In this document: positions 1 to 64,000 of the stretch, piece after piece | Layout: each line of letters opens with the position of its first letter | Position numbering within the stretch: position 1 is the first letter of the stretch | Notes under the pieces: generated by a model | What the model was told of the DNA's origin: nothing | Seen by the model: only the letters and a program-made list of their open reading frames with translations | The model's database searches: none | Translations under genes and position numbers: made by a program | Assembly (NCBI GenBank): GCA_002269645.1 | Contig: NIVC01001374.1 | Span: forward strand, 186,001-250,000 | Direction: 5' to 3' | Source: Macrostomum lignano | Lineage: Eukaryota | DNA length: 64,000 bases

Positions 1-148
1 CTAATTTTATCTTAATTTAGGGGGCCTAGCCTGGGTTTTTTGTGAGAAACAAATGCAAAATTATACCTTGAATGTCATTTCAAGGTGCAACTTTAAGGCT
101 CAGAGTGCACTTTCTTTGATTTTAGAAAATTAGGAATAGGGCCTAGAA

Positions 149-438
149 TGGCAATGGCTAGAGTTCCAGCATCGGAACCCATTTTCTAACGGCTACGGAT
201 CCGGCAGTGCCATTATAATATAGATGGAACATTATATTTTTCTTTCTATAGGTGGCTGATATTGAGATTTTGTTCTAGATTAAAATTTAAGATGATATGA
301 TAAGATCCAGGACGAGATGCTTCTAATATTCAGACTTTTTAAGATATGTTCTTACCAGTCTTTATGCTTCTATACGGCACTGCCGGATCCCTAGCTGTTA
401 GAAAATGGGTTCCGGTGCCGGAACTCTAGCCATTGCCA
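149..438. mobile_element. MITE-like non-autonomous DNA transposon (~290 bp)
   Basis: ~62-bp imperfect terminal inverted repeats (tggcaatggctagagttcc...ggcagtgcc at 149-210 vs ggcactgcc...ctctagccattgcca at 376-438), flanked by direct repeat cctagaa(t) at 142-149 and 439-446 (TSD-like); no coding capacity. Confidence 0.75.
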
Positions 439-1034
439 CCTAGAATAGGTCTATAGGCATGTCTTTTCTTATGTTTAGACTCAGAGAATGCTTTGACTTC
501 TTGGCTTGTGTTTTTTGATTGAATGCAAATGAGGCTTTAAAAAAAGAAAAATTAGAATAGGTTGTGAGACTAGTCCTATGGCTGCACTTAAACTACACCC
601 AATTTAATTTAAGCCTTAGGGTATAATTTCAAAATTCAAGGTGCATATGTATACACACTTTGTTTGAGTCTTTGACTAGGCTTATATAATAGTATTATAG
701 TTTACTTTAACTTCCTAAATGTCATGGATTCTTGCCTTAGGCCTAATACATGGCTGAGAGCAATAGCACCGGCTATACATTACTAGGCCCTAATACTAGA
801 TTCACACTGCATGTATTGGGTAGTACTGTAGTAGTAGTAGTAGTAAGTTAACACGTCTAGTTTTGCCAATCAATTAAAGAATTCAGACAAGACTATGATG
901 ATGTACGCGCTATCTATCGTGCATATGCTGCTTATGACGTCTACAATTCCAAATAATTTTTCTTTAAATAAAAACCGCAAAAGGTATGCATTCAAAGTGA
1001 GGTGGGGGCGGAGGAAGAAAATTTATGGTATAGA

Positions 1035-1250
1035 CTAGGAAGTAGTAGTAGTAGTAGTAAGTTGGCTCAGGCAAGAAGCCTGTTTGGCCAGTATATTTCT
1101 GTGTATTTAAGTTATTTTAGCATTAGTTGTTTAATTACGATTAAGTTCAAAAGGTCAAATTTGTTCAAAAGGTTAAATTTTTACACGAGTTACGATGCGA
1201 GTTACGATATTTGTAAAATTATTAAGGTATTTGAAAGAGCGTTTTTTGTA
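1035..1250 (+). repeat. Dispersed AT-rich repeat, second copy at ~41155-41330
   Basis: Shared blocks agtagtagtagtaa, agcctgttt.gccagtata, caaaaggttaaatttttacacgagttacgat and aaggtatttgaaagagcgt occur in the same order at both sites. Confidence 0.7.
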
Positions 1251-2118
1251 AAAAGATGTAGTATTTTGCAAGCGCGCAATATTTCAAAGCGTGAAAAACG
1301 AACGAAAAATGAACAAAAACGAACTTCGAAAGAACTTTAACGTTAAACGAATGGCGACGATTTAAATAGGTATTAGATAGGAAACTAATTAAATACTAAT
1401 TAAATGCTAATTAAATAGGAAATTAAAAAGACAGTAAATGAATAAACAAAAGAAAAGCGGATTTATTACACTGCTGATATGTCTGTTTCAGTTTGCATTA
1501 CTGTTTTAGCTATTCATGACTTCATATATTTTAGCTACACCAGTGAGCTCTTTTCTGACTCTTTTTTCATTTGTAGCATATCCTAACTTGTGTACTTGCT
1601 TGTCATTTAAGAGGTACTGACAGAAGTATTTTTTTCTGATCTTTTCAGTTTGTGGACAGCTTGGCGTTTGCGGATTTTGAACTCGGGGTTTCTTCGAAAC
1701 CGGTCGTCGTTGCGTTCGCACGAATTGAAGCCGGAAGATCGCGCAGATGAATCACAACGGAAGTTTGCCTCCTGTTTTACTCCGACTGCCGGGGTCCTCA
1801 ATTCCGGGGGGAGGGTAGTTTCGGTCGTAGACGAGCGGTCTTCGTTAGGCGCGAGCGTTCAGAGAGGGTCCTCAGACACCGTAGTTATGCACTTCGATTG
1901 CTTGACTGATTACTGTTAGTAGAGTAGCGCTGCCACCACCGTAATTTACGTATTACGGAACGTTGAAGTCTCAGAGCTTGCTTCGAGATGAGACGGGGTT
2001 ATTTTACGCCCCACGGGCAAATGACTTAAGATAAGCTATGGCTTTTAATCCAGAGATGAAGTAATAAGATGCTGTAACAGTTGGCTTGATTATTTATTAT
2101 TCGGTAAATCAAGTTATT

Positions 2119-2603
2119 ATGGTTAAAGTAATATTACTTGAACGAGCTGCGACAGACGTTAATGTTCAGGGGTGCCGCGGTGAGGGCTTTACTCAAATAA
2201 AATTAAAGTTAGGTTTTCCTTCTAGAGATTGCGTTAAATAAAACGTTATTAAGTTAAGGGCGAGGCGGAAAAGGGAGTTAAAGGGACGTCAGAGGAGAAG
2301 AAAGGCATGAGGAGAGGACAGGTGCAAGGGGCGGGAATAAATACCCAGGAAACAGGACACAAAAAGGCTTGCGAGGCCCAGAAACTGGGGAAGGGCGAAA
2401 ACGCAAAGGCCAAAAAGGATTCAACAAAAATTGCCGCAGAAACACATAGAAAAACAAATTTAAAACATAAATTGGACGAACAACGCCAGAAAATGGGGCG
2501 AGGGGAACAGAAAGGGGCAGGATACGTCACAACTTGCGCCAGGGGGTGGACGAACGGGGACCAGAATGGGGGCAAGCATAATTTTAAAGTCCAGAAAATG
2601 TAA
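2119..2603 (+). pseudogene. Possible degenerate member of the Lys/Glu-rich secreted family (B0)
   Basis: Putative exon 1 2119-2179 (MVKVILLERAATDVNVQG-CR) ends at a phase-1 GTGAG donor like the other cluster genes. The downstream K-rich frame (2253-2603) contains KHKLDEQRQKM, resembling KKKLDEAKAKM of B1. The signal peptide is poor and the best acceptor (2225) is one base out of frame. Confidence 0.3.
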
Positions 2604-3001
2604 TGTGATTAAAAATCAAATTTCAACTTGAGCAATTGGTGGTATCCGACCACCACAAAAGAGTGCGCGAGACGCAAAGATTATTTTAGCTCGTACTCGT
2701 ATAACGACAATTTTATTGCAATCAAAGCAGGCAATTAAGGATTTCGACCCTGATGAAGGGTCGAAGTTCATAATGTTTACATACATGTAGATAAAAATAT
2801 TTTGCTTGGATTTTGAATTAGATCAGATTAAATTTTAACTCTAAAGTTTCCCGATGCATGGCAGCAAAGTCTATGCAAAAATAAATATTCGCCAACGCGC
2901 TGATGCGCTTCTCGTGGGTTCTAATGCGTAACGTAAATGTAACAGATGGATACTGTGTAAGCACATGTACGTGCTTGTGCACATGACATCCACATGCAAC
3001 C

Positions 3002-3965
3002 TCAGCTGTCAAGATAGACTTCGGCCCGGATGACATGCCCGGCAAGCTGCAGACGTCGCTTGCTCAGCAGGACAGAAGGCCGCGTCAGGTGCGCTCTCGC
3101 TGGTACGGGGAGTCGGTCATCTTGCTGCCAGGGCCGCGGCGGGCGCCGAACGCGGCACGAATCAGAGCCGTATGCGCCACATATGCGCCGAGCTGCCTCT
3201 CGAGCGCCCAGTACAGGGTCGAGGGCGGTCTCGACAACAGCCTGGAACAGCTGCCATGGGAACCTGGAGCTGTCCAATATAGAGCCTCCGAAAGCAGCTC
3301 CGCCCACAGATCGAAAGGCGGCCCAGGCCTTGCCGGCCGCGCCGTCTCCCAGGTCGTCGCTCACATCCGTCACCAGCCCGCTAAAGTAGAGGGGCTGACG
3401 GCACTTCGGATGCACCGTCCCAGGGCCATCGTGCCGTCTCTGAGTCTTATCTTGGCGGGTAGATCGTGGGGAACTGTCAGCACCTCGGTATTTTTGGCGT
3501 TGATGACGAGGCCGACCCTTACAGCCGCCGCAATCAGGCCATCCAGCAGCCGTTGGGGCGCCTTCGGCCGTCGTAGACAGCATGCAGAGCGAGGTCGTCC
3601 GAGCTAGTAGCCGAGGAGGAACAGCCTCTTCTCCGGGTGTCGCCGACTGGCGTCGTCTTTGCAGTAGAAGGCCGTTCTCTGCTGTCGGCAGGCCGCCGCC
3701 TCCTGAGCACACAGTCCATCAGCAAAACAAAGAGGAGAAGGGCGCCAGAGTGTCACGGCCTGCAGCACTCCGGAGGTCGTGCTGAACAGGTCCGACGGTC
3801 CGTCGGCGTCGCTACCACAGCGGTCGTGTCCTGGTACAGCGCCATGTTTGCGAAGATCAGCTACTGCGGTACGGAGCATGTGAGGGAGCGCACCGCGGGC
3901 CACCGAGTCGAAAGCCTTGAGGAAGTCGACAAAGCTTGATGAAACTGTTTGATGAAACGCAATTA
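3002..3965 (-). mobile_element. Degenerate non-LTR retrotransposon (LINE, RTE-like) reverse transcriptase fragment
   Basis: Frameshifted RT motifs FVDFLKAFDSV and TTSGVLQ, plus C-terminal segments GKAWAAF...LFQAVVETAL and SKRRLQLAGHVIR typical of LINE ORF2. Confidence 0.8.
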
Positions 3966-4697
3966 AAATGCATAGCTTTTTTCTTGGCGCCATGCAAGTC
4001 TCAGCTGCCCCAACAGAATATACATGTATGATTGGATCATACCCATGCAGAACACGTGCATGCAGTACATATACATGTACATATGTGTACATGTAATTAT
4101 AAAGTACAAATAGATTTTACAAACGGAAACTGTAGATCTTTAATTTTTAAAGGGCTTCAAAATAAGGCAGTATAATTAGGTTCCCGTAAGAAATGAAATA
4201 CATTATACTCGCGTGTATTTTAGCTTGTTACACGTACACTGTTAAAGTAAAAATAAATTGTAGTAACATCCATCTCCTTGGCTTGGACGCTGAGTTAAAG
4301 ATTGTTTAGGCAGAATAATACATATATGTATTTATAAAAGAAAAACTTTCAATAGACTCGTTTGCTAACAAAAACTAGCAACAAAAATAGCACAAATAAT
4401 TAACATAAACTTAAAAATAGTTTAGCTTAATTTTACACAGAGAAGAAAGAGTCTTTTGACGACATGCTGACTGAGAAGTGAACGGGTTATTTAAAGTCTT
4501 CTATTAGCTAATGGTATTTACAGCTGTTTGCTAGTAATGAGGCTGGTCCAAAAGGCCCGATTAAATAGCCGTCAGCCAACCATATTGTAATAATTTCCTT
4601 TAACTTAATGGCTAACAAACTTCAACAGCAGTTTTTTTTGCTAAATTCATTCTTGACCATACTTAGTCCGGATCCTGACAGTAACTTATTAGAATGT

Positions 4698-6612
4698 TCA
4701 CGCGGTTTGTTTGTCAATACCAAGATAAGCTTTCGCTCCACCAGCGAGACCCGTTCTGTCGGGATCAATTGTTTGAGCTGTCGGATCACTTTTTCCGGAT
4801 TTGGATAGAGCAATGCCAGCAGCTCCAGTAGCGGCCAAGCCGGTTGTGGCAGCGCCAGCACCTATGAAGCCGATTTTCTTTTTGTGTGGACCGATAGCCC
4901 CACCCGCTTTTTTAAAGAAGCCTCCGCTCTTTTTGCAGGGCAGAAACGGATTCTGGCAGCCGGGATTATCCAAGTCGGCGGACTTTTTTGATTTCCCCTT
5001 TTGAGCCGCACCGGCCTTCTTACCCACGGATTTCACCAGGCCGCCCTCGTTGCAGGGAAAAAACGGATTTTTACACCCGGGATTATCCATGTCGGTAACG
5101 CTGGACTTCCTGTTTGCGTTGCCCGGCGCGTCGCCGGCTTTCTTAGCAGATTTCAGCTTAAAAAACGATTTCGCTCGCGATTTCACTGCAAACAAGGATT
5201 GAATAGATTGTAGCAATCACAGCTACTCTCACCAACCACAGCTGCTCTCACCAATCACAGCTTCTCTCACCAATCACAGCTGCTCTCACCAATCACAGCT
5301 GCTCTCACCAATCACAGCTTCTCTCACCAATCACAGCCTGCTCTCACCAATCACAGCCTGCTCTCACCAATCACAGCTACTCTCACCAACCACAGCTGCT
5401 CTCACCAATCACAGCCTGCTCTCACCAATCACAGCCTGCTCTCACCAATCACAGCTGCTCTCACCAATCACAGCTTCTCTCACCAATCACAGCCTGCTCT
5501 CACCAATCACAGCCTGCTCTCACCAATCACAGCTTCTCTCACCAATCACAGCCTGCTCTCACCAATCACAGCTTCTCTCACCAATCACAGCTGCTCTCAC
5601 CAATCACAGCTTCTCTCACCAATCACAGCTTCTCTCACCAATCACAGCCTGCTCTCACCAATCACAGCTTCTCTCACCAATCACAGCCTGCTCTCACCAA
5701 TCACAGCCTGCTCTCACCAATCACAGCCTGCTCTCACCAATCACAGCCTGCTCTCACCAATCACAGCCTGCTCTCACCAATCACAGCCTGCTCTCACCAA
5801 TCACAGCTTCTCTCACCAATCACAGCTGCTCTCACCAATCACAGCCTGCTCTCACCAATCACAGCTTCTCTCACCAATCACAGCTTCTCTCACCAATCAC
5901 AGCTTCTCTCACCAATCACAGCCTGCTCTCACCAATCACAGCCTTCTCTCACCAATCACAGCCTGCTCTCACCAATCACAGCCTGCTCTCACCAATCACA
6001 GCTTCTCTCACCAATCACAGCTTCTCTCACCAATCACAGCCTGCTCTCACCAATCACAGCTTCTCTCACCAATCACAGCTGCTCTCACCAATCACAGCTT
6101 CTCTCACCAATCACAGCTTCTCTCACCAATCACAGCCTGCTCTCACCAATCACAGCTTCTCTCACCAATCACAGCTTCTCTCACCAATCACAGCTTCTCT
6201 CACCAATCACAGCCTGCTCTCACCAATCACAGCCTGCTCTCACCAATCACAACCTGCTCTCACCAATCACAGCTTCTCTCACCAATCACAGCTGCTCTCA
6301 CCAATCACAGCCTGCTCTCACCAATCACAGCTTCTCTCACCAATCACAGCCTGCTCTCACCAATCACAGCTTCTCTCACCAATCACAGCCTGCTCTCACC
6401 AATCACAGCTTCCCTCGACTTCACTTCCTACTAATAAAATTATTGAATTTCTCAGACATTCAATGTGCAAATTAATAATAAAGCATTATTTCCATAAACT
6501 CGATAAACTCACATGATTTTACTGCTTTCGGGCAGCATTGGCCGCCGCTTGGAAACTGGCTGACAATCGTGAGCAGAATAAAGTAAATTGCTATAAAGCT
6601 TTGAGTTCGCAT
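4698..6612 (-). CDS. Secreted cationic protein A0, 195 aa, two exons (6612-6513, 5185-4698)
   Basis: Exon 1 MRTQSFIAIYFILLTIVSQFPSGGQCCPKAVKS (signal peptide) with phase-1 GTGAGT donor; acceptor ttgtttgcag; exon 2 continues in frame: K-rich, two DNPGCxNPFxPC repeats, Gly/Ala-rich hydrophobic stretch IGFIGAGAATTGLAATGAAGIAL. Confidence 0.8.
5215..6412. repeat. 19-20-bp minisatellite (ctctcaccaatcacagc[tt/ctg]), ~60 copies, in the A0 intron
   Basis: Direct tandem periodicity visible in the sequence. Confidence 0.97.
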
Positions 6613-7064
6613 GAGAAGTCTGCCTAAGCATTTACTGGAGCTTGTACATGAAGAAATTTGTGTGGGTCTGTTGTTTTAGTTGGAAAATCAATATTATTTC
6701 AATATTGGCCTTCGCTAGCTTGCTCGGTTATTTGGGGCAATCAGATCTTTTTCTATATCCAGAATTACTACATATAATTAATTCAGACCATAGATACAAC
6801 TACTCTCTATCGATTGATGTAGATACTATTTTTGTAACTTGAAGATTATTTAAACAAATACATATACATACAAATACAAATACAAATACATAAATAGTTT
6901 ACTGCTCGGCTATGAAGGAAGAATCCAATGGATTTAATTCAAGGTGAAGACGAAAGAGGTGATAGATTCCACACGCGACCTGCGAATTGCCTTTCCATCT
7001 GGCCCTCAAGTCCTTTGTAACTTCACAATAGCAATCATCTGGCCTACCTCCGCTCTCTAATCTC

Positions 7065-7825
7065 CCGTCTCATCTCCTCTCTCTCCTCTCTTTTCTTTCC
7101 TTTCATCTCTCATCTCTTCTTTCCTCTCATCTCTTCTTTCATCTCATTTCTTTCTTCATCTCTCCTCTCATCTATCATCTCATCTCTTCTTTTCTTTCAT
7201 CTCTCATCTCTCATCTCATTTATCCTCTCATCTCTTCTTTCCTTTCATCTCTCATCCCTCATCTCATCTATCCTCTTATCTCTTCTTTCCTCTCATCTCT
7301 TCTTTCATCTCTCATCTCTTCTTTCATCTCATCCCTTCTTTCATCTCTCCTCTCATCTATCATCTCATCTCTTCTTTCATCTCATCTCTTCTTTCATCTC
7401 TCCTCTCATTTATCCTCTCATCTCTTCTTTCCTTTCATCTCTCATCTCTCATCTCTCATCTCATCTATCATCTTATCTCTTCTTCCTCTCATCTCTCATC
7501 CTTCATCTCATCTATCCTCTTATCTTATCTTTCCTCTCATCTCTTCTTTCATCCCTCAACTCTTCTTTCATCTCTCATCTCTTCTTTCCTCATCTCCTCT
7601 TTCATCTCATTTCTTCTTTCATCTCTCCTCTCATCTATCATATCATCTCTTCTTTCCTTTCATCTCTCATCTCATTTATCCTCTCATCCCCTCTTTCCTT
7701 TCATCTCTCATATTATCTATCCTCTTATCTCCGCTTTCCTTTCATATTTGATCTCATCTATACTCTTATCTCCTCTTTCCTTTAATCTCTCATCTCATCT
7801 ATCCTCTTATCTTCTCCTTCCTCTT
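7065..7825. repeat. Pyrimidine-rich low-complexity tract (tctcatc/tcttctt)
   Basis: Nearly G-free CT/CAT-rich tract; a related purine-strand copy with similar flank lies at ~38840-39010. Confidence 0.9.
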
Positions 7826-8154
7826 CTAAGTCTAAGATTCTAATGTCAGGCTGTTTTGATGACGCTGTAGGCTTTTTACAATAAATAATTTGACATAGGC
7901 TGTGTCAAAACACAATTTTAACAAGCCCACCTACTCTCAGTTTCTCCTGTTTGCTTCTGATCGCATTTTAGATGAGCGGCGTCTTTCTTAAGATGCCAAT
8001 TTAAAATTGTCTATGGCAATTTATTGTCAAACCAACGAAATTTATTTATTGCCAACAAAAATTTTTCGTAATCTTCGTAGAAATATCGGTTTAATATGTT
8101 GTTCAACAGCCCTACAGGAGTGTCTGTTTAAAAAATAACTTAACTGCAACCTAA

Positions 8155-9555
8155 ATGGGATGCATAAGATTAGCATTGCTATTTAGCATTGTGCTGGTGA
8201 TCCTCATCGAACCTGGTGAAGGCTGTGTCAAGAAATTGAAGGCTTTGAAAGGTGGTAAGTAGTCAGTCTTGCAGTTGGCAATGAAATTGGTAAAACTTGA
8301 GACTGCTCGAATTCATATGGCCTTTTTTAACACGCTCGTACTGAGATCAACGCGGGAGGGAGCTGTCGTGCGATTCGGGCACAGAAAGTGTACATGCCTG
8401 ATGATTGGACAGTCAAAGGGCCGCTGTACACCCAAGGACAATTTAAGTAGAACGCAACACTCGAAATCTGTGGTAAATATTTTGAAGGCAACTTTTCGCC
8501 GAAAAATACAGTATAGGAGGATTTAATCTTTTCAGCACAAAAATTGTTATTGCTTTTGATAGGAGGCAGATCCAGTGTTCATCTTTTGGTATGTTGTGCC
8601 TTTTTTATTGCTCTATCGATATTCATAGAGCTTTTCGTTCAGAAATAGTTTTAAAGGAAGGTTTCACCGGAAAAATACATTAAGGAGATAGGAAATTTCA
8701 CGATTTTCAACACTAAAACAGTGATTGGGTCTCTTAACAGTGTCAGAGAAAGTTCTAATCACACTATTTTGTGCCTCACATGCTGCTCTCACGACGCATT
8801 AATCGATTTTTCATGTTAAATTGGTCTGTCACTTGAAAAAAACGTTTAAAATAATTACAAGACCAATATAAAGGCGAAAAGTTGCCTTCAAAACATTTAC
8901 CAATAGATTTCGAGTGAGGCGCGCTTGTGTACACCCTGTGTGAGGCGCGCTTGTGTACACCCTGTGTGAGGCGCGCTTGTGTACACCCTGTGTGAGGCGC
9001 GCTTGTTTACACCCTGAGTGAGGCGCGCTTGTGTACACCCTGTGTGAGGCGCGCTTGTGTACACCCTGTGTGAGGCGCGCTTGTGTACACCCTGTGTGAG
9101 GCGCGCTTGTGTACACCCTGTGTGAGGCGCGCTTGTGTACACCCTGTGTGAGGCGCGCTTGTGTACACCCTGTGTGAGGCGCGCTTGCATGCAGAATTGC
9201 CTCAGCGCTGCGGCTGTGGGAAGATGTCGCCGAAGCGTATCCCAATTATTATTGCTATTATTTTCTAAATGCCACTGGGCATTCATTCATTTCATTCTAA
9301 CAAAACTTCGCGCCCCCAGCTTTCAAGAGAGTCGGCAAGGTGTTCAAAATAGCCAGACGCCCAAAAGCCGCCAAAGTCATTGCGAATTCTGCGGACGACG
9401 TTGGCAAGGTGGCCAAGAAGTCCAAGAGCTTCAGCACGGCGCGCTCGCTCCTCATTGGTGGCACGGTTGGAGGTGCGGCACTGGGGGGCGCCGTGTACGT
9501 GGGGGTAAATGAGAAGAAAAAAGGCATGAGCAGCGGTTCGTACGTCACCCACTAA
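8155..9555 (+). CDS. Secreted cationic amphipathic/Gly-zipper peptide precursor A1, 111 aa, two exons (8155-8254, 9320-9555)
   Basis: Exon 1 MGCIRLALLFSIVLVILIEPGEG-CVKKLKALKG with GTAAGT phase-1 donor; acceptor cgcccccag; exon 2 AFKRVGKVFKIARRPKAAKVIANSADDVGKVAKKSKSFSTARSLLIGGTVGGAALGGAVYVGVNEKKKGMSSGSYVTH*. Exon 1 has a close paralogue in A2. Confidence 0.85.
8458..8916. mobile_element. MITE-like element with ~43-bp terminal inverted repeats in the A1 intron
   Basis: cactcgaaatctgtggtaaatattttgaaggcaacttttcgcc (8458-8500) is the near-perfect reverse complement of ggcgaaaagttgccttcaaaacatttaccaatagatttcgagtg (8873-8916); no TSD found. Confidence 0.65.
8913..9187. repeat. 26-bp minisatellite (gtgaggcgcgcttgtgtacaccctgt), ~10 copies, A1 intron
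   Basis: Direct tandem periodicity. Confidence 0.97.
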
Positions 9556-9949
9556 GAGACCCTGCACAGACATGCATGAGGAAATAATGTGTACTTTGCG
9601 GTATTCTTATACTCGAAATACTCGTTGCGTATTCAATTGTTAAGTATATAGCCAATTTACCAAAAATGTTTCTTTTAAAATTTATTTGTAAATCAGCACA
9701 GTTTCTTTTAAATTAGATCCAGATCTACGTAGTTTGCCAAAATTGCACTTTGAGCAGTTGAAATGTGTTTTTGTAAATTTTGTTTTACTGGATGTTATTT
9801 TTACCGGTATGTCATCGGCAGAGGACTCGTGACTTTAGTTTTAACATATAATATAAATAAAGCTTCGTAGACAGTTTCAGTTGTGCTTCACAGATTATAT
9901 CTCATATATTCTTATAGTGACTATGTACTCAATTCTTTTAAGCTTGCAT

Positions 9950-10425
9950 CATTCACCTTGGTAATCACCCACCTTGGTAATCACCCACCTTGGTAATCAT
10001 TCACCTTGGTAATCATCCACCTTGGTAATCGTCCACCTTGGTAATCATTCACCTTGGTAATCACCCACCTTGGTAATCACCCACCTTGGTAATCACCCAC
10101 CTTGGTAATCACCCACCTTGGTAATCACCCACCTTGGTAATCATCCACCTTGGTAATCACCCACCTTGGTAATCACCCACCTTGGTAATCACCCACCTTG
10201 GTAATCACCCACCTTGGTAATCGTCCACCTTGGTAATCATTCACCTTGGTAATCACCCACCTTGGTAATCACCCACCTTGGTAATCACCCACCTTGGTAA
10301 TCATCCACCTTGGTAATCGTCCACCTTGGTAATCATCCACCTTGGTAATCACCCACCTTGGTAATCATCCACCTTGGTAATCGTCCACCTTGGTAACCAC
10401 CCACCCATCACCATCCGCCTTGGTG
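9950..10425. repeat. 16-bp minisatellite (ccaccttggtaatcac), ~29 copies
   Basis: Direct tandem periodicity between A1 and A2. Confidence 0.97.
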
Positions 10426-10832
10426 ATCAGAATAAAATAAACCACAGCGTAATAATGTCATTTATTCGAATATAAACATTTAAATGCATTGCAAAGGTGG
10501 TCTTTGCTTAAGTTTTACTTAATTCTATCTCGAACAAAACTGCAAGACGACTAATTATAATTATACTGGTGCAGTGAATAAGAGCTTGTTGTTTGCTGCA
10601 GTAATTTGTTACTTTTTTAATAAAGGGACTTTTTTATTATTATACGGCAGTCAGATCATGTCTATGGTAATCTACTATCAACCTAAATGCTTGAAATCGC
10701 TAAAAAATTGATTGCCGAAAAAAGCAACTTGAGCCTCGATGCATCACCTGCCGGTTGTAGTTGTCATCTTGGTAGAAATATCACTTCAATAGAGCAGTCA
10801 TACAAGAGAGTAGAGAATAACTGGGACCTATA

Positions 10833-12331
10833 ATGGGTTACATAAGATTAGCATTGTTATTTACCATTGTGCTGGTGATCCTCATCGAACCTGGCGATGG
10901 CTGCTTTAGGAAATTGAAAGGTGGTAAGTAGTCAGCCTTGCTTATGTGCCTTAAAATTAGAAATTATACTATAATGCATAAGAGAATTACCCAATTGGCA
11001 TTAGTATCAAAATTGGTTTACAGTAGTGCTCTTGCGGAATCACCCGGTTGGTTCAGGGCTCATGGGGGGAATCACCCGGTTGGTTCAGGGCTCATGAGGA
11101 ATCACCCAGTTGGTTCAGGGCTCATGAGGAGTCACCCAGTTGGTTCAGGGCTCATGAGGAATCACCCAGTTGGTTCAGGGCTCATGAGGAATCACCCAGT
11201 TGGTTCAGAGCTCATGAGGAATCACCCAGTTGGTTCAGAGCTCATGAGGAATCACCCAGTTGGTTCAGGGCTCATGAGGAGTCACCCAGTTGGTTCAGGG
11301 CTCATGAGGAATCACCCAGTTGGTTCAGAGCTCATGAGGGGAATCATCCAGTTGGTTCAGGGCTCATGAGGAATCACCCAGTTGGTTTAGGGCTCATAGG
11401 GAATCACCCAGTTGGTTCAGGGCTCATAGGGAATCACCTAGTAGGTTCAGGCCTCTAGAGGAATCACCCTGTTAATTGATTTAGGGCTCATAGGGAATCA
11501 CCCAGTTGGTTCAGGGCTCATAGGGAATCACCTAGTAGGTTCAGGCCTCTAGAGGAATCACCCTGTTAATTGATTCAGGGCTCATAGGGAATCACCCATT
11601 TGGTTCGGGGGCGTATGGGGGAGTTGCCGAGTGGCCTCGAATGCGCTGCTAAGATTTAATTCTGAAAGAAAGAATGCTTATATCATAGGCCGAAAAGTTT
11701 TGATATTGGCGCACTTAAATGTGCTCGGGACTTTGTGCTGCCGTAATGGAAATATGTGCAACCGACAGCTCAGCCGCAGTTATCTCAGCGGCTGTTCAGT
11801 CCAAGGACTGGGGGGTCGCCACACACAGCCTCAATTACCCCAGCTAATGCTGGCACCCATTTTACAGCTGGGTGAACTGAAGCTATGCAGAGGTTAAGTG
11901 TCTTTCTCAAGGACACAAATTGTTCCAGTAGGATCAGGAATCGAACCCCCGACCTTGAACCACTAGGCTACAGTCCCCTGTGAATATTGTTACAACTATA
12001 GTATAGGCAGGCACTGATCCGAAACTGAGAGCCGCAACCCCAACCCGCTTCTAATTCGCACGCAGCGGTCAAGGCGGTTGGCAGGCGCGTCGGTCGAGTA
12101 TTCGGACGCGGAAAGAAGGCGCCGAAAGCGGCCGCCGATATTGCCCAAAGCGCCGAGAAGGTGGGCAAAACAGCTAAAAAAAGCCCCAGTGCGACAAAAA
12201 CAGCCGGAATCAGTGTTGGCACTGGAATGCTTGCCGCCGGTACCATTGGTGGTGTCAGTTTGGGCTACACAAATAACAAGAAGAATCGGATGCAAAGCGA
12301 GAGCGCTCCGCCTCCTGTCACATACAAATAG
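10833..12331 (+). CDS. Secreted cationic amphipathic/Gly-zipper peptide precursor A2, 118 aa, two exons (10833-10923, 12066-12331)
   Basis: Exon 1 MGYIRLALLFTIVLVILIEPGDG-CFRKLKG with GTAAGT phase-1 donor; acceptor ttcgcacgcag; exon 2 AVKAVGRRVGRVFGRGKKAPKAAADIAQSAEKVGKTAKKSPSATKTAGISVGTGMLAAGTIGGVSLGYTNNKKNRMQSESAPPPVTYK*, which aligns to A1. This frame is absent from the ORF track. Confidence 0.85.
11035..11605. repeat. 30-bp minisatellite (gaatcacccagttggttcagggctcatgag), A2 intron
   Basis: Direct tandem periodicity; explains the repetitive ORFs at 10938 and 11048. Confidence 0.97.
11745..11975 (-). mobile_element. tRNA-derived SINE copy
   Basis: Reverse complement of the SINE at 46318-46600 (tRNA-like head ggttcgattcc, body tttgtgtccttgag...cagttcacccagctgtaaaatgggtgccagcatt). 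Confidence 0.8.
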
Positions 12332-13305
12332 AAGCCGGCCACGGACAAAAATGTTGGCTACGACCTTACAATCTCTACGCTTAGTACACCATGACAGACA
12401 TTTACTATTTCTTTCCAGCTTTCATTTGTTAATTGAGTGCAATTTGATTTCCTCTACATTTTAAGGCCTCTGTAATGCATTTATACTCGTAGTTGTTTCA
12501 TTAGCATTGGCAACTTTTGTATTTAGTTTATCTGATGCTGGAAAAATGCTTAAACACTTTCAACAATTACAGTTAGACAGAATACAGACTCATGTTCCAC
12601 TAAGTGTGGCGGCAGTGAATTTCGAAAAACTTTACTTGACTTTCCTATTAATTGCTTATCAGGTTAAAAGTACATGTGCACACCGTGGCTGCATGGAGAG
12701 GAAGATCACAGAAAAGCGAAAGCAACACTGCTTCCAAGGGGGGTTGTGCCTGCCCGAGGAAAAAACAAACCAAACTTGCTAATTACTTGATAAGTCAACA
12801 ATGGAACCTCGTGGCGAGGACAGCCTAAGTAAAGTACATTCGATAAGTACTTTCCAAGTACTTGAATGTAGAGACAGGCGTGTACTTTGTAAACTTTTCA
12901 AGTCGATTGAACTTGGACAAAAGCATTGCATATACTGTTTAAGTTCATGACAATGATACTTTGCAAACTTGATAAGTCAACAATGTCATCCAAGTGCATG
13001 GTTGACTTTGAAAGTTTAGCATGTGTATTTTTCCGGTTGGCATCTCTGGGACTAAAGTTCGCAAAGTTTTTTTTGTTAAAATTTACGTTTTGATCGATTG
13101 CGAACTCGCAGAGTTTGCTATAGCCATAAAGCATGCACAGTTAATAGTTAAAAGATTGCCCACAGTCTACAGCAGCCACCCTATCTATGGGCTCACTCAC
13201 GGGTAAAGAAGCGGCTGAGAAAATCATAGTTAGGTAGACAAAAGTGCACTTTGCGAGACGCGGGCTAGAAGAAGAAGCTCGGACTGCAAATCAGATTAGC
13301 TTGAA

Positions 13306-13855
13306 ATGGTGCTATTGAAATGGTCGATGAAATGCCTGTTGCTGGCAGTCATTCTGCTAGCTGTGCTGCCGGACTATAGCAGCGGATGCAAAGCGGCGGT
13401 CAATAAGGGTGAGTTGGCAATTCCAACCGCATGTTTTCATTCAGTAAAAACAGTAAAAAGGACTATAAGAGGGGAATGTCATGCCATTAACAGCCGTGAT
13501 GACAAAGCCTTAAAAAGTCAGTCAGTTTATGAACAGACTCTGACAAAACACACTTTTCCCCATGCTATATTTAACAGTGAAAGAGTTCTACAAGTCTTAC
13601 ACGCTAAAGAAAAAACCGAAAGAGGAAACTGACGAAGCCGAAAAGAAGAAAAAGCAGGAGGCAGAAGAAAAAGAATACAAGAAGAAATTGGACGAGGCCA
13701 AAGCGAAAATGCGACAGCGAAACAAACAGCTCCTTGAAACCATAGCAACCGAGCGCACCAAGCAGGAGTCTCTGCTGGAGCAGCGGAAGAAGAAAGGCGA
13801 GAAGAAGATCGCAGGCATTGTGGCCACCACCACTGGTACGCAAATAATCCTCTAG
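13306..13855 (+). CDS. Secreted Lys/Glu-rich coiled-coil protein B1, 126 aa, two exons (13306-13408, 13578-13855)
   Basis: Exon 1 MVLLKWSMKCLLLAVILLAVLPDYSSG-CKAAVNK, phase-1 GTGAGT donor; acceptor tttaacag; exon 2 VKEFYKSYTLKKKPKEE...KKKLDEAKAKMRQR...KIAGIVATTTGTQIIL*; homologous to B2. Confidence 0.85.
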
Positions 13856-14294
13856 ATTGCGGAGACCGCTCCGCAACCATCAGCTGCAGTTTTATTTATT
13901 AAGGACGAAACCGAGATAATTGACAGTTTAAGGCGCAGCTCAAGACAAAAGCCTGAGAAGTTTTGTTAATATTCTAGAGTTCTACTGGTCAGGAAATTTA
14001 ATTTCGTTTACTTTACTGGATCGGTTTATAAATAATACACAGGACAGTGTTTTAACTCATTTTTAATTGCCTGTTTTATTGCAATTTCTCATTCAATTAG
14101 ATGTATTGCGATTTTCAAGAGGATAGAGAAGTACGAGCTATTTGTGCAGCACTGTATTGTCTATTGTGGTATTAGAGAGAAAAAAACTGCTATGGCAATT
14201 ACCGCTGGCACGGACTGCTCGGTTTCAGCTTGCAGGAGTGTAAGCTGCCGGGTAGGATTAATTATGGAGGGCGCTGAAGCGTCAGCACCAGGAT

Positions 14295-14592
14295 ATTTAG
14301 CACCAGTGGTTTTAGCACCAGTGGCTTTAGCACCAGGGGCTTTAGCACCAGTGGCTTTAGCACCAGTGGTTTTAGCACCAGTGGTTTTAGCACCAGTGGT
14401 TTTAGCACCAGTGGCTTTAGCACCAGGGGCTTTAGCACCAGTGGTTTTAGCACCAGTGGTTTTAGCACCAGTGGCTTTAGCACCAGGGGCTTTAGCACCA
14501 GTGGCTTTAGCACCAGTGGCTTTAGCACCAGTGGTTTTAGCACCAGTGGTTTTAGCACCAGGGGCTTTAGCACCAGGGGCTTTAGCACCAGG
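14295..14592. repeat. 15-bp minisatellite (ttagcaccagtggct), ~20 copies
   Basis: Direct tandem periodicity; source of the PVALA/GAKAT/LKPLV ORFs. Confidence 0.97.
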
Positions 14593-15265
14593 GACGATTG
14601 CATGGAAAGGCGGAAGGCCATGCAGCCACCAGTCCAGTTGAACGCGGAGCTCGCCCGCCACGGGAATCCGGCGATGACACCCGTTGATGGTGTTGGTGAC
14701 GTCAATTCGAGCTCGCAGAAAGACTCGAGCGGGGCGAGCCACCTTGCAAAAACCAGCCGATTTTGCCCACCAGCTTTTGATGTTGAAGCTTTGACAGACT
14801 CTTAGCGCTCAAACCTCCATGCAGCAACATCCGCAGCTCATCTGTCTTGCTCTGCGGCAGGGATAGCAGCTAGACCGGATGTGCTGTCGATTTGCACTCC
14901 CAGGAATGTGATACACGTAGCAGGTGGGCTGGTATTTTCCCAATCGATGCAGCTAATCCCAGCGTGGGAGGCAAGTCGTATGAGCTTCTAAAAAAACAAC
15001 AACGCACACCGCCGGGGAACAGACTACAGTTCACAAAGGTCGGTGTCGGATCAGTCTTCTCACAGCGCTGGCTCTCTGAAGGCGGCTACAGCGTGCACCT
15101 GGCCAATCACCCCAGCGTAATCCAGCTAGCAATCCGCGAAGCACATCCGGAAGTACAACACAATTAGAATAAATAAAATGCAGGTATAAAAGTGGGAACA
15201 TAAAGTCAATATTTGCTAGTCTGAACTCGAAATGTGAGTAAAGGAAACGACAGTGTACGTCAATA

Positions 15266-16337
15266 TTGTGGGTCAATATCGTACGTCAATATCAGTCACT
15301 TCGCCCTGGAGTGCACCCTGGCCAAAGTCCTAACACCATCCTTCGAAACCGCATTCAACCCATCATCAACCAGAGGCTTCTCAATATCCAGAACGGCTTC
15401 CGACCTGGACGGTCAACAGCAAAAACAAGTCGCTGCGGTCCGGTGCATCATAGACACCTGCAAGACTCGCCAAAAGGCGGTGTCAATTGTTTTTGCAGAT
15501 TTGTGCAAAGCTTTTGACTCAGTCAGCCGGGCGGCCAGGCCATTGCGTAGCTCCTCCAGCAGCATGGAGTTTATCAGATGCTGGTCCAGGCGATCATGGA
15601 CCTCTACAGCTCATCCAAGGCGCTTTCGTCTAGACTGACCACGGCCCTAAAGCTGAATTGACAACCACTTCCGCAAAGCGACACCTGTTTGTATTCGTCA
15701 TCCTGATCGACTTCGTCATGCGGTTGGCTCTGCGCGATGAAGACGGCTATGAAGTGGTGTTTCGCCGTAGCTCCCGCTTTGCCTGCGTCAAGCCGACCTG
15801 CCTCGCCTGCGCCGACGACCTGGCGCTGACCTGCTGCAGTCCCGAAGCTGCGCAGACGGCGGTGAGTCGGCGGACCAACGAGGGGAAGCGCGTGGGGCTC
15901 CACATCAACTACGGCAAGGCAGAGGTGCTGCATGTTGGCATTGCCAACTCTCCACTGCTGCTTCTGCCGGACAGCAACACCATCGCCCTGTGCAACCAGT
16001 TCAAGTATCTGGGGTGTCCTGGTCTCTGACCCGGATGTCATTGTCAACAACCGCAAGCACAGCCTGGTGGGCCTCCCACCTTCTCCGCTCCATCTTCAAC
16101 TACTGGCTCGCCACCGACAGCCTGAACGTCGCCCTATTCCGCTCGGCAGTTGAGACGGTGCTGACCTACGGGCTGCTGGAAACTGTTCCCATGACTGCCA
16201 CTCGTCAGGCGAGCTTGGAGGGCTGCCATCGCCACCTCATGCACAATGCCCTGGGCATCCGGTTCCCCGAGCGCGTGAGCAACGCCGAGCTGGCGGCCCG
16301 GACCCGCGTGGTCGCAGAGACGACGCCAGATGTCTGA
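15266..16337 (+). mobile_element. Degenerate non-LTR retrotransposon (LINE) reverse transcriptase fragment
   Basis: Frameshifted RT motifs QNGFRPGRST, VFADLCKAFDSVSR, ACADDLAL, GLHINYGKAEVL, QFKYLG and LFRSAVETVLTYG. Confidence 0.85.
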
Positions 16338-16492
16338 CTATCGACCAACAGTATAATAATGTGCAAATAAGGAACAGGAATACAAATCAGCAGTAATATA
16401 TTAGATGTGAAGTAACCAGTAATTGCGGCAATTAAGCTTTATATACGCAAAGCGCGCTATTACTAAAATGCATTATTATATGGTACATAGCG

Positions 16493-17238
16493 ATCGCAGA
16501 AGTGCGCCAAAATGAACTAGTTGAATTAGTGGGACATCGCAGAAGTGCGCCAAAAAGAAGTAGTTGAATTAGTGGGACATCGCAGAAGTGCGCCAAAATG
16601 AACTATTTGAATTAGTGGGACATCGCAGAAGTGCGCCAAAATGAACTAGTTGAATTAGTGGGACATCGCAGAAGTGCGCCAAAAAGAAGTAGTTGAATTA
16701 GTGGGACATCGCAGAAGTGCGCCAAAATGAACTAGTTGAATTAGTGGGACATCGCAGAAGTGCGCCAAAATGAACTAGTTGAATTAGTGGGACATCGCAG
16801 AAGTGCGCCAAAAAGAACTAGTTGAATTAGTGGGACATCGCAGAAGTGCGCCAAAAAGAACTAGTTGAATTAGTGGGACATCGCAGAAGTGCGCCAAAAT
16901 GAACTAGTTGAATTAGTGGGACATCGCAGAAGTGCGCCAAAAAGAACTAGTTGAATTAGTGGGACATCGCAGAAGTGCGCCAAAAAGAACTAGTTGAATT
17001 AGTGGGACATCGCAGAAGTGCGCCAAAATGAACTAGTTGAATTAGTGGGACATCGCAGAAGTGCGCCAAAAAGAACTAGTTGAATTAGTGGGACATCGCA
17101 GATGTGCGCCAAAATGAACTAGTTGAATTAGTGGGACATCGCAGAAGTGCGCCAAAATGAACTAGTTGAATTAGTGGGACATCGCAGAAGTGCGCCAAAA
17201 TGAACTAGTTGAATTAGTGGGACATCGCAGAAGTGCGC
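16493..17238. repeat. 43-bp minisatellite (cgcagaagtgcgccaaaatgaactagttgaattagtgggacat), ~17 copies
   Basis: Direct tandem periodicity with high identity. Confidence 0.97.
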
Positions 17239-17490
17239 GACCAAAAGTTAAGCAGTTTTAGAAACCCATTGTACTGCGACGTTTAGGTTTAGTTTAGCTT
17301 TGTTTAGTTTAGCACAATGATATGTTGCATACACAAATTTCTCCCTCCCACTCTCTCCATTTTCTTTCATTATTCCCGATAAGATCAGAAAAAGCCCAGT
17401 AAATAATAAAATGCCCGAAATGGCTGCATTTCAGTCTGGTACACTTCGACTCATGGATTTGCAGATGGATGAGAGGCTGCAGCTTCGTCG

Positions 17491-18936
17491 TCATTGTGAC
17501 CGCAGTGCATTCAGTTGCTCTACTAGCCAAGGGAGATACGCAGTGGAGCGTAGTTTCCTTTTAGCGGACCAGAAGCCGGCTACAACGACATATCTACTCT
17601 TCATGTTGTCGGTTACTTCGTTAATGCTGACATAAACTGGACACATTTCCATAACAGACCTTTTAAAAATTGGAAAGCCATCGATGCACACTGAATACGT
17701 GAGGTCACTTCGTGAGCCCAGTGCAATAGACCGCTTGAATGCCGCATACGCAGTTCCGCTACCCATGTAAAGACGTCCCACGTTCGCCGGCTGATCGACG
17801 GGATATATTACGTGGTCTAGAAGATGGCATTCTTCGATCATCTGTCGTACTTGGCTGCCTATATCCATTCGCCAGAAGTGCCCAACAGACTCTGGCGATT
17901 CCAATCTAGCATTACAATGCGGACAGTGATTTGGGCGCGGTTGTTGCATCTCGCGATCGCAGCTCAGACAATACACTGAAGGTCTGCATCTCGTGTAGGA
18001 GTACGGTGTCAGGTTTAGCAAATTGTCCAGCATTTGACGGGTCTGTGGAAACGCAGCATTTACAGGAAGCACGGCCTTTGTGTAGGCAAGCAATTTGTCG
18101 ACACCATGTACAGAAAGATTTTGAGCAAAGGCCAGACACTGAGCTAGGGTTCCAATTGCAGCGTATGACACAGTAGCGCCAGGATAGGCGGCCAACTGGC
18201 AAAAGTTACGCAGTTTAGCGTCGTCTGAATCATAATCATCGCCGTCACCGTCATCGCTGTATTCGGCATCGTCGGTAGGCGCTTGGCTGGCAGAGCTTTC
18301 GGTAGCTTCGCTGGCATCGCCGGCTTCACTGGCAGTTTCGCTGGCAGAGCTTTCGGTAGCTTCGCTGGCATCGCCGGCTTCACTGGCAGTTTCGCTGGCA
18401 GAGCTTTCGGTAGCTTCGCTGGCATCGCCGGCTTCACTGGCAGTTTCGCTGGCAGAGCTTTCGGTAGCTTCGCTGGCATCGCCGGCTTCACTGGCAGTTT
18501 CGCTGGCAGAGCTTTCGGTAGCTTCGCTGGCATCGCCGGCTTCACTGGCAGTTTCGCTGGCAGAGCTTTCGGTAGCTTCGCTGGCATCGCCGGCTTCACT
18601 GGCAGTTTCGCTGGCAGAGCTTTCGGTAGCTTCGCTGGCATCGCCGGCTTCACTGGCAGTTTCGCTGGTGGAGGCTTCGCCGGTAGATGGCGGTTGTGAA
18701 GTAGCTTCGCCGGTAGATGGCGGTTGTGGAGTACCTTCGCTACCGATGTCGTCGTCTGGATGACGGCGCTTATTACCACGATTCGTCTGTGGATTTCCAA
18801 TGGCGGCGCCCATTGCAGTCGTTCCAGATTGCAACCACTGTTGTCGCCTTTGAAATAGAAGCTGCACTGTCTTGCGTTCTCGAAATCGTTTCACTCTTAA
18901 ACGATTCATAATGGCGCGGCGTTGCTGGTCTTCCAT
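17491..18936 (-). mobile_element. CACTA/EnSpm-type transposase, C-terminally truncated, with an internal 54-bp coding repeat
   Basis: IDGFPIFKRSVMEMCPVYVSINEV...VVVAGFWSAKRK...YLPWLVEQLNAL matches the tnp2/Transposase_21-type catalytic start. It is preceded by a CxxC...CPHC zinc motif and ~7 copies of ASETASEAGDASEATESS (18283-18670). Confidence 0.75.
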
Positions 18937-19309
18937 GATAGAGATTTTTGTTCTTAATGATTCTTATCCTCTGCAAAAGTGGCAAACGTTCATGAGAAAT
19001 TAGTCAGTTGCTTCGTGGGTTACCGTCACTTCTCCTTATATACTGATTTGAAAGAGAACGTATCCCTGGGCATAGGTAATAAATTTGCTTCCCTATTCAT
19101 AACTATCACTTGTCCATACCTAACTATATATAACTGGGTATCCATGTGACCTATTTCAGGAGAGGCTACTCTGTAAAATTGTAAAGTAAAAATTCAGGCA
19201 ACAATAACACGTGCGTCACGCCGCACTCAAATTAAGCAACATAGTAGCAGCCTATTATGCAATGAAGACGACAACAGTTGGTAGAAAGCGACAAGTAGTA
19301 AACTCCACA

Positions 19310-20065
19310 ACAGAACAAAACGGTCACAAAATACGGTAACAGTGAACGGTAACATGTGACCCTGAACAAACGGTCACAAAATACAGTCACATTGAACGGT
19401 CACATGGTGACCCTAAACAAAACGGTCACAAAATACGGTCACATTGATCGGTAACATGTGACCCTAAACAAAACGGTCACAAAATACGGTCACATTGATC
19501 GGTAACATGTGACCCTAAACAAAACGGTCACAAAATACGGTCACATTGATCGGTAACATGTGACCCTAAACAAACGGTCACAAAATACGGTCACATTGAT
19601 CGGTAACATGTGACCCTAAACAAACGGTCACAAAATACGGTCACATTGAACGGTCACATGGTTACCCTAAACAAAACGGTCACAAAATACGGTCACATTG
19701 ATCGGTAACAGTGACCCTGAACAAACGGTCACAAAATACAGTCACATTGAACGGTCACATGGTTACCCTAAACAAAACGGTCACAAAATACGGTAACATT
19801 GATCGGTAACATGTGACCCTAAACAAAACGGTCACAAAATACGGTCACATTGATCGGTAACATGTGACCCTAAACAAAACGGTCACAAAATACGGTAACT
19901 ATGAACAGTCACATTGTTACCCTAAACAAAATGGTCACAAAGTACGGTAACATTGAACAGTCACCTGGTGACCCTGAACTAAACAGTCACAAATACGGTA
20001 AAAAATGGTAACTGGTGACCGTAACGGTAAAAAACACGGTAACAGCCCCTTTTTGTGACCGTTTC
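19310..20065. repeat. ~51-bp tandem repeat (aaacggtcacaaaatacggtcacattgatcggtaacatgtgaccctaaaca), probable subterminal repeats of the CACTA element
   Basis: Tandem periodicity upstream of the transposase; the core aaacggtcacaaaa also occurs inverted (ttttgtgaccgttt, ~20051-20064), as in CACTA subterminal arrays. Confidence 0.8.
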
Positions 20066-20725
20066 GTTTTATACGGGTTAGAGATTTAAACTTATTTGGA
20101 GCCACTGCAGGAGACTGTAAATTTTGGTGCACTGTGTGAATGCGGGCAGTGTGCGGTATCTTGGTTTCTGTTGCAGTTTTTCAAAGTTTTTAACTACCTC
20201 GTTGACCGAAGATGGCCAGACCGATGATGGTTGAAGAGGAAGAACCAATGGGATGGGTCGGAGAAGATACGTCGTAGTCATGTCAACCCTGATGTTGGTA
20301 CCTGACGAGTTGTGAGTTCTCAGCTTATTAATCTAGACTATAAATTCTTCCCTTAGTTTCATTTTGTAGTTATTTTAGACACGCTTAAATAGGTCACAAT
20401 TAGTTTGCAATCGAGTGGTTGAGAGTGAGAAAGTGTTTTGGCTGCTAGATCGAGTTGGATTCAAGCTGCCATTTGTTGGCTTTAACATGTAGCTGAGTGA
20501 ATGACGAATTCCAATCACTCTTCACCCGCGCGGTTCCCTGCATCTTTTTACCCAGAAACAAAAAGTAAATAAGTGGAATTTTACGCGCGCACTGAAGCCT
20601 GAGTGAGAAGGCCATAGACTATACTCTAGGGCGAGCTGTCAAAGTGTAGTTTACTAGGAAAGTAAAGCTGCGAGGCTAAGCCCATCTATCTTATCGGCAA
20701 CGCTCCTTTCGGATGCCAACAAGTA

Positions 20726-21234
20726 ATGGCATTTTTCAGATACCTAGCATTGCCTGCAATCTTGTTCGCGGTTTTTGTACAATACAGCGAAGGATGCAAA
20801 AAACCGGCTCCTGTGCAGCAGGGTGAGTGAGTCAAAGTTGTGCCGCCGTTACTATTATGTTATTATTGGACCAGCATATTAAAAGTAGCGATCTGTAGGA
20901 CCTGATTCGATGCAGTCATTGAACCCGCCCCACAGTTCAGCAGAATGTTGAAGCAAACTATGAGCTAGAACAGCGGCTGGCGCAAGAACAGCGCGAGCGT
21001 GACAACGCCGAGAGGTTGCGGCGAAGAGCCGAACAAAAGAAGAAAGAAGAGCAATACAAGAAGGAATTGAAGGAGGCAAAAGCGAAAATGAAGGAGCGCA
21101 AAGAGAAGATTCTAAACTTGGTCGCGGCCCAGCGATCATACCAGATTGCTCTGATGAAGAAGCGCAAAAAGAACGGGGCTCAGAAAATATACGGTGTCGA
21201 CGCGGAGGTAACAGGCACCCAGCTTGTCATATGA
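20726..21234 (+). CDS. Secreted Lys/Glu/Gln-rich coiled-coil protein B2, 131 aa, two exons (20726-20822, 20936-21234)
   Basis: Exon 1 MAFFRYLALPAILFAVFVQYSEG-CKKPAPVQQ, phase-1 GTGAGT donor; acceptor ccccacag; exon 2 VQQNVEANYELEQRLAQEQRER...QYKKELKEAKAKMKERK...KIYGVDAEVTGTQLVI*; homologous to B1. Confidence 0.85.
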
Positions 21235-21699
21235 GACCTTTGATTGGCGGCGTCCGCTTAGTGACAAACCGACAGAGCACCCGCGACGGGCAAATGTAAT
21301 TTCCATTTGTAAATGCAGCTCATTTCCTCTGACAGAATAAGAGATGGAAGAGTTTTTTTAGTTTAACAAAGCCTGTTAGAGCATCTTACCAAAGCTTGAA
21401 CCCTTTAACACTGTAACATTTTTATTCAAACACACTATAGTTAGCAGGCAATTATTTTGAATCTTCCCAAAGTTTCCGAGAAATTCGTACTGTAACTCTT
21501 TAAACAAATAAACCAATACAAACCGCTAAAAATAAAGCTGTACACGAACTAGTCAGGATAGCAGGACCACTTGGAGGTCGGTTTCATTTTTAAGCACAAA
21601 CTGGACTCGCGAAGTCTTGCCGGATGCGAGCAATGAAAAATTATTTGGAACTTGCGAACAGGCCAGGCTAACAAGCGCTCGAGATTAGTCGTATTTCAT

Positions 21700-21940
21700 C
21701 TTGCACATTATTCTTATTGTATCTTGCACATTAGTCTTACATCACATCTTGCACATTAGTCTTATTACATCTTGGACATTAGTCTTACGTCACATCTTGC
21801 ACATTAGTCTTATTGCATCTTACACATCAGTCTTATTGCATCTTACACATCAGTCTTATTGCATCTTACACATTAGTCTTATTGCATCTTACACATTAGT
21901 CTTATTGCATCTTGCACATTAGTCTTATTGCATCTTGCAG
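21700..21940. repeat. 23-bp minisatellite (cacattagtcttattgcatctta)
   Basis: Direct tandem periodicity. Confidence 0.9.
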
Positions 21941-22614
21941 AGCGCATGAATATTGAGTCTAGTTATTAGCTACTTAAGTCGTTAAGTGGCCGTAGTACCA
22001 ATGAAGGCCAATACGATTAGAAAGTCAACAAAGGGCCCGCTGTACACCCCGTGGAGCGGGTGTGTGAGTGCGTGACTGCGTACCTCGGTTCCTCGGTTCA
22101 GTAGGTTATTATACATCAAAAGAAAATAAGCTTGAAATAAGAAGTAAGCAAATGTGGTTAACAAACTGATGCAGCACAATCGCAATAAATGCAATCAGAA
22201 TATTAACTTTTATATTTTAGCTACCTCGAAATTTACTATGATATTACAATACAGTACAAATATTTCAAACATTCCCAAGTCAATCCAATAAAACCAGTTC
22301 AAGAGAACACACTTACAGAGTACAGCGGATACAAAAAAGCATATTGTGAAATTTATTCAGCAATGACTCAGTCGTGAACTCAAATTGAATTAGCAAATTA
22401 TATTTTTGCACAAAATATTGGCCAGATGACATGAACATCGGTGGTGCTTCGTCGCCAGTTATTTAGAAGATTAACTTTGTAAGAAAAAACACCCCCCCCT
22501 TCTTTAAACATGTACACCCACTCTCTGCCCCTTGCGGGCTGGCCCTCAAGTCTATGAACCCTCTGACCAATCTCAATCCTAGCGAGTAACATTGAGGAGT
22601 AATTGAGTCTCCAA

Positions 22615-23190
22615 TTATTTCGACAGGCTGTTCAGAAGGCCGAGCAGCCGGTCCAGTGTGCTCACAATGGCATCAGTCTTGGCGCAGTCCGAACTCTCAA
22701 GCAGGCGAGCCTGATAGTAATCAATCCGGTCAAGAGTGGCCGCCCGCAGTCTCTCTTCAACACAGACGCGGTCCTTGCCAGCCTGTGCTTGGCTGCGCGA
22801 TGGCGCCTGCGAGCTGGCAACGGAGGCGGCGGCTGCGGCGGCCTCTCTGGCGTGGACTCGGGCGGCCGACTCCGACTGAGCCGGGTCGTCTTTGCTAACG
22901 TCGGACTCGAGCTCGCGACAGGCGATGCAATAGTTGCCACCGCCGTTGCTCACCTCCATGAGGATGGTGCCGCAGTCGGGGCACACGTGGTCCAGCATTT
23001 TCCAGCCTTTGAGCAGGTACTCGCCCATCCGTTTGGCGATCTTGTCCGAGCGCTCGCGGCGAGCTTTCAGAACTTTCTGCTCCGCCTCGGTTGGCGGGCG
23101 CCACTCGGCATCGAAGCTGGCGTCGCCATTGTCGGCAGTTGATGATGAAGATGCGGCTGCTTGTTCGCGGAGTAGACTGCGAAAATCCAT
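22615..23190 (-). CDS. ZNRD2: ZNRD2/SSSCA1-like zinc-ribbon protein, single exon, 191 aa
   Basis: RRERSDKIAKRMGEYLLKGWKMLDHVCPDCGTILME...YCIAC matches the Auto_anti-p27/SSSCA1 zinc ribbon. Confidence 0.9.
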   Translation of the reverse strand: MDFRSLLREQAAASSSSTADNGDASFDAEWRPPTEAEQKVLKARRERSDKIAKRMGEYLLKGWKMLDHVCPDCGTILMEVSNGGGNYCIACRELESDVSKDDPAQSESAARVHAREAAAAAASVASSQAPSRSQAQAGKDRVCVEERLRAATLDRIDYYQARLLESSDCAKTDAIVSTLDRLLGLLNSLSK

Positions 23191-23214
23191 GCTGCTGCCG
23201 GGCTGCGGGTCAGC

Positions 23215-23905
23215 AAGTTCAAGCAGTCATAGAGGGGGGGTCAGCGAGTTCAATCAGTCATAGAGGGGGGGTCAGTGAGTTCAAGCAGTCATAGAGGGGG
23301 GGTCAGCCAGTTCAATCAGTCATAGAGGGGGGGTCAGCGAGTTCAATCAGTCATAGAGGGGGGGTCAGCGAGTTCAATCAGTCATAGAGGGGGGGTCAGC
23401 GAGTTCAATCAGTCATAGAGGGGGGGGTCAGTGAGTTCAATCAGTCATAGAGGGGGGTCAGCGAGTTCAAGCAGTCATAGAGGGGGGGTCAGCGAGTTCA
23501 ATCAGTCATAGAGGGGGGGTCAGCGAGTTCAATCAGTCATAGAGGGGGGGTCAGTGAGTTCAAGCAGTCATAGAGGGGGGGTCAGCGAGTTCAATCAGTC
23601 ATAGGGGGGGTCAGCGAGTTCAATCAGTCATAGAGGGGGGGGTCAGCGAGTTCAATCAGTCATAGAGGGGGGTCAGCAAGTTCAAGCAGTCATAGAGGGG
23701 GGGTCAGCGAGTTCAATCAGTCATAGAGGGGGGTCAGCGAGTTCAATCAGTCATAGAGGGGTTGTCAGTGAATTCCATCAGTCATAAAGGGGATGTCAGT
23801 GAATTCCATCAGTCATAAAGGGGATGTCAGTGAATTCCATCAGTCATAAAGGGGATGTCAGTGAGTTCCATCAGTCATAGAGGGGATGTCAGCGAATTCC
23901 ATCAG
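23215..23905. repeat. ~31-bp G-run minisatellite (tcagcgagttcaatcagtcatagaggggggg) immediately 5' of ZNRD2
   Basis: Direct tandem periodicity with variable G6-G8 runs. Confidence 0.95.
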
Positions 23906-24634
23906 TGAAATAAAAGTGCAACAAAGAAAACAGTAAATAAAATCAGAACTGTAAAATCAGTTAACCATCTTATTTAACAGATTACAGACTAGTTGAAAGC
24001 ATAAATTCCGGTATTGGATTAGTGGAACACAAACAATTATCACCTGAAAATCGTGTCAAGACTATTTTTAGATCGCATGACTGATGACTCATAATTGATA
24101 AAATTTATATTACACAAATTTCGTGTTTCAAATGACAATAACAATTAAATAATTTTGGCAGCAAACTGCAAGACAATGCAATAAAACATTTGTACAGTTG
24201 ATGATATGATGATAGATCAGCATTATTGGTTGACAAAGACACACAGATAGCCCGAAAAAAACGCTTTTTTGTGTACATCAATCTATTCGGCATTTAGCAC
24301 AAGGCTCAGCTTTGATATTCAATACCGTGCTGTGGATGACAAACTATTAAATATATCTGATTATTTATTATGAACACAAACTAATTGTACACATATTTGA
24401 ACAGTTTGGTCTATTGTGAGCAATAATAAAGTAGTTCCCAAGAACTCATCGAATACCAAATATTTAATTTATAGGCTGGGGCCTAATAAATATATAAATA
24501 TAATTACTGACTTCTGGGTTGACAAATTAAGGACAAGTTAAACTGGAATAAGAACTTGGAGAGCCGTACAAGCGCATCCTTGTGAACACCGGCTATCGTT
24601 GTGCTTGAGTCAGCTTGACATTTACTGGGATATG

Positions 24635-25785
24635 GATAGAATGGGATCAGGATAGAATGGGATCAGGATAGTTTGGAATCAGGATACAATGGGATCAGGA
24701 TACAATGGGATCAGGATAGAATGGGAACAGGATAGAATAGGATCAGGATAGAATGGGATCCGGATAGAATGGGATCAGGATAGAATGGGATCAGGATAGA
24801 ATGGGATCAGGATAGAATGGGATCCGGATAGAATGGGATCAGGATAGAATGGGATCAGGATAGAATGGGATCAGGATAGAATAGGATCAGGATAGAATAG
24901 GATCAGGATAGAATGGGATCCGGATAGAATGGGATCCAGATAGAATGGAATCAGAATAGAATGGGATAAGAATAGAATGGGATCAGGATAGAATGGGATC
25001 AGGATAGAATGGGATCAGGATAGAATAGGATCAGGATAGAATGGGATCAGGATAGAATGGGATCAGAATAGAATAGGATCAGGATAGAATGGGATCAGGA
25101 TAGAATGGGATCAGGATAGAATGGGATCAGGATAGAATAGGATCAGGATAGAATGGGATCAGGATAGAATGGGATCAGGATAGAATGGGATCAGAATAGA
25201 ATAGGATCAGGATAGAATGGGATCAGGATAGAATGGGATCAGGATAGAATGGGATCAGAATAGAATAGGATCAGGATAGAATGGGATCAGGATAGAATGG
25301 GATCAGGATAGAATGGGATCAGGATAGAATAGGATCAGGATAGAATGGGATCAGGATAGAATAGGATCAGGATAGAATGGGATCAGGATAGAATGGGATC
25401 AGAATAGAATAGGATCAGGATAGAATGGGATCAGGATAGAATGGGAGCAGGATAGAATGGGATCAGGATAGAATGGGATCAGGATAGAATAGGATCAGGA
25501 TAGAATGGGATCAGAATAGAATGGGATCAGGATAGAATGGGATCAGGATAGAATGGGAGCAGGATAGAATGGGATCAGGATAGAATGGGATCAGGATAGA
25601 ATAGGATCAGGATAGAATGGGATCCGGATAGAAATGGGGTTAGAATAGAATGGGATCAGGATAGAATGGGAGCAGGATAGAATGGGATCAGGATAGAATG
25701 GGATCAGGATAGAATGGGATCAGGATAGAATGGGATCAGGATAGAATGGGATCAGGATAGAATGGGATCGGATAGAATAGGGTCA
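24635..25785. repeat. 16-bp minisatellite (ggatagaatgggatca), ~70 copies
   Basis: Direct tandem periodicity. Confidence 0.97.
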
Positions 25786-25811
25786 AAGAAACAGAATCTC
25801 CATAGCAACAA

Positions 25812-28800
25812 TCAAGAGGCCGGAGGCGAAGCAGGCGGACTGGGCGATGGCGAATAGAAGTCAACGGGAGAGGCGGCGGCGCTGGCGGCCCGGGCGGATG
25901 CGCAGTCGCCGTCATTAGATGACAGACAGTCGGCAAAGGTCTCATCTTCGTAGTGCTCGGACGCTGACGCGGCTCCAGGCAGAATCCGTTCGCTCTGGGT
26001 GAAGGCGCGCAGCACCGACTCTTCAACGGAGTGGTCGCCGCGCTCGGCCAGCGCGCTGAGCGAGTCCTCCAAGAAGCGGCATTTGACGGTGAGCTGGTGC
26101 AGGCGGGATCGGCGCAGCTCCTCCTGCTGGGTGATCTGCGCCAGGCAGCTGGACAGAGCGCCAGCCACCTCCGCTGAGCTTTTGGACAAGGCTCGAAGCT
26201 TCGGCTGTACAGCGGCCAGGCAGCGGCTGGCGTCGGTTGGAGACTGCGGCTGTTCGATGAGGCGGAGTAAAGACTCAACAGCGGCCACCTGGGAGTTTGA
26301 GCAGGGTTTTCGCTTTTAAAAGATTCTGAAATAGATTCTAACTTAAACGTAAAAATTTAACTTAAACTGAATTAATGAAGTACAGGAAATGTTTGCTATG
26401 GTGTCAGAATGCTTGAGCTGTAATTGACTGCCTGTGTCAGAATGCTTGAGCTGTAATTGACTGTCTGTGTCAGAATGCTTGAGCTGTAATTGACTGTCTG
26501 TGTCAGACTGCTTCAGCTGTAATTGACTGCCTGTGTCAGACTGCTTGAGCTGTAATTGACTGTCTGTGTCAGACTGCTTCAGCTGTAATTGACTGTCTGT
26601 GTCAGAGTGCTCAGCTGTAATTGATTGTCTGTGTCAGACTGCTTCAGCTGTAATTGACTGTCTGTGTCAGACTGCTTGAGCTGTAATTGACTGTCTGTGT
26701 CAGACTGCTTCAGCTGTAATTGACTGCCTGTGTCAGACTGCTTCAGCTGTAATTGACTGTCTGTGTCAGAGTGCTCAGCTGTAATTGACTGCATGTGTCA
26801 GAGTGCTCAGCTGTAATTGACTGCCTGTGTCAGACTGCTCAGCTGTAATTGACTGTCTGTGTCAGACTGCTTGAGCTGTAATTGACTGTCTGTGTCAGAG
26901 TGCTCAGCTGTAATTGACTGCATGTGTCAGAGTGCTCAGCTGTAATTGACTGCCTGTGTCAGAGTGCTCATCTGTAAGTGCCAACCTGATCAACCAGAAT
27001 CTGCTGGTGCGCCTCGGCGGCCCTGACGGACTCGGCCATTGACCGGATCGGCACAAAGCCGCCGCCGTCCTCCAGACCGCCGCCTCCGCCGCTGCTGTCG
27101 CTGACGCTGCGGCCGCCTCGACCTCTAGCAGATCCGGCCGCCTCGATGTCGGTGGCCAACCGGCGGTCGCCGAATTCGATGTGACGCCGAATAGCGGTGA
27201 GCCACAGTTGCCTGGCAACTGGCGAGTCATCCTCCGGCATGCAGCGGAGGGTGTGCCTAGAGGGTGTGGATTGAGATTCTCTGGTCTGGATTGAGATTCT
27301 CTGGTTTGGATTGAGATTCTCTGGTTTGGTTTGAGATTCTCTGGTCTGGATTGAGATTCTCTGGTCTGGATTGAGATTCTCTGGTCTGGATTGAGATTCT
27401 CTGGTCTGGATTGAGATTCTCTGGTCTGGATTGAGATTCTCTGGTCTGGATTGAGATTCTCTGGTCTGGATTGAGATTCTCTGGTCTGGTTTGAGATTTT
27501 CTGCTCTGGTTTGAGATTCTCTGGACAAAGATCTGCAGAATTGATATTTACCTTTCCACTTGAGTCTTGAGAGTCTCCAGATTGACATAATGAGATACTC
27601 TATTAAATTGAGACATCCAGATTCTCCGAAATGAGACGGTGAAATTCTTTAAATTGAATGCCGATTCAAATTCTAAACTCAGTGGAAAGAGCTCGGAGGC
27701 GACTCAGTTTCCCCGCCTTTTTCCCCGCTCTCCTCTGCTAAGGGTAGATAGATATAATGGGCAGATAGAGATAAGAGGCAGATAGAGATAAGGGTAGATA
27801 AAGATAAGATTAGATAGAGATAAGAGCATATAGAGATAAGGGGCAGACAGGGATATAAGGAGCAGATAGAGATTAGGGTAGATAGATATAAGCGGCAGAT
27901 AGAGATAAGGGTAGATAGAGATAAGGGTAGATAGAGATAAGGGGCCGATAGAGACAAGGGGCAGATAGAGATAAGGGTAGTGCCAATATACACTATAATA
28001 AGCATATGCAATAAATACCTGGCGCCATTGCTGAAGCAGACAACAAGACAATCGGCTTGCACATCCGTGCTGGTCACCACGCTGCCATTCAATGCCCGTT
28101 GAAACGCCAGACTCTGGGTTGCTCTGTACTGTCCGCCAGATTTTGACGCCCGATAATACCTGAGCTCGGCGTTGTCCAATTCTACGTGTATAGTCCGCCA
28201 GCCTAGCAACAAGAAGGCGGCTTTCTTCTGCATCAGACCGGACCGAGGCGCGGGCGGGTCCCGGTGCAGCAGGGACGGTAGGCTGGGCACCGAGGCGAGC
28301 AGCTGGCGCATCGCTGAGCTGACAGCCAGATCAGCTGGACAGCAACCGGCCAGGTTTCGTTTAGACGGATCGGCGCCTCGCTCTAATAACTGTACTGCTA
28401 ATTGGCTGCGGTTGGATCTGGCAGCCAGGTGTAGCGGCGTGTTGCCGTACCGGTCTGTGCAGTGCAGGTCTGGCGGGCAGGTCAGGCCTGCGCGAGAGGG
28501 GGGGCATGGATATGCTCAGGGACTGCTCAGACACTGCTCAGAGGCTACTAAAGAGTTGATCAAGTGCTGCTCAGAGGCTGCTTGGTTACATGCTGCTTAG
28601 GGGTTACTCAGGGGTTGGTCAGATGCTGCTCAGGGGTTAGTCAGGGGTTGGTCATGTCCTGCTCAGGGGTTAGTCAGGAGCTGCTCAGGGGTTAGTCAAG
28701 GGTTGGTCAGGGGTTAGTCAGGTGCTGCTCAGGGGTTAGTCAAGGGTTGGTCAGGGGTTAGTCAGGTGCTGCTCAGGGGTTAGTCAGGGGTTGGTCAGGG

Positions 28801-29951
28801 GTTGGTCAGGTGCTGCTCAGGGGTTGGTCAGGTGCTGCTCAGGGGTTGGTCAGGTGCTGCTCAGGGGTTAGTCAGGTGCTGCTCAGGGGTTAGTCAGGTG
28901 CTGCTCAGGGGTTAGTCAGGTGCTGCTCAGGGGTTAGTCAGGGGTTGGTCAGGAGTTAGTCAGGAGCTGCTCAGGGGTTAGTCAGGGGTTGGTCAGGTGC
29001 TGCTCAGGGGTTAGTCAGGGGTTGGTCAGGTGCTGCTCAGGGGTTAGTCAGGGGTTGGTCAGGTGCTGCTCAGGGGTTAGTCAGGGGTTAGTCAGGGGTT
29101 GGTCAGGTGCTGCTCAGGGGTTAGTCAGGTGCTGCTCAGGGGTTACTCAGGGTTTGGTCAGGTGCGGCTCAGGGGTTAGTCAAGTGCTGCTCTTGGGTTA
29201 CTCAGGGGTTAGTCAAGTGCTGCTCTTGGGTTACTCAGGGGTTAGTCAGGTGCTGCTCTTGGGTTACTCAGGGGTTAGTCAGGTGCTGCGCAGGGGTAAC
29301 TCAGGGAATCAGAATAACTGCTAAGAGGCGGCTCCTACGATTCGTAAAGTCGGTTTCTCTTAATTCCCAAGTCTGTTTAGTGAAGATTCTCAATGTCTAA
29401 GGCTTTCAATTACCCAGCAGTTGGTCCGCGGTGCCGCAGTCACCAGCCTGAGCAGCCGCTAGCAATCTCTGCTCCAGCTGTTTGCCAGCGTGAATCTCAG
29501 CGGCAGCAATCATGTCGGCAACCTCAGGCGTTTTAGCCAAATCTGACGGGGTCTGATTGGCGTAGTTTGTCAGGCGGACATCGCAGCCGGCGTCTAGGAG
29601 GATTCGAACCACGGACGACCGGCCAGTATAGCTGGCCTTGTGCAAAGGAGTGTCGCCATTGTCGGCTGGGGCGTCGACATCGGCGCCATGTTCCAGCAGG
29701 AATCGGCAGGCCTCAGAGTGGCCAAAGAAAGCAGCCAGGTGCAGCGGAGTCCAACCAAAGAAGCTCTTGGAGTAGCTGGGTAGGTTCAAGCTGAAGCCGG
29801 GCATTGCTCGGTTGAGGCTGAGCAATTGTTGCAAATCGTCTACTGAATTGTTTCTGGCGCACTGGCTCACCAGCTCGCGAAGCTCATCCAGCTCTAGCAG
29901 GCAGCCGTTGGCATAGTCCGTTTTCGCCTCAGGCTGGTGGCACTCGGTCAT
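25812..29951 (-). CDS. OSBPL1A: OSBPL1A/ORP1L-like ankyrin-PH-coiled-coil-FFAT protein, 584 aa, four exons (29951-29414, 28487-28019, 27256-26986, 26288-25812); no ORD seen
   Basis: Ankyrin repeats (GWTPLHLAAFFGH, GDTPLHKASYTG, GNTPLHLAA), PH domain (LLGWRTIHVELDNAELRYY...RQLWLTAIRRH), coiled coil, FFAT-like EDETFADCLS. Splice phases 1/2/0 join in frame, and the domain order and sequence match the ORP1L N-terminal half. Confidence 0.8.
26395..26972. repeat. 32-33-bp intronic minisatellite (gctgtaattgactgtctgtgtcagactgcttca)
   Basis: Direct tandem periodicity. Confidence 0.95.
27270..27525. repeat. 20-bp intronic minisatellite (gattgagattctctggtctg)
   Basis: Direct tandem periodicity. Confidence 0.95.
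27740..27980. repeat. 16-18-bp degenerate intronic repeat (gatagagataaggg..)
   Basis: Imperfect tandem periodicity. Confidence 0.85.
28595..29305. repeat. Compound intronic minisatellite (ggtgctgctcaggggttagtca / ggggttggtca)
   Basis: Mixed 11- and 22-bp units in tandem. Confidence 0.92.
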
Positions 29952-29989
29952 GGCTGCAAGGTTAAGCTAGCTAATCAGAATATTTAGAG

Positions 29990-30165
29990 ATTCCATTAGG
30001 AGTATCTGGGACACTGTTAGGATATTATTCTATAGAGTCTAGTAGGAGTATCTGCCTATATCTGGGACACTATTGGGCGATTATATAGTCCATTAGGAGT
30101 ATCTGGGACACTGTTAGGCGATTATATAGTCCATTAGGAGTATCTGGGACACTATTAGGCGATTA
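29990..30165. repeat. 41-bp minisatellite (gtccattaggagtatctgggacactattaggcgattatata); same family at 35250-35537
   Basis: Two arrays of the same unit on either side of the large satellite block. Confidence 0.9.
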
Positions 30166-30799
30166 ATCCTTCCTATATACTAAAAATGGTCTGTCTGTGT
30201 CTATCTATCTATCTATCTATGTGATCGATTAGAGAAAAAATGGCTGGACCGATTTTGTTCGAACTTGCACTGTTCGATCAGAAATTTTCCCGTGACTGTA
30301 CATGCATCGTGGCTAAGAAATTGCTCGATGCTAAAGGCATTAAATATTCGAAAAACATGCTTTTTTGTAAAGGTCAAGCAAAGTTTTCGACTTGAAATGC
30401 ATTGTAAGAATGCTAGAGAAAAAACTGACTGGTTGAATTCTGATTCTGAAATAGATTGCATCATAACTGAATTGTAACTCCGACTTGAATTGAAAATGCA
30501 GTTTGGAAGCGTAGCACCAGACTTGATTTAAATTGCGTAACCATGCATATTGTTAACTGATACTGACTGACTGAGAAACTGATTATGTCATAACTGCTTC
30601 GTGTGATTTACTCTATGCTTGGATTTTAAAGTGTTGAATTATATAAGTGCAAAATTTGATGTTATCAAAACGATGAGAGCTAGCCTAGAGGTGAACAAAC
30701 TGAACTGCTAAATGCAGCAACGATGGTTCGAATTTTCATAGAGTATAATTTTTTTTAATTAAAGCTTTTCAACGTCAGGAAAACTAAAAGACTTTTTAA

Positions 30800-33700
30800 A
30801 AAGAAGCGTCATGTAAAAATCATAGAAGCGTCATGTAAAAAATCATAGAAGCGTCATATAAACAATCATAGAAGCGTCATGTAAAAAATCATAGAAGCGT
30901 CATGTAAACAATCATGGAAGCGTCATGTAAACAATCATAGAAGCTTCATGTAAAAAATCATAGAAGCGTCATGTAAAAAATCATAGAAGCGTCATGTAAA
31001 CAATCATAGAAGCGTCATGTAAACAATCATAGAAGCGTCATGTAAACAATCATAGAAGCGTCATGTAAACAATCATAGAAGCGTCATGTAAACAATCATA
31101 GAAGCGTCATGTAAAAAATTATAAGAAGCGTCATGTAAACAATCATAGAAGCGTCATGTAAACAATCATAGAAGCGTCATGTAAAAAATCGTAGAAGCGT
31201 CAAATAAAAATCATAGAAGCGTCATTTTAAAAATCATAGAAGCGTCATATAAAAACCATAGAAGCGTCATTTTAAAAATCATAGAAGCGTCATGTAAAAA
31301 ATCATAAAAGCGTCAAATAAAAATCATAGAAGCGTCATTTAAAAAATCATAGAAGCGTCAATATGTAAAGAATCATAGAAGCGTCATGTAAAAAATCGTA
31401 GAAGCGTCATATAAAAATCATAGAAGCGCCATTTAAAAAATCATAGAAGCGTCATGTAAAAAATCATAAGAAGCGTCATGTAAACAATCATAGAAGCGTC
31501 ATTTAAAAAATCATAGAAGCGTCAATATGTAAACAATCATAGAAGCGTCATGTAAAAAATCGTAGAAGCGTCATATAAAAATAATAGAAGCGCCATTTAA
31601 AAAATCATAGAAGCGTCATGTAAAAAATCATAAGAAGCGTCATGTAAACAATCATAGAAGCGTCATATAAAAATCATAGAAGCGTCATATAAAATATCAT
31701 AGAAGCGTCATGTAAACAATCATAGAAGCGTCATGTAAACAATCATAGAAGCGTCATGTAAACAATCATAGAAGCGTCATGTAAAAAATCATAGAAGCGT
31801 CATGTAAACAATCATAGAAGCGTCATGTAAACAATCATAGAAGCGTCATGTAAACAATCATAGAAGCGTCATGTAAACAATCATAGAAGCGTCATGTAAA
31901 CAATCATAGAAGCGTCATGTAAACAATCATAGAAGCGTCATTTAAAAAATCATAGAAGCGTCATGTAAACAATCATAGAAGCGTCATGTAAAAAATCGTA
32001 GAAGCGTCATATTAAAATCATAGAAGCGTCATGTAAAAAGTCATAGAAGCGTCATGTAAACAATCATAGAAACGTCATGTAAAAAATCGTAGAAACGTCA
32101 TATAAAAATCATAGAAGCGTCATTTAAAAAATCATAGAAGCGTCATTTAAAAATCATAGAAGCGTCAATATGTAAACAATCATAGAAGCGTCATGTAAAA
32201 AATCGTAGAAGCGTCATATAAAAATAATAGAAGCGCCATTTAAAAAATCATAGAAGCGTCATGTAAAAAATCATAAGAAGCGTCATGTAAACAATCATAG
32301 AAGCGTCATGCAAACAATCATAGAAGCGTCATGTAAAAAATCATAGAAGCGTCATGTAAACAATCATAGAAGCGTCATGTAAACAATCATAGAAGCGTCA
32401 TGTAAAAATCATAGAAGCGTAATTTAAAAAATCATAGAAGCGTCATGTAAACAATCATAGAAGCGTCATGTAAACAATCATAGAAGCGTCATGTAAAAAT
32501 CACAGAAGCGTCATTTAAAAAGTCATAGAAGCGTCATGTAAACAATCATAGAAGCGTCATTTAAAAAATCATAGAAGCGTCAATATGTAAACAATCATAG
32601 AAGCGTCATGTAAAAAATCGTAGAAGCGTCATATAAAAATAATAGAAGCGCCATTTAAAAATCATAGAAGCGTCATGTAAAAAATCATAAGAAGCGTCAT
32701 GTAAACAATCATAGAAGCGTCATATAAAAATCATAGAAGCGTCATATAAAATATCATAGAAGCGTCATGTAAACAATCATAGAAGCGTCATGTAAACAAT
32801 CATAGAAGCGTCATGTAAACAATCATAGAAGCGTCATGTAAAAAATCATAGAAGCGTCATGTAAACAATCATAGAAGCGTCATGTAAACAATCATAGAAG
32901 CGTCATGTAAACAATCATAGAAGCGTCATGTAAACAATCATAGAAGCGTCATGTAAACAATCATAGAAGCGTCATGTAAACAATCATAGAAGCGTCATTT
33001 AAAAAATCATAGAAGCGTCATGTAAACAATCATAGAAGCGTCATGTAAAAAATCGTAGAAGCGTCATATTAAAATCATAGAAGCGTCATGTAAAAAGTCA
33101 TAGAAGCGTCATGTAAACAATCATAGAAACGTCATGTAAAAAATCGTAGAAACGTCATATAAAAATCATAGAAGCGTCATTTAAAAAATCATAGAAGCGT
33201 CATTTAAAAATCATAGAAGCGTCAATATGTAAACAATCATAGAAGCGTCATGTAAAAAATCGTAGAAGCGTCATATAAAAATAATAGAAGCGCCATTTAA
33301 AAAATCATAGAAGCGTCATGTAAAAAATCATAAGAAGCGTCATGTAAACAATCATAGAAGCGTCATGCAAACAATCATAGAAGCGTCATGTAAAAAATCA
33401 TAGAAGCGTCATGTAAACAATCATAGAAGCGTCATGTAAACAATCATAGAAGCGTCATGTAAAAATCATAGAAGCGTAATTTAAAAAATCATAGAAGCGT
33501 CATGTAAACAATCATAGAAGCGTCATGTAAACAATCATAGAAGCGTCATGTAAAAATCACAGAAGCGTCATTTAAAAAGTCATAGAAGCGTCATGTAAGC
33601 AATCATAGAAGCGTCATGTAAAAATCATAGAAGCGTCATGTAAAAAATTATAGAAGCGTCATGTAAACAATCATAGAAGCGTCATGTAAACAATCATAGA

Positions 33701-34070
33701 AGCGTCATGTAAAAAATCGTAGAAGCGTCATGTAAACAATCATAGAAGCGTCATGTAAAAAATCGTAGAAGCGTTATTTAAAAAAATCATAGAAGCGCCA
33801 TTTAAAAAATCATAGAAGCGTCATGTAAAAAATCATAGAAGCGTCATGTAAACAATCATAGAAACGTCATGTAAACAATCATAGAAGCGTCATGTAAACA
33901 ATCATAGAAGCGTCATGTAAACAATCATAGAAGCGTCATGTAAATAATCATAGAAGCGTCATATAAAAATCATAGAAGCGTCATGTAAAAAAATCATAGA
34001 AGCGTCATGTAAAAATCATAGAAGCGTCAAGAAAAAATCATAGAAGCCTCATTTAAAACTAATGAAAGTG
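30800..34070. repeat. 22-23-bp satellite (atcatagaagcgtcatgtaaaca), ~140 copies
   Basis: Direct tandem periodicity over ~3.3 kb. Confidence 0.98.
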
Positions 34071-34954
34071 TCATTTAAAAAATTAAGAAGCATCATGGTA
34101 GAATAAAAGAAGCGTCATGTCAGACATGAAGGGTGTCATGTAAAAATTAAATGCAGCTATAATGCTGAGCTGGGAGAAAAACTGAGACGTCAAGGCTCTC
34201 AGAGAATAACTGAGATTACGGGGGGGGGGGGTTTCTGAGATGTCAAAGCAAAAGTCAGAAGCTACTTCAAAGTTCATGTACTTTACTCAATTTTTTTATT
34301 GCATTCTTCGTTGGCTCGCCACAGGGGGGCGCTGATAGAAGAAGAGTCATGTAAAAAATAAAAGTAGCACTATGTATACATAAAAGAAAAGTCATGTCGG
34401 AGTTAAAAGATTCATCTGGGAATTGCTACGATGTCAAAGCTTGGTGGAAATCGTTATAGTGCTGTGATTCTTAAAGAAGGAATCACTAAAATGTCAAGGC
34501 TTAGGGGAGAAGAATTGCTGAGATTTCAAGGCTTTAGGTTGGGTTAAAGTTAGGTTTAGGTCAGGTTTGGGTTGAGGGTTAGATTTTATCGGGTTTCAAG
34601 GTTAACAGGGGATTTTTTAGATTTCAAGGTTTATGGGGGCCATCGCTGACATGTCAAGGCTTACGGGGGGAATAGCTGAGATGTCAAGGCTCACGGGGGT
34701 ATAAATGAGATTTCAAGGCTAAAGTCAGAAGCTACATGTAGTTTATTGAAAACTTTTTATTACATTATTTGATGCCTCCTCAGGGGAGGGATCGCTGATA
34801 AAAAAAGCGTAACGTAAAAAATAAAAGAAGCTTCATGTCGAAGTTAAGAGATTCATTTGGGAATCCCTACGATGTCGAGGCTTGCAGGGAATCGCTATAA
34901 TGCTGTAGTAGTGCTATTATGACTCTTAGAGAGAATTACTGGAATTTCAATGCT

Positions 34955-35022
34955 TTAGGGTTAGGTTAGGGTTAGGGTTAGGGTTAGGGTTAGGGTTAGG
35001 GTTAGGCTAGGGTTAGGGTTAG
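34955..35022 (+). repeat. Interstitial telomeric repeat (TTAGGG)~11
   Basis: Direct reading; a degenerate copy lies at ~34535-34585. Confidence 0.92.
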
Positions 35023-36118
35023 AAGGTTGACAGATATTTTTAGATTTCCAAGGCTTATTGGGGGCATTGCTGAGATGTCAAGGGGGGAAGTTGATATGTT
35101 AAAGCTTGTGGGGGGGGGAATTACTGACATGTCAAGGCTTACAAGGTTTGACAGGAGATTTTTTAAGATTTCAAGGATACATGTAGCTTATTAAAAAAAC
35201 GTGTATTGCATTTCCTTGGCTCCCCAACGGGGGGCGTAGATTGCTAGTATAGTCTATTAGAAGAATCTCAGACACTATTAGGCGATTAGAGTCTATTAGG
35301 AGAATATCAGACACTATTAGGCGATTATATAGTCTATTAGGAGAATATCAAACACTATTAGGCGATTATATAGAGTCTATTAGGAGAATCTGGGACACTA
35401 TTAGGCGATTATATAGTCTATTAGGAGAATCTGGGACACTGTTAGGCGATTATATAGTCTATTAGGAGAATCTGGGACACTGTTAGGCGATTATATAGAG
35501 TCTATTAGGAGAATCTGGGACACTGTTAGGCGATTACAGTGATAACATTTTAGTATATAGGATGGTACCGTTGAAAAAAGTATAAGCCAGAAATAGGTAA
35601 TTCTTCACAATAAATAAGTTTAACCAACCCCCTTGCATTAACAGGAATGCGGAGAACAGAAAGTTGTGCCTGTCAATAATTACGAACAAAAAAATAATAA
35701 CTAAAATTGGACAAAATCGGTAAAATATGTTCTCTCTATTAAACAGCAGGCAATTAGTGAATCAAACAAGGTGAGCAAGAGAAGAGACAATTTTACTATC
35801 TAAAATAGATAAATCAGGCTAGTAATTACAGTTTTTAGAGCTAATTAACACGGAAAAAACAATATGGAATGCAACTCTTACGCATCCAAACCACAAATAT
35901 ACCATAATAACTGAATACGTCACTTGCAATTAGTTGTAGAAAAGCAGAACCTCTTTTAGGTTTCAGTAGTTTATATGCGCAGTGTCACTTGACTTTATTA
36001 TGGCAGCTAAAATTGCCTTCCCTTCCTCTGTCTGGGGTTTGCGGCCTCAGGAGCATAATGGGGTTAAGATCGAACAAGCATTTAACTCGATGTGCACAAG
36101 TGAACGCAAGACGGACAA

Positions 36119-36342
36119 AACTCAGCCTGGGGGGGCAGGCCCAATCTAGCTCAGCCAATGAGAGAGCAGTAAGGAGAGAGGTCAGCGTTAGACCGATGAA
36201 ACTCAGCCTAGGGGACAGGCCCAATCTAGCTCAGCCAATGAGAGAGCAGTAAGGAGAGAGGTCAGCGTTAGACCGATTAAACTCAGCCTAGGGGACAGGC
36301 TCAATCTAGCTCAGCCAATGAGAGAGCAGTAAGGAGAGAGTT
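36119..36342. repeat. 81-bp tandem repeat, ~2.7 copies
   Basis: ctcagcc.ggggacaggcccaatctagctcagccaatgagagagcagtaaggagagag recurs at 36121, 36202 and 36283. Confidence 0.9.
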
Positions 36343-37670
36343 CAAATGCAGACACAAGCGGGCAAGAGGAAAGCCCAGCTGTTTATCGACCTTGATGGGG
36401 GCTGGGCGCCCCCTCCCCTTTTTCTCTTTTGCTCGCTATGCACACGCACTGGATTTGGCTTCTTCAAGTTTTCCTGCAATCTTCAGTCTTGAATTGATTT
36501 CTTTTTAAGTAATTTCGTTTCTAAGGCCGTCGGGAGTCGGTAAAACAGAGTGACGATGCCAATTTAATGGTTTCGCTTGTAGAAAGCCAGAGGTGATTGT
36601 TGCAGTTTTCAAAAATTTAATATCTTTAAAAGCAAGACGCTAATTTTACCTGTGAAAAAGAGTACATGAGCGCTTTGTTGAAGAGCCGCTAATCAGTTTA
36701 TCAGTATTCCAGTATATCAGTGATACAGAAAGGGACATTGCAAATTATTATTATAAGATATTTATACTCCATCTGCATTATGTAATAACTAACCAAACAA
36801 CAATAACATTATCAGAGGAAAACACGCATGACGCACCATGAGCAGCTCATTTAGTGCATCTGAACTAAACAAGAACAACATAGGCAGGAAAAATTTATAG
36901 AATTTATCCAAGATTTTATATTGCAACGATAGTTTAAATATTCAAGGATCCCTTCTAGAAGGTTGCTAAATACATAGTTGTGAGTTGCACTACCGCAAGT
37001 CCAGGAGGAAATCAGTAAATAACAATACCGCTGGCTCCTGAGTGAGCACACACGCTCACACAGTGTGTACAGTGGTCCTTTGACTCTCTAATCATCAGAC
37101 ACGTGCACTCTCTAAAGGGGACTAAAGTCAGACACGTTAAATACTTTACAATTAACAAGAGTTTGAGTCGATGCTTGAATAGCCTACTCACAGCCTATCA
37201 GCAAATTCAAAGCGCAAATATTGCGACAATTGTATAAAACAGAAAGCCTCAAAAATGCACGCAGATTTAAAGATAAAAGAGCTCGGAACCCCAGAAACAA
37301 TAGGCCAAGACATGCAGTAAATACCGGTTAACAAGTTTTACACTGTACCATGATTTTGCCAGTTCAGAAAGAAAAAAACCGAAAATACAGACTCCCCTAG
37401 AGGCAAGATTTGTATACTATAATAACAAGAACCACTGATTGGTAAGAGAATGCGTAAGATTACCTGACATTCAATACAATGTTAATTTTCTGTTGACTCC
37501 TAAGCACATACAAGCGCGCCAAGACCATTTTGTCTGTAGCAGGTTAAGCAGAATTGACCGTGGTTAGTCACTATTTTATCTCAACTTAACTGAAGCCTTC
37601 AAAAAACTGTGCATTTAGCTCCCTAGCTACTAGTGGTTCTTGAAATATAATATTCAAAACACAAATCACC

Positions 37671-38699
37671 CTAGCAACAGGACCAGCCACTGCCAAGTGA
37701 CCGGCTATTAAGGTGAATTGCTGAAGTGTCGCCCTGACCGCCGGAGATGCCGCCATCGTGTCGGCGTTTCAGTTCAGCGGCCAACGTCTCGAATAGCTGA
37801 TCAATATTGGAGTTCTCCTTGGCCGAGGTCTCCAAGCAGGTCAGCATGGCCATCTTGGCCGCGAAATCAACTCCGTCAGTCACTCGAACTTCGCGCAGGT
37901 GTTCCAAATCTTTCTTGCACCCGATTAAAATCTGGCACACGCCGGAGCCGGCGTACCGACTGACGTCATCGATCCACGTGGTAAGGGAGTCGAATGATTC
38001 CTGGAAATCAGGTTAAGTGATGAGTGATGGCTGATGAGGTGATGGCTGATGAGGTGATGGCTGATGAGGTGATGGCTGATGAGGTGATAGCTGAGGGAGC
38101 GATAGCTGTGATGGCTGAGGGGTGATTGCTGAGGAGGTGATGGCTGATGAGGTGATGGCTGAGGAGGTGATGGCTGATGAGGTGATGGCTGAGGAGGTGA
38201 TGGCTGATGAGGTGATGGCTGAGGGGTGATGGCTGATGAGGTGATAGCTAAGAGGGTGATAGCCTCAGCCTCAGGTGATGGCTGAGGTGATGGCTGAGGT
38301 GATGGCTGAGGTGATGGCTGAGGTGATGGCTGGTGGGTGATATCTGAGGTGATGGCTGAGGGGATGATGGGTGAGAAGGGACAATATTGATAGCAAACAA
38401 CAAATTAGACATACCCGCTTGGTAATATTGTAAGCCAGTATGACAGCATTGGCGGATCTGTAATAGGACTGAGTGATAGTTCTGAACCTCTCTTGTCCAG
38501 CCGTGTCCCATACTTGCAGTTTAATCCTGGCACCATCAACAACCAGAGTCTTCATAGTGAAATCTACGCCAATAGTGCTGCTTTGCTTTTCTAGAAAATT
38601 TCCAGATTTGAAGCGTTGAACAACGCAGGATTTGCCAACACCGGCGTCGCCAATTAGCACTATTTTAAATAGAAAGTCAAACTGCTCGTCGGCCTCCAT
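37671..38699 (-). CDS. RAB43: Rab43/Rab19-like small GTPase, 204 aa, two exons (38699-38415, 38000-37671)
   Basis: [46 protein letters not shown] and C-terminal CC prenylation motif; phase-0 intron containing a 15-bp repeat (tgatggctgatgagg, ~38020-38375). Confidence 0.85.
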
Positions 38700-40458
38700 A
38701 ACAGATTGTCGCCGAGCATAAATAAGTTGTAAATTAAGACATGGAAATTCAGTACCTGCTAGGCCTGGTTACATCAGGGGTTAGCAAACATTTTACCTCA
38801 AGATCCAAACAAATAATCTAGCTCATGACTTTGAGCCAGATCAGAGATGAGAAGAGGGGAATAGACACGAAAGAGGGGGAGATAGATGAGAGATGAAAAG
38901 AGAGGTATAAGGAAAGAAAGGAGGAGAGAGCTAATAAGAGATAGAAGCCTTCACCTTGCATAGGCTGGATTGCAATAATAGTGAAGTTTTAAAGGACTAA
39001 AAGTTCAGATAGAGACTTTAAGGCTGCAGTTTGTTGAACCTTAGCTTATATACTACCTTTTAGCAACATTGATTGAGTTATAAGAAATGTACAAAAATAG
39101 AAGTTGCTTTACTAATCCCTTGGCTTTATAGACAATCATAGTATAAAAGAAATTTTACATCATCAAATATATTGATGAATGTTAATCTTAGCATTTTGAT
39201 ATATTTAGGTAATAGAAATTTATAATCTAAATGGGCATAAAATGATATGGCTTGGAATATTTATTTCTAATATAGTCTTTGACTATTAGCTAGGTAGGTA
39301 GACTCAGTCAATGGTTAGTCAATATAGGGCAGATGCAATAGACTCATAACTAAAGTAATCATGCAACTCAATTATCTATCTGGCAGCCAACCTATATATA
39401 CTAGCATAACCATTGTTTATTTTTTGCTTATTCACTTATTTATTAGTTGAAAATTAACAATTTATCTATTGAAATGTATCAATATTTTTATTAAATCAAT
39501 TATATAGTATTAAATATTAAAATAAATTGAAACCAGGAAATTCTACACAATAATAATTAAATGCTCTAAAAACAAAATATTGCCCAACTAGATAATAATA
39601 TATCTAAATATGAGCTTTTCTTTTATTTTCTTGTTTAATTTTTTTTGTAGTCAAAGTTTTATCAATATTTCTTATATGAATATGAATTTTCATGAATTTT
39701 ATGAATATATGAATTTTCAGGTTTAACATTAGTATACATAGTTGGTATACAAAAAGCTAAGTTCAGGCTTAGTGTATATAATAAGACAAATTATTTTTAG
39801 TATATAATATAGATTTGAAGTTAAGTATAATATAGAGTTTATAGTTGAATATCAACCAAAGAAAGCTCCTTTATAAAGATAGGAAACAAAACTAGAAATA
39901 ATAATGCTATGCTATTTACATGGAAAACCAACCAAAGTAAAACAAAGAATCATAGTTTTCAGCAAAAAATTGACATTTTAAATTTTCGTAAAATTATTTT
40001 ACTTGTAGGTCAGACTCACTCGGCGTATAGAGGGACATAGAGTACACCATTGGCGTACAACTTGGCATACAGGAGCCAGGTGTGCCTCTTGGCAGGTTGG
40101 CATATAGAGATCACCAAGACAGCAGGTGGTGAGATAGGACCAAAGTTCCAAGTCCCAATCAATTTACACAGTTAGCATACAAAATGATTAAGTTTGGTGT
40201 AGTCTCCATGTACATAGTTACAGCAGCTAAATTTTGATTAAAAAGAATAGCTCCCAGTTCCTAGTCATTTTGTCATCTGGGTATCTGGCTGGGGTGCTCA
40301 CCTCAACTATGGTCACTTTGTCATCTTAATTAACATGCACTACCTGAAGAGTCATTTTGTCATCTACCAATCATATTAGTTCCAACTTCAAGTGAATTAA
40401 TGTGGCAATCAAACATATTTACTTGGAATCCTAATGATCCCAGTCATTTTGTCATCTC

Positions 40459-40642
40459 CAAGGGCATAGCCAAGGGGGGTCATGGGGGTCATGACCCCCC
40501 CCCCCTAGCCAGCTGATCAAGGCCAAAATTTCAGGCCTCCTCCCCCATTGCAGAGGCCTAGCACCCCCTGCCCCCGGTTGCCGCTATGAGCCTGTGACTG
40601 ACTGTGACCCCCCCCCAGAAGGAAATCCTGGCTACGCTACTG
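40459..40642. mobile_element. hAT-family MITE (184 bp) with 8-bp TSD
   Basis: Termini caagggcatagccaagg ... cctggctacgctactg; perfect 8-bp flanking duplication gtcatctc (40451-40458, 40643-40650). Confidence 0.88.
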
Positions 40643-41755
40643 GTCATCTCAATTGATAAAACCTGTCAATCGATCGGTTCTACTTGCCACAGCTTATAGT
40701 TATTAAACAAAAAATAGTTTACATTAACTCGAATTACACACAGATTGATTGGTTGATGACGAAGTATCCAGCATAACTGCATATTTTGTTACTTCGTCAT
40801 ATTATTTTTCAAGCTACTTTGCTTCTGGTCACTTCATCATCCAATGGCAATATGACTAAATGGAATATGACAATCTGACCAGTGACCTAGCTCCCAGCCC
40901 TTTTGAAAAATGGAAAACTTAATTTATAATTGGAATCTAGTCATAGAAATAAAATGATGGTTGATGGGTGAGATGGGATTTAGTACAATAGTAGTATGGT
41001 AAAATTTTTAGCATCCTATATACTAAAAATAAGCCTAAAATCATAAAAAATTATATTGGATAGCATTACATGTAAAAGAATAATCTAATACACAAGGCTA
41101 TTAGGAAATCAAGATATTTAATACTGACAATCAATGCATGTACAGTAAAAGTAAGTAAGTAGTAGTAGTAGTAAATTTAGCTTAGGCTTAAGGTCAGTAA
41201 GGAGCCTGTTTTGCCAGTATAATCCGATGTATATAGTATTTGTTCAAAACAAAAGGTTAAATTTTTACACGAGTTACGATACGAGTTACAATATTTGTAA
41301 AAGTAAGGTATTTGAAAGAGCGTCTAGAATTTTTTAAAACGGTTTTCCAGCCGATTAACGAGTAACGAAGGAATAACAAGATTTGAAACAAGTATAGCGG
41401 CAACGTTTCAAATTTAAAGTTTCGTCATTGTTTCTAAGAATAATTACAAAGTCAAAAAATATTCAATATTAATATTTAGACTAACAAGTTACCTACTGCG
41501 ACATCAAATTTTAGATTATAAATAACATAAGATAGTCTCTGAGAAAATTTTGCGTAAATATTATAAGGACACAAAGGCATTTGTTTATTCTTGTATCACT
41601 AAAGTTACTTTAACTAGCACAAATTCAAGTTCGTTTAATTCTTTAGATATTTGAAAGCACTTTTTGTTCACTTTTGACGCTTGCTATAGAAGCTTTTTAA
41701 AGCTGTTTAATCATTTATTTTGAGTATATGATAATACGATAACCACAACCTCACA

Positions 41756-44700
41756 ATGGAAGCGTCAGCAAAAGCGAATATTTCAAAAATAGCGGAAGCT
41801 CTACATTCACAAACAAACTGTGAGTAACAATGCGAAAAAGATATAGAGTTGCAGTGGTCCCCTACTAAAACATGCAGGGGTCATTGACATTTCACGTAAA
41901 AATCAGAAAGCCGCAGAAATCAGATTGATCTTTCCCACTTCCCACGCAGCCAGACTGGCTTTCTGCTCGCTCGGACTACTTATTAAGTAGACGTAGATAT
42001 AAATTACACTTAATTAGGTCAAGTCCGTTGGCTCATGTAGGTCTATGATGTCACACATCATTAATTTCGAAGGGAAAGCATGATACAAATTAAATTGGTA
42101 CGAGCAGGAGTATCAAAAGCAGTACATCTCAGTCATTAGTAACGAGAGATCGCTGAAATTCCGCAGTTACTTTATTTTCAATCATGTCTGACCATCTGAC
42201 GATTCAGTTTTGTAAAAAATTAAGTGCCTACAATTTCAGTTACAAAAAAGGAATGCGAGCACCTCTTGAACATGTACAAAGACATTACTGGCGGTGCAGA
42301 TGATGCTAAACTAGACAGAAATAAGTTCAAGGACATCTTGCACAATTCGTTCGGCATGACAGACGATTTGATGATGGACCAAGGTAACAAACTTTTTTTA
42401 GAATTAATATATTTTTTTCAAAAATCATAATACATCAGACATTTACACGCGAAAATGATGCTTCAGTATTTCGAGCCTTCGACACAGACTCCGACTCCAA
42501 CATCAGTCAGGAAGAGTGGCTCAAAGGCATTTCAACGTTTCTCAGAGGCACATTGGAAGAGAAAACCAGTTGTACGTAAGAATTCCGCTTTTAGCCATGC
42601 AGTATGAGGTTATGATTACAAGTTCCCAGGATTTGCACCTAGCTATTTTGCCCCCCAATCATAACAAATTGACTATTTCTCGCGGTTTCAGTTGCATTCC
42701 GAGCGTACGATCTCAACTCGGATGGAGTCATCAGCAGGGACGAGATGTTTCAGCTGCTGAAGTCAACTCTGATTAGGGTGAGTAGCTATATTTAAACGAT
42801 TTTGGGTTTCAATTGTCGTCTGAATAGTAAAAATGTTCCTATTAACTCTTATGTTGAACATATTTAAATGCTTCTATCTACCCGAGATAAAATCTTTAAA
42901 CTTAGCGCAATAATCAACTTCAGCAAGAAGACGATCAGATATAGCTATTTATAAAATTGGCTCTGATTTTTTCACCCTGTGTTATTACCAAATCTATTCC
43001 TGTCGAAAGCCTAAATTACGATTTGCAATTTATAAATTTATACAATTATATTAACAAATCCTACCAAACCCACCTTAGGGAAGCCTGGACTACGTAAGTG
43101 CTGTCTCGTATTTGCTAGATAAAGTTCCAAACTTGCTGTAATTTTTTATGGTTCAACACACACGTCATACGCATGTCTGAATGCAGCAATTGCAAGATGT
43201 GAACAATTTGCACAATTTTGATAATAAATTAAACTTGCACTTGGAATCTCGTTTTCTTAGAAGTTTCATTCAATTCAATCCAGTTGTACTGCGCCTATGG
43301 CCTACTAATGATTTATTGTATTTGCTATGGGTCACTTTTTTGGCATTAAATTCCTAGACTCGTGAAAAATACTAATTATCATCGGCTATATTAGTCATTT
43401 TAATCGGCATGTTTGCTTGATAAAGTACTTTCCTTGCGCAATATTCTCCTGATATGAACGCGTTATGGACCTGAACATCGGCTGTTTAAACTGCAAAGTT
43501 AAATTCATTGAACTTGCACAAAAATAGCAAAAATTCACTGCCTGTCACAAAAAAATTTAAGAACTTCTTTTCAAATTGTTGCTAATGTTTCGAATAAATT
43601 TGAAGCAGATTCAGAATTCCATGTATGGTTTTAGACTGGAAACTTAAAGCAGAAATACCTGTTTAAACAGTGTATTAAAACAAAAACAAACTTTAAATTT
43701 CAGCAACCCGTGGAAGAGGATCCCGACGAGGGTGTCAGGGACCTGGTGGAGATTGTCTTCAAAAAGTTTGTGAGTAATTTTAGTAACGGAGCAAACAAAT
43801 AATAACAATAATTTTTATTAAAACTTAAGTCAGAAGTCGCATTCTAAAGCGACAATTTTCATTTGACGTTAGCGTAATTAATTGCGACTTCGTAGATGGG
43901 CGGAATCTATACGTATTTATTAAACAGATATATCCTTTATCTGTTTAGTAAAATTTAATGATATAGTAAATAATTCAAAGGAAATTTGACTAATCAAAAT
44001 TATGTAAGTCCATACAAGCACTCCTTTCTTTAGAGAAGATCTGTCTTTATATGTGACGTCTTTGCATTGCGCGGTCTTTTTACCATAGACATTCTCATTG
44101 GGCCATGAACCGCCTATCACGACCCTTAATTACAAGATTTAAAAAATTATTTAAGAAATCCAGCATTTAATTCAGGACCCTGCCAACATAGATGAACCTG
44201 GAATAACATGGATTGCTTATCTTAAATTTGGAATTGTCTATGGTCTAAGCCGTGTATTGGGAGAGCATTGAATTTAATGCTCTGCCTTTGCCTGTGCCAT
44301 TGACCATAGATAGTGTTTGACCATAGACGGTGATTTGACCATAGACGGTGTTTTGACCATAGACGGTGTTTTAACCATAGACAGGGTTTTAAGTTGACCA
44401 TAGATGGTGTTTTGACCATAGACGGTGTTTTGACCATAGACGGTGTTTTAACCATAGACAGGGTTTTAAGTTGACCATAGATGGTGTTTTGACCATAGAC
44501 GGTGTTTTGACCATAGACGGTGTTTTAACCATAGACAGGGTTTTAAGTTGACAATAGATGGTGTTTTGACCATAGATGGTGTTTTGACCAGAGACGGTGT
44601 TTTGACCATAGACGGTGTTTTTACTGTGCATGTAGGTAGATGAAAGTAATATGACTGGTAGTGGTCTTAAATGAATGCTCAAATTCTTAAATATATCAAG

Positions 44701-45111
44701 AAGCTTTCCTCAGTGTCGGTCTATATTCAATAGCTGGTATTTTGGCCATAGACGTGTTCCAACATCAGCTTCAAACACAATTCATGCATTCAACCCGCAG
44801 GACACGCAGAAGAAGGGTACCATTGACTATGCCCAGTTCAAGAGCAGCGTTGTTGATGAGCCACTCCTGTTGCAGGCTCTCGGTGCCTGCCTGCCGGACG
44901 AAAAGGTTTGAAAGGCTTAATATACTCCAGCATGACTACTTGACTGGGCGAACTCCAGTAGTCTAGACTGTTAAAGCATTATGCCCATTGTTACACGCTC
45001 GAACCTACATGTACTGCATTGCAGAGCGCAGACGCATTCTTGTGCACATTCGAGGAGGTCCACGTTCCAACGACGATCTCCTACATTCGCACGGGCGGTG
45101 GAAGGCAATAA
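41756..45111 (+). CDS. EFCAB1: Calaxin / EF-hand calcium-binding domain protein 1, 218 aa, seven exons (41756-41819, 42240-42383, 42467-42571, 42692-42777, 43704-43769, 44801-44905, 45025-45111)
   Basis: [71 protein letters not shown] and [14 protein letters not shown] match calaxin; all splice phases join in frame. Confidence 0.92.
44310..44622. repeat. 18-bp intronic minisatellite (ttgaccatagacggtgtt)
   Basis: Direct tandem periodicity. Confidence 0.92.
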
Positions 45112-45657
45112 CTAAAAAAGCGGATATGCCGTTTCAACCAATATAAAATGAGCAATCCAATGTCATGGACTCTAAAATTGATCGAATTTCCTCTGTTTTC
45201 CTTATTGAATCACTCGAGTACGTGAATTCTCCTGCAATAGATTTTCCTCTGAGCACTTTTATGAGTGTGAACTTTGACAAATTATCGAAACAAGATGTAT
45301 TTTAGATGTATACATCGCTTTGGACTGCTTTATAATTAAATATTTTCCAAAAGCCAATCAGTAGGCATTGATAAATTATTGTTTTTCTCGATACTGATTT
45401 GCGGATATCAGTTTACTTTCTTCTTTGTTGTTTGATACAGATGTATTCAGTATACCAGCCGTATGTACTTTTATCGGGACAATAAAGTCCAACATGTCTA
45501 TGGCTATACGAGCTATCGAGAAACAGGATGAACTATTTAATGATTACAATGAAAGTGTATAAATAAGTACTCGCAATTTAATGCAAACGCTATCAAACTA
45601 AAGACTTCAATATTGATCGAACTGAACACTGCCCAATCAAACGGTAGCTTAGCGACA

Positions 45658-46077
45658 ATGTCGGACTCGGAAAACTATATTTCAAAGCTCTGGATGCGAC
45701 TCTCCGAGCACGACAAAGACTTGCTGCGAAAATTTTTCAATGCTCACGTCAAGGAAATGCCCATCGACATACTGCTGTTGAGACAAAATCTCGCGTCAAT
45801 GCGACACGCTCTGAAGAGGTCGATTTCGCCTGACAGACTTCAGCACGGCATCCTCACTGTTCTGCTGCTCATCAACCTGATGTTCTTGCTCACTCTGGTG
45901 CTCTACTTTGCGTGCAGCAGGCAGGCCGGCAGGTCGACCGAACTATTCCCCTGCAATTGCGTCATCGAGGAGTCCAACGAGGGGGTCAGTCGTAAGCTGA
46001 AGGCCAAGCAGAAGAACAAAGATTATCATAACAACCTGCGGTTCACGAACGTCCCGACTAGTAACCAGAGGAAGTGA
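45658..46077 (+). CDS. Uncharacterised single-pass membrane protein, ~139 aa, intronless
   Basis: ATG at 45658; GC-rich coding-like ORF in AT-rich flanks; helical N-terminus, one hydrophobic segment (GILTVLLLINLMFLLTLVLYFAC), CNC motif and basic tail. Confidence 0.6.
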   Translation: MSDSENYISKLWMRLSEHDKDLLRKFFNAHVKEMPIDILLLRQNLASMRHALKRSISPDRLQHGILTVLLLINLMFLLTLVLYFACSRQAGRSTELFPCNCVIEESNEGVSRKLKAKQKNKDYHNNLRFTNVPTSNQRK

Positions 46078-46317
46078 TTTTTGCTGTATTCGATGGCAAT
46101 TAATTAATTATTACTATGCGTTGACGTCATAATCAACATTTACTCGAATTCTATTGCATGTCTCAATAATCAATAATAGGTGTACAGATTAAAAATAAAA
46201 TTCCCAAGCATGTATTTTGGCTGCTGTGCTACACAAGACATTGGTTTATACGAGGTAATGAAGGAGAAGTTAACATTTCGTATTGAAGTATCGGTGAATT
46301 TCACGGCTCTGACTAGA

Positions 46318-46600
46318 AGGGGTTGTAGTCTAGTGGTTAGAGCGTCGGATTCACAACTGGAACGCCCGGGGTTCGATTCTCGACCCACTCAGACACAATT
46401 TGTGTCCTTGAGCAAGACACTTAACTCTGCATTGCTGCAGTTCACCCAGCTGTAAAATGGGTGCCAGCATTAATTAGCTGGGGTAATTAAGGGTGTGGCG
46501 ACCCCCCAGTCCTTGGACTGAACAGCCGTACGCAGCTTTCAGATGCGCCGCGCAATAGCTGCGGCTGAGCTGTCGGTTGCACATCTGGCCATTAGGGCTG
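46318..46600 (+). mobile_element. tRNA-derived SINE with CORE/Deu-like central domain
   Basis: A box (tagtctagtgg) and B box (ggttcgattct), then gtgtccttgagcaagacacttaactc...cagttcacccagctgtaaaatggg; copies at 11745-11975 and 47405-47680. Confidence 0.85.
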
Positions 46601-46947
46601 GTGTAATCAATTGTTTACATTGATTCATAGGCTCGCACTTTCTCATTCTAGTTGGTAGGTACAAATGTCCTTGAGTTGGTACTTGCGACAGGTTTAAATC
46701 ATATCGCACTAATCCCAACCGCCTTTTTCGCTATTAAGTCGGGGAAATTTTTCCCTGCAGTCAAAAGTCTACTCACTCTCAACTACATGTAGCTTTGCGT
46801 GAAATTGTAGATAGAAGCCGGTTCAACAAGAGGGACTTCAGAGCGCATAGATAATATGGAAAAGTTGATGCTACAGCATTTACTTTGCTTCCCTTTTGCC
46901 GAGCCATGCGAGCCTGCAGAACCTCCAGCATCTTCAGGGGGTGTCAG

Positions 46948-49834
46948 TCAAAGAGACTTCAGTATTGTAGCGGTCTCAAGGGGTTGGCTTGAGAGCTTCA
47001 CAGGCAACCCGAGCAGCACTGCCCTCGGGGCTCGCCTACTCGAGCGGGTCTTCCTATCGAAGGCAACTTGCTCGGTTGGGTAAAAAAAGAATGATGAAAA
47101 GTCACGCTTGTCTCTTTCTATAAGCCAGTCATCCTGGGAAATTTTCAGAGTGCCGACAGGGAAATTATCATTCCATAGATGGAAGAAGATTAGGAACTCG
47201 AATAACTGATTTAGTTCGAATTCGAATGCATTTAAGTGCAAGATGTAAGATAGTCACCGATGCTGGCTTTAGCTGAGGCTATTTTTGGCATTCAGCATTT
47301 TATATTCCCGTCCAGGCGACTTCAGCATTTCTGAAAAAAAATGTTTTGTTCTGCACTCAGCGGTCGCACACCCGTAATAATAACATTTGATTACACCTGC
47401 CCCAATTGGGCTAGATGTGCAACCGAAAGCTCAGCCGCAGCTATTGCGCGGCGCATCTGAAGGCTGCGTACGGCTGTTCAGTCAAAGGACTTTGGGGTCG
47501 CCACACACACCATCAATTACCCCAGCTGATACTGGCACCCATTTTACATTTTTTGTGTGAACTGATGCAATGCAGAGCTAAGTGTCTCTTGCTCAAGGAC
47601 ACAAATTGTTCCAAGTGGGATCGGGAATCGAACCTCCGACCTTCAAGTCGTGAGTCCGACGCTCTAACCACTAGGTTACCATGTATTAGTTTGTAATTTC
47701 TACGTGCAATTCTCACAAGGAAGCTAATTTGAGGACGGCAGCTTCGCACAAAAGCACTGAGCAGAATAATAAAACCAAGCCGCTTTGTGCTGGCATTGTT
47801 GAATAAGTCAGCGCTTGGGTACGAGTGGGCCATTCTCAGTAATACTCCTTTGTCCAACTCTCCTTTGCTATTGACCTCAGCCTGAAGTTCAGCGCGCAGA
47901 ACGTTAGGAAAAAGGATGTGCCGATGGCCAAAGGCGGGTGGAGACGGAGCTCGTAGGCTTGGCCAAGGAACCTCGCAACCAGAAACTGGAGTGGCAACTC
48001 TTTCTAGATCCCTCATATTTTCAGACAACTCTAAGCTGAGAGCAAACAAGCGCGCCAATACCGTACACAGGCACTCATACACACGCTCACACGGGGTGTA
48101 CAGCGTTCCTTTGACTGTCTAATCGTCAGGCACGTACACTCTGTGTGCCCTAAGAATCGCCGATCAAAGGTGTGAATTGCACAACAACCCCCTGGCAAAA
48201 CTTCGACTAAAAAACTTTTTTGCGTCATGCAACACACACAACCTATTTGACCTCCGACTGCATGCTCACTGCAGGTTATTGCTTGGAATCCAATGGTTAT
48301 TTACTCAGGTTCGGTAGAAATGACCTGAACAATGAGCCGAGTGTTTCTACTGTAAAGTAAATTTGTGCATAGAATGAGAAACCGCATCCAGATTCTGGCT
48401 CTGGCTCTCCTTGGCTTGGCTTTACTGCCTCAACTGCCTCGGCAGAGAGACTGGAGGCACGCAGCTGGGCAAGGCAATTGAAGGGCCGGATGGGGATTTA
48501 ATGGGAGTAGGGGAATAATAAGCACATAGGTGAACCGAGCAGCTGCGGACTGAGATTGTGGGGTCGGATAGTGCATTGTGCCACACAGTGACACGCTTTG
48601 GCAGGAAAGCATATAGCAATAAAATAGCCCAGGAAACAAAGAATGAAGCGGATGAGAGCCAGATCAAGTGCTCATGCGTGGATGTAGCTCATTTATTACT
48701 AATCACACAGGCCACTATATACACAACATTTACTGCTAAAGCGTTTATAACGAGTGCCCAATCAGGTGCAATCTTGAATAAATCTTTACTGTACACCCCG
48801 TGTGAGCGTGTGCATGAGTGCGGCCCGGGTGCCCGCAAGCCTCCAGGTGTGGATTGAGAAAGGATCGATAGAAACTTTCACTACGCTCGTATGACAGTAT
48901 TTATAAAATAATTTTTAGGGTTAGCTCATCAGAACTTTGGCTTCAAAATTGAAAGGTCACAAGGTACTAACGGATTTACCGCCTAGGACTAAACTAGAGC
49001 TATACTAAATCCCAGTAAATCAAATAGAGCAGCGTATGGCTCCGACTGATTAAGCCAGCGAAGGTAATTCAACTGCAAATCCGGGATGTAATTATTGTTC
49101 GACTGGACAGGTTCAGCCCATGACTGCCAAGTTGTAATCATCGTTATCTCCCTTGTCGGCTTTTAATCTCTTTCCCTGCCCCCCTCCTGTCTCGCCCTTT
49201 GCCTCACCTTTCAGGTGATGCCTTTTATTCACTCACAGAGTAGCGGCCTTCAGTTTCTCAATAATGTTTGCAACATAACTGAAAATCACTAGTCTAATCA
49301 ATGCTTTTTCGCCCGAAGCAGCCGAGCGTAATGTTGCACTGCTGCTGCTACTAGAGTAAGAGGAGATGGTGAGCGGGTGGAGAGAGTAGCTGTATGAAAT
49401 TTAATTGGAAGAGTTCAAAGGCCCAATTAATTTTATGCCTATTATTGATTGTCGATTGTCATTCCCATACAGACGCACATCTGCATAGCTCAGATTATTG
49501 CGTACTGGAAGAGGTGCTGTACACAGCCATCCCTGGGGAGGGGACAAAGGGGAGGCAAGGCAGCTAGAATTCCTATTGAGCCACTCAGAAGCAACAGAGA
49601 CAAAAGATCCAGATGCAGCCCCCTAGAGAGAACTTGTTGGGAGCGGATGTCCCGGCCCTGCTCAGCCATGCCTTTCGCTTGAGCCTCGCAGTCACGCAGG
49701 CCATGCAGAAAGCTCATTCGCGTGCAGAATTCCCACAGTCCAGAGTCGGAGCCTGCGCCACAACCAATTGGAGTGCGTCTGCACGATTCTGCACGGACTG
49801 AGCAGGAGCGGATGAATTTCTCCTGGGCATTCAT
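46948..49834 (-). CDS. Candidate multi-exon, multi-pass membrane protein of unknown family (putative exons 49834-~49505, 48687-48426, 48035-47717, 47205-46948)
   Basis: Four open segments, each with a hydrophobic stretch. Exons 2-3 (phase 2) and 3-4 (phase 0) join in frame through GT-AG sites; the exon 1-2 junction is unresolved and no family was recognised. Confidence 0.3.
47405..47680 (-). mobile_element. tRNA-derived SINE copy, inverted relative to 46318-46600
   Basis: Reverse complement of the same element. Confidence 0.85.
48071..48821. repeat. 33-bp inverted pair of a short dispersed repeat (ctgtacaccccgtgtgagcgtgt.catgagtgc)
   Basis: 48071-48103 is the reverse complement of 48789-48821 with 1 mismatch. 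Related single copies lie at ~8360-8430, ~22025-22080, ~37040-37115 and ~50370-50415. Confidence 0.75.
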
Positions 49835-51884
49835 TCTACTGCTTGCTTTCCCGTCTTACCGAGGAGTCTCCACTTGCGTGCGCCACTCGGTACTGTGATA
49901 AATTTTAAAGCTGAAAATCTGGTTTAAACCTGAACTGGATTCATATTGCATGAGATTATTGGTGCAATATTCAGTCGCGCTAAAATAGAATATGATAAAC
50001 TACGAATACGACGACTGCAGGCCGATGATGCCGCAGGCGTCTCCGGCGCACATTTACACGAGAGCCGCGGCCTCGAGGTCAGGGCAGTCGAGAACTGACA
50101 GATCTCTGCTGAGAAAAATGATCCGACAGCAGACCATTGGCAGTGCACCATACGGTGGTGAGTGCTCACGAATACTGATTATTTTCTCCTGACTACAGCA
50201 ATATACATGCGCCTCACTGAGACACGAGCTCAGTAACGTCATTTTTTATTAGAGGCCAGGGGGCTGTGGCGCACTTTAAGTGACATTGTCACACAACAGG
50301 CGAGAGGCATTGCTGCTCATTCCGCCGACTCCCCTGAGCAGGCACACATTTGCGCGGATACGTACTCAGTCATACAAACAGGCGCACACTCACACAGGAG
50401 TGCACAGCGGCCCTAACTTTATTTATCGTTAGGCATGTACACTTCACTGTGCCTTGGGGGTTGGCCCTCAAGGCCGTTAATTGCACGAGCAGAGCCAAGC
50501 CAAGATTCCAATTCAGCCACAATTAATGTGACTGCACTTGGACTCGAGCCTCGGCCGCTGGCAGATCAGAGCGACGCGCTTGACCACTGGGCTACGGACT
50601 CCCTTACTAGAGATGTTTAAGAGAACCATATATGAAAGGGATAAAGACGTTCAAGCTATTGCTCGTGACAACCGAGGTAAAGAGCCTAAAAGGGTGAAAG
50701 TTTGAAAGTAAGGATGAGATTAAAATCCAAATCTTAAATCAAAGTGACAACTGTCCTTTGGAAAAACTTTTTCTCTTTATTTACTCGTAGAAAAGGGACA
50801 AACAAGGATTATAGAATTATGATGTTAGCCACAGGAAAGAAAAAGGCTTCAAGGAAGCAAATGCGAATTGTGCGACTGTTTCAGTCACAACAGAGGAGAC
50901 ACCGGATGTAGAGAAGGTGTTACAATGAAGCCTTTGATGAAGCTAGGGTGTCTGGAGTCAGCCAAATACAAAAAAACTGTCTGACTTACCCTCAGCTCAC
51001 TCGGCTGTAAAAACTGTTGGCTGCCTACTGACAAGTTCCAAAAAAGCTACGGCGCTTCACGCGACTTCAGAGTTGTTGTGAGGTCACAACAGAAAATCTA
51101 TTATTGTAGGAGAGAGAATGTGACGACCTCTGACTCCCTGAATCTATTAACAAGCTCGAGAATCAATAATACCTTGGTAGCAAAATGATAACTGTAACAA
51201 ACAGATACATATAGGAAACAGATAGGATTTCTGAGAACAAATCTATAGTAATTCCGGCAACAAAGAGACTGGAATCGAGAAACCTCATTGATCCTGTACG
51301 ACAGCTTTGTATTTATTATACACAAAAATGTATTATATGTTATTATAAAATATTGTCCATGCCATTTATAGACTGCTCCAGCGTTATTGCAGCGCATTTC
51401 GGAGCCAGGCTATACTAGTTTATAAGCTGCTCCAAAGATTAAATGATGCACTCTGTACGCTTCGGTAGAGACCCACGTTACCCTTTGATCTATTCTTCGC
51501 CTTTACTGTGCGTTTATTGCTTTATAAAAGTAAATTTCATTCTTGAAAAACTTAGTTAGGCATTCAGATCAATTAGAGAAAGTTTGAAGTGAAATATTGG
51601 CCACAGTGCATAAGATCTGTACACCTGACACTCTACAAAGTGTGATGTTTTTTTACCTATATGGCCATGTTCCAGATTGGATCATTACGCTGTGTTTAAC
51701 GATATCGGCTAATAAGTTAATAAATATTACAACTATTAACTCTAGGCTAAGCTAAAATAATTACACAATGTGCAAAGATGGATCAAAGGGAGTGGATGTT
51801 TTACAAACTGTGTCCTAGGACTGATCCTTAACTTCCAAGTTGAGCACGAACTTTATACTGAATTGTTTGTGCGCTCCAATATTG

Positions 51885-52385
51885 CTTCTAACCTCGTCAC
51901 TTCTAACCTTGTCACTTTTAACCTCGTCACTTCTAACCTCGTCACTTCTAACCTCGTCACTTCTAACCTCGTCACTTCTAACCTCGTCACTTCTAACCTT
52001 GTCACTTCTAACCTCGTCACTTCTAACCTCGTCACTTCTAACCTCGTCACTTCTAACCTCGTCACTTCTAACCTCGTCACTTCTAACCTCGTCACTTCTA
52101 ACCTTGTCACTTCTAACCTCGTCACTTCTAACCTTGTCACTTCTAACCTAGTCACCTCGTCACCTCGTCACTTCTAACCTTGTCACTTCTAACCTAGTCA
52201 CCTCGTCACCTCGTCACTTCTAACCTCGTCACATCTAACCTCGTCACATAACCTCGTTACATCTAACCTTGTCACTTCTAACCTCGTCAGATCTGACCTC
52301 GTCAGATCTAACCTTGTCACTTCTAACCTCGTCACTTCTAACCTCGTCACTTCTAATCTCGTCACATCTAACCGATCGTCACTTC
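51885..52385. repeat. 15-bp minisatellite (cttctaacctcgtca), ~33 copies
   Basis: Direct tandem periodicity; source of the VTSNL/TRLEV ORFs. Confidence 0.97.
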
Positions 52386-53059
52386 CAACATCGATGCCAG
52401 TTAAGACTGAGCCATCTTGGTGGGGATCATGGATTTCTCGTCTAGATAATAGAAGTGTAAGTTGCCGACATATGCCAAGTCACTCGTCTGATAATTGCTA
52501 CGGACCGTCAATGTTTGTAGTCATATATTCTTCACAGTGAATTCTATTCGACTTAGGACGAAATCCTTGTCCACATCGGGACGGGGTTCACCACAGACTA
52601 TCTCTTCTTTCGTGAAACACTGTCACTCATAATTTCGATTGTTTCTCTCTTCGAGTCTGGTTCATAAAACACCTATATATCCTAACCTCAGGGCTACGTT
52701 GGAACCTAAGATAAAAATTTGCTCTGAGAAACACCCCTCTAGTTGACAAACATCGGCGGGCAAAGATAACTGTCGAAACGCATTGGCTAGTTAGAGAATT
52801 GAGATTGTTAAAATGATTTTGATTTTAGATTTTTAGCGCCACCCGGAATTGATACACCATTGACTCGATCGAAAGCTTAGAGTTTGTCTTAGTGGCATTA
52901 CAAAAGTCCAACATTCTTATGGTTGCCGGTACCATTGGCGTTACATAGGATGCATACATGGCAAAGGAAATTAGTAAGGGAAACCAAGTCCATCGGGAGT
53001 GCGCTGGGCTCGGCGCAGTGCTATAGAATTATTCATGCCTTTAATGCGACATCCATTAT

Positions 53060-53250
53060 TTGCAGTAACCTTGCGGTATAATTATCCAACCTATCTTAGC
53101 TCCACACCCAAGATTTTTTTCACCACATGCCCGATCCTCTCGCTTTCATCTGTATATAATCCGATGAAGTCGTCAACCCTCTCGACCCCGAGCCCAATTT
53201 GCAATCTGAGTGACAGTGATCTGTGCACTAGTTGATGTCTAGAGCACACA
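53060..53250 (-). pseudogene. Probable decayed hAT (ZMYM/DUF4371-type) transposase fragment
   Basis: SRHQLVHRSLSLR...ERVDDFIGLY...GHVVKKIL resembles the EQLxxxLR...EDFIGLY...xxIKDxL segment of hAT transposases; in-frame stops follow. Confidence 0.35.
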
Positions 53251-54748
53251 GCATGCATATACAGGGGAAACAAGAGACCGCATTGGGGTGGGCAGATAGC
53301 CTGGCTTGAAGACGATACGGGGCACAAAGGTAGAGACGGGTGAGACCGGGGCGGAAGCCCGAGGGCCTTCTAATTTTCGATCGCGGTCTCAGGCAAAATA
53401 GGATCGGAAAAAAGCCTAATATGTAATATGTATTTATGCGCCCGAAGAAACACGTGATGGCTCCGTACACTATAGATATACTGGGAGCGTAAGTGCTGAG
53501 TAAATTCTCAAGGATGAGCAGTCAGATTTTTTGCAACGACTCCGCCTTTGAACTCATATTTCTTTGCTGTTTGGGAATGCTTTTTTATTTATAGATCTAT
53601 ACGAGTTCCTTTTGACTCTAAACTGCGAAGATAGAAATATGTACTCAGGAAGTCCTCGAGTTAATCCTATCAACTCATGTATCACAATCCTTGTTTGTTT
53701 TAGTGTTACAAACTTTATTAGTCCTTGTCCCTTGTTACTAACTCTTTGAGTCGCAAGGGCGTGTTTTATACCTGTTAAATTCGTGGCTACGAATATAAGG
53801 CGAGCAACCACTTTCCATGATCGAAAGAATTGAGCGTTTTTTCTCTTGATATACTACTGAAAATTAGAGTGTTCCATAAGTAGTATACTAATAGTATAAT
53901 ATGTTTATTTTTTTCTTTCATATAGTCAACAATTTCAAAATAACTCAATAAAGTGTAATAAGTAATAAGCTATCAGTTTCTAGTTTGACTTTAGTTTCAT
54001 GCTATTTATTAGCCACTACATGTAGATGGATAGTTGACGCTAATAGTGCATAGACATGATAAAAGTACACGAATAGTATTAGGACATTTTTGGATGAAGT
54101 TAGCTATCTGGTAGGCGGTAGAACTGAAAAGTCTGCACAAGAACAAGTTATGCCGATGCAATACCAGCTGATACACAGTGCATACTCTCGTAGCGGCACC
54201 TCGATGCGCACTAAGCCGCATCTAGATCCTAGCTGACTGGTGGCCCTCGCCGCGGGCGGAGGCATCTCAAATTGGGCCGTCAATTTAACCAATTAGCCAA
54301 TTAGCAAAACCAATTAGCCGAGGTTTAACAGAAATCGCGCTGCTGACTCTGACTGAGCGATGACTGCCTGTCATATTTATCCTCAACTCAGCACCATAGT
54401 CGCAGAACTAAGTCTCAATTCGGCCTGATCGAATATTGAGCACCATGCAGGCGCGAAAACTTAAACTATACACTTTTATCCTCTAGCTTGCTAGTCGGGA
54501 AACATTCATGAACCCGTCTGGAAACTGGGACTCAACTGATACCGGAGATTCGGTCACGAAACCCGTTTCCGTTGCTTGTAGTTTGAATATCCTGCACAAT
54601 AACATACATCTTGATTTATTTATCATCAATGCAGTCTCACGATAGTCGTATGCACGCTCGCGAAGTGACATTTCATCTCAGTTGAATCTTATTAGGGTCG
54701 AAATTCTTATTCAGTTTCCTATGTTTTTCATTTCATTGCCAGTCAACT

Positions 54749-57700
54749 TTGAGATTGGTCTGCAAGCAAGACTTTTATAGCCAATCAGACTCCAGTCCAA
54801 ACCCACCCCATCAAAACCATGCAGACTCCGACAGCGCCACTGCTCTGATAGACCGCAGCGAGTCTCTGCCTGTTGATGATTTCGGGCTAAGTGACCGGCT
54901 GCGCCTGTTGAGCAAGCAGTCAGCTGCAACCTCCGGTCAGCACTCCCAGACCCCGCCTGAGCCACAGCCGAGAACGCGCCGTCCGGATTTGAAAGCTATG
55001 CGGGCCTTTAAATCGCTCGACACCTCATCATCCGTGGCAGCACCTGCCAACTCGGCAGCCGCAGCCTCCTCTTCTGTGTGCACCTCCGCGTCTCCTCCAA
55101 ACCGCAAGTCGTCAAAATCGATGGAGTCGTGCACGGAATTTTCCGGCTACTCTTCCCAGGGCCAGAAGCAGCAGGACAGTCCAAGCAGGAATTCTTCCAA
55201 AGTGCGCCGCTGGCCCAGCCTGAGGTCCCGCATCGGCTCCCGCCTTGGCTCCCTTCGAAGGCAGCAGACTCTCCAGCAGAATCCTTCGCTGCAGTCTCTG
55301 CAGCAGCCATCGAACGGATTGCAACAGCAGCAACAGCAGCAATGCATTCAGCCCGATTGCATTGAGAAATGCGACTCTAACAGCCAACTAGACGATGCTG
55401 CAGTGCTGGAGACGGGCTGTGAATTGCCCGAAGATCAGAAGCAGAGCACGTCCAGCTACCTGAAAGAGCAGTTCTTTGCCTTCTTCCAGCCGTCGGACAA
55501 CAAGCTGGCAATGAAGCTGTTTGGCAATAAAAACGCTCTGTTAAAAGAGAAGCAGAGACAGCAGCAGTCTGGCAAATGGATCATTCATCCGTGCAGCAAC
55601 TTTCGGTAAGGCGTGAAGTCAGTATTTATTTAACATTGGCTGTTAGTCAATTGTCCAAGCAATTTGTAGTTTTACTCTAATTATACACGTATAGCAACTA
55701 TGCTTGGCTCGGCTTCCAGTAACTAAAGCATGAACACTGTAGTCACGACTCTTCAATGCTCTTCCACTCTCTCAACCCATGGGCCTAATTAACCTGACTG
55801 TCCATCATTCGTCATCACGCTTCTCTCCTGTCTAGAGTTGGCGGGCTACTAGACAGTTGGGTAATTTCCATTTCAAAACACAGCACCAAGGCTCTTTATC
55901 ATCGCTACCGATGTAGATGCTATTGTTGTGCTATTTGTCAACTTGCCTACCATCTAGCTATGGAAAGTTCCTCCACTCATTCAGGCACTTCACTCTCGCT
56001 ACATTCCTCCAGCTGCCGGGTGGACCGGGTGGAATTCTTTGTTTCACTTCTTTCCATTGCGGAAAGCTACGCAAAACATGCATCAAAGGCGAACATACGC
56101 GGCTCCCGCAGAGCCGCTTGAAAATTATTTTAATGAGCCTGACAGACAAGGCGCATGAGACATTGTTCTTTATTTAATAGTACAATTTCATTTGCAGTTA
56201 GCTCTCGCATTCTGAAAATTAAGCAAAGAAGAGTTTTAGACAGACTTCAATGGAAATGCATCACCGCTTCCTCCTTTGTGACTCTCAGTTTCTACTGGGA
56301 CCTCCTGATGCTGATCCTCCTGATAACCAACTTGGTTGTGCTACCGGTGGCGATATCGTTCTTCAACGACGACCTCAGCGCGCATTGGATCATATTTAAC
56401 TGCTTGTCCGACACCATCTTTTTAAGCGATATTGCCGTCAACTTTCGAACCGGTTTGTTTCCAGACTTTTCCTTCACCTGTGAAAGACACGATGCTCTCT
56501 ATACTTCCTATTTAAGCATCTAAATTTTATCAAATATTGCAGGCGTAATAACAAACGACTTCGCGGACGAAATCATACTGGATCCAAAGCTGATAGCTCA
56601 ACACTACGTCAAGTCGTGGTTCTTTCTCGATCTAGTGTCCTCTATTCCAATGGATTATATATTTTTGGCTCTGAATCAGCGAGGCAATGTTAGCCAACTG
56701 GTACATGCGGGTGAGTTTAACAGCTGCCACTACCTATGCCGATATCTCACCATGAGAGTGGTCAAGGACAAGTGCACCAATGGTGCCCCATTTTTTTCAC
56801 TCTGATGTAGAAGTGAAATAAACCTAAACCAACTTAACCGCACAGCTCCAAAGCCCATCAAATCCTTGCTCATCCAGGTCGAGCGCTGAGGATCCTACGT
56901 CTAGCCAAGTTGCTCAGCCTGCTAAGACTGCTACGGCTCTCGCGATTGGTTCGCTATGTCAGCCAATGGGAAGAGGTGAGTGGATTTTATTATCAAAGCT
57001 GCAAATTCTTTTATATGACACTATTGCGATATTGCGTCTCAATATCATGCAGATACTAGGATATTTTTAAACGCCCATAATTCATCAATTGTAATTACTG
57101 TAACAACACCTTGTTTACTGCAGTACATTGGTACATTTCTAACACATGTCACTTGCATAAAACATTTTACTACATTTTCCGAGTCGCCAGTATTTAGAGC
57201 ACTAAAATGTAACGTAAGAAATCAATATAAATTTCAGCTATTGCAAGTTGCAACAAAGTGCCTTGGAATAGTAAAGCTGATTCTAATAATGCTGCTCCTT
57301 GGCCACTGGAACGCTTGCCTCCAATTCCTTGTGCCGTTTCTCAACGACTTCCCAGACGACTCTTGGGTAACCAAGGAAGGATTAAAGGTGAAGCCGCAGT
57401 TCACTGCAATCGGTAGACCCGGGCAATTCACGAATACCGGATGATGTTCGCACGCTCGCTTAGCGCATACTAGATGCCGATACTAGAACCTGCCTAGTTT
57501 TGCAATAACTCCAAGCCTAATTGGCTGTTTGTGTTAGCCTGACTTCGATAATGAGACTTCGATAGTGTTTTTCTGAGGTTGGAATTAAAATGCTACTAGC
57601 TACGAAGATTATATAAAAAAATAAGTCTTGATTATGAAATGCAAAGGTAAGCAGCAGAGAGAAGCCAAAGTATTTCTTTTGTCAGCCAAGTTAATAGTTA

Positions 57701-60700
57701 GGCCAACCAAGTTAAGACTTCCCATTTGGCAGCAGTAGATTTGGCCTTGCCCAGAGACTGAGACATAGACGGGAAAGGCAGCATAATTTCTATAAGACGT
57801 TGCTACTGGCATCCTTATTTTGCTGATGTCTATGGCCAAATTATCAACTTGGTTGCCTTTTTCCCGACAAGCAAGAATTAAGCTAGTGTCGTTGGTAGAG
57901 TAGAGACAACCGACTTCTAATTTGACTAACTGAAATTCGTCAGCTAAGATTAAGACGTCCTTAGCTCAGACGCTCAGACCTTTACTGCATTCTGCTCGGG
58001 TAGGAAACGCATGTGTCTTGGGTAAAAAAGCTTACCAATTTCACTTCAAATTCGAAGAAATAAGTGAGCTTCTGTGTCTCTACAGCCAGCCTGTATTCCT
58101 GTCTCCCTCTCACCCTATATCTTTCTGCCACTCTCGTGTCATGCTTTGCTTTGCATCATAATGCAACAAAATCAATCATTTCGTAACTTAGGTACTTAGG
58201 TAGGTGGCGGTTATTCAATTGTAAGTTGATGTTCATTCGCTGTTAGCTGCTCCATGGCAACATATAGCTACATACTGACGAATTTGACTCTGTAGAATTT
58301 GAAATCGAAACGGTATAATCAACAACAACACTGAATAAAAAACGACAGCTCTAAATTTAATTGACGCAATGACTGACTAGCACCAATTAATTTGACTGCG
58401 TTAACCGGATGTCGGCAAAAACTCAATGATTTAACTAAATTTAACTAGGCGATAAGTTCAGGAAAACAAATAACATTATCGATAAATCCTCAGCTAAAAG
58501 TACTCACACCACAAGAAAATATAAAAAAAATCTATAAATTCTCAAATGTACACAATGCTTATTATTTCAAAAAGGTTTTTTGAAAAATTATCGACCGATT
58601 TCAAAGTGAACTTTATTTAAAATCCTGTTCAAAGCTGTGATGACTGATTCACTGTAAAAAGGCTAGAACTATGCATAACATTTTTCCACTCTTTCACCAT
58701 CTTATGTTGCAGCTGCTGAACATAGCAAATAAGTTCATAGGCATATTTAACCTAGTACTGCTGATGCTGCTGCTGGCCCACTGGAATGCCTGCTTGCAGT
58801 TCTTAATCCCGCTACTGCAAGACTTCCCTGATCAGTCTTGGGTGGCCGTTTGCAATTTGAAGGTGACTTAAGAGTGGTCATTTGTATCTGTACGAGTCAG
58901 TGTACCTGCCATCACTGCTCATGTGTTCAGAATCCAATTATGATTTTGCCAAGACTCTGAGTCAAAAAGTGTGCTAAATCTATTTGAATATCCTTTTAAT
59001 TTGATTCCAAGCATGTCATGTCATCTTATGTCGAAAACCGAGTACAGTTCGAGTAGTTGATACTAAAAAAATTAGCAAAAGTTTTCACTGACCCGTATGA
59101 TATAAGATAGGTAAATTACCCCAAATGAAAGCATTAAAACTTCTTCAAAAAAGAAACAAGATTAGGATTTGTAGCTCCCAGATAAATAATGTTTTGAACA
59201 CAGAAACCTAAGTTGGGCCTAAGACTAATAACGAATTACTTAAACAAATCTTGGTTACGTTGTTTGCATTTTTAAACTGACTGGATTTACTAAACATAAA
59301 GTAATGCAATTACTCAATCTTTTCACTGTCGGAAAAAGTTATTAACTTTATGTTTTGTGCAATAAGGCACCTGCATCATTAATATGCTGGCACTATGACA
59401 TAAATAAGCGCAAGCCACAGTAAGCACTCGCGCTAATGTAACCCCCGTTTCAGCTGTTGAATGTAGCCTCCGTGTTCATTCGTGTTGTCAATCTGGTCTG
59501 TCTGATGCTGCTGCTAGCGCACTGGAACGGCTGCTTGCAGTTTCTTGTACCGTCGATACAAGACTTTCCCAAAGACTCCTGGGTTAGGAAGCTGAACATT
59601 CAGGTACCCATCACTGCATTAAAAATATATATCTATAATTTTGTTCAGCTGTTCTCTTCAGTAGACCAACAAGTTTTTACAATTATTGATTTATATATAG
59701 ATATTTAGGCGATAGCAGTCCACAGCAAACTGTAGACTCTGTAGAGTGCTATAGCGTCAGTCTAATTAGTTTTCAAATTAAATTATAGCATCGGACTCAT
59801 TTGATCAACAAACCAGGCTCCCTTAGGTGGTACAGTTTAAAGTACATTTACACACTGCATCCCTCCACGTAGATACAGAGAATAGAATATAGTGTCATGA
59901 ATTTTTAGATGTCTTCCACTCCTGCCATTTGCCTGCCAATTTTTGTTGTAAGCGATAAATTATTCCTATTTATGCATAATCTTTATTCCTAACTTCTGTC
60001 GAATGTTTAAATCTTTGTTTGCTGCGCTGCATATAGATGTTATTATATATTGCCTCTATAGTTTTATGATTCAAATATAGAGTTGATTGAGATTTACCGC
60101 CATCGAAAATGCATTATACTGACATTACGAGTACCGAACTGATACGGCGTTGTCTCCATCTTTACTTGTAGGACGCACACTGGTTCCGACAGTACACCTG
60201 GGCTCTGTTCAAGGCCATGAGCCACATGCTGAGCATTGGCTACGGCCAGCACCCGCCAACCAGCATTAGCGAGGCCTGGATCACCATCGTCAGCATGATG
60301 ACCGGCTCGTCGTGCTACGCTCTCTTCGTCGGCCACGCCGCGGCACTGATACAGAGCTTCGACACGTCCAAGCGAATGTATCGGGAGAAAGTGAGCTCGG
60401 GGGATAACGTCTTAATAATGTTGTAGCAATATCTTAGTTTGCTCTGTTAATTACTTCCCGGGGAAGTGTGTCCTCCCGGAGAATGTCTTCATCGTCACAG
60501 ATTGATACTGCAAGGCATTGAAAATATTGCTGATATTTTATCATCAAAGTGCTCCGAATTTTAATGAAACAGAAACGGAAATAAAAAATCTGATTAGGAT
60601 GGTGAAGACTCTTTAGCTACCTCTATAATTGTTCTTCAGGCCTTTTTTAGTTATCAGGCTTCTCCTTTAATAACTATACAGTATACGGAACCCTATTTGG

Positions 60701-62353
60701 TGATAGACTACTCCAGCGTCATCTAATTACATTTAGCAACTAATCAAAGCAATAACCGGCGCTATCCTATCGCAATTCACAGTTCAAACAAGTGGAGGAA
60801 TACATGGCCTACCGGAAGCTTCCTAGAGCTCTTCGTCAGAGGATAGCGAACTACTATGAGCACCGCTATCAGGGGAAGATGTTCAACGAGAATGACATTC
60901 TCAGCGAGCTCTCCGAATGTCTCAGAGAGGTATGAGCTCCCAACCAACTGCTCATTGGTTGGTTCGTTACGAGCGTACAACCACTATAAAAATAAATGTA
61001 GTAAAGATGTCAGCAAACGAATAATAATTATCAAGAGATGTTAAAACGAAAATAAAGTTACTCTACAAAAATAGGCCTGTAACTTTTTTTCGACCAATTG
61101 AGACTGTTAATGAAGTGACTTCTATCTGGTCCTTGCATGCGAATTGCGTCCGTGTCTCTAACCCGCAGCAAATCATCAACTACAACTGTCGGGCTCTGGT
61201 TGCCGCAGTTCCATTCTTCACCTACGCCGATCAGGATTTCGTATCCGAGGTGGTCACCAGACTGAAGTACGAAGTATTCCAACCCGGAGATCTCATCATT
61301 AAGGAGGGCACGATTGGAACTAAAATGTACTTTATTCAAGAGGGCATTGTGGATATAATTACTAAAGATGGCGAAGTGGCAACCAGTCTGTCGGACGGCT
61401 CATACTTTGGAGGTGAGTTCCACCCACTCATTAGAGAAAAGTTACTCTGATGAGTTACTCTGTGCTTGTACCTTTTTATTTCTATTGAGGATAAAACAAT
61501 CAAGCAAGGATTACATGAAATAATGATGAGACGGGAGTGCTTGCTTTTCAGCGGAAGTTAAAATTTGCAATTAACTCATGGATATATTGGACGCATGTTC
61601 ACTGACTTGAATTAATTAACATGATAAGTCACTCATGACAGGACATAGCACCAGCCAAGAGATATTTCAGACAGCCTTTTTTTTCATTTTCGACGTCCCG
61701 ATGAAGGATATCCTCAACGCAACCTATAAAGCATGGATTCTTAGCATGATCGGTCTTAATTAAAAGGATCGATAGACGCCCTGCCATTTACAGGCTTCCA
61801 CAGGCTTTGAAGTCACAGTTAAATTTCAATATTTGCAATACGCAGCTTCATTTGTCTCGCTTCTTTCACAGAAATCTGCCTGCTGACAAATGCCAGACGC
61901 GTCGCAAGCGTTCGCGCTGAGACCTACTGCAATCTGTACTCCTTGGAGAGGGAAAACTTCCTCTCCGTGCTCGACAATTACCCGCTCATGAGGCGCACGA
62001 TGGAGTCAGTGGCCGCCGAACGGCTCAGCAAAATTGGACAAAATCCACAACTGGTGAGCAACCGCGCCGACCTCAAGGAGGACCTCAATCTAGTCAAGGA
62101 GATCGTCGACCAAGCTGCCGCCGCGGCCGCCGAGGAGGCCGATTCTACCGACAATTCCGACGATTGCGACGGAGGTCATTCAGCCTCGTCATCCTATCAG
62201 CGATCCCGGACGCCGACCCCGACGCCAGCCTACCAGCAAAAGCCGTCATGGGAGGCGACTACATCGTCAGGAGCGGCGTTGACAATGCCCGGCGGAGAGC
62301 GGCGGAAGTCTGTAGTGCGGCTCGGTCTGGAGAAACTGGGAATTGCCAGGTAA
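54749..62353 (+). CDS. HCN: HCN (Ih) hyperpolarisation-activated cyclic-nucleotide-gated channel; exons ~54781-55605, 56289-56452, 56543-56710, 56878-56975, [57238-57387 | 58713-58862 | 59454-59603], 60172-60390, 60783-60929, 61169-61412, 61872-62353
   Basis: HCN domain ([15 protein letters not shown]...[14 protein letters not shown]), S4 [32 protein letters not shown], pore IGYG, C-linker [17 protein letters not shown]...GSYFGEICLL...RRVASVRA. The first coding exon(s) and the extreme C-terminus are unresolved. Confidence 0.95.
57238..57387 (+). CDS. HCN: HCN alternative S4-S5/S5/turret exon X1 (150 nt)
   Basis: tttcag acceptor, GTGAAG donor, phase 0/0; [50 protein letters not shown]. Confidence 0.85.
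58713..58862 (+). CDS. HCN: HCN alternative S4-S5/S5/turret exon X2 (150 nt)
   Basis: ttgcag acceptor, GTGACT donor, phase 0/0; [50 protein letters not shown]. Confidence 0.88.
59454..59603 (+). CDS. HCN: HCN alternative S4-S5/S5/turret exon X3 (150 nt, closest to canonical)
   Basis: tttcag acceptor, GTACCC donor, phase 0/0; [50 protein letters not shown]. Confidence 0.9.
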
Positions 62354-64000
62354 TAAATCCCTTTGTATAATATATAAATAGCTTTGGATAGCCTTTAGTA
62401 GCTTTCTGCGTTCTTGTGGCTTGGTAGTTCATGCTGATACAACAAGTATTTGAGTATTTGAGTTCGATTCCGTGAGCAATAGCGAAATGAAGCTGGGGCG
62501 GTTCGACTGTCGCTTTGTTTTGTGCAAGGGCCCAGTGTGACGTACGAGTCGATTTTATTTATTACGCTGTGAATTAGCTTTCAAAATATTTGCTTCAGTA
62601 ACCAGTAATAACAAACAAGACGACTCGCAAAAACTACAAGCATAATTTAAATTGGTTGGAGAAAACCAGCTTATTAAACCTAAACTAACTACAAAAAACG
62701 ATAATAATCCAAGAGACATAAATTAATGAAATCCAAAGTAAATTGTTGTCAAAATAACTTACATAAAAGCAATAAGTATATATTAAAAATTGTTTAACTT
62801 ACAAACTAATTTAAATACCTTAATTAGCATGAACCTAAAATAATTGTTATAACGACCAAACTGACGACGTAATTATATCAGAGACCACCTCAGTAAACAA
62901 ACTACAAGCTTATAAGCAGCAACGATTTTAGTACATTTGCGGGTCTGCAATCGTAGATAACGAACTTCCAGTGTAACTCAATACCGATGTCCATGTTAAC
63001 CAGGAACCGGTTTAGTGGCCGCAGACGCCACCACCAGCAACAGCAGCAGGGGCAGCAACAGGAGGACCAAGAGGGAGACGAGTCGCAGGCCCAGCAGGTC
63101 GAGCTGGAGCCGCTGTCTTCGCCACCACCCTATGCGACGACAACGACCTGCCGTGTCGAAATTAACCACGAATGACAGCTGTACTGGTATATTTTTTAAA
63201 TTTCAAAGCTTAAAGAAAACTTCAGAAAATGTTGTTTTATTTTTTTCTGCCACAATCAACCAAAATTAGCGAAACAATAAGGTTTGAGGCTATAAGAAAC
63301 GAGTAATATTAATTAATTACTTTCAGTGTAAGAATTCTGTTTAAAGGAAGATGAAAAGCCAAAAAAACAAAAAATCAAAATTAGGAATGAATACATATTA
63401 TTTGTTTCTCCTATTTTTGCAATCTAAAAATACGCATTGGTAGTAAATTTTCCTCAAGTTTTATTTGCATTCTCTTGTTAAAAAAGTAATCCGACACGAC
63501 GTCATGAGTTATTCATAATCCACGAAGAAACACGTACGTTTAAAAAAGTTTAAACCAAAACCAATCGCGCGAATTAAAAGTCTACACGCACTGCTTTTAG
63601 TAGCAACCAACAAAATAATTTTTGCTATTTTCAACAAGACATTTGTTTGTTTATTTCTTGTTCGAACAATGAGCGATAAATTTCTGTCTCCGACGAAACT
63701 CGTGGCCATTCATATCGAAATTTGTTACACCAACTTTGTAAACGCGATTAAAACTGTCTTTGAGATGCTATCTATCTATATTTAATAAAGTCTAATTAAC
63801 AAAAGTAATCTACTATTCTAGTCACCTATTTTGCATACAGAATTTGCTGCCACGGCACATCATAAGTCAGCCTACAACAGCACTAATAAGTATTATATTT
63901 GAGCACTTTATGTGTAATAATTGAGGACATTCCACATCCCCAATGAAATAAAGCTTCCCAGTGCTCAATGCTTCGATTATTAAACCCCGTTCATTCATGT

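Follow-up and report, generated by a model that had tools for sequence, protein, structure and literature searches.

A tandem cluster of five Macrostomum-restricted two-exon genes encoding small, probably male-reproductive secretory-pathway proteins in Macrostomum lignano

In a 64,000-nucleotide stretch of the Macrostomum lignano contig NIVC01001374.1 (positions 186,001 to 250,000; hereafter, the window), we identified five neighboring two-exon genes, A0, A1, A2, B1, and B2 (Table 1). In our preferred explanation, to which we give somewhat better than even chances, the five are old and diverged, occur only in Macrostomum, and make up a tandem cluster under common regulation; their small secretory-pathway proteins belong to the adult testis region and are most likely spermatid- or sperm-associated or testis-secreted, male-reproductive, and fast-evolving.

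All five spliced models were open, with canonical GTGAGT or GTAAGT donors, AG acceptors, and one phase-1 intron each. Exon 1 encodes a signal-like peptide of 23–27 residues plus 7–10 further residues, and exon 2 a chain of 77–161 residues; the splice models thereby confirmed the design given in a preliminary description (signal exon, phase-1 GT-AG intron, single mature exon), including both residue figures. The models correspond to GenBank hypothetical proteins PAA68728–PAA68732, and the spliced products were identical to annotated M. lignano proteins or shared 97–99% identity with them. The annotation behind these accessions is an RNA-seq-guided transcriptome assembly (PMC5730564), which bears out the proposed splicing. 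A mechanical first-exon scan (ATG, hydrophobic core, and open frame into a GT[AG]AG donor) over both strands of the 64 kb returned the five first exons, one internal B1 ATG, and nothing else. The transcripts of these genes are spliced and annotated, and the genes are real. Minisatellites and transposon fragments are abundant across the region.

Table 1. Features of the five-gene cluster, in window coordinates.
Feature	Position	Strand	Description	Product and identifiers
A0 exon 1	6513–6612	-	signal-like peptide MRTQSFIAIYFILLTIVSQFPSGG + QCCPKAVKS; phase-1 GTGAGT donor	195 aa; PAA68728.1 / Mlig010768.g1
A0 intron	5186–6512	-	mainly 19-bp minisatellite, 5214–6410, about 62 copies	
A0 exon 2	4698–5185	-	161 codons + stop; internal DNA repeat	
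A1 exon 1	8155–8254	+	signal-like peptide MGCIRLALLFSIVLVILIEPGEG + CVKKLKALKG; phase-1 GTAAGT donor	111 aa; PAA68729.1 / Mlig005534.g1
A1 exon 2	9320–9555	+	cationic amphipathic helix, glycine-zipper hydrophobic segment LLIGGTVGGAALGGAVYVGV, KKK-containing tail	
A2 exon 1	10833–10923	+	signal-like peptide + CFRKLKG; 88% nucleotide identity with A1 exon 1	118 aa; PAA68730.1 / Mlig014360.g1
A2 exon 2	12066–12331	+	cationic amphipathic helix, glycine-zipper segment AGISVGTGMLAAGTIGGVSLGY, KKNR-containing tail	
B1 exon 1	13306–13408	+	signal-like peptide MVLLKWSMKCLLLAVILLAVLPDYSSG + CKAAVNK; phase-1 GTGAGT donor	126 aa; PAA68731.1 / Mlig025199 (Mlig025199.g1 in expression table)
B1 exon 2	13578–13855	+	K/E-rich long helix; conserved C-terminus ...TGTQIIL	
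B2 exon 1	20726–20822	+	signal-like peptide MAFFRYLALPAILFAVFVQYSEG + CKKPAPVQQ; phase-1 GTGAGT donor	131 aa; PAA68732.1 / Mlig007023.g1
B2 exon 2	20936–21234	+	K/R/E-rich helix	
TCTATGG, A0	6788–6794	-	182 bp upstream of ATG, sense	
TCTATGG, A1	8010–8016	+	145 bp upstream of ATG, sense	
TCTATGG, A2	10661–10667	+	172 bp upstream of ATG, sense	
TCTATGG, B1	13184–13190	+	122 bp upstream of ATG, sense	
TCTATGG, B2	20612–20618	-	114 bp upstream of ATG, antisense	
GTAGAAATATC, A1	8077–8087	+	second upstream element, at -78	
GTAGAAATATC, A2	10772–10782		second upstream element, at -61	

The cluster is present three times in the assembly with unchanged gene order. Gene structure is the same in the three copies, where exons are 99–100% identical versus 91–98% for introns and flanks, with B2 in L003 as the exception; the A0 intron measures 1327, 950, and 1085 bp. 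Local duplication, as earlier suggested, was confirmed. Between paralogues, synonymous sites are saturated while the proteins can still be aligned, and pN of 0.35–0.40 versus pS of 0.84–0.89 in the mature exons indicates purifying selection. The listed B1 orthogroup row ends in 0.363, which we read as omega (PMC8662610). The groups A0, A1/A2, and B1/B2 showed no demonstrable sequence homology past the signal region but have the gene design in common.

Searches of Pfam, NCBIfam, and PDB sequences matched the five proteins to no family, in line with the initial impression that no known domain is present. A search of 5.8 billion proteins with all three groups, as well as an exhaustive HMMER search of 1.84 billion representatives with A1/A2 queries, returned matches in M. 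lignano only. In the entries listed, the orthogroups with A1, A2, and B1 cover only six to eight Macrostomum species, all close congeners (PMC8662610). Bit-score decay slopes in the listed part of the published tables are -4.2, -5.8, and -6.6, compared with -0.1 to -2 for most ubiquitously expressed orthogroups listed there; at genetic distance 0.7, the detection probability is 0 for the orthogroups with these steep slopes. Judged from these sequence comparisons, the cluster, rightly taken to be lineage-specific, is restricted to the genus Macrostomum, with similarity that decays very steeply.

Between window positions 1 and 30000, TCTATGG occurs exactly five times, once per gene and 114–182 bp upstream of the ATG. 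The two other 20.5-kb copies likewise contain five occurrences only, which lie 114–189 bp upstream of the ATGs across copies. This is the sole 7-mer common to the -200 to -100 bands of the five genes, and random sets of five 100-bp bands had any 7-mer in common in 1 of 20,000 draws. The common motif suggests that the five genes are co-regulated. The second upstream element was found only at A1 and A2.

With regard to expression, A1, A2, and B1 are labelled 'arbore2015_testes_region / Testis / Up-in-A' (PMC10092323 Table S1) and also 'Testis region' (PMC8662610); these are the labels among the rows listed, with A0 and B2 outside them, and we placed A0 and B2 in the co-expressed set because of the common motif and adjacency. 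Only about 14–16% of reproduction-related genes survived orthogroup filtering (PMC8662610). The 'Testis region' class was defined from slices of the body by positional RNA-seq without replicates, and two of six testis-region transcripts tested were in a gut-cell subpopulation, not in the testis (PMC4490696). In situ, RNAi, or proteomic data for the five genes were not found in the searchable literature. The tissue of expression is probably male-reproductive, within the testis region. Among the four functions that the preliminary description had proposed (defence, predation, and reproductive or adhesive secretion), reproduction is the sole one supported, through the listed testis-region and adult-upregulated labels of A1, A2, and B1 (PMC10092323, PMC8662610), and its label 'effector' was overstated.

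Signal peptides were called by rule of thumb (positive n-region, hydrophobic core, and small residues at -1/-3), and by this call all five N-termini are signal-peptide-like, as anticipated, with a classical n-h-c pattern and a core Kyte-Doolittle value of 1.6–2.4. The predicted mature chains are 88–170 aa long (88–95 aa in A1 and A2), low-complexity, and rich in Lys/Ala/Ser/Gly, with a K+R content of 18–29%. In four of the five (A1, A2, B1, B2), the sole cysteine is the first residue; A0 has six cysteines. The initial characterization as highly basic holds for A0, A1, and A2, whose net charge is +17 to +21 (A1 and A2 at +17) and whose pI is 10.0–11.0, but not for B1 and B2, which are mixed-charge (26–29% K+R, 15–17% D+E, net +12, pI 9.6–9.9).

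The maximum hydrophobic moment is 0.66 in A1 and 0.73 in A2 versus 0.66 in cecropin A; the A1 value was reached by 94 of 2000 shuffles and the A2 value by 12 of 2000. Against shuffles, A0 showed no significant amphipathicity, and the moments of B1/B2 fell below the shuffle mean, with no amphipathicity. The glycine-zipper segments are of borderline hydrophobicity (Kyte-Doolittle 1.3–1.55), and a low-confidence AlphaFold2 model of A1 (pLDDT 49.5) has a helix at residues 23–44. In both A1 and A2 we predict a cationic amphipathic helix of cecropin grade together with a hydrophobic glycine-zipper segment, an arrangement that is new as far as the searchable literature shows. In A0 exon 2, the basic region holds two copies of D-x-D-N-P-G-C-x-N-P-F-x-P-C; next come a hydrophobic segment rich in Gly/Ala (IGFIGAGAATTGLAATGAAGIAL) and a tail of 35 residues. 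The AlphaFold2 model of B1 contains a helix at 49–107, with pLDDT above 90 at residues 61–90. The C-terminal ~65 residues of B2 are conserved with B1 and invariant across genomic copies, whereas its N-terminal half is variable.

The biochemical function of the five proteins is something that we can only infer. A cleavable signal peptide would direct each of them into the ER, and cleavage after the small residue before Cys (SSG/C, SEG/C, GEG/C, GDG/C) would leave the sole Cys of A1, A2, B1, and B2 N-terminal and available for an intermolecular disulfide that would link two chains into homo- or heterodimers. The cationic amphipathic helix of A1/A2 may lie on anionic membrane surfaces in a cecropin-like manner, and their GxxxGxxxG glycine-zipper may either serve as a weak type I transmembrane anchor in a sperm or vesicle membrane or drive the protein to insert into a target membrane and oligomerise there. 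A0 would follow the A-type plan with two additional small Cys-x6-Cys loops. The long charged helix predicted for B1/B2, with its heptad-like core, would be a rod or coiled coil and not a membrane binder.

Mammalian beta-defensin clusters (DEFB126, SPAG11) are tandem two-exon loci with the signal peptide in exon 1 and a small, cationic mature product in exon 2, and male-tract beta-defensins associate with sperm and diverge rapidly. The present cluster resembles them in its tandem two-exon design, small cationic proteins, probable male-tract association, and rapid divergence. However, the six-cysteine fold is missing (there is a single Cys in each of A1, A2, B1, and B2, and the six of A0 follow another pattern), the five proteins gave no sequence or Pfam match, and the site is a flatworm testis region versus the epididymis. 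Cecropins, which are linear, cationic, and made with a signal peptide, have a basic amphipathic helix at the N-terminus and a more hydrophobic one at the C-terminus; in Drosophila, the male-specific andropin adjoins the cecropin cluster. The predicted A1/A2 helices resemble this plan, with hydrophobic moments at the level of cecropin A, but cecropins have about 35 aa versus 88–95 aa, the glycine-zipper segment and polar tail are A1/A2 features, and no Pfam Cecropin match or homologue was found.

Macrostomum-specific testis and germline genes (e.g. the Mlig-sperm1 family) share organism, positional class, and rapid evolution with the cluster and have no homologues outside flatworms. Mlig-sperm1 has functional data, whereas the five genes here are known from sequence and published labels; compared with other Macrostomum testis genes, they form a compact cluster with a common promoter motif, one exon design, and a predicted N-terminal Cys. 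Of the germline genes of M. lignano, about 48% are confined to Macrostomum (PMC5816591), and Wiberg et al. 2021 give 643 testis-region orthogroups (PMC8662610). An older chimeric A1+A2 model in UniRef is named 'Gly-zipper_YMGG domain-containing protein', and A1/A2 are indeed similar to the bacterial OsmB / YMGG glycine-zipper lipoproteins in small size, a signal directly followed by Cys, and a GxxxGxxxG hydrophobic segment. However, the residues before Cys misfit a lipobox, and these flatworm genes have spliceosomal introns; Pfam (where the family is Gly-zipper_YMGG) and NCBIfam yielded no match at E <= 1–10, and exhaustive HMMER with A1/A2 no bacterial match. The resemblance is compositional. 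UniRef also labels B1 'DUF148 domain-containing protein', and the SXP/RAL-2 (DUF148) nematode proteins are, like B1, small, secreted, helical, and K/E-rich. The current Pfam library at E <= 1 gave no DUF148 match for B1 or B2, and the PDB profile search gave chance coiled-coil matches only.

Several other readings deserve consideration. Antimicrobial-peptide loci typically comprise a signal exon, a mature exon, and tandem duplication, the layout observed here. Together with the cecropin-grade amphipathicity, net +17 charge, and hydrophobic glycine-zipper C-terminal half of A1/A2, this would fit host-defence or digestive peptides from a gut-cell subpopulation at testis level, with A1/A2 as cecropin-like membrane-disrupting peptides and the 'testis-region' label as a positional artefact. 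Defence survives in this form, as an unlikely rival; two of the six testis-region transcripts tested were located to gut cells (PMC4490696). A1, A2, and B1, however, are listed as higher in adults than in hatchlings, though hatchlings feed too (PMC10092323); B1/B2 are non-amphipathic and carry 15–17% acidic residues, A0 is not significantly amphipathic, 88–170 aa is long for linear antimicrobial peptides, and no Cecropin or other antimicrobial-peptide Pfam family was matched. It is very improbable that the proteins are protamine-like sperm nuclear basic proteins, in which the hydrophobic N-terminus is no working signal and the role of the Lys/Arg-rich chains is to compact the chromatin of sperm. 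The listed testis-region, adult-upregulated labels of A1, A2, and B1 (PMC10092323) and the basic low-complexity chains would agree with such a role, but all five carry the n-h-c signal pattern, their K+R content is far under that of protamine-like proteins, B1/B2 are 15–17% acidic, and a chromatin protein would not need the A-type glycine-zipper segment.

In M. lignano, prostate glands and adhesive organs sit in the tail, and no venom apparatus is known to us from this diatom feeder. Small, predicted secreted, fast-evolving, lineage-restricted proteins are reminiscent of seminal-fluid proteins, and the basic charge could fit adhesion, but products of prostate, adhesive, or releasing glands would be expected in the tail-region class, a separate entry from testis-region in the published tables as listed (PMC4490696, PMC8662610), and A1, A2, and B1 are listed as testis-region (PMC10092323, PMC8662610). 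Because the tail is a different positional class, the adhesive and seminal-fluid readings are disfavoured; nothing speaks for venom or predation, and we regard this whole set as quite improbable. Chance open frames in repeat-rich DNA, or other annotation and reading artefacts, are effectively refuted already. The region is indeed rich in minisatellites and transposon fragments, and the low-complexity proteins have no homologues beyond the genus; against this stand the RNA-seq-derived models (PMC5730564), a structure that recurs in three genomic copies with exons better conserved than introns and flanks (except B2 in L003), paralogue proteins alignable despite saturated synonymous sites, a first-exon scan free of false positives elsewhere in the 64 kb, and listed orthologues in six to eight congeners with a B1 omega of about 0.36 (PMC8662610).

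The genes had already been annotated as hypothetical proteins, and three are in published genus-wide evolution analyses, so that 'undescribed' was too strong for them; the five-gene cluster as such and the features of its proteins we found described nowhere in the searchable literature. Male-reproductive proteins are usually fast-evolving. Most likely, then, the locus is a cluster of rapidly evolving male-reproductive genes, of a kind commonly met with, rather than a novel system for defence or venom.

All five two-exon genes of the cluster (A0, A1, A2, B1 and B2; table below) spliced into intact reading frames, which confirmed the five-gene observation of the preliminary description, and splicing returned the same exon sizes: exon 1 encodes a signal-like peptide and the next 7-10 residues, and exon 2 encodes 77-161 residues. 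Each gene carries a phase-1 intron with a strong donor (GTGAGT or GTAAGT) and an AG acceptor after a pyrimidine-rich tract. In a scan of both strands of the 64-kb window, we required an ATG, a stretch of 12 residues close to the start with 10 or more hydrophobic ones, and a frame that stays open up to a GT[AG]AG donor. The scan returned the five first exons of the cluster, together with a second in-frame ATG in B1, and nothing else, indicating that the pattern is specific to this locus. The products match the M. lignano hypothetical proteins PAA68728.1 to PAA68732.1. The annotation of this species was assembled from RNA-seq data with the genome as guide, and TransDecoder supplied its ORFs (PMC5730564), so that the splice junctions rest on transcripts; an annotation artefact is excluded as the source of the five models. 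An older UniRef model, A0A1I8JMV2 (P0003), is a chimera: it joins part of A1 exon 2 with A2 exon 2 before losing the reading frame. The name "Gly-zipper_YMGG domain-containing protein" goes back to this model.

Features of the gene cluster and its surroundings (window positions; motif column, distance and orientation of the TCTATGG site upstream of the ATG)
Feature	Position	Strand	TCTATGG site	Details
A0	exon 1 6513-6612; exon 2 4698-5185	-	182 bp, sense	spliced model, 195 aa; Mlig010768
A1	exon 1 8155-8254; exon 2 9320-9555	+	145 bp, sense	spliced model, 111 aa; Mlig005534
A2	exon 1 10833-10923; exon 2 12066-12331	+	172 bp, sense	spliced model, 118 aa; Mlig014360
B1	exon 1 13306-13408; exon 2 13578-13855	+	122 bp, sense	spliced model, 126 aa; Mlig025199
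B2	exon 1 20726-20822; exon 2 20936-21234	+	114 bp, antisense	spliced model, 131 aa; Mlig007023
ORF fragment	3002-4092	-		reverse-transcriptase-like motif
ORF fragment	15234-16337	+		reverse-transcriptase-like motif
3.7-kb stretch between B1 and B2	16338-20077			missing from L002 and L003
43-bp tandem array	16493-17238			within the 3.7-kb stretch
481-aa ORF	17491-18936	-		within the 3.7-kb stretch; perfect 54-bp x 7 repeat and Cys-rich C-terminal part
51-bp array	19314-19999			within the 3.7-kb stretch
Intronic minisatellites	A0 5214-6410; A1 8914-9187; A2 11028-11610			periods 15-36 bp
Intergenic minisatellites	7068-7812; 9954-10405; 14284-14593			periods 15-36 bp
Autoantigen p27-like gene	22615-23190	-		single exon; Pfam Auto_anti-p27, E = 4e-15
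Ankyrin-repeat protein exons	~26000-30000	-		Pfam Ank families, E about 1e-20, for 29406-29951
Large first exon	54749-55609	+		Ion_trans_N domain at its end, E = 7e-24
TCTATGG tandem array	44083-44752			18 copies
Further single TCTATGG sites	31256; 45497; 47173; 57829			

Two further contigs of the assembly (cluster copies L002 and L003) carry the same five genes in unchanged order and orientation, and in all three copies the cluster is followed by the Sjogren's/scleroderma autoantigen p27-like gene. The M. lignano genome is partly duplicated, with 312 Mb of duplicated sequence (PMC5730564), and the species has been described as a hidden polyploid (PMC10468722); three cluster copies fit this picture. 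Exons are 99-100% identical among the copies, and introns and flanks 91-98%, with B2 of L003 as the one exception. Outside that gene the copies differ by 0-4 codons per gene, too few for dN/dS. B2 of L003 (14382-14888, compared with 20726-21234 in the window) shows 10-11 non-synonymous codon changes against only 3 synonymous ones, every one of them within the N-terminal half of its mature chain, while the C-terminal ~65 residues are invariant; the counts are small, and the pattern could reflect locally relaxed or positive selection. Between the members of each paralogue pair (A1/A2 and B1/B2), the proportion of synonymous differences in the mature exons reaches 0.84-0.89, which is saturated, against 0.35-0.40 for non-synonymous differences, and the A1/A2 signal exon is far less diverged (pS 0.41, pN 0.10). 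Judged by these codon comparisons, the pairs are old and constrained.

The DNA around the genes is rich in repeats. The introns of A0, A1 and A2 and several intergenic spacers are largely minisatellite, and copy number varies among the three copies, with A0 introns of 1327, 950 and 1085 bp and A2 introns of 1142, 1390 and 1362 bp. The 3.7-kb stretch that separates B1 from B2 resembles a mobile-element insertion specific to this copy. Its 481-aa ORF was rejected as a cluster member, as it lies in an insertion with no counterpart in the two other copies and has no significant Pfam match. Reverse-transcriptase-like motifs (F-[VA]-D-[FL]-x-KAFDSV) occur in two ORF fragments, one flanking the cluster and one inside it, which by eye look like decayed pieces of LINE-type retroelements; the fragments tested did not match Pfam at E <= 0.001. 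Further along the window, the L002 homologue of the ankyrin-repeat gene is annotated with a 578-aa product, and cyclic-nucleotide-gated cation channels of the HCN type typically have an Ion_trans_N domain as their N-terminus.

Upstream of the five genes we found a shared 7-mer, TCTATGG, which occurs exactly five times on either strand of window positions 1-30000, once ahead of each ATG. The same five-and-only-five pattern is repeated in both other genomic copies. TCTATGG is the sole 7-mer common to the five bands from -200 to -100, and any 7-mer was common to five random 100-bp bands of the window in only 1 of 20,000 draws. When random sets of four bands were used to allow for the A1/A2 duplication, a common 7-mer appeared in 24 of 20,000 draws. 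Apart from A1 against A2, the sequence around the sites shows no extended similarity. This distribution is good evidence for a putative common regulatory input to the five genes. Elsewhere in the window the 7-mer also occurs in a tandem array and at four single sites.

Searches for relatives agreed with the preliminary description, in which no known domain was recognised. Pfam and NCBIfam scans of all five gave sub-threshold noise only; at E <= 1 Pfam returned nothing for A0 or A1, and the sole match for A2 was DUF3482 (E = 0.28). In sequence and profile searches of the PDB, A0 and A1/A2 matched nothing, and the B proteins matched only coiled coils, by chance. Word-indexed searches of 5.8 billion proteins with all three groups (A0, A1/A2 and B1/B2), and an exhaustive HMMER search with the A1/A2 profile, matched M. 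lignano alone. The UniRef names given to the A1+A2 chimera ("Gly-zipper_YMGG domain-containing") and to B1 ("DUF148 domain-containing") were not reproduced by current profile libraries. Bacterial lipoproteins of the Gly-zipper_YMGG/OsmB type are recognised by a profile match and a lipobox, and the cluster has neither (Pfam and NCBIfam, with exhaustive HMMER for A1/A2): the residues before the cysteine are G-E-G, G-D-G, S-S-G and S-E-G, with Leu at -3 in none. Likewise, neither B1 nor B2 matched SXP/RAL-2 (DUF148, PF02520) at E <= 1, and that label comes from the UniRef name only. The three groups do not align convincingly with one another either: BLASTP of A0 against A2 gave E = 0.4, and hhalign of the A against the B profile aligned the signal peptide alone, at 21% probability. 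As far as sequence comparison can tell, they share a gene design with no demonstrable homology. Genes for secreted proteins have a general bias towards phase-1 introns just past the signal peptide, so the shared design by itself is no proof of common descent. Beta-defensins also have two-exon genes (a signal exon and a mature exon) in a tandem cluster; this is a likeness of design only and no evidence of homology. Mature beta-defensins have six conserved cysteines in three disulfides, whereas the predicted mature chains of A1, A2, B1 and B2 have one cysteine each and that of A0 has its six as CC plus two C-x6-C loops, and none of the five proteins matched a Pfam defensin.

Signal peptides were called by rule rather than by SignalP. 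The five N-termini have 1-2 positive charges, a hydrophobic core (Kyte-Doolittle 1.6-2.4), a Pro/Gly-containing polar stretch and small residues at -3 and -1. This rule points to GEG/C, GDG/C, SSG/C and SEG/C as the likeliest cleavage sites among A1, A2, B1 and B2. Cleavage there would place the only cysteine of each predicted mature chain at residue 1, with basic residues following within six positions (CVKK, CFRK, CKAA..K and CKKP). A0 has CC where the other four carry the lone cysteine, and its C-x6-C loops lie in a duplicated motif, D-x-D-N-P-G-C-x-N-P-F-x-P-C.

Beyond this common start, the A and B chains differ in chemistry. A1 and A2 (59% identical) carry most of their net charge of +17 within the first ~50 mature residues. 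Their maximum hydrophobic moments (0.66 and 0.73) equal that of cecropin A on the same scale and were matched by 94 and 12 of 2000 shuffles, respectively. The basic part is followed by a 20-22-residue GxxxGxxxG segment of borderline hydrophobicity (Kyte-Doolittle 1.3-1.55) and a short tail opening with KKK or KKNR. A position-independent Hessa hydrophobicity sum, applied to the choice between transmembrane and secreted, did not cleanly separate the signal peptides themselves, and A1 gave an AlphaFold2 model of too low a confidence (pLDDT 49.5) for a fold search. B1 and B2 (42% identical) contain 26-29% K+R and 15-17% D+E, with a net charge of +12, and their amphipathicity falls under the shuffle mean. 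AlphaFold2 modelled B1 as a single long helix over residues 49-107, a shape for which fold searching is uninformative, with pLDDT above 90 in its core, and in our reading the hydrophobic residues of the conserved B1/B2 core have heptad-like spacing; both chains end in a conserved TGTQ(I/L)(I/V)(L/I). The term "highly basic peptides" used in the preliminary description is thus apt for the A group and fits the B group only loosely.

Public tables place three of the genes in the testis region. Table S1 of Wiberg et al. 2022 assigns A1, A2 and B1 (Mlig005534.g1, Mlig014360.g1 and Mlig025199.g1) to "arbore2015_testes_region / Testis" and marks them as more highly expressed in adults than in hatchlings (PMC10092323), and the Wiberg et al. 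2021 supplement gives the same class (PMC8662610). By gene ID, all three thus combine the positional RNA-seq class [+,0,0] with adult-over-hatchling expression (PMC10092323, PMC8662610). A0 and B2 were not found among the rows listed in the 2021 and 2022 tables (PMC8662610, PMC10092323); the orthogroup pipeline, as described there, retains only about 14-16% of reproduction-related genes (PMC8662610). The five gene IDs were also not found in the main text of the papers searched, nor in the available supplement portions of Wudarski 2017, Grudniewska 2018 and Brand 2020, which says little. By our reading of the columns in the 2021 supplement, the three orthogroups span 6, 8 and 8 species, none lacking sperm bristles, and the B1 model row ends in 0.363, read as omega (PMC8662610). 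Bit-score decay slopes for the three orthogroups are -5.79, -4.21 and -6.57, compared with -0.1 to -2 for most ubiquitously expressed orthogroups, and at a genetic distance of 0.7 the chance that a homologue would be detected is estimated at 0 for all three. This steep decay accounts for the confinement of database matches to M. lignano.

The best-supported reading is that of a co-regulated, genus-restricted cluster whose secretory-pathway proteins belong to the male germ line or testis and evolve fast, which is common for proteins of this kind. The chief alternative, a peptide that gut cells make for defence or digestion, we consider unlikely. The testis-region class was derived from unreplicated body-slice RNA-seq, and in situ hybridisation of six such transcripts, apparently including none of the cluster genes, placed four in the testis only and two in gut cells (Arbore 2015, PMC4490696), a precedent for the gut reading. 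The chemistry of A1 and A2 is also cecropin-like: they alone, and not A0, B1 or B2, would follow the cecropin/andropin layout of a cationic amphipathic N-terminal helix and then a hydrophobic C-terminal helix, but none of the five matched the Pfam Cecropin profile. Prostate seminal-fluid, adhesive or venom proteins are disfavoured by the positional class. Prostate-limited seminal-fluid transcripts of M. lignano would be expected in the tail-region class; A1, A2 and B1 are classed under the testis region (PMC10092323, PMC8662610). A protamine-like role is disfavoured as well, since sperm nuclear basic proteins have no signal peptide and a very high Arg/Lys content, whereas the five proteins have a signal-like N-terminus and 18-29% K+R.

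Under the testis or germ-line reading, signal cleavage would free an N-terminal cysteine able to form intermolecular disulfides. The amphipathic helix of A1 and A2 may bind anionic membranes, their glycine zipper could act as a type I anchor or in insertion and oligomerisation, and B1 and B2 might be charged rods or coiled coils. A bolder and quite improbable proposal is that the proteins form a new, sperm-delivered class in which the N-terminal cysteine is the point of joining or modification. In the sexual conflict of a hermaphrodite they would act on the antrum epithelium of the partner or on the sperm of rivals, and TCTATGG would drive all five genes as one testis-specific cis-element. The proteins would be either A-B heterodimers held by a disulfide, in which a cationic, membrane-seeking helix is coupled to a charged rod, or N-acylated, as Hedgehog and Spitz are.

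The preliminary description had proposed an undescribed, lineage-specific secreted effector locus. Lineage restriction, probable secretion and a probable reproductive role stand; "effector" goes beyond the evidence, and "undescribed" is an overstatement, as the genes were already annotated and A1, A2 and B1 belong to published testis-region gene sets. What is new here is the anatomy of the cluster as a whole, the N-terminal cysteine rule, the contrast in chemistry between A-type and B-type chains, and the TCTATGG element, which, if it is a tissue-specific promoter element, would be useful in building reporters.

As a biological system the locus is not of a new kind: genes specific to the species or genus make up about 48% of the M. 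lignano germline set (PMC5816591), which makes it ordinary for this worm. Sexual selection in hermaphrodites is studied in M. lignano as a model, transgenesis and RNAi both work in it, and a single 17-kb cluster of five co-regulated testis-region secretory-pathway genes offers a convenient knock-down target, with which the role of fast-evolving male proteins in sperm function or sexual conflict could be asked. Given synonymous saturation between old paralogues, and decay curves that predict no detectable homologue past close congeners, the locus also illustrates how "orphans" arise through divergence past detection.

Follow-up and report, generated by a model that had tools for sequence, protein, structure and literature searches.

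Cecropins are built to a plan in which the signal is followed by a cationic amphipathic N-terminal helix, a Pro/Gly hinge and a more hydrophobic C-terminal part. The combination of a conserved signal with a diversifying mature peptide, in turn, is the pattern of conotoxins and frog skin peptides. Among flatworms, mesco-2 and mesco-3 are α-helical antimicrobial peptides (AMPs) of the cestode Mesocestoides corti, and mesco-2 is active at a sub-micromolar MIC via a membrane mechanism (PMC11546468). The two proteins considered here, A1 and A2 of Macrostomum lignano, already appear in the supplement of a survey that passed sequences through SignalP and 11 AMP predictors, with no transmembrane filter (Irvine et al. 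2023, PLoS Pathog 19:e1011508, supplementary file 5). They are listed there as BOX15_Mlig005534g1/g3 (A1) and BOX15_Mlig014360g1/g3 (A2), in fAMP-LP groups 110 and 128, with the same mature starts (CVKK... and CFRK...). Over the g1 and g3 entries, 8 of the 11 predictors were positive for A1 and 9–10 of 11 for A2, with 9 for the A2 protein encoded in the stretch studied here, although AMP predictors have high false-positive rates on lysine-rich sequences (Irvine et al. 2023). Both groups were discarded in that work as 'same genome', and the peptides were neither described, synthesised nor assayed; a possible role of their hydrophobic segment as a membrane anchor, their locus and their exon-wise divergence were left aside. 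The gene identifiers were not found in the supplements of six M. lignano papers. The AMP-like reading of A1 and A2 is thus not new, being contained in a published supplementary table, while GenBank annotates both as hypothetical proteins.

In the 64,000-nucleotide stretch of M. lignano DNA analysed here (the window), A1 (BOX15_Mlig005534g1, PAA68729.1; 111 aa) and A2 (BOX15_Mlig014360g1, PAA68730.1; 118 aa) occupy positions 8155–12331 as tandem, two-exon genes on the forward strand. Their spliced models are identical to the respective GenBank proteins, which are RNA-seq-derived. Exon 1 of A1 (8155–8254), which has a GTAAGT donor at its phase-1 end, encodes the 23-codon signal peptide (8155–8223) together with the opening 10 residues of the mature protein (CVKKLKALKG). 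After a phase-1 intron (8255–9319) containing a 26-bp minisatellite (8914–9187), exon 2 (9320–9555; stop TAA at 9553–9555) supplies the remainder of a first amphipathic helix (residues 24–44, ending at 9351), a Pro hinge, a second amphipathic stretch (residues 49–69) and a hydrophobic Gly/Ala-rich segment (residues 77–95; 9448–9504), followed by an EKKK cap and a 12-aa tail. A2 repeats this organization: exon 1 (10833–10923) carries the signal-coding part (10833–10901) and then CFRKLKG, again with a GTAAGT donor at its phase-1 end, and a phase-1 intron (10924–12065) with a 30-bp minisatellite (11028–11610) leads to exon 2 (12066–12331; stop TAG at 12329–12331). The latter encodes, in order, a GR-rich amphipathic helix, a Pro hinge, a second amphipathic stretch, the hydrophobic segment (residues 78–97; 12206–12265), an NNKKNR cap and a 15-aa tail. 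The A2 intron also contains a tRNA-like/SINE-like stretch at about 11780–11960, for which neither ARAGORN nor Rfam gave a match.

Paralogy of A1 and A2 is beyond chance, because both exon 1 (tblastn E = 4e-11 and 1.5e-9) and exon 2 (E = 6e-10 and 7e-9) cross-match. Their 5′ flanks (7955–8154 for A1, 10633–10832 for A2) are about 65% identical, compared with about 40–46% for introns and 3′ UTRs, and this flank probably represents either a promoter/5′ UTR common to both genes or a piece of a conversion tract. Profile searching across 1.84 billion proteins retrieved no non-Macrostomum protein, only M. lignano copies. The two genes are an old tandem duplicate pair, restricted to Macrostomum and supported by transcripts.

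Both are orphans, and they belong to a cluster of five small signal-peptide genes. Gene B (reverse strand, 4698–6612; exon 1 6612–6513, exon 2 5185–4698; 195 aa, PAA68728.1), likewise an orphan, follows the same plan, with a signal exon, a phase-1 intron, here filled by a 19-bp minisatellite, and a mature exon that is K-rich and includes a Gly/Ala-rich hydrophobic segment. Genes C (forward strand, 13306–13855; exons 13306–13408 and 13578–13855; 126 aa, BOX15_Mlig025199) and D (forward strand, 20726–21234; exons 20726–20822 and 20936–21234; 131 aa) are paralogues of each other; the signal of C ends G|C, and its mature chain is helical and K/E-rich. The C/D pair served as an internal control for the exon-by-exon divergence of A1 and A2.

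The overall plan proposed in the initial annotation, a cleavable signal, cationic amphipathic helices and a small-residue hydrophobic segment, is borne out. Between the two signal peptides, 3 of the 23 residues are exchanged (C3Y, S11T, E22D), as had been stated; each consists of a 13-residue hydrophobic core followed by EPGEG or EPGDG, with small residues at −1 and −3, and both are SignalP-positive with cleavage before Cys24 (Irvine et al. 2023, supplementary file 5). This cysteine, at mature position 1, is the sole Cys of either mature chain. The hand-counted net charge of +17 is correct for both chains, at 88 aa (A1) and 95 aa (A2), each with 20 K+R and 3 D+E; these lengths assume no further cuts, and the chains have many dibasic sites. 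Amphipathicity of the N-terminal region is real, with maximal 18-residue hydrophobic moments of 0.66 (A1) and 0.73 (A2), values equalled by composition shuffles with P = 0.04 and 0.008, respectively; the second amphipathic stretch reaches 0.53/0.54. AlphaFold2 places a helix at residues 23/24–44 in both proteins with low confidence, in models that are poor overall (pLDDT about 50). In composition, both proteins are of low complexity and rich in K, A, G and S.

The hydrophobic stretches and the basic caps quoted earlier (EKKK in A1, NKKNR in A2) are present, and so is the described GxxxG richness, with three GxxxG and one GxxxGxxxG in each stretch. Of the glycine-zipper claim, the motif stands, while its register does not exceed what Gly content predicts. 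As in glycine-zipper membrane segments, each A1 and A2 segment in the window has one perfect GxxxGxxxG, but composition shuffles produce it with P = 0.26–0.28, no Pfam Gly-zipper model matches either protein, and the A2 copies differ inside the segment (G93A/V94G/G97A); the L001 genomic copy of A2 has lost the motif and shows G...A...A instead. The UniProt name 'Gly-zipper_YMGG domain-containing' is a property of P0002, a chimeric gene model.

Likeness to cecropins is limited to the general plan, which A1 and A2 share with PF00272; the 'cecropin-like' label holds in that sense and fails as a statement of family membership. A Pfam hmmscan at E ≤ 10 returned no Cecropin match for either protein, BLASTP against cecropin A gave no alignment at E ≤ 100, and alignment scores with cecropin A were no better than with shuffled cecropin. 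Length and layout are also wrong: the mature chains are about 2.5 times as long as cecropins (31–39 aa, two helices and a hinge) and, unlike these, contain a pair of amphipathic stretches and continue past the hydrophobic part into a polar tail. Membership in the cecropin family was therefore rejected. Against the broader class of linear cationic α-helical AMPs, A1 and A2 show the cleavable secretion signal, the positive net charge and the amphipathic helix, but at 88 and 95 aa they exceed the usual length of below 60 aa (90% of typical linear AMPs are shorter than 50 aa; Irvine et al. 2023), and they have no anionic pro-piece, which counts against an AMP reading.

Mature A2 can be matched in register to mesco-2 over its N-terminal 28–34 residues (pairwise E = 0.002, shuffle P = 0.0017); in either mature peptide the match begins at residue 2, and a Pro follows at about residue 27. 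In both flatworm peptides, the N-terminal helix is punctuated by arginine and glycine (FRRIGRAFSRVGRGIGRGF in mesco-2, FRKLKGAVKAVGRRVGRVFGRG in A2). In the profile search of 1.84e9 proteins, however, this resemblance was not significant at database scale, and it may be convergent. Mesco peptides differ from A1 and A2 in being 40 aa long, with a terminal disulfide loop (CLGRC), intronless genes and no hydrophobic Gly-rich segment, whereas A1 and A2 have a single mature Cys and no loop.

The contrast between a conserved signal and a diverged mature peptide was interpreted in the initial annotation as the outcome of diversifying selection, such that purifying selection would keep the signal while positive selection drives the mature peptides apart. 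Amino-acid identity between A1 and A2 is 87% in the signal and about 50% in exon 2, as this explanation would have it, and near-identical genomic copies of the two genes differ by six replacements and no silent change, five of the six falling in the hydrophobic segment, at its C-terminal end. Statistically, this 6:0 count lacks significance, however (Fisher P = 0.18, synonymous sites versus non-coding substitutions), and the replacements represent clustered multi-nucleotide events. Between the paralogues, dN/dS > 1 was not found in the mature region: exon 2 has pN 0.39 and pS 0.82 (pN/pS about 0.47, synonymous sites saturated), and the C/D control is uniformly diverged, with similar values in both exons (pS 0.86/0.89, pN 0.33/0.36). 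An exon 2 dN/dS well below 1 had been named beforehand as evidence against diversifying selection, and on applying it that part of the proposal fails. Layout, charge and the numbers of basic and acidic residues are moreover the same in A1 and A2, and the description of the mature chains as only partly alignable, although they are diverged, overstates the case, since A1 and A2 agree at about half of the positions aligned in exon 2. The most conserved mature part is the middle segment (68%), not the N-terminal helix.

What sets the pair apart is exon 1. In the signal, pS is 0.18 and pN 0.06; nucleotide identity is 91% in the signal and 89% over exon 1, compared with 51% in exon 2, and stays at 85% over intron positions +1 to +20 before falling to a background of 38% deeper in the intron. 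Synonymous differences are distributed unevenly between exons 1 and 2 (Fisher P = 3e-6), and among identical residues the same codon is used at 18 of 23 in exon 1 but only at 12 of 37 in exon 2. The signal is thus conserved far above the mature region at synonymous sites and across 20 nt of intron as well, which selection at the protein level cannot explain. The exon contrast arises because exon 1 is conserved even at synonymous sites and flanking non-coding bases, and the 'conserved signal, diverged mature peptide' appearance of A1 and A2 does not stem from accelerated protein evolution; we consider positive selection on the mature peptide very unlikely. The data point to exon 1 as the unusual part, and to gene conversion or nucleotide-level constraint as candidate causes by which this exon and its immediate flanks would have been made or kept alike. 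The mature exon would then have undergone the ordinary divergence of old duplicates, under purifying selection for charge and layout.

As to function, our preferred reading, to which we assign a probability of roughly 0.4, is that A1 and A2 act as host-defence-type peptides, either secreted or stored in granules, and are encoded by old duplicates whose first exons are alike at the nucleotide level. An AMP-type hypothesis is reasonable because the physico-chemical plan and the published SignalP/11-predictor pipeline agree, and A1 and A2 are plausible as putative membrane-active peptides of the antimicrobial type. The cationic amphipathic helices would bind anionic membranes, whereupon the small-residue hydrophobic segment would insert, self-associate and permeabilise the membrane; the lone N-terminal Cys could form disulfide-linked dimers.

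By its textbook layout, a hydrophobic segment capped by basic residues on the C-terminal side may equally be a type I membrane anchor, and A1 and A2 combine a cleaved signal with an uncharged segment of at least 19 residues (S76–N97, 22 aa, in A1; T76–N101, 26 aa, in A2) and a basic cluster directly on its C-terminal side (EKKK and KKNR). They might accordingly be single-pass membrane proteins that, after signal cleavage, display a 53-aa polycationic region outside the cell or in a lumen, with the Gly/Ala-rich segment spanning the membrane and possibly oligomerising through small-residue packing, EKKK and NNKKNR acting as the stop-transfer, positive-inside flank, and the conserved 12–15-aa tail lying in the cytosol; the function would then be tethered polyanion or membrane binding instead of that of a free lytic peptide. 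The segment is rich in Gly, Ala, Ser and Thr and non-amphipathic (hydrophobic moment 0.07–0.08), and its Eisenberg mean hydrophobicity (0.70/0.59) is close to the anchor threshold; both values are typical of membrane spans. The tail that follows is 50% conserved between the paralogues even though their synonymous sites are saturated. Plasmodium ETRAMPs, in which the signal is followed by a lysine-rich stretch, a transmembrane segment and then a charged tail (PMC3696012), provide an architectural precedent with the same order of parts, as an analogy of layout in other taxa with no sequence relationship. By other measures, the segment falls short of an anchor: the Kyte-Doolittle 19-residue mean is 1.5/1.3 (usual cut-off 1.6), and from a plain Hessa-scale sum (+3.5/+4.4 kcal/mol) the translocon would be expected to integrate it poorly as a lone anchor, the sum resembling that of melittin (+4.2 kcal/mol) and the PrP hydrophobic tract (+3.9 kcal/mol), not that of the glycophorin A anchor (−2.9 kcal/mol). 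The replacements that A2 copies tolerate within the segment likewise speak against an anchor, as do the neighbours C and D, which have the same signal-G|C plan without a hydrophobic segment and would be plainly secreted. With its marginal hydrophobicity, the stretch would suit either a released peptide or a type I anchor, and we hold the membrane-protein reading to be possible but doubtful.

PrP-like hydrophobicity would also suit secreted structural or packaging proteins, polycationic components of gland secretions such as mucus, rhabdites, adhesive or seminal fluid, whose basic helices would bind polyanions (glycans, nucleic acids, surfaces) and whose Gly/Ala-rich tract would drive self-assembly. 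PrP and Shadoo also join a basic region to an Ala/Gly hydrophobic tract, again an analogy of layout without sequence relationship. A cluster of five lineage-specific small secreted proteins with differing mature chemistries is typical of gland-product loci, and the low-complexity composition and a length beyond that of typical AMPs would fit as well; yet A1 and A2 have no repeats and no DOPA- or Cys-rich cross-linking motifs, and their strong N-terminal helical amphipathicity would be superfluous for simple polyanion binding, so that we regard such a role as unlikely. Finally, the marginal segment could allow both an anchored type I form and a released lytic form of the same polypeptide, the anchored form exposing its two polycationic helices at the membrane of an epithelium or a granule. 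In such a 'tethered' antimicrobial-type effector, the GR/GK-punctuated N-terminal helix could be an ancient flatworm AMP module common to the cestode mesco peptides, and recurrent gene conversion could keep the signal exon of the paralogues identical as a shared secretion cassette; that all of these elements hold jointly is highly improbable.

If active, the host-defence candidates A1 and A2 would give a macrostomorph flatworm its first host-defence peptides with experimental support. Transgenesis and RNAi exist for M. lignano, and a lineage-specific effector function is therefore directly testable in the animal. Apart from these points the finding is ordinary, save for a general caution: positive selection should not be read from a conserved signal and a diverged mature peptide alone. 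The A1/A2 locus is a clean small example of this, in which the C/D control shows the mature exon to be ordinary and the signal exon anomalous.

A1 and A2 are tandem paralogues on the forward strand, each with two exons and a phase 1 intron that begins with a GTAAGT donor. Exon 1 (8155-8254 in A1, 10833-10923 in A2) encodes a 23-residue signal peptide and the first mature residues, exon 2 (9320-9555 and 12066-12331, respectively) the remainder of the mature chain, giving proteins of 111 and 118 residues. These models are identical to the annotated proteins PAA68729.1 (BOX15_Mlig005534g1) and PAA68730.1 (BOX15_Mlig014360g1/g2), respectively, both encoded on a 302,685-bp contig of GCA_002269645.1. 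As GenBank's annotation of GCA_002269645.1 was derived from a genome-guided RNA-seq transcriptome (PMC5730564), the matches provide evidence for transcription and for the splice junctions; a search for the gene IDs in the full texts and supplements of M. lignano papers yielded no expression data. The assembly contains at least three copies of the whole locus (the window, L001 and L003), which are 94-97% mutually identical, a state that fits the known assembly redundancy of this hidden polyploid (PMC5730564). The possibility that A1 and A2 are pseudogenes was rejected, as all three copies retain intact reading frames and splice sites and both genes are present in an RNA-seq-derived annotation. 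UniProt entry P0002 is a chimeric model from the ML2 assembly, in which part of A1 exon 2 is fused to a frameshifted A2 exon 2, and its name, "Gly-zipper_YMGG domain-containing protein", was not reproduced by a current Pfam scan.

A1 and A2 lie within a cluster of five small orphan genes (window 4698-21234, between 4.7 and 21.3 kb), in the order B (4698-6612, minus strand), A1 (8155-9555), A2 (10833-12331), C (13306-13855) and D (20726-21234). All five follow one plan, a signal-peptide exon, a phase 1 intron and a single mature exon. The predicted cleavage site in A1, A2, C and D is G|C, leaving at position +1 a cysteine that is the sole one of each mature chain, which suggests disulfide-linked dimers or another modification of this residue; B has QCC at the corresponding position. 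B also combines a lysine-rich region with a Gly/Ala-rich hydrophobic tract, and a database search with B returned only B itself, without homologues outside M. lignano. Its mature chain (4698-5185, minus strand) carries the cysteine motif D(M/L)DNPGC(K/Q)NPF(F/L)PC twice, followed by the hydrophobic tract IGFIGAGAATTGLAATGAAGIAL. C (126 residues) and D (131 residues) are paralogous to each other; their K/E-rich helical mature chains lack a hydrophobic tract and end in TGTQ(I/L)(I/V)(L/I). Between genomic copies, D (20936-21234, compared with L001 17068-17574) shows 12 replacement and 3 silent differences, clustered at residues 35-68 (omega about 1); B shows 1 replacement and 3 silent and C 0 replacement and 1 silent differences, so that B and C look constrained.

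The introns of A1 and A2 each contain a separate minisatellite. Mutually unrelated arrays with 19-, 26- and 30-bp units occupy the introns of B (5214-6410), A1 (8914-9187) and A2 (11028-11610), and one with a 16-bp unit lies in the A1-A2 spacer (9954-10405). The minus strand of the A2 intron carries a tRNA-like stretch with a GGTTCGATTCC-type T-arm (11780-11960), which is probably left over from a SINE; scans of the region, this stretch included, with ARAGORN and Rfam gave no match. Over the whole window, TRF reported 61 rows, among them an array of a 23-mer that spans 3.3 kb (30802-34120). An open reading frame of 481 residues (17491-18936, minus strand) includes seven perfect copies of a 54-bp coding unit (ETASEAGDASEATESSAS), and its C-terminal part is rich in Cys and His; a Pfam scan of this frame gave no convincing match, and it may be derived from a transposon. 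Compared with L001, the window carries an insertion of 1.7 kb (997-2658). It further contains reverse-transcriptase-like fragments (3002-4092 and 15234-16337; RVT_1, E = 9e-5 at 15658-16029), an intronless homologue of Auto_anti-p27 (SSSCA1) at 22615-23190, an ankyrin-repeat exon (29406-29951) and an interstitial (TTAGGG)n run (34955-35022).

The composition of the two proteins is as the initial annotation had described it. Three of the 23 signal-peptide residues differ between A1 and A2, the mature chains of 88 and 95 residues each carry a net charge of +17 (K+R = 20, D+E = 3), and the glycine-rich stretches with their EKKK and NKKNR caps are present. Paralogy is far above chance (tblastn cross-matches of exon 2, E = 6e-10 and 7e-9), and residue identity over the aligned part of exon 2 is about 50%. 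The amphipathicity expected from the first reading was likewise recovered, the top 18-residue moments being 0.66 in A1 and 0.73 in A2 (P = 0.04 and 0.008 against shuffles). A second amphipathic stretch follows a proline (moments 0.53 and 0.54), and the moment of the hydrophobic segment is 0.07 and 0.08. AlphaFold2 placed a helix at residues 23/24-44 of both proteins, in models that are poor overall (pLDDT about 50). Conservation between A1 and A2 is highest in the middle stretch, PKAA..IA.SA..VGK.AKKS (68%), compared with 46% in the N-terminal helix. One GxxxGxxxG does occur in each hydrophobic segment, as expected for the suggested glycine zipper; however, shuffles of the same composition yield it as well (P about 0.27), and the L001 copy of A2 has G...A...A in its place. 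The conserved feature thus appears to be a small-residue, moderately hydrophobic tract rather than a zipper register.

Several other identities were considered for these chains. A neuropeptide precursor was rejected, as A1 and A2 do not share their dibasic sites or the one Gly-basic site and neither contains a repeated peptide. A GPI anchor was rejected because a polar, basic tail of 15-20 residues follows the hydrophobic segment, and N-myristoylation of the initial MGC because of Leu at position 6, MGY in A2 and the signal peptide.

The initial annotation had also proposed diversifying selection on the mature exon. In Nei-Gojobori comparisons of A1 and A2, exon 2 showed pN of 0.39 versus pS of 0.82 (saturated), and therefore no sign of omega > 1. 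This is the kind of outcome that the initial annotation had itself named as refuting its proposal, and diversifying selection is not supported; for the signal peptide, pS was 0.18 and pN 0.06. Synonymous differences are unequal between the exons (Fisher P = 3e-6), and identical residues share the same codon in 18 of 23 cases in exon 1 versus 12 of 37 in exon 2 (P = 0.001). At the nucleotide level, A1 and A2 are 83% identical over the 12 positions upstream of the ATG, 89% over exon 1 and 85% over intron positions 1-20; identity drops to 38% deeper in the intron, with 51% in exon 2 and 46% in the 3' UTR. In the control pair C/D, both exons have diverged alike (pS 0.86 and 0.89, pN 0.33 and 0.36). 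This silent-site contrast between the exons of A1 and A2, together with the even divergence of C and D, marks the signal exon as anomalous and the mature exon as ordinary. Hence, the mature exon shows ordinary old-duplicate divergence under purifying selection, with the same charge in both proteins, and conservation of the signal exon is better explained by gene conversion or nucleotide-level constraint than by protein-level selection.

Among near-identical genomic copies, A1 and A2 together show six replacement and no silent differences, which is not significant at 1.6% non-coding substitution divergence, the dN/dS comparison at this level having too little power. Five of the six replacements fall at residues 93-97, the C-terminal end of the hydrophobic tract (9448-9504 and 12206-12265, compared with L001 and L003), and the six seem to represent two or three clustered events. 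L003 joins an A1 of the L001 type with an A2 of the window type, and this mixture suggests exchange between genomic copies.

Likeness to known families is limited. Word-indexed database searches with A1 and A2 returned only M. lignano hypothetical proteins, and an exhaustive HMMER profile search with A1, A2 and their copies against 1.84e9 representative proteins found M. lignano proteins alone. In Pfam, A1, A2, B, C, the isolated hydrophobic segments and P0002 had no meaningful match, and the only hit in PDB sequence searches was a designed helical repeat (E = 1.5). The likeness to cecropins drawn at first does not extend to family membership: there is no match to the Cecropin HMM and no alignment, and the mature length is wrong, so that A1 and A2 are not cecropins. 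Among experimentally validated peptides, the nearest to A2 is mesco-2 from the cestode Mesocestoides corti, a membrane-acting antimicrobial peptide (AMP) with sub-micromolar activity (PMC11546468). The N-terminal helix of A2 resembles it: in an alignment of 34 residues that begins at the second residue of each mature peptide, 35% are identical (pairwise E = 0.002, shuffle P = 0.0017); the resemblance of A1 is weaker (P = 0.04). We regard this alignment as a lead, not as homology.

An AMP-like reading of A1 and A2 is not new here, having already been published as an in silico prediction. Irvine et al. 2023 passed the secretomes of 127 helminth species through SignalP and 11 AMP predictors (PMC10414684). 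Their supplementary file 5 lists BOX15_Mlig005534g1 with an 88-residue mature chain starting CVKK (72.7% of tools positive, i.e. 8/11) and BOX15_Mlig014360g1 with a 95-residue chain starting CFRK (81.8%; 90.9% for the g3 copy), which independently confirms the cleavage sites (PMC10414684). The two form groups 110 and 128 and carry the flag "Same genome", a class that the authors excluded from prioritisation and did not synthesise (PMC10414684). Entries of the same file also include C (fAMP-LP group 143, among the putative AMP-like peptide groups; 6/11 tools; PMC10414684) and another M. lignano AMP-like precursor, with the classic layout of a signal, an acidic pro-piece, RRRR and FRWRKAIRVAGKVAKAVL (11/11 tools), whose VAGKVAK motif is reminiscent of VGKVAKK in A1.

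The hydrophobic segment bears on whether the mature chains are released or stay tethered. Its 22-26 uncharged residues and the basic cluster that follows look exactly like the anchor of a type I membrane protein, and tethering is a close rival that we hold to be somewhat less likely. The hydrophobicity of the segment is marginal, with Kyte-Doolittle means of 1.5 and 1.3 and Eisenberg means of 0.70 and 0.59 in A1 and A2, respectively. Plain Hessa-scale sums of +3.5 and +4.4 kcal/mol compare with +4.2 for melittin, +3.9 for the PrP hydrophobic tract and -2.9 for the glycophorin A anchor. This marginal hydrophobicity, the AMP-predictor scores and the cluster context slightly favour released, membrane-active peptides. 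A1 and A2 are lineage-restricted, transcript-supported polycationic proteins of the secretory pathway, for which a putative role as host-defence-type membrane-active peptides is the most likely one, at a probability of roughly 40%.

Follow-up and report, generated by a model that had tools for sequence, protein, structure and literature searches.

Five two-exon genes, all of them transcribed, form a tandem cluster in Macrostomum lignano and encode predicted secreted, cationic and largely helical proteins in which a Cys lies at or close to the predicted mature N-terminus. Among the possible uses of this Cys we consider an intermolecular disulfide, and hence the formation of covalent dimers, the most likely, with a probability of about 0.4. 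The five genes appear to represent one fast-diverging family, or at least to have a common ancestral first exon, and as far as can be seen from the searches below they are restricted to Macrostomum.

The cluster lies in the 64,000-nucleotide stretch of contig NIVC01001374.1 that was analysed here (the window; coordinates in the text and in Table 1 refer to it). A1 (Mlig005534), A2 (Mlig014360), B1 (Mlig025199) and B2 (Mlig007023) are neighbours on the plus strand, while A0 (Mlig010768) is on the minus strand. Our spliced models are equal in length to the GenBank gene calls (111, 118, 126, 131 and 195 aa for A1, A2, B1, B2 and A0, respectively) and agree with the deposited proteins at 98% or 100% identity; specifically, A1 matches database protein P0001 at 98% identity and B1 matches P0003 at 100%, and A2 corresponds to P0004, which was retrieved by a profile search with A1 and A2. 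The M. lignano gene annotation was itself built from RNA-seq transcripts (PMC5730564). All five are real two-exon genes, spliced as modelled.

Table 1. Exons, splice donors and encoded features of the five clustered genes (window coordinates).
Feature	Position	Strand	Content
A0 exon 1 (PAA68728.1)	6513..6612	-	Spliced model; signal peptide, then ...PSGG-Q-C-C-PKAVKS
A0 two Cys codons	6537-6532	-	In exon 1
A0 donor	exon 1 end	-	T/GTGAGT, phase 1
A0 exon 2	4698..5185	-	Basic region, two DNPGC-x-NPF-x-PC motifs, Gly/Ala-rich hydrophobic segment (IGFIGAGAATTGLAATGAAGIAL), tail
A1 exon 1 (PAA68729.1)	8155..8254	+	Signal peptide MGCIRLALLFSIVLVILIEPGEG, Cys24 (codon 8224-8226), VKKLKALK
A1 donor	exon 1 end	+	G/GTAAGT, phase 1
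A1 exon 2	9320..9555	+	Cationic amphipathic helix (muH 0.66), glycine-zipper-like segment LLIGGTVGGAALGGAVYVGV, tail NEKKKGMSSGSYVTH
A2 exon 1 (PAA68730.1)	10833..10923	+	Signal peptide ...IEPGDG, Cys24 (codon 10902-10904), FRKLKG; phase-1 donor
A2 exon 2	12066..12331	+	Cationic amphipathic region (muH 0.73), Gly-rich hydrophobic segment, tail
B1 exon 1 (PAA68731.1)	13306..13408	+	Signal peptide ...LPDYSSG, Cys28 (codon 13387-13389), KAAVNK
B1 donor	exon 1 end	+	G/GTGAGT, phase 1
B1 exon 2	13578..13855	+	Long K/E-rich helix, C-terminus IAGIVATTTGTQIIL
B2 exon 1 (PAA68732.1)	20726..20822	+	Signal peptide ...VQYSEG, Cys24 (codon 20795-20797), KKPAPVQQ
B2 donor	exon 1 end	+	G/GTGAGT, phase 1
B2 exon 2	20936..21234	+	K/E/R-rich helix, C-terminus IYGVDAEVTGTQLVI

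The initial annotation had based the cluster on six peptide strings, and all six are indeed present where it placed them. The sixth presumed member, B0 (2086-2241), is nevertheless not a gene, which corrects the count from six to five. That is, its reading frame opens with TTG, the hydrophobic run after the first ATG amounts to just VKVILL, leaving it without a signal peptide, and there is no annotated gene at this position. In addition, B0 sits within an insertion (998-2657) that is lacking from the two other genomic copies of the locus.

Signal peptide cleavage was predicted with the (-3,-1) rule, applied where the hydrophobic core (h-region) ends. By this rule, no bond close to the h-region end other than that between Gly23 and Cys24 is an allowed site in A1, A2 and B2. 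For B1, Gly27/Cys28 is allowed and best placed, with Cys28/Lys29 and Ala30/Ala31 allowed as well. The predicted signal peptides of 23-27 aa, with c-regions of 5-7 aa, are of typical dimensions. The earlier proposal that every member carries a Cys directly behind the cleavage site thus agrees with the unique predicted sites of A1, A2 and B2 and the favoured site of B1; it is only approximated by A0, where the best site is Gly24/Gln25 and the mature chain is predicted to start Q-C-C, with Cys at +2 and +3, and it falls away for B0. The cut originally suggested for A0, Gln25/Cys26, would have a disfavoured residue at -1. Given this predicted Gln start, the family-wide feature is better described as a Cys near the N-terminus than as a Cys at +1. 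The accompanying observation of a single Cys in the mature chain is borne out by direct count for A1, A2, B1 and B2, whereas mature A0 contains six. The first four therefore have no intramolecular disulfide partner, from which an intermolecular disulfide or a modification may reasonably be inferred.

How unusual is such a Cys? Roughly 3,500 human proteins have a signal peptide. Set against this number, the 87 human proteins in which Cys is predicted directly after the signal sequence (PMC8061759) correspond to a rate of about 2-3%. At that base rate, two or three independent occurrences would be improbable (about 1e-3 to 1e-5); the occurrences in the cluster are probably not independent because two paralogue pairs are involved, A1/A2 and B1/B2, and in all five genes exon 1 is built to one plan.

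Indeed, it is doubtful that the members are otherwise unrelated. Each of the five genes consists of two exons separated by a phase-1 intron located 7-10 codons past the Cys, and the coding lengths of exon 1 are 100, 100, 91, 103 and 97 nt for A0, A1, A2, B1 and B2. When the A and B profiles were compared, the sole match ran from the signal peptide through G-C, and when all five proteins were aligned, no columns were invariant except M1, one signal-peptide Ile and G-C. Taken together, the shared gene plan and the profile match argue for one inherited trait rather than convergence, and the Cys looks like a single feature retained by what is probably one family with no homologues detectable elsewhere. 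The three genomic copies of the locus are 98-99% identical (exon 99.17%, intron 98.38%, flank 99.09%), a near-uniform level at which constraint on the Cys is unmeasurable within the species.

Two very large protein searches returned no homologues of either the A or the B family, and protein and profile searches found no orthologues in species other than M. lignano. Likewise, searching 1.84 billion proteins by profile brought up nothing bacterial. Neither the A nor the B proteins could be assigned to a family of Pfam or NCBIfam; NCBIfam gave no match for them, and Pfam at E<=1 gave none for A0, A1 or A2. UniRef labels a chimeric A1/A2 model "Gly-zipper_YMGG domain-containing". Membership in the glycine-zipper families (Pfam Gly-zipper_YMGG/Omp, Rick_17kDa_Anti) was rejected upon finding no Pfam, NCBIfam or bacterial profile match, as was the UniRef naming of B1 as an SXP/RAL-2 (DUF148) protein, since PF02520 was not among the Pfam matches of B1 and B2 at E<=1. 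Neither UniRef-derived name, DUF148 or Gly-zipper_YMGG, could thus be reproduced. We also rejected the possibility of bacterial lipoproteins processed by Lgt and LspA: the lipobox [LVI][ASTVI][GAS]C is absent, its place being taken by GEGC, GDGC, SSGC and SEGC.

The mature chains of the five genes comprise 88-171 aa, carry a net charge of +12 to +21 and are predicted to be mostly helical. In the A proteins (about +17 for the family, and +17 for A1 and A2), an amphipathic cationic helix extends from the Cys onward and is followed by a glycine-zipper-like hydrophobic segment, while the B proteins (about +12) form long K/E-rich helices. In A1, A2, B1 and B2, then, the mature chain is predicted to be helical, has a net charge of +12 to +17 and contains just one Cys, without a partner in the chain. 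AlphaFold2 (AF2) models start a helix at the Cys (H24-44 in A1, H24-45 in B1), an arrangement that would suit a parallel dimer. A0, with its adjacent C-C pair near the N-terminus and two C-x6-C motifs able to pair internally, fits interchain bonds too, which implies that the Cys need not sit exactly at +1.

We envisage that a signal peptide ending in Gly would be removed to leave the Cys at, or no more than two residues from, the new N-terminus, and that the retained Cys would form an intermolecular disulfide inside the ER. On export the proteins may then be covalently joined in parallel pairs, probably as homodimers, or be attached to a matrix or to some other partner with a thiol. Such pairing would double the valency with which the polycationic helix could bind polyanions, for example membranes, mucus glycans or nucleic acids. 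Several properties argue against this scheme: two chains of +12 to +17 would repel one another, and the weak heptad pattern of the B helices (4-5 of 8 a/d positions) means that, apart from the Cys, nothing predicts dimerisation.

One alternative is that the A proteins are small type I membrane proteins with a Gly-rich anchor and a short cytoplasmic tail, in which the N-terminal Cys would join two ectodomains. They would then resemble small disulfide-linked adaptor chains, with the B proteins as soluble partners or unrelated neighbours. Each A protein does possess a hydrophobic segment of 19-23 residues followed by basic residues (NEKKK, NNKKNR, SKSGK), as the positive-inside rule would have it, and AF2 models residues 71-101 of A1 as a single helix. 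The best 19-residue Kyte-Doolittle mean of A1, 1.55, comes near the classical transmembrane threshold of 1.6; however, A1, A2 (1.32) and A0 (1.27) all stay below it, Gly, Thr and Ser are abundant in the segments, and the B proteins carry the Cys without having such a segment. We regard a membrane anchor as unlikely.

Also doubtful is the notion that the Cys has no special chemistry, either because the N-terminal stretch is lost by prohormone- or propeptide-like processing at dibasic sites, because the thiol remains free or because cleavage does not fall between Gly and Cys. KK, KR and RR sites are numerous in the cluster proteins, a conserved [KR]R-VG[KR]VF follows a dibasic site in A1 and A2, and B1 offers the alternative cleavage sites mentioned above; about 2-3% of secreted proteins carry a Cys at +1 that has no known function (87 human cases; PMC8061759). 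Yet G-C is the sole invariant of the mature junction across five diverged proteins, A1 lacks an amidation Gly, and a hydrophobic segment together with a long helix would be atypical for a neuropeptide precursor.

The initial annotation had raised N-palmitoylation by a Hedgehog acyltransferase as a possibility alongside disulfide-linked dimers. Here, a flatworm Hhat/Rasp orthologue would modify the Cys that cleavage exposes in A1 and A2, and perhaps in other members, yielding membrane-tethered or micelle-forming lipopeptides. In Hedgehog and in Spitz, Keren and Gurken, EGF ligands of Drosophila, all of them established substrates, Cys comes first after cleavage and one of the first seven residues is basic, as is predicted for A1, A2, B2 and B1. 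An N-terminal Cys is by itself insufficient for Hhat: a basic residue is needed within the first seven residues, and at position 2 G, S, A, P and Q are tolerated but K is not (PMC8061759). The basic residue is found in A1, A2, B1 and B2 (CVKKLKA, CFRKLKG, CKAAVNK, CKKPAPV), and in Shh the six residues past the cleavage site are enough for recognition (PMC8061759). Unlike in known substrates, however, the second residue of B1 and B2 is Lys, and Gln is the probable first residue of A0; N-palmitoylation of these three is disfavoured. A1 and A2, which have Val and Phe at position 2, do carry the nearby basic residue and may be acceptable. Of the 87 human proteins with Cys at +1, only Hedgehogs are shown substrates (PMC8061759), and the cluster proteins have neither a Hedgehog nor an EGF domain. 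We consider lipidation in the cluster improbable, and it is quite improbable that A1 (C-V-K-K) and A2 (C-F-R-K) in particular are genuine clients of the flatworm enzyme and become N-palmitoylated polycationic helical lipoproteins. If they were, they would be the first Hhat clients beyond the Hedgehog and Drosophila EGF-ligand families, widening a very short substrate list and providing an animal analogue of bacterial lipopeptides.

Very improbable, finally, is the suggested pairing of A with B chains through their N-terminal Cys into a two-component effector, for although A1, A2, B1 and B2 are adjacent on the same strand with one unpaired Cys per chain and disulfide-linked heterodimeric peptides such as distinctin exist (PMC2931633), at +17 and +12 the A and B families are each strongly basic and so lack charge complementarity, their heptad patterns are not complementary, and searches for shared upstream or promoter sequence words and for co-expression data of A with B found none.

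Should the Cys give rise to covalent dimers, the cluster would be a flatworm case of valency-doubled polycationic secreted proteins, for which defence, secretory-granule or mucus components and reproductive-fluid components are candidate roles. Since RNAi, in situ hybridisation and transgenesis are all available in M. lignano, the cluster would be easy to study. We view it as a real but modest curiosity, not as a demonstrated animal lipopeptide.

Among known systems, bacterial lipoproteins offer a superficial likeness: SlyB/Pcp, the 17-kDa antigen and YMGG lipoproteins combine a signal peptide and Cys with a Gly-zipper segment, reminiscent of the A proteins, and Braun lipoprotein Lpp follows them with a Lys-rich helix, reminiscent of the B proteins. 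In contrast, the cluster genes are eukaryotic, with spliceosomal introns, and lie on a 302-kb flatworm contig. Trematode helminth defence molecules are small, secreted, helical, cationic or amphipathic proteins restricted to a flatworm lineage. The cluster proteins are like these, and like other tandemly duplicated, taxon-restricted secreted helical proteins, in size, secretion, helicity and charge, but they have no detectable homology to helminth defence molecules, of which an N-terminal Cys is not a known trait. Nor would a disulfide-linked dimer be the unusual effector design that had been claimed, for disulfide-linked cationic peptides, both homo- and heterodimeric, occur naturally as distinctin, halocidin and dicynthaurin (PMC2931633). 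These peptides, from a frog (distinctin) and tunicates (halocidin and dicynthaurin), have 15-30 residues and no sequence homology to the cluster proteins, whose 88-171 aa far exceed known dimeric peptides unless they are cut at their many dibasic sites; moreover, the Cys of halocidin is C-terminal and that of the cluster N-terminal. Even so, they are secreted cationic helical chains in which a single Cys forms an interchain disulfide, as proposed here, and the amphipathic cationic helix of A1 and A2 (muH 0.66-0.73) is comparable to theirs.

Between 4.7 and 21.2 kb, the window carries a cluster of five two-exon genes falling into two labelled families, A (A0, A1, and A2) and B (B1 and B2). For all five, the GenBank gene calls agree exactly with our spliced models in length and order, and spliced A1 and B1 match GenBank Macrostomum lignano proteins at 98% and 100% identity, respectively. 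Since this annotation derives from RNA-seq transcript assemblies (PMC5730564), the five genes are transcribed, and their splicing is as in our models. Window positions 3306-23855 are 100% identical to contig NIVC01001374.1 (GCA_002269645.1) of this free-living flatworm, and GT-AG introns, minisatellites, and reverse-transcriptase remnants give the window a eukaryotic genomic character. The neighbours of the cluster are ordinary genes, and a weak reverse-transcriptase remnant sits between B1 and B2. Searching the rest of the window by tblastn with the five proteins, low-complexity filtering off, returned no further members; a weak match at 50.9 kb (E=0.009), considered as an extra A0-like member, was rejected for want of ORF support.

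Genes of the cluster, intron minisatellites, and neighbouring features (window positions)
Feature	Position	Strand	Product or repeat
A0 (Mlig010768)	6612-6513 + 5185-4698	minus	195 aa
A1 (Mlig005534)	8155-8254 + 9320-9555	plus	111 aa
A2 (Mlig014360)	10833-10923 + 12066-12331	plus	118 aa
B1 (Mlig025199)	13306-13408 + 13578-13855	plus	126 aa
B2 (Mlig007023)	20726-20822 + 20936-21234	plus	131 aa
A0 intron minisatellite	5214-6410		19 bp x62
A1 intron minisatellite	8914-9187		26 bp x10.5
A2 intron minisatellite	11028-11610		30 bp x19
Listed jointly: SSSCA1/autoantigen-p27 homologue (E=4e-15); ankyrin repeats; Ion_trans_N of HCN-type channel, N-terminus (E=7e-24); weak reverse-transcriptase remnant	22615-23190; 29406-29951; 54749-55609; 15658-16029	minus; minus; plus; plus	

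The whole cluster, with the same five genes, recurs on NIVC01004000.1 and NIVC01000464.1, in keeping with the redundancy known for this assembly (PMC5730564). Because the three copies are 98-99% identical alike in exons, introns, and flanks, constraint (purifying selection) is not quantifiable within the species; the sole contrast between exons and introns lies in gap columns, with 0 in exons versus 1,414 in introns. Introns also hold nearly all length differences among the copies. Between B1 and B2, at 16338-20360, the other two copies lack some 3.7-4.0 kb and carry 220-405 bp instead. The stretch that they lack contains 43-bp (x17) and 51-bp (x13.5) satellites as well as a minus-strand ORF of 481 aa (17491-18936), which includes seven perfect copies of a 54-nt repeat and matches no Pfam family significantly. 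A second copy-specific insertion, of 1.66 kb, occupies 998-2657 and lacks a counterpart in both other copies, in one of which 614-997 directly abuts 2658 onwards. Within it, a K-rich ORF (2307-2603) shows a weak compositional likeness to B1 (tblastn, E=0.02).

The initial annotation had proposed that six cluster members carry a Cys directly after the predicted signal cleavage site, and all six peptide strings it named are indeed present at the sequence level. Applying the (-3,-1) rule, on which all cleavage sites given here are predicted, we find that A1, A2, and B2 permit cleavage close to the end of the hydrophobic core at Gly|Cys alone; in B1, G27|C28 passes and has the best placement, with C28|K29 and A30|A31 passing too. 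The best predicted site in A0 is G24|Q25, which would yield a chain starting Q-C-C. On these rule-based sites, the proposal thus holds for four proteins and approximately for A0, and it fails for B0, the supposed sixth member, whose ORF starts with TTG and whose hydrophobic run from the first ATG spans six residues. As a gene, B0 was likewise rejected: no annotation exists at its position, which falls inside the insertion at 998-2657. The predicted signal peptides have 23-27 residues and c-regions of 5-7 residues, both of which are typical. That this Cys stands alone was borne out, with exactly one Cys in each of mature A1, A2, B1, and B2; mature A0 has six, arranged as a C-C pair plus two C-x6-C motifs.

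By our own estimate of the size of the human secretome, the 87 human proteins with such a Cys amount to about 2-3% of it, and a Cys at +1 would be unlikely to arise independently in as many as two or three families. The count of 87 (PMC8061759) covers proteins in which a Cys is predicted to follow immediately on the signal sequence. The independence of the occurrences is itself doubtful, as paralogue pairs, a common gene plan, and the invariant G-C speak against describing the members as otherwise unrelated. A1 and A2 share 59% identity and B1 and B2 about 42%, each forming a paralogue pair. In 5/5 genes, exon 1 encodes the signal peptide, the G-C, and another 7-10 residues, ending in a phase-1 donor after 100, 100, 91, 103, and 97 coding nt (A0, A1, A2, B1, and B2). 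Only Met1, one signal-peptide Ile, and the G-C are invariant columns in a five-way alignment. When the A and B profiles are compared, similarity is confined to the span from the signal peptide to the G-C (25 columns, P=0.0011, probability 20%), and a non-significant A0-A1 match falls at identical positions (30-44) across the intron. Judging from these alignments, an economical reading would be a single family that was duplicated in tandem and diverges fast, or else a common first exon, under which the Gly-Cys junction would have been kept while nearly all else changed.

None of the five proteins matched a Pfam family at E<=1 or an NCBIfam above noise. A word-indexed search of 5.8 billion proteins with A1 and B1 retrieved only their own M. 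lignano proteins, and the B profile, searched in the same manner, only B1 and B2; the A1/A2 profile, run against 1.84 billion cluster representatives with no word index, retrieved A1, A2, and a model chimeric between them, and nothing else. A0 had no match among PDB sequences, Pfam, or NCBIfam. As far as these searches show, the five genes appear to be orphans within the available collections, which apparently do not include transcriptomes of other Macrostomum species. In an older 120-aa UniRef/MetaClust model, A1 exon 2 is joined to A2 exon 2, beyond which the reading frame is lost. UniRef attaches the name "Gly-zipper_YMGG domain-containing" to the A1/A2 chimera and "DUF148 domain-containing" to B1, neither of which current Pfam reproduced at E<=1. 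A bacterial origin or lipoprotein identity was rejected, there being introns but no lipobox and no Pfam/NCBIfam match; the A1/A2 profile gave 0 bacterial matches among the 1.84 billion representatives.

All mature proteins are strongly basic, with net charges of +17 (A1, A2), +21 (A0), and +12 (B1, B2) and a pI of 9.75-11, a charge that suggests polyanionic targets (membranes, sulfated glycans, nucleic acids). In A1 and A2, a strongly amphipathic cationic helix (muH 0.66-0.73) begins at or just after the Cys; following the first helix, the A proteins continue with a second helix, a glycine-zipper-like hydrophobic segment, and a short basic/polar tail. In the B1 model, a short helix starts at the Cys, and residues 48-123 form a long one (pLDDT > 90 over 61-110). 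The heptad pattern of the B helix is weak and i/i+4 pairs of opposite charge are numerous, an appearance closer to a charged single helix than to a classical coiled coil.

Several smaller motifs were seen in the second exons. B1 and B2 have a common C-terminus, TGTQ(I/L)(I/V)(L/I), within a conserved uncharged end, G-x-x-A-x-x-T-G-T-Q-(I/L)-(I/V)-(L/I)-stop (13800-13855 and 21180-21234). The part before this end, some 80-90 residues long (about 82 in B1 and 91 in B2), is for the most part highly charged helix. In A0 exon 2 (4698-5185), one motif occurs twice, as DNPGC-K-NPFF-PC and DNPGC-Q-NPFL-PC; after each copy come Gly-Gly and a run rich in basic residues, and the two copies probably form two small disulfide loops. 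Right after a dibasic site, A1 (9320-9400) and A2 (12066-12150) share [KR]R-V-G-[KR]-V-F (KRVGKVF and RRVGRVF); the G-R-G-K-K that follows in A2 could be a convertase/amidation-type processing site.

A lone Cys with no intrachain partner may bond to another chain by a disulfide, be modified, stay as a free thiol, or be removed. We tentatively favour the first, at a probability of roughly 0.4: the Cys would form an interchain disulfide and thereby covalent parallel dimers. This choice reflects the helix starting at the Cys, the natural precedent of cationic helical peptides that dimerise through disulfides (PMC2931633), and a family-wide trait that, given the adjacent C-C pair in A0, is a Cys at or next to the N-terminus and not strictly at +1.

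Alternatively, the A proteins could be small type I membrane proteins and not secreted, their hydrophobic segment being borderline (Kyte-Doolittle 19-residue means of 1.55, 1.32, and 1.27, all < 1.6). GPI anchoring was rejected on inspection, with 10-40 polar residues after the hydrophobic segment in the A proteins and a C-terminus too short and polar in the B proteins. N-palmitoylation of the N-terminal Cys by Hedgehog acyltransferase (Hhat), suggested in the initial annotation, is unlikely. The published rules are compatible with A1 (C-V-K-K) and A2 (C-F-R-K), yet Hhat does not accept Lys at position 2, which disfavours B1 and B2 with their C-K starts; moreover, an N-terminal Cys is by itself insufficient, and only Hedgehogs are shown substrates among human Cys+1 proteins (PMC8061759). 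We consider a role of A1 and A2 as new Hhat substrates very unlikely. Heterodimers of A with B lack any support, both families being polycationic and the five upstream regions having no promoter words in common.

No indexed paper mentions any of the five gene identifiers, which are also absent from the supplements of PMC5977470, PMC5816591, PMC7336406, and PMC12732829 (one of these tables being covered in part); no expression data for the A and B genes were found. The Cys feature is real at the sequence level and the gene family undescribed; its striking interpretations are hypotheses, one of them partly contradicted. In kind, the cluster is a familiar one, a tandem array restricted to one taxon and encoding small basic secreted proteins that carry an odd Cys.

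Follow-up and report, generated by a model that had tools for sequence, protein, structure and literature searches.

HCN channel gene in the window

The window, that is the whole 64,000-nucleotide stretch of DNA analysed here, carries on its forward strand a gene whose product shows the domain order Ion_trans_N, six-transmembrane Ion_trans and C-linker with cNMP_binding. The extent of the gene was derived from an exon model together with Pfam and homologue matches; the 5' limit is provisional, as it corresponds to the first in-frame ATG in the N-terminal exon. The gene and its shared exons are as follows:

54998..63175, + strand: HCN (Ih) channel gene
55605..56710, + strand: end of the N-terminal exon (..IHPCSNFR) together with the S1-S2 and S3 exons
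56289-56452, + strand: S1-S2 exon
56543-56710, + strand: S3 exon
56878..56975, + strand: shared S4 exon, with the Trp of QWEE and two Glu facing S5
56967-56969, + strand: Trp of QWEE, in the S4 exon
60172..60390, + strand: shared pore/S6 exon (SIGYG filter; ..IQSFD..)
60361-60363, + strand: Asp of SFD in the pore/S6 exon, equivalent to HCN2 D443 and HCN1 D401
60783..62349, + strand: exons of the C-linker and cyclic-nucleotide-binding domain (60783-60929, 61169-61412, 61872-62349)
63004..63175, + strand: last coding exon, with the C-terminal tail and TGA stop

All three Pfam domains scored above the cut-offs (PF08412, 82 bits; PF00520, 89 bits; PF00027, 71 bits), the structures of HCN4 and HCN1 were aligned end-to-end with the product by HMMER (E = 1e-187), and the best-matching protein was an HCN of Macrostomum lignano (1158 bits), to which the residues of the S4 exon are 100% identical. 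S4 is long, with a basic residue at every third position and the QWEE motif at its end, and the cyclic-nucleotide-binding Arg (ARRVAS) is present. The selectivity filter is SIGYG, which retains GYG in comparison with the CIGYG type; the Cys-to-Ser change is common to all flatworm HCNs fetched. Judged from its sequence, the gene is that of an HCN channel, for which opening on hyperpolarization and modulation by cAMP are predicted.

Three homologous exons between S4 and the pore

Between the S4 exon, which ends in QWEE, and the pore/S6 exon lie three homologous exons, here termed X1, X2 and X3. Each is 150 nt long, with an AG acceptor, a GT donor and phase 0 at both ends, and the limits originally predicted for X1 (57238-57387) and X2 (58713-58862) proved to be exact.

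57238..57387, + strand: X1, Gly + Lys type, ...HWNAC; end of the S4-S5 linker, S5 and start of the turret; key codons Lys 57256-58, Gly 57265-67, Lys 57274-76
58713..58862, + strand: X2, Gly + Asn type, ...HWNAC; key codons Lys 58731-33, Gly 58740-42, Asn 58749-51
59454..59603, + strand: X3, canonical Arg + Asn type, ...HWNGC; key codons Val 59472-74, Arg 59481-83, Asn 59490-92

In tblastn the three exons find one another with E = 3e-17 to 3e-20, and they share 56-64% amino-acid identity; a tblastn search with the copies found no fourth or degenerate copy in the window. The original prediction held that X3 carries Arg and Asn at two conserved gating sites, X2 Gly and Asn, and X1 Gly and Lys, and these states are borne out when the product is aligned by HMMER with the structures of HCN4 and HCN1. 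Counted from the Trp of QWEE, Arg stands at +12 and Asn at +15, the spacing of W355, R367 and N370 in spHCN. Both sites are homologous by the two routes, the first corresponding to HCN2 R339, HCN1 R297 and spHCN R367 and the second to spHCN N370.

The Arg of the closed-state lock, at the N-terminal end of S5, is present in X3 and is Gly in X1 and X2, and the Asn one turn above the Arg site is present in X2 and X3 and is Lys in X1. The lock Asp at the end of S6 and the Trp-Glu at the end of S4 are both retained and, as had been supposed, these partners lie in shared exons (Trp of QWEE at 56967-69, Asp of SFD at 60361-63). In X1 and X2 the third residue before the Gly is a Lys, while X3 has Val at that position and keeps the Arg, so that the positive charge is shifted by about one helical turn and not deleted.

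Predicted mutually exclusive use of the exons

A cluster of mutually exclusive exons (MXEs) typically consists of homologous exons in tandem that agree in length and phase, have canonical splice sites and correspond to a single copy in homologues, and all of these features are seen here. A single copy of the segment was found in ~110 HCNs (arthropod, vertebrate and other), and one exon occupies this position in the genomic loci of Opisthorchis, Schistosoma mekongi, Hydatigera, Spirometra, Tubulanus and Rotaria. Of these six loci, three are trematode/cestode orthologues and one is a cestode paralogue; the other two are the nemertean and rotifer genes, whose single exon is Arg-type. A second Schistosoma-group paralogue, with a long gene span, was left out. 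From this arrangement we infer that a given transcript includes only one of the X exons, and use of X1 and X2 is likewise predicted. An 83-aa X1 junction query returned 5 short fragments, all unrelated, and a search for the exact M. lignano protein returned no contig.

The introns around the cluster measure 262, 1325, 591 and 568 nt, sizes at which steric hindrance is not expected, and nonsense-mediated decay cannot enforce exclusivity since two or three X exons together stay in frame. Inverted-repeat and RNAduplex scans of the four introns of this one locus gave no convincing case of docking/selector RNA pairing. The complementarities are AT-rich and weak (12-23 nt, 71-92%), as in 59672-59697 with 57077-57099 and 58640-58660, the duplexes are diffuse (-20 to -28 kcal/mol), and their layout follows no clear pattern of one docking site with several selectors.

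The preserved frame also bears on another reading, in which X1, X2 and X3 would all be included to give three tandem S5-like helices, an odd number that would preserve the membrane topology. Three UniProt gene models of M. lignano do join X1, a truncated X2 and X3; they look like ab initio artefacts. Moreover, no loops would link the added helices, which would push the S4-S5/S5 interface out of place, and one copy is seen in all other HCN sequences and loci examined, which makes joint inclusion extremely improbable.

Selection on the three copies

M. lignano has three X exons in identical order and with identical Gly, Lys and Asn states, and the reading frames, the exact 150-nt length and the splice sites are intact in both lineages (window and M. 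lignano). Identity between the X copies is highest at codon position 2 (0.82-0.88), intermediate at position 1 (0.62-0.66) and lowest at position 3 (0.36-0.40), and the GC content is 0.46-0.49 in the X exons as against 0.32-0.38 in the introns. X1 differs from its M. lignano copy at 13 of 50 residues (26%) with a BLOSUM62 sum of +17, whereas random mutation of X1 gave -7.9 +/- 6.1 and attained +17 in none of ~9,700 stop-free simulations. The changes between X2 and its M. lignano copy (8 of 43 residues, 19%) are also conservative (p about 0.03 in simulation). Simulated random mutation introduced stop codons in 51% of the X1 runs and 37% of the X2 runs. At the level of sequence comparison, these patterns demonstrate that all three copies have long been under purifying selection.

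The pace of change differs among the exons. X3 is identical to M. lignano X3 at 49 of 50 residues (2% changed) and the constitutive core is changed by ~3%; X1 and X2 change at 6-8 times the rate of X3 and the core, which fits exons of minor isoforms and also partly relaxed constraint. Carried to the extreme, X1, or both X1 and X2, would be decaying pseudo-exons with little or no inclusion in mRNA, and only the canonical X3 channel would be made. Such decay would agree with the faster change, with the A-rich and weak-looking polypyrimidine tract at the X1 acceptor and with a second M. lignano paralogue annotated with an X3-like exon only (two further models, 211-aa X1-isoform query). It is nevertheless very unlikely in view of the intact frames, length and splice sites in two lineages, the far better conservation of codon position 2 than of position 3, the conservative nature of the substitutions in both exons, the conserved diagnostic residues, and the 78% identity of X2 to a functional cestode exon.

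Gly-type exons in parasitic flatworms and other lineages

X2 is 70-78% identical to the constitutive exons of parasitic flatworms; its identity to the single cestode HCN exon (78%) exceeds that to X1 or X3 (64%). In all trematode and cestode HCNs examined the Gly type is the sole exon, and must therefore support a working channel. A neighbour-joining tree places the Gly-type exons in a single group (72% bootstrap). The Gly + Lys state of X1 recurs in the HCN of Spirometra and Mesocestoides (a cestode paralogue), and HCN-like channels of sponges, choanoflagellates and ichthyosporeans usually have Lys at the Asn site. Macrostomum appears to preserve an intermediate state in which ancestral exons coexist with derived ones. 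No report on splicing or function of flatworm HCNs was present in the literature searched.

Implications for gating

HCN channels join a voltage sensor of conventional type to an inverted gate; how the two are coupled is still debated, and the interface between the end of S4, S5 and the end of S6 is central to that debate. The functional relevance of both sites has been described (PMC11050684, PMC7078272, PMC11189445, PMC4354400). The R297-D401 salt bridge of HCN1 stabilises the closed state (PMC11189445), spHCN R367E is leaky, and HCN2 R339E raises the minimum open probability to about 43%, for which a shift of 1.2 kcal/mol suffices as HCN coupling is loose (PMC11050684); the earlier statement that HCN2 R339 is needed for normal closure agrees with this literature (PMC11050684, PMC11189445). 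In spHCN, N370W and W355N singly leave ~25% of the conductance at depolarised voltages, and the W355N + N370W double mutant is reversed in polarity (PMC7078272). The original prediction also ascribed the hold on the closed state to a pair of S4 Trp and S5 Asn. Mutants of N370 and W355 do alter closure, but the pairing is loosely worded, since in the spHCN model it is E356 that faces N370 and W355 faces F216 (PMC7078272).

We consider it probable that X1-X3 constitute an MXE cluster in a flatworm HCN gene, with isoforms differing in how strongly they hold the closed state. Every mRNA would contain just one version of a module that runs from the last part of the S4-S5 linker through the S5 helix to the middle of the turret and is situated between the voltage sensor and the gate. 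X3 would be the ancestral bilaterian version, in which Arg pairs with the S6-end Asp and Asn faces a Glu of QWEE. X2 would be the flatworm-wide version, with Gly for Arg and the Lys one turn upstream as the sole basic residue on that face, and X1 a second Gly version with Lys at the Asn site, opposite the S4 Glu. The isoforms would be expected to differ in activation midpoint, fraction of instantaneous current or kinetics. The difference could go in either direction, because the Arg-Asp lock may be replaced in part by the upstream Lys (X1, X2) and, in X1, by a possible Glu-Lys pair. Altered closed-state stability in X1 and X2 is plausible by analogy, the predicted gating effect being drawn from R to E and N to W mutants in other species, and much of the effect of losing the Arg may be cancelled by the upstream Lys.

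In an alternative reading, all isoforms would be made but X1 and X2 would gate essentially normally. The upstream Lys would then assume the role of the Arg as partner of the S6-end Asp, helped in X1 by a Glu-Lys pair, and the exons would differ in other respects, for example in kinetics, in contacts with lipid or PIP2, in how subunits assemble, or in the extracellular turret. In keeping with this, Gly is accompanied by Lys at i-3 in 39 of 40 Gly-site segments of the fetched proteins, the S6-end Asp partner is retained in all Gly-only parasite HCNs, Neodermata have the Gly-type exon only, and Lys at this position occurs together with Arg in molluscs, an annelid and an orthonectid. As regards the turret, a conserved Cys at residue 47 is common to X2 and the parasite orthologues, the p1 exons and Spirometra. 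However, with coupling so loose (PMC11050684), a shifted charge of shorter reach and a helix-weakening Gly are unlikely to be fully silent, and the retention of an Arg-type exon beside Gly-type ones under selection suggests that they are not equivalent; we therefore regard essentially normal gating as rather unlikely.

The original prediction is partly supported: its statements on the sequence and on published biophysics are correct, but the inference that X1 and X2 channels may be leaky, shifted or altered in voltage polarity is too simple in view of the upstream Lys, the sole Gly exon of parasites and the Lys at the Asn site in sponge, choanoflagellate and ichthyosporean relatives. Reversed polarity in particular is unlikely for X1, as the published reversal needs W355N too, the Trp is kept here and Lys is normal in early-branching relatives. 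More speculatively, and with a small chance of being right, the choice of exon may yield a canonical pacemaker (X3) along with Arg-less channels having a large voltage-independent or re-coupled component. Since all parasitic flatworm HCNs have the Arg-less module alone, hyperpolarization gating across the phylum may likewise run without the Arg-Asp lock, to which a central part in closure is ascribed.

Comparison with known systems

The gene offers three evolution-tested versions of the S4-end/S5/S6-end interface in an otherwise identical channel. Mutation of the interface residues makes mammalian and sea-urchin channels leaky, and mutation of the Arg or its Asp partner causes human epilepsy. 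The X1-X3 gene is thus a natural experiment on whether a Lys one turn away can replace the Arg-Asp lock and on the effect of Lys at the Asn site. All HCNs found in trematodes and cestodes are Arg-less, which is also a systematic difference from host channels in a region controlling gating.

The closest parallels at the residue level are engineered and disease mutants of the lock (HCN2 R339-D443; spHCN R367-D471 and N370; HCN1 R297-D401 including R297T and D401H), in which the positions are the same by alignment. Unlike these, the changes in X1 and X2 are natural, conserved and exon-encoded, and bring with them a co-varying Lys at i-3, HWNAC for HWNGC and other changes in S5 and the turret. The replacing residues also differ, being Gly and Lys here and Glu, Ala and Trp in the tested mutants, and the QWEE Trp is kept. 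Among natural channels, the HCNs of Schistosoma, Fasciola, Opisthorchis, Hydatigera and Anoplocephala (ASKFMGIFNL...HWNAC) resemble X2, and those of Spirometra and Mesocestoides (AGKFIGISKL...HWNAC) resemble X1; unlike the X1-X3 gene, however, the parasite genomes have a single exon with no Arg-type alternative. No functional characterisation of parasite Gly-type HCNs was present in the literature searched.

Diversification of a single Ih gene by splicing, with reported effects on gating, is known from Drosophila DMIH, lobster PIIH and honeybee AmIh, and in this respect the flatworm gene is similar, as one invertebrate HCN gene that would be diversified by splicing. Arthropod MXEs at this site were considered and rejected: ~100 arthropod isoforms fetched share one identical S4-S5/S5 segment, VYFLNMASVFMRIFNL, with the Arg removed in none, so that arthropod splice variation must lie elsewhere. 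In design the cluster resembles exons 5N/5A of Nav, exons 8/8a of Cav1.2 and the insect para and Slo pairs, where tandem homologous exons of equal length tune gating by exchanging a transmembrane or linker segment. It differs from these in the channel family (HCN) and in the segment exchanged, the swapped residues being ones that set closed-state stability and, in double mutants, polarity.

Gene model and exon cluster

The HCN region of the window holds a multi-exon eukaryotic gene on the forward strand, the exons of which were put together manually with their splice sites checked. Between the exon for S4 and that for the pore and S6 lie three similar exons, referred to here as X1, X2 and X3.

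Exons of the HCN gene (manual exon model)
end at 55605, forward strand, N-terminal exon
56289-56452, forward strand, S1-S2 exon
56543-56710, forward strand, S3 exon
56878-56975, forward strand, S4 exon, phase 0 at its end
57238-57387, forward strand, X1
58713-58862, forward strand, X2
59454-59603, forward strand, X3
60172-60390, forward strand, pore/S6 exon, containing SIGYG
60783-60929, 61169-61412 and 61872-62349, forward strand, C-linker and cyclic-nucleotide-binding exons
63004-63175, forward strand, last exon

With any single X exon, the product shows the Pfam architecture Ion_trans_N, Ion_trans, cNMP_binding and can be aligned over its full length with the HCN4 structures of human and rabbit and with the human HCN1 structure (E ~1e-187). 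Among database proteins, an HCN of Macrostomum lignano comes closest (1158 bits). The core is ~97% identical to that protein, but its tails are different, and the window gene is therefore taken as a close relative's or another copy, not that exact locus. Most HCNs have CIGYGR at the selectivity filter; in the window gene (60172-60390, forward strand) it is SIGYG, with QHPP after it. All fetched flatworm HCNs share the Cys-to-Ser change, and QHPP after the filter occurs in Macrostomum sequences only among the fetched HCNs.

All three X exons have a length of exactly 150 nt, are preceded by AG and followed by GT, and are in phase 0 at both ends. A tblastn search links the copies to one another (E = 3e-17 to 3e-20) and detected no fourth X-like sequence across the 64 kb. 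It had been proposed from the sequence alone that X1 and X2 replace conserved gating residues, an Arg becoming Gly in both and an Asn becoming Lys in X1, and that the partner residues lie in shared exons. This observation is confirmed: the translations show the same differences, the S4 exon encodes the Trp and Glu of QWEE, and the pore/S6 exon the SFD Asp. In a HMMER alignment the X3 segment falls on its HCN4 equivalent, which identifies the Arg as HCN2 R339 / HCN1 R297 and the Asn as the S5 Asn. The spacing in the window gene (Arg at Trp+12, Asn at Trp+15) matches the spHCN numbering of W355, R367 and N370 and is identical in a sea-urchin-type sequence among the family matches. We refer to X3 as Arg-type and to X1 and X2 as Gly-type. 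For the second M. lignano HCN paralogue (proteins P0312 and P0318; ~82% identical to the window protein), the fragmentary models hold an X3-like Arg-type segment only.

The first 52 kb of the window carries dense, long and fairly pure tandem-repeat arrays, with units such as 19-nt x62, 16-nt x72, 23-nt x145 and 43-nt x17, and looks like satellite-rich intergenic DNA.

Features in the neighbouring sequence
5214-6434, 16493-17238, 24626-25778, 30802-34120 and many more to ~52400, tandem-repeat arrays
15634-16026, forward strand, open frame with a weak RVT_1 match (22.5 bits, under the 29.6-bit cut-off), probably a retroelement remnant
42388-42792, forward strand, two exon-like open frames with an EF-hand pair (Pfam EF-hand_1 and EF-hand_7, E = 2e-12 to 6e-9)

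By eye, the EF-hand frames resemble a neuronal-calcium-sensor- or KChIP-like gene; the HCN gene lies ~12 kb downstream of them.

Coding status of X1 and X2

Four lines of evidence argue that X1 and X2 are real coding exons. Identity among the X copies is 0.82-0.88 at second, 0.62-0.66 at first and 0.36-0.40 at third codon positions, and identical residues are encoded by different codons in half of the cases, a pattern indicating that the duplications are old and that every copy was kept under protein-level selection. The GC content of the X exons (0.46-0.49) exceeds that of the introns (0.32-0.38).

In three M. lignano gene models X1, X2 and X3 all occur, in the order seen in the window, but are wrongly fused into one protein; these models (P0001, P0274 and P0275; UniProt A0A1I8GHE7, A0A1I8HJ31 and A0A1I8I1D7), which contain X1, a truncated X2 and X3, almost certainly result from misannotation of a cluster of mutually exclusive exons. 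Identity to the window is 49/50 for X3, 37/50 for X1 and 35/43 for X2, the last covering the part of X2 present in the gene models. The M. lignano copies retain the Gly with its upstream Lys, as well as the X1 Lys and the X2 Asn. The 13 differences in X1 sum to +17 in BLOSUM62, as compared with -7.9 +/- 6.1 under random mutation to 13 differences, where +17 was attained in 0 of ~9,700 stop-free trials and a stop codon arose in 51% of trials. The differences in X2 follow the same trend (+5 versus -4.7 +/- 4.7, p ~0.03). X2 is 78% identical to the cestode HCN exon and 70-72% to the trematode exon, as against 64% to X1 or X3, and the Gly plus Lys combination of X1 is found again in a cestode HCN paralogue of Spirometra and Mesocestoides (AGKFIGI[SL]KL...HWNAC).

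Between the two Macrostomum lineages 26% of X1, 19% of X2, 2% of X3 and ~3% of the constitutive core have changed, so that X1 and X2 evolve 6-8x as fast as X3 and the core. Such faster change is typical of minor-isoform exons, but the constraint on X1 and X2 is weaker.

Distribution and history of the Gly-type exons

Across 150 representatives obtained by clustering the family, only flatworms have Gly in place of the Arg; outside them the residue is Arg, and rarely Lys, Gln, His or Ser. A single Gly-type exon lies between the S4 and pore exons at the loci of Opisthorchis felineus, Schistosoma mekongi, Hydatigera taeniaeformis and the Spirometra paralogue, and a single Arg-type exon at those of a nemertean (Tubulanus) and a rotifer (Rotaria). 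Neighbour-joining analysis of the 50 residues encoded by each exon unites X1 and X2 with all parasite exons in a Gly-type group (72% bootstrap) and the X3 exons in a second group (100%); an X1+X2 pair restricted to Macrostomum has 13% support. The most economical reading of these short sequences from few taxa would be that Arg-type and Gly-type exons coexisted before the Macrostomorpha/Neodermata split, after which the parasites retained the Gly type alone. Residue 47 of X2 (58848-58850), in the portion that encodes the extracellular turret, is a Cys common to X2, M. lignano X2, the exons of trematode and cestode HCN orthologues, and Spirometra; it is not present in X1, X3 or non-flatworm HCNs.

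Likely effect on gating

The literature agrees that both sites matter for gating, as originally claimed. In HCN2 R339E the instantaneous current is large, the minimum open probability is ~43% and the coupling energy falls by 1.2 kcal/mol; spHCN R367E is leaky too (PMC11050684). In HCN1, a salt bridge between R297 and D401 stabilises the closed state but not the open one (PMC11189445), and R297T and D401H are epilepsy variants (PMC4354400). In spHCN, N370W or W355N leaves ~25% of the conductance at depolarised voltages, the double mutant opens upon depolarisation, and the model of that study places E356 opposite N370 and R367 one turn lower, paired with D471 (PMC7078272).

On this basis the original prediction held that X1 and X2 isoforms may be leaky, shifted or altered in voltage polarity, and the comparative data qualify it in three ways. 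Gly-type exons carry a Lys three residues upstream of the Gly (A-x-K-x-x-G) in 39 of the 40 Gly-site segments of the fetched proteins, all from flatworms and hence non-independent; X3 has Val there, and both basic residues occur together (KFMR) in molluscs (Lymnaea, Patella, oyster), an annelid and an orthonectid. Each flatworm exon appears to have kept one of two same-face basic residues after duplication, and the charge in the Gly type is shifted by about one helical turn, not deleted. The Asp partner, with which the upstream Lys may pair, is retained in the Gly-only parasite channels. The Gly type is the sole form in trematodes and cestodes among the HCNs examined and must therefore yield a usable channel. 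Lys at the Asn site is also normal in HCN-like channels of sponge, choanoflagellate and ichthyosporean origin, all of which retain the Trp-Glu/Gln-acidic S4 end, and the Lys of X1 would sit opposite the S4 Glu, where it could contribute an extra salt bridge. We estimate that the predicted isoforms most probably differ in how stable the closed state is, which would appear as a change in midpoint, instantaneous fraction or kinetics and may go in either direction; a reversal of polarity in X1 or X2 isoforms is unlikely.

Exon choice

From the anatomy of the cluster and the single copy in every homologue, we infer that the X exons are used exclusively. Two or three of them together stay in frame, so that nonsense-mediated decay cannot enforce exclusivity, and at 262, 1325, 591 and 568 nt the surrounding introns exceed the length at which steric exclusion could work, so that an active mechanism of some kind is expected. 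When competing RNA pairings were scanned for, the only matches were weak and AT-rich, such as 59672-59697 downstream of X3, complementary to 57077-57099 upstream of X1 and to 58640-58660 upstream of X2. The polypyrimidine tract is best in X2 and weakest in X1. In spiralian HCN models (P0004 of Tubulanus, P0006 and P0135 of oysters; locus L004, 48008-51723), 6-17 additional residues directly after QWEE fall at the same intron position as the X cluster and suggest that the S4-S5 linker of other phyla has an optional micro-exon or an extended splice site.

Comparison with known systems

A literature search found no publications on flatworm HCN splicing or function, and no alternative S4-S5/S5 exon was found in any other HCN among the sequences searched. 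Arthropod Ih genes are alternatively spliced at sites other than this segment, and ~100 fetched arthropod isoforms all carry one identical Arg-type segment. The proposed swap is worth a bench test, as the residues exchanged are those that biophysicists mutate to break closure, and a whole parasite clade has the Arg-less form only. Gating modules swapped by mutually exclusive exons are familiar in other voltage-gated channels; the window gene holds a putative case in the S4-S5/S5 segment of an HCN channel.
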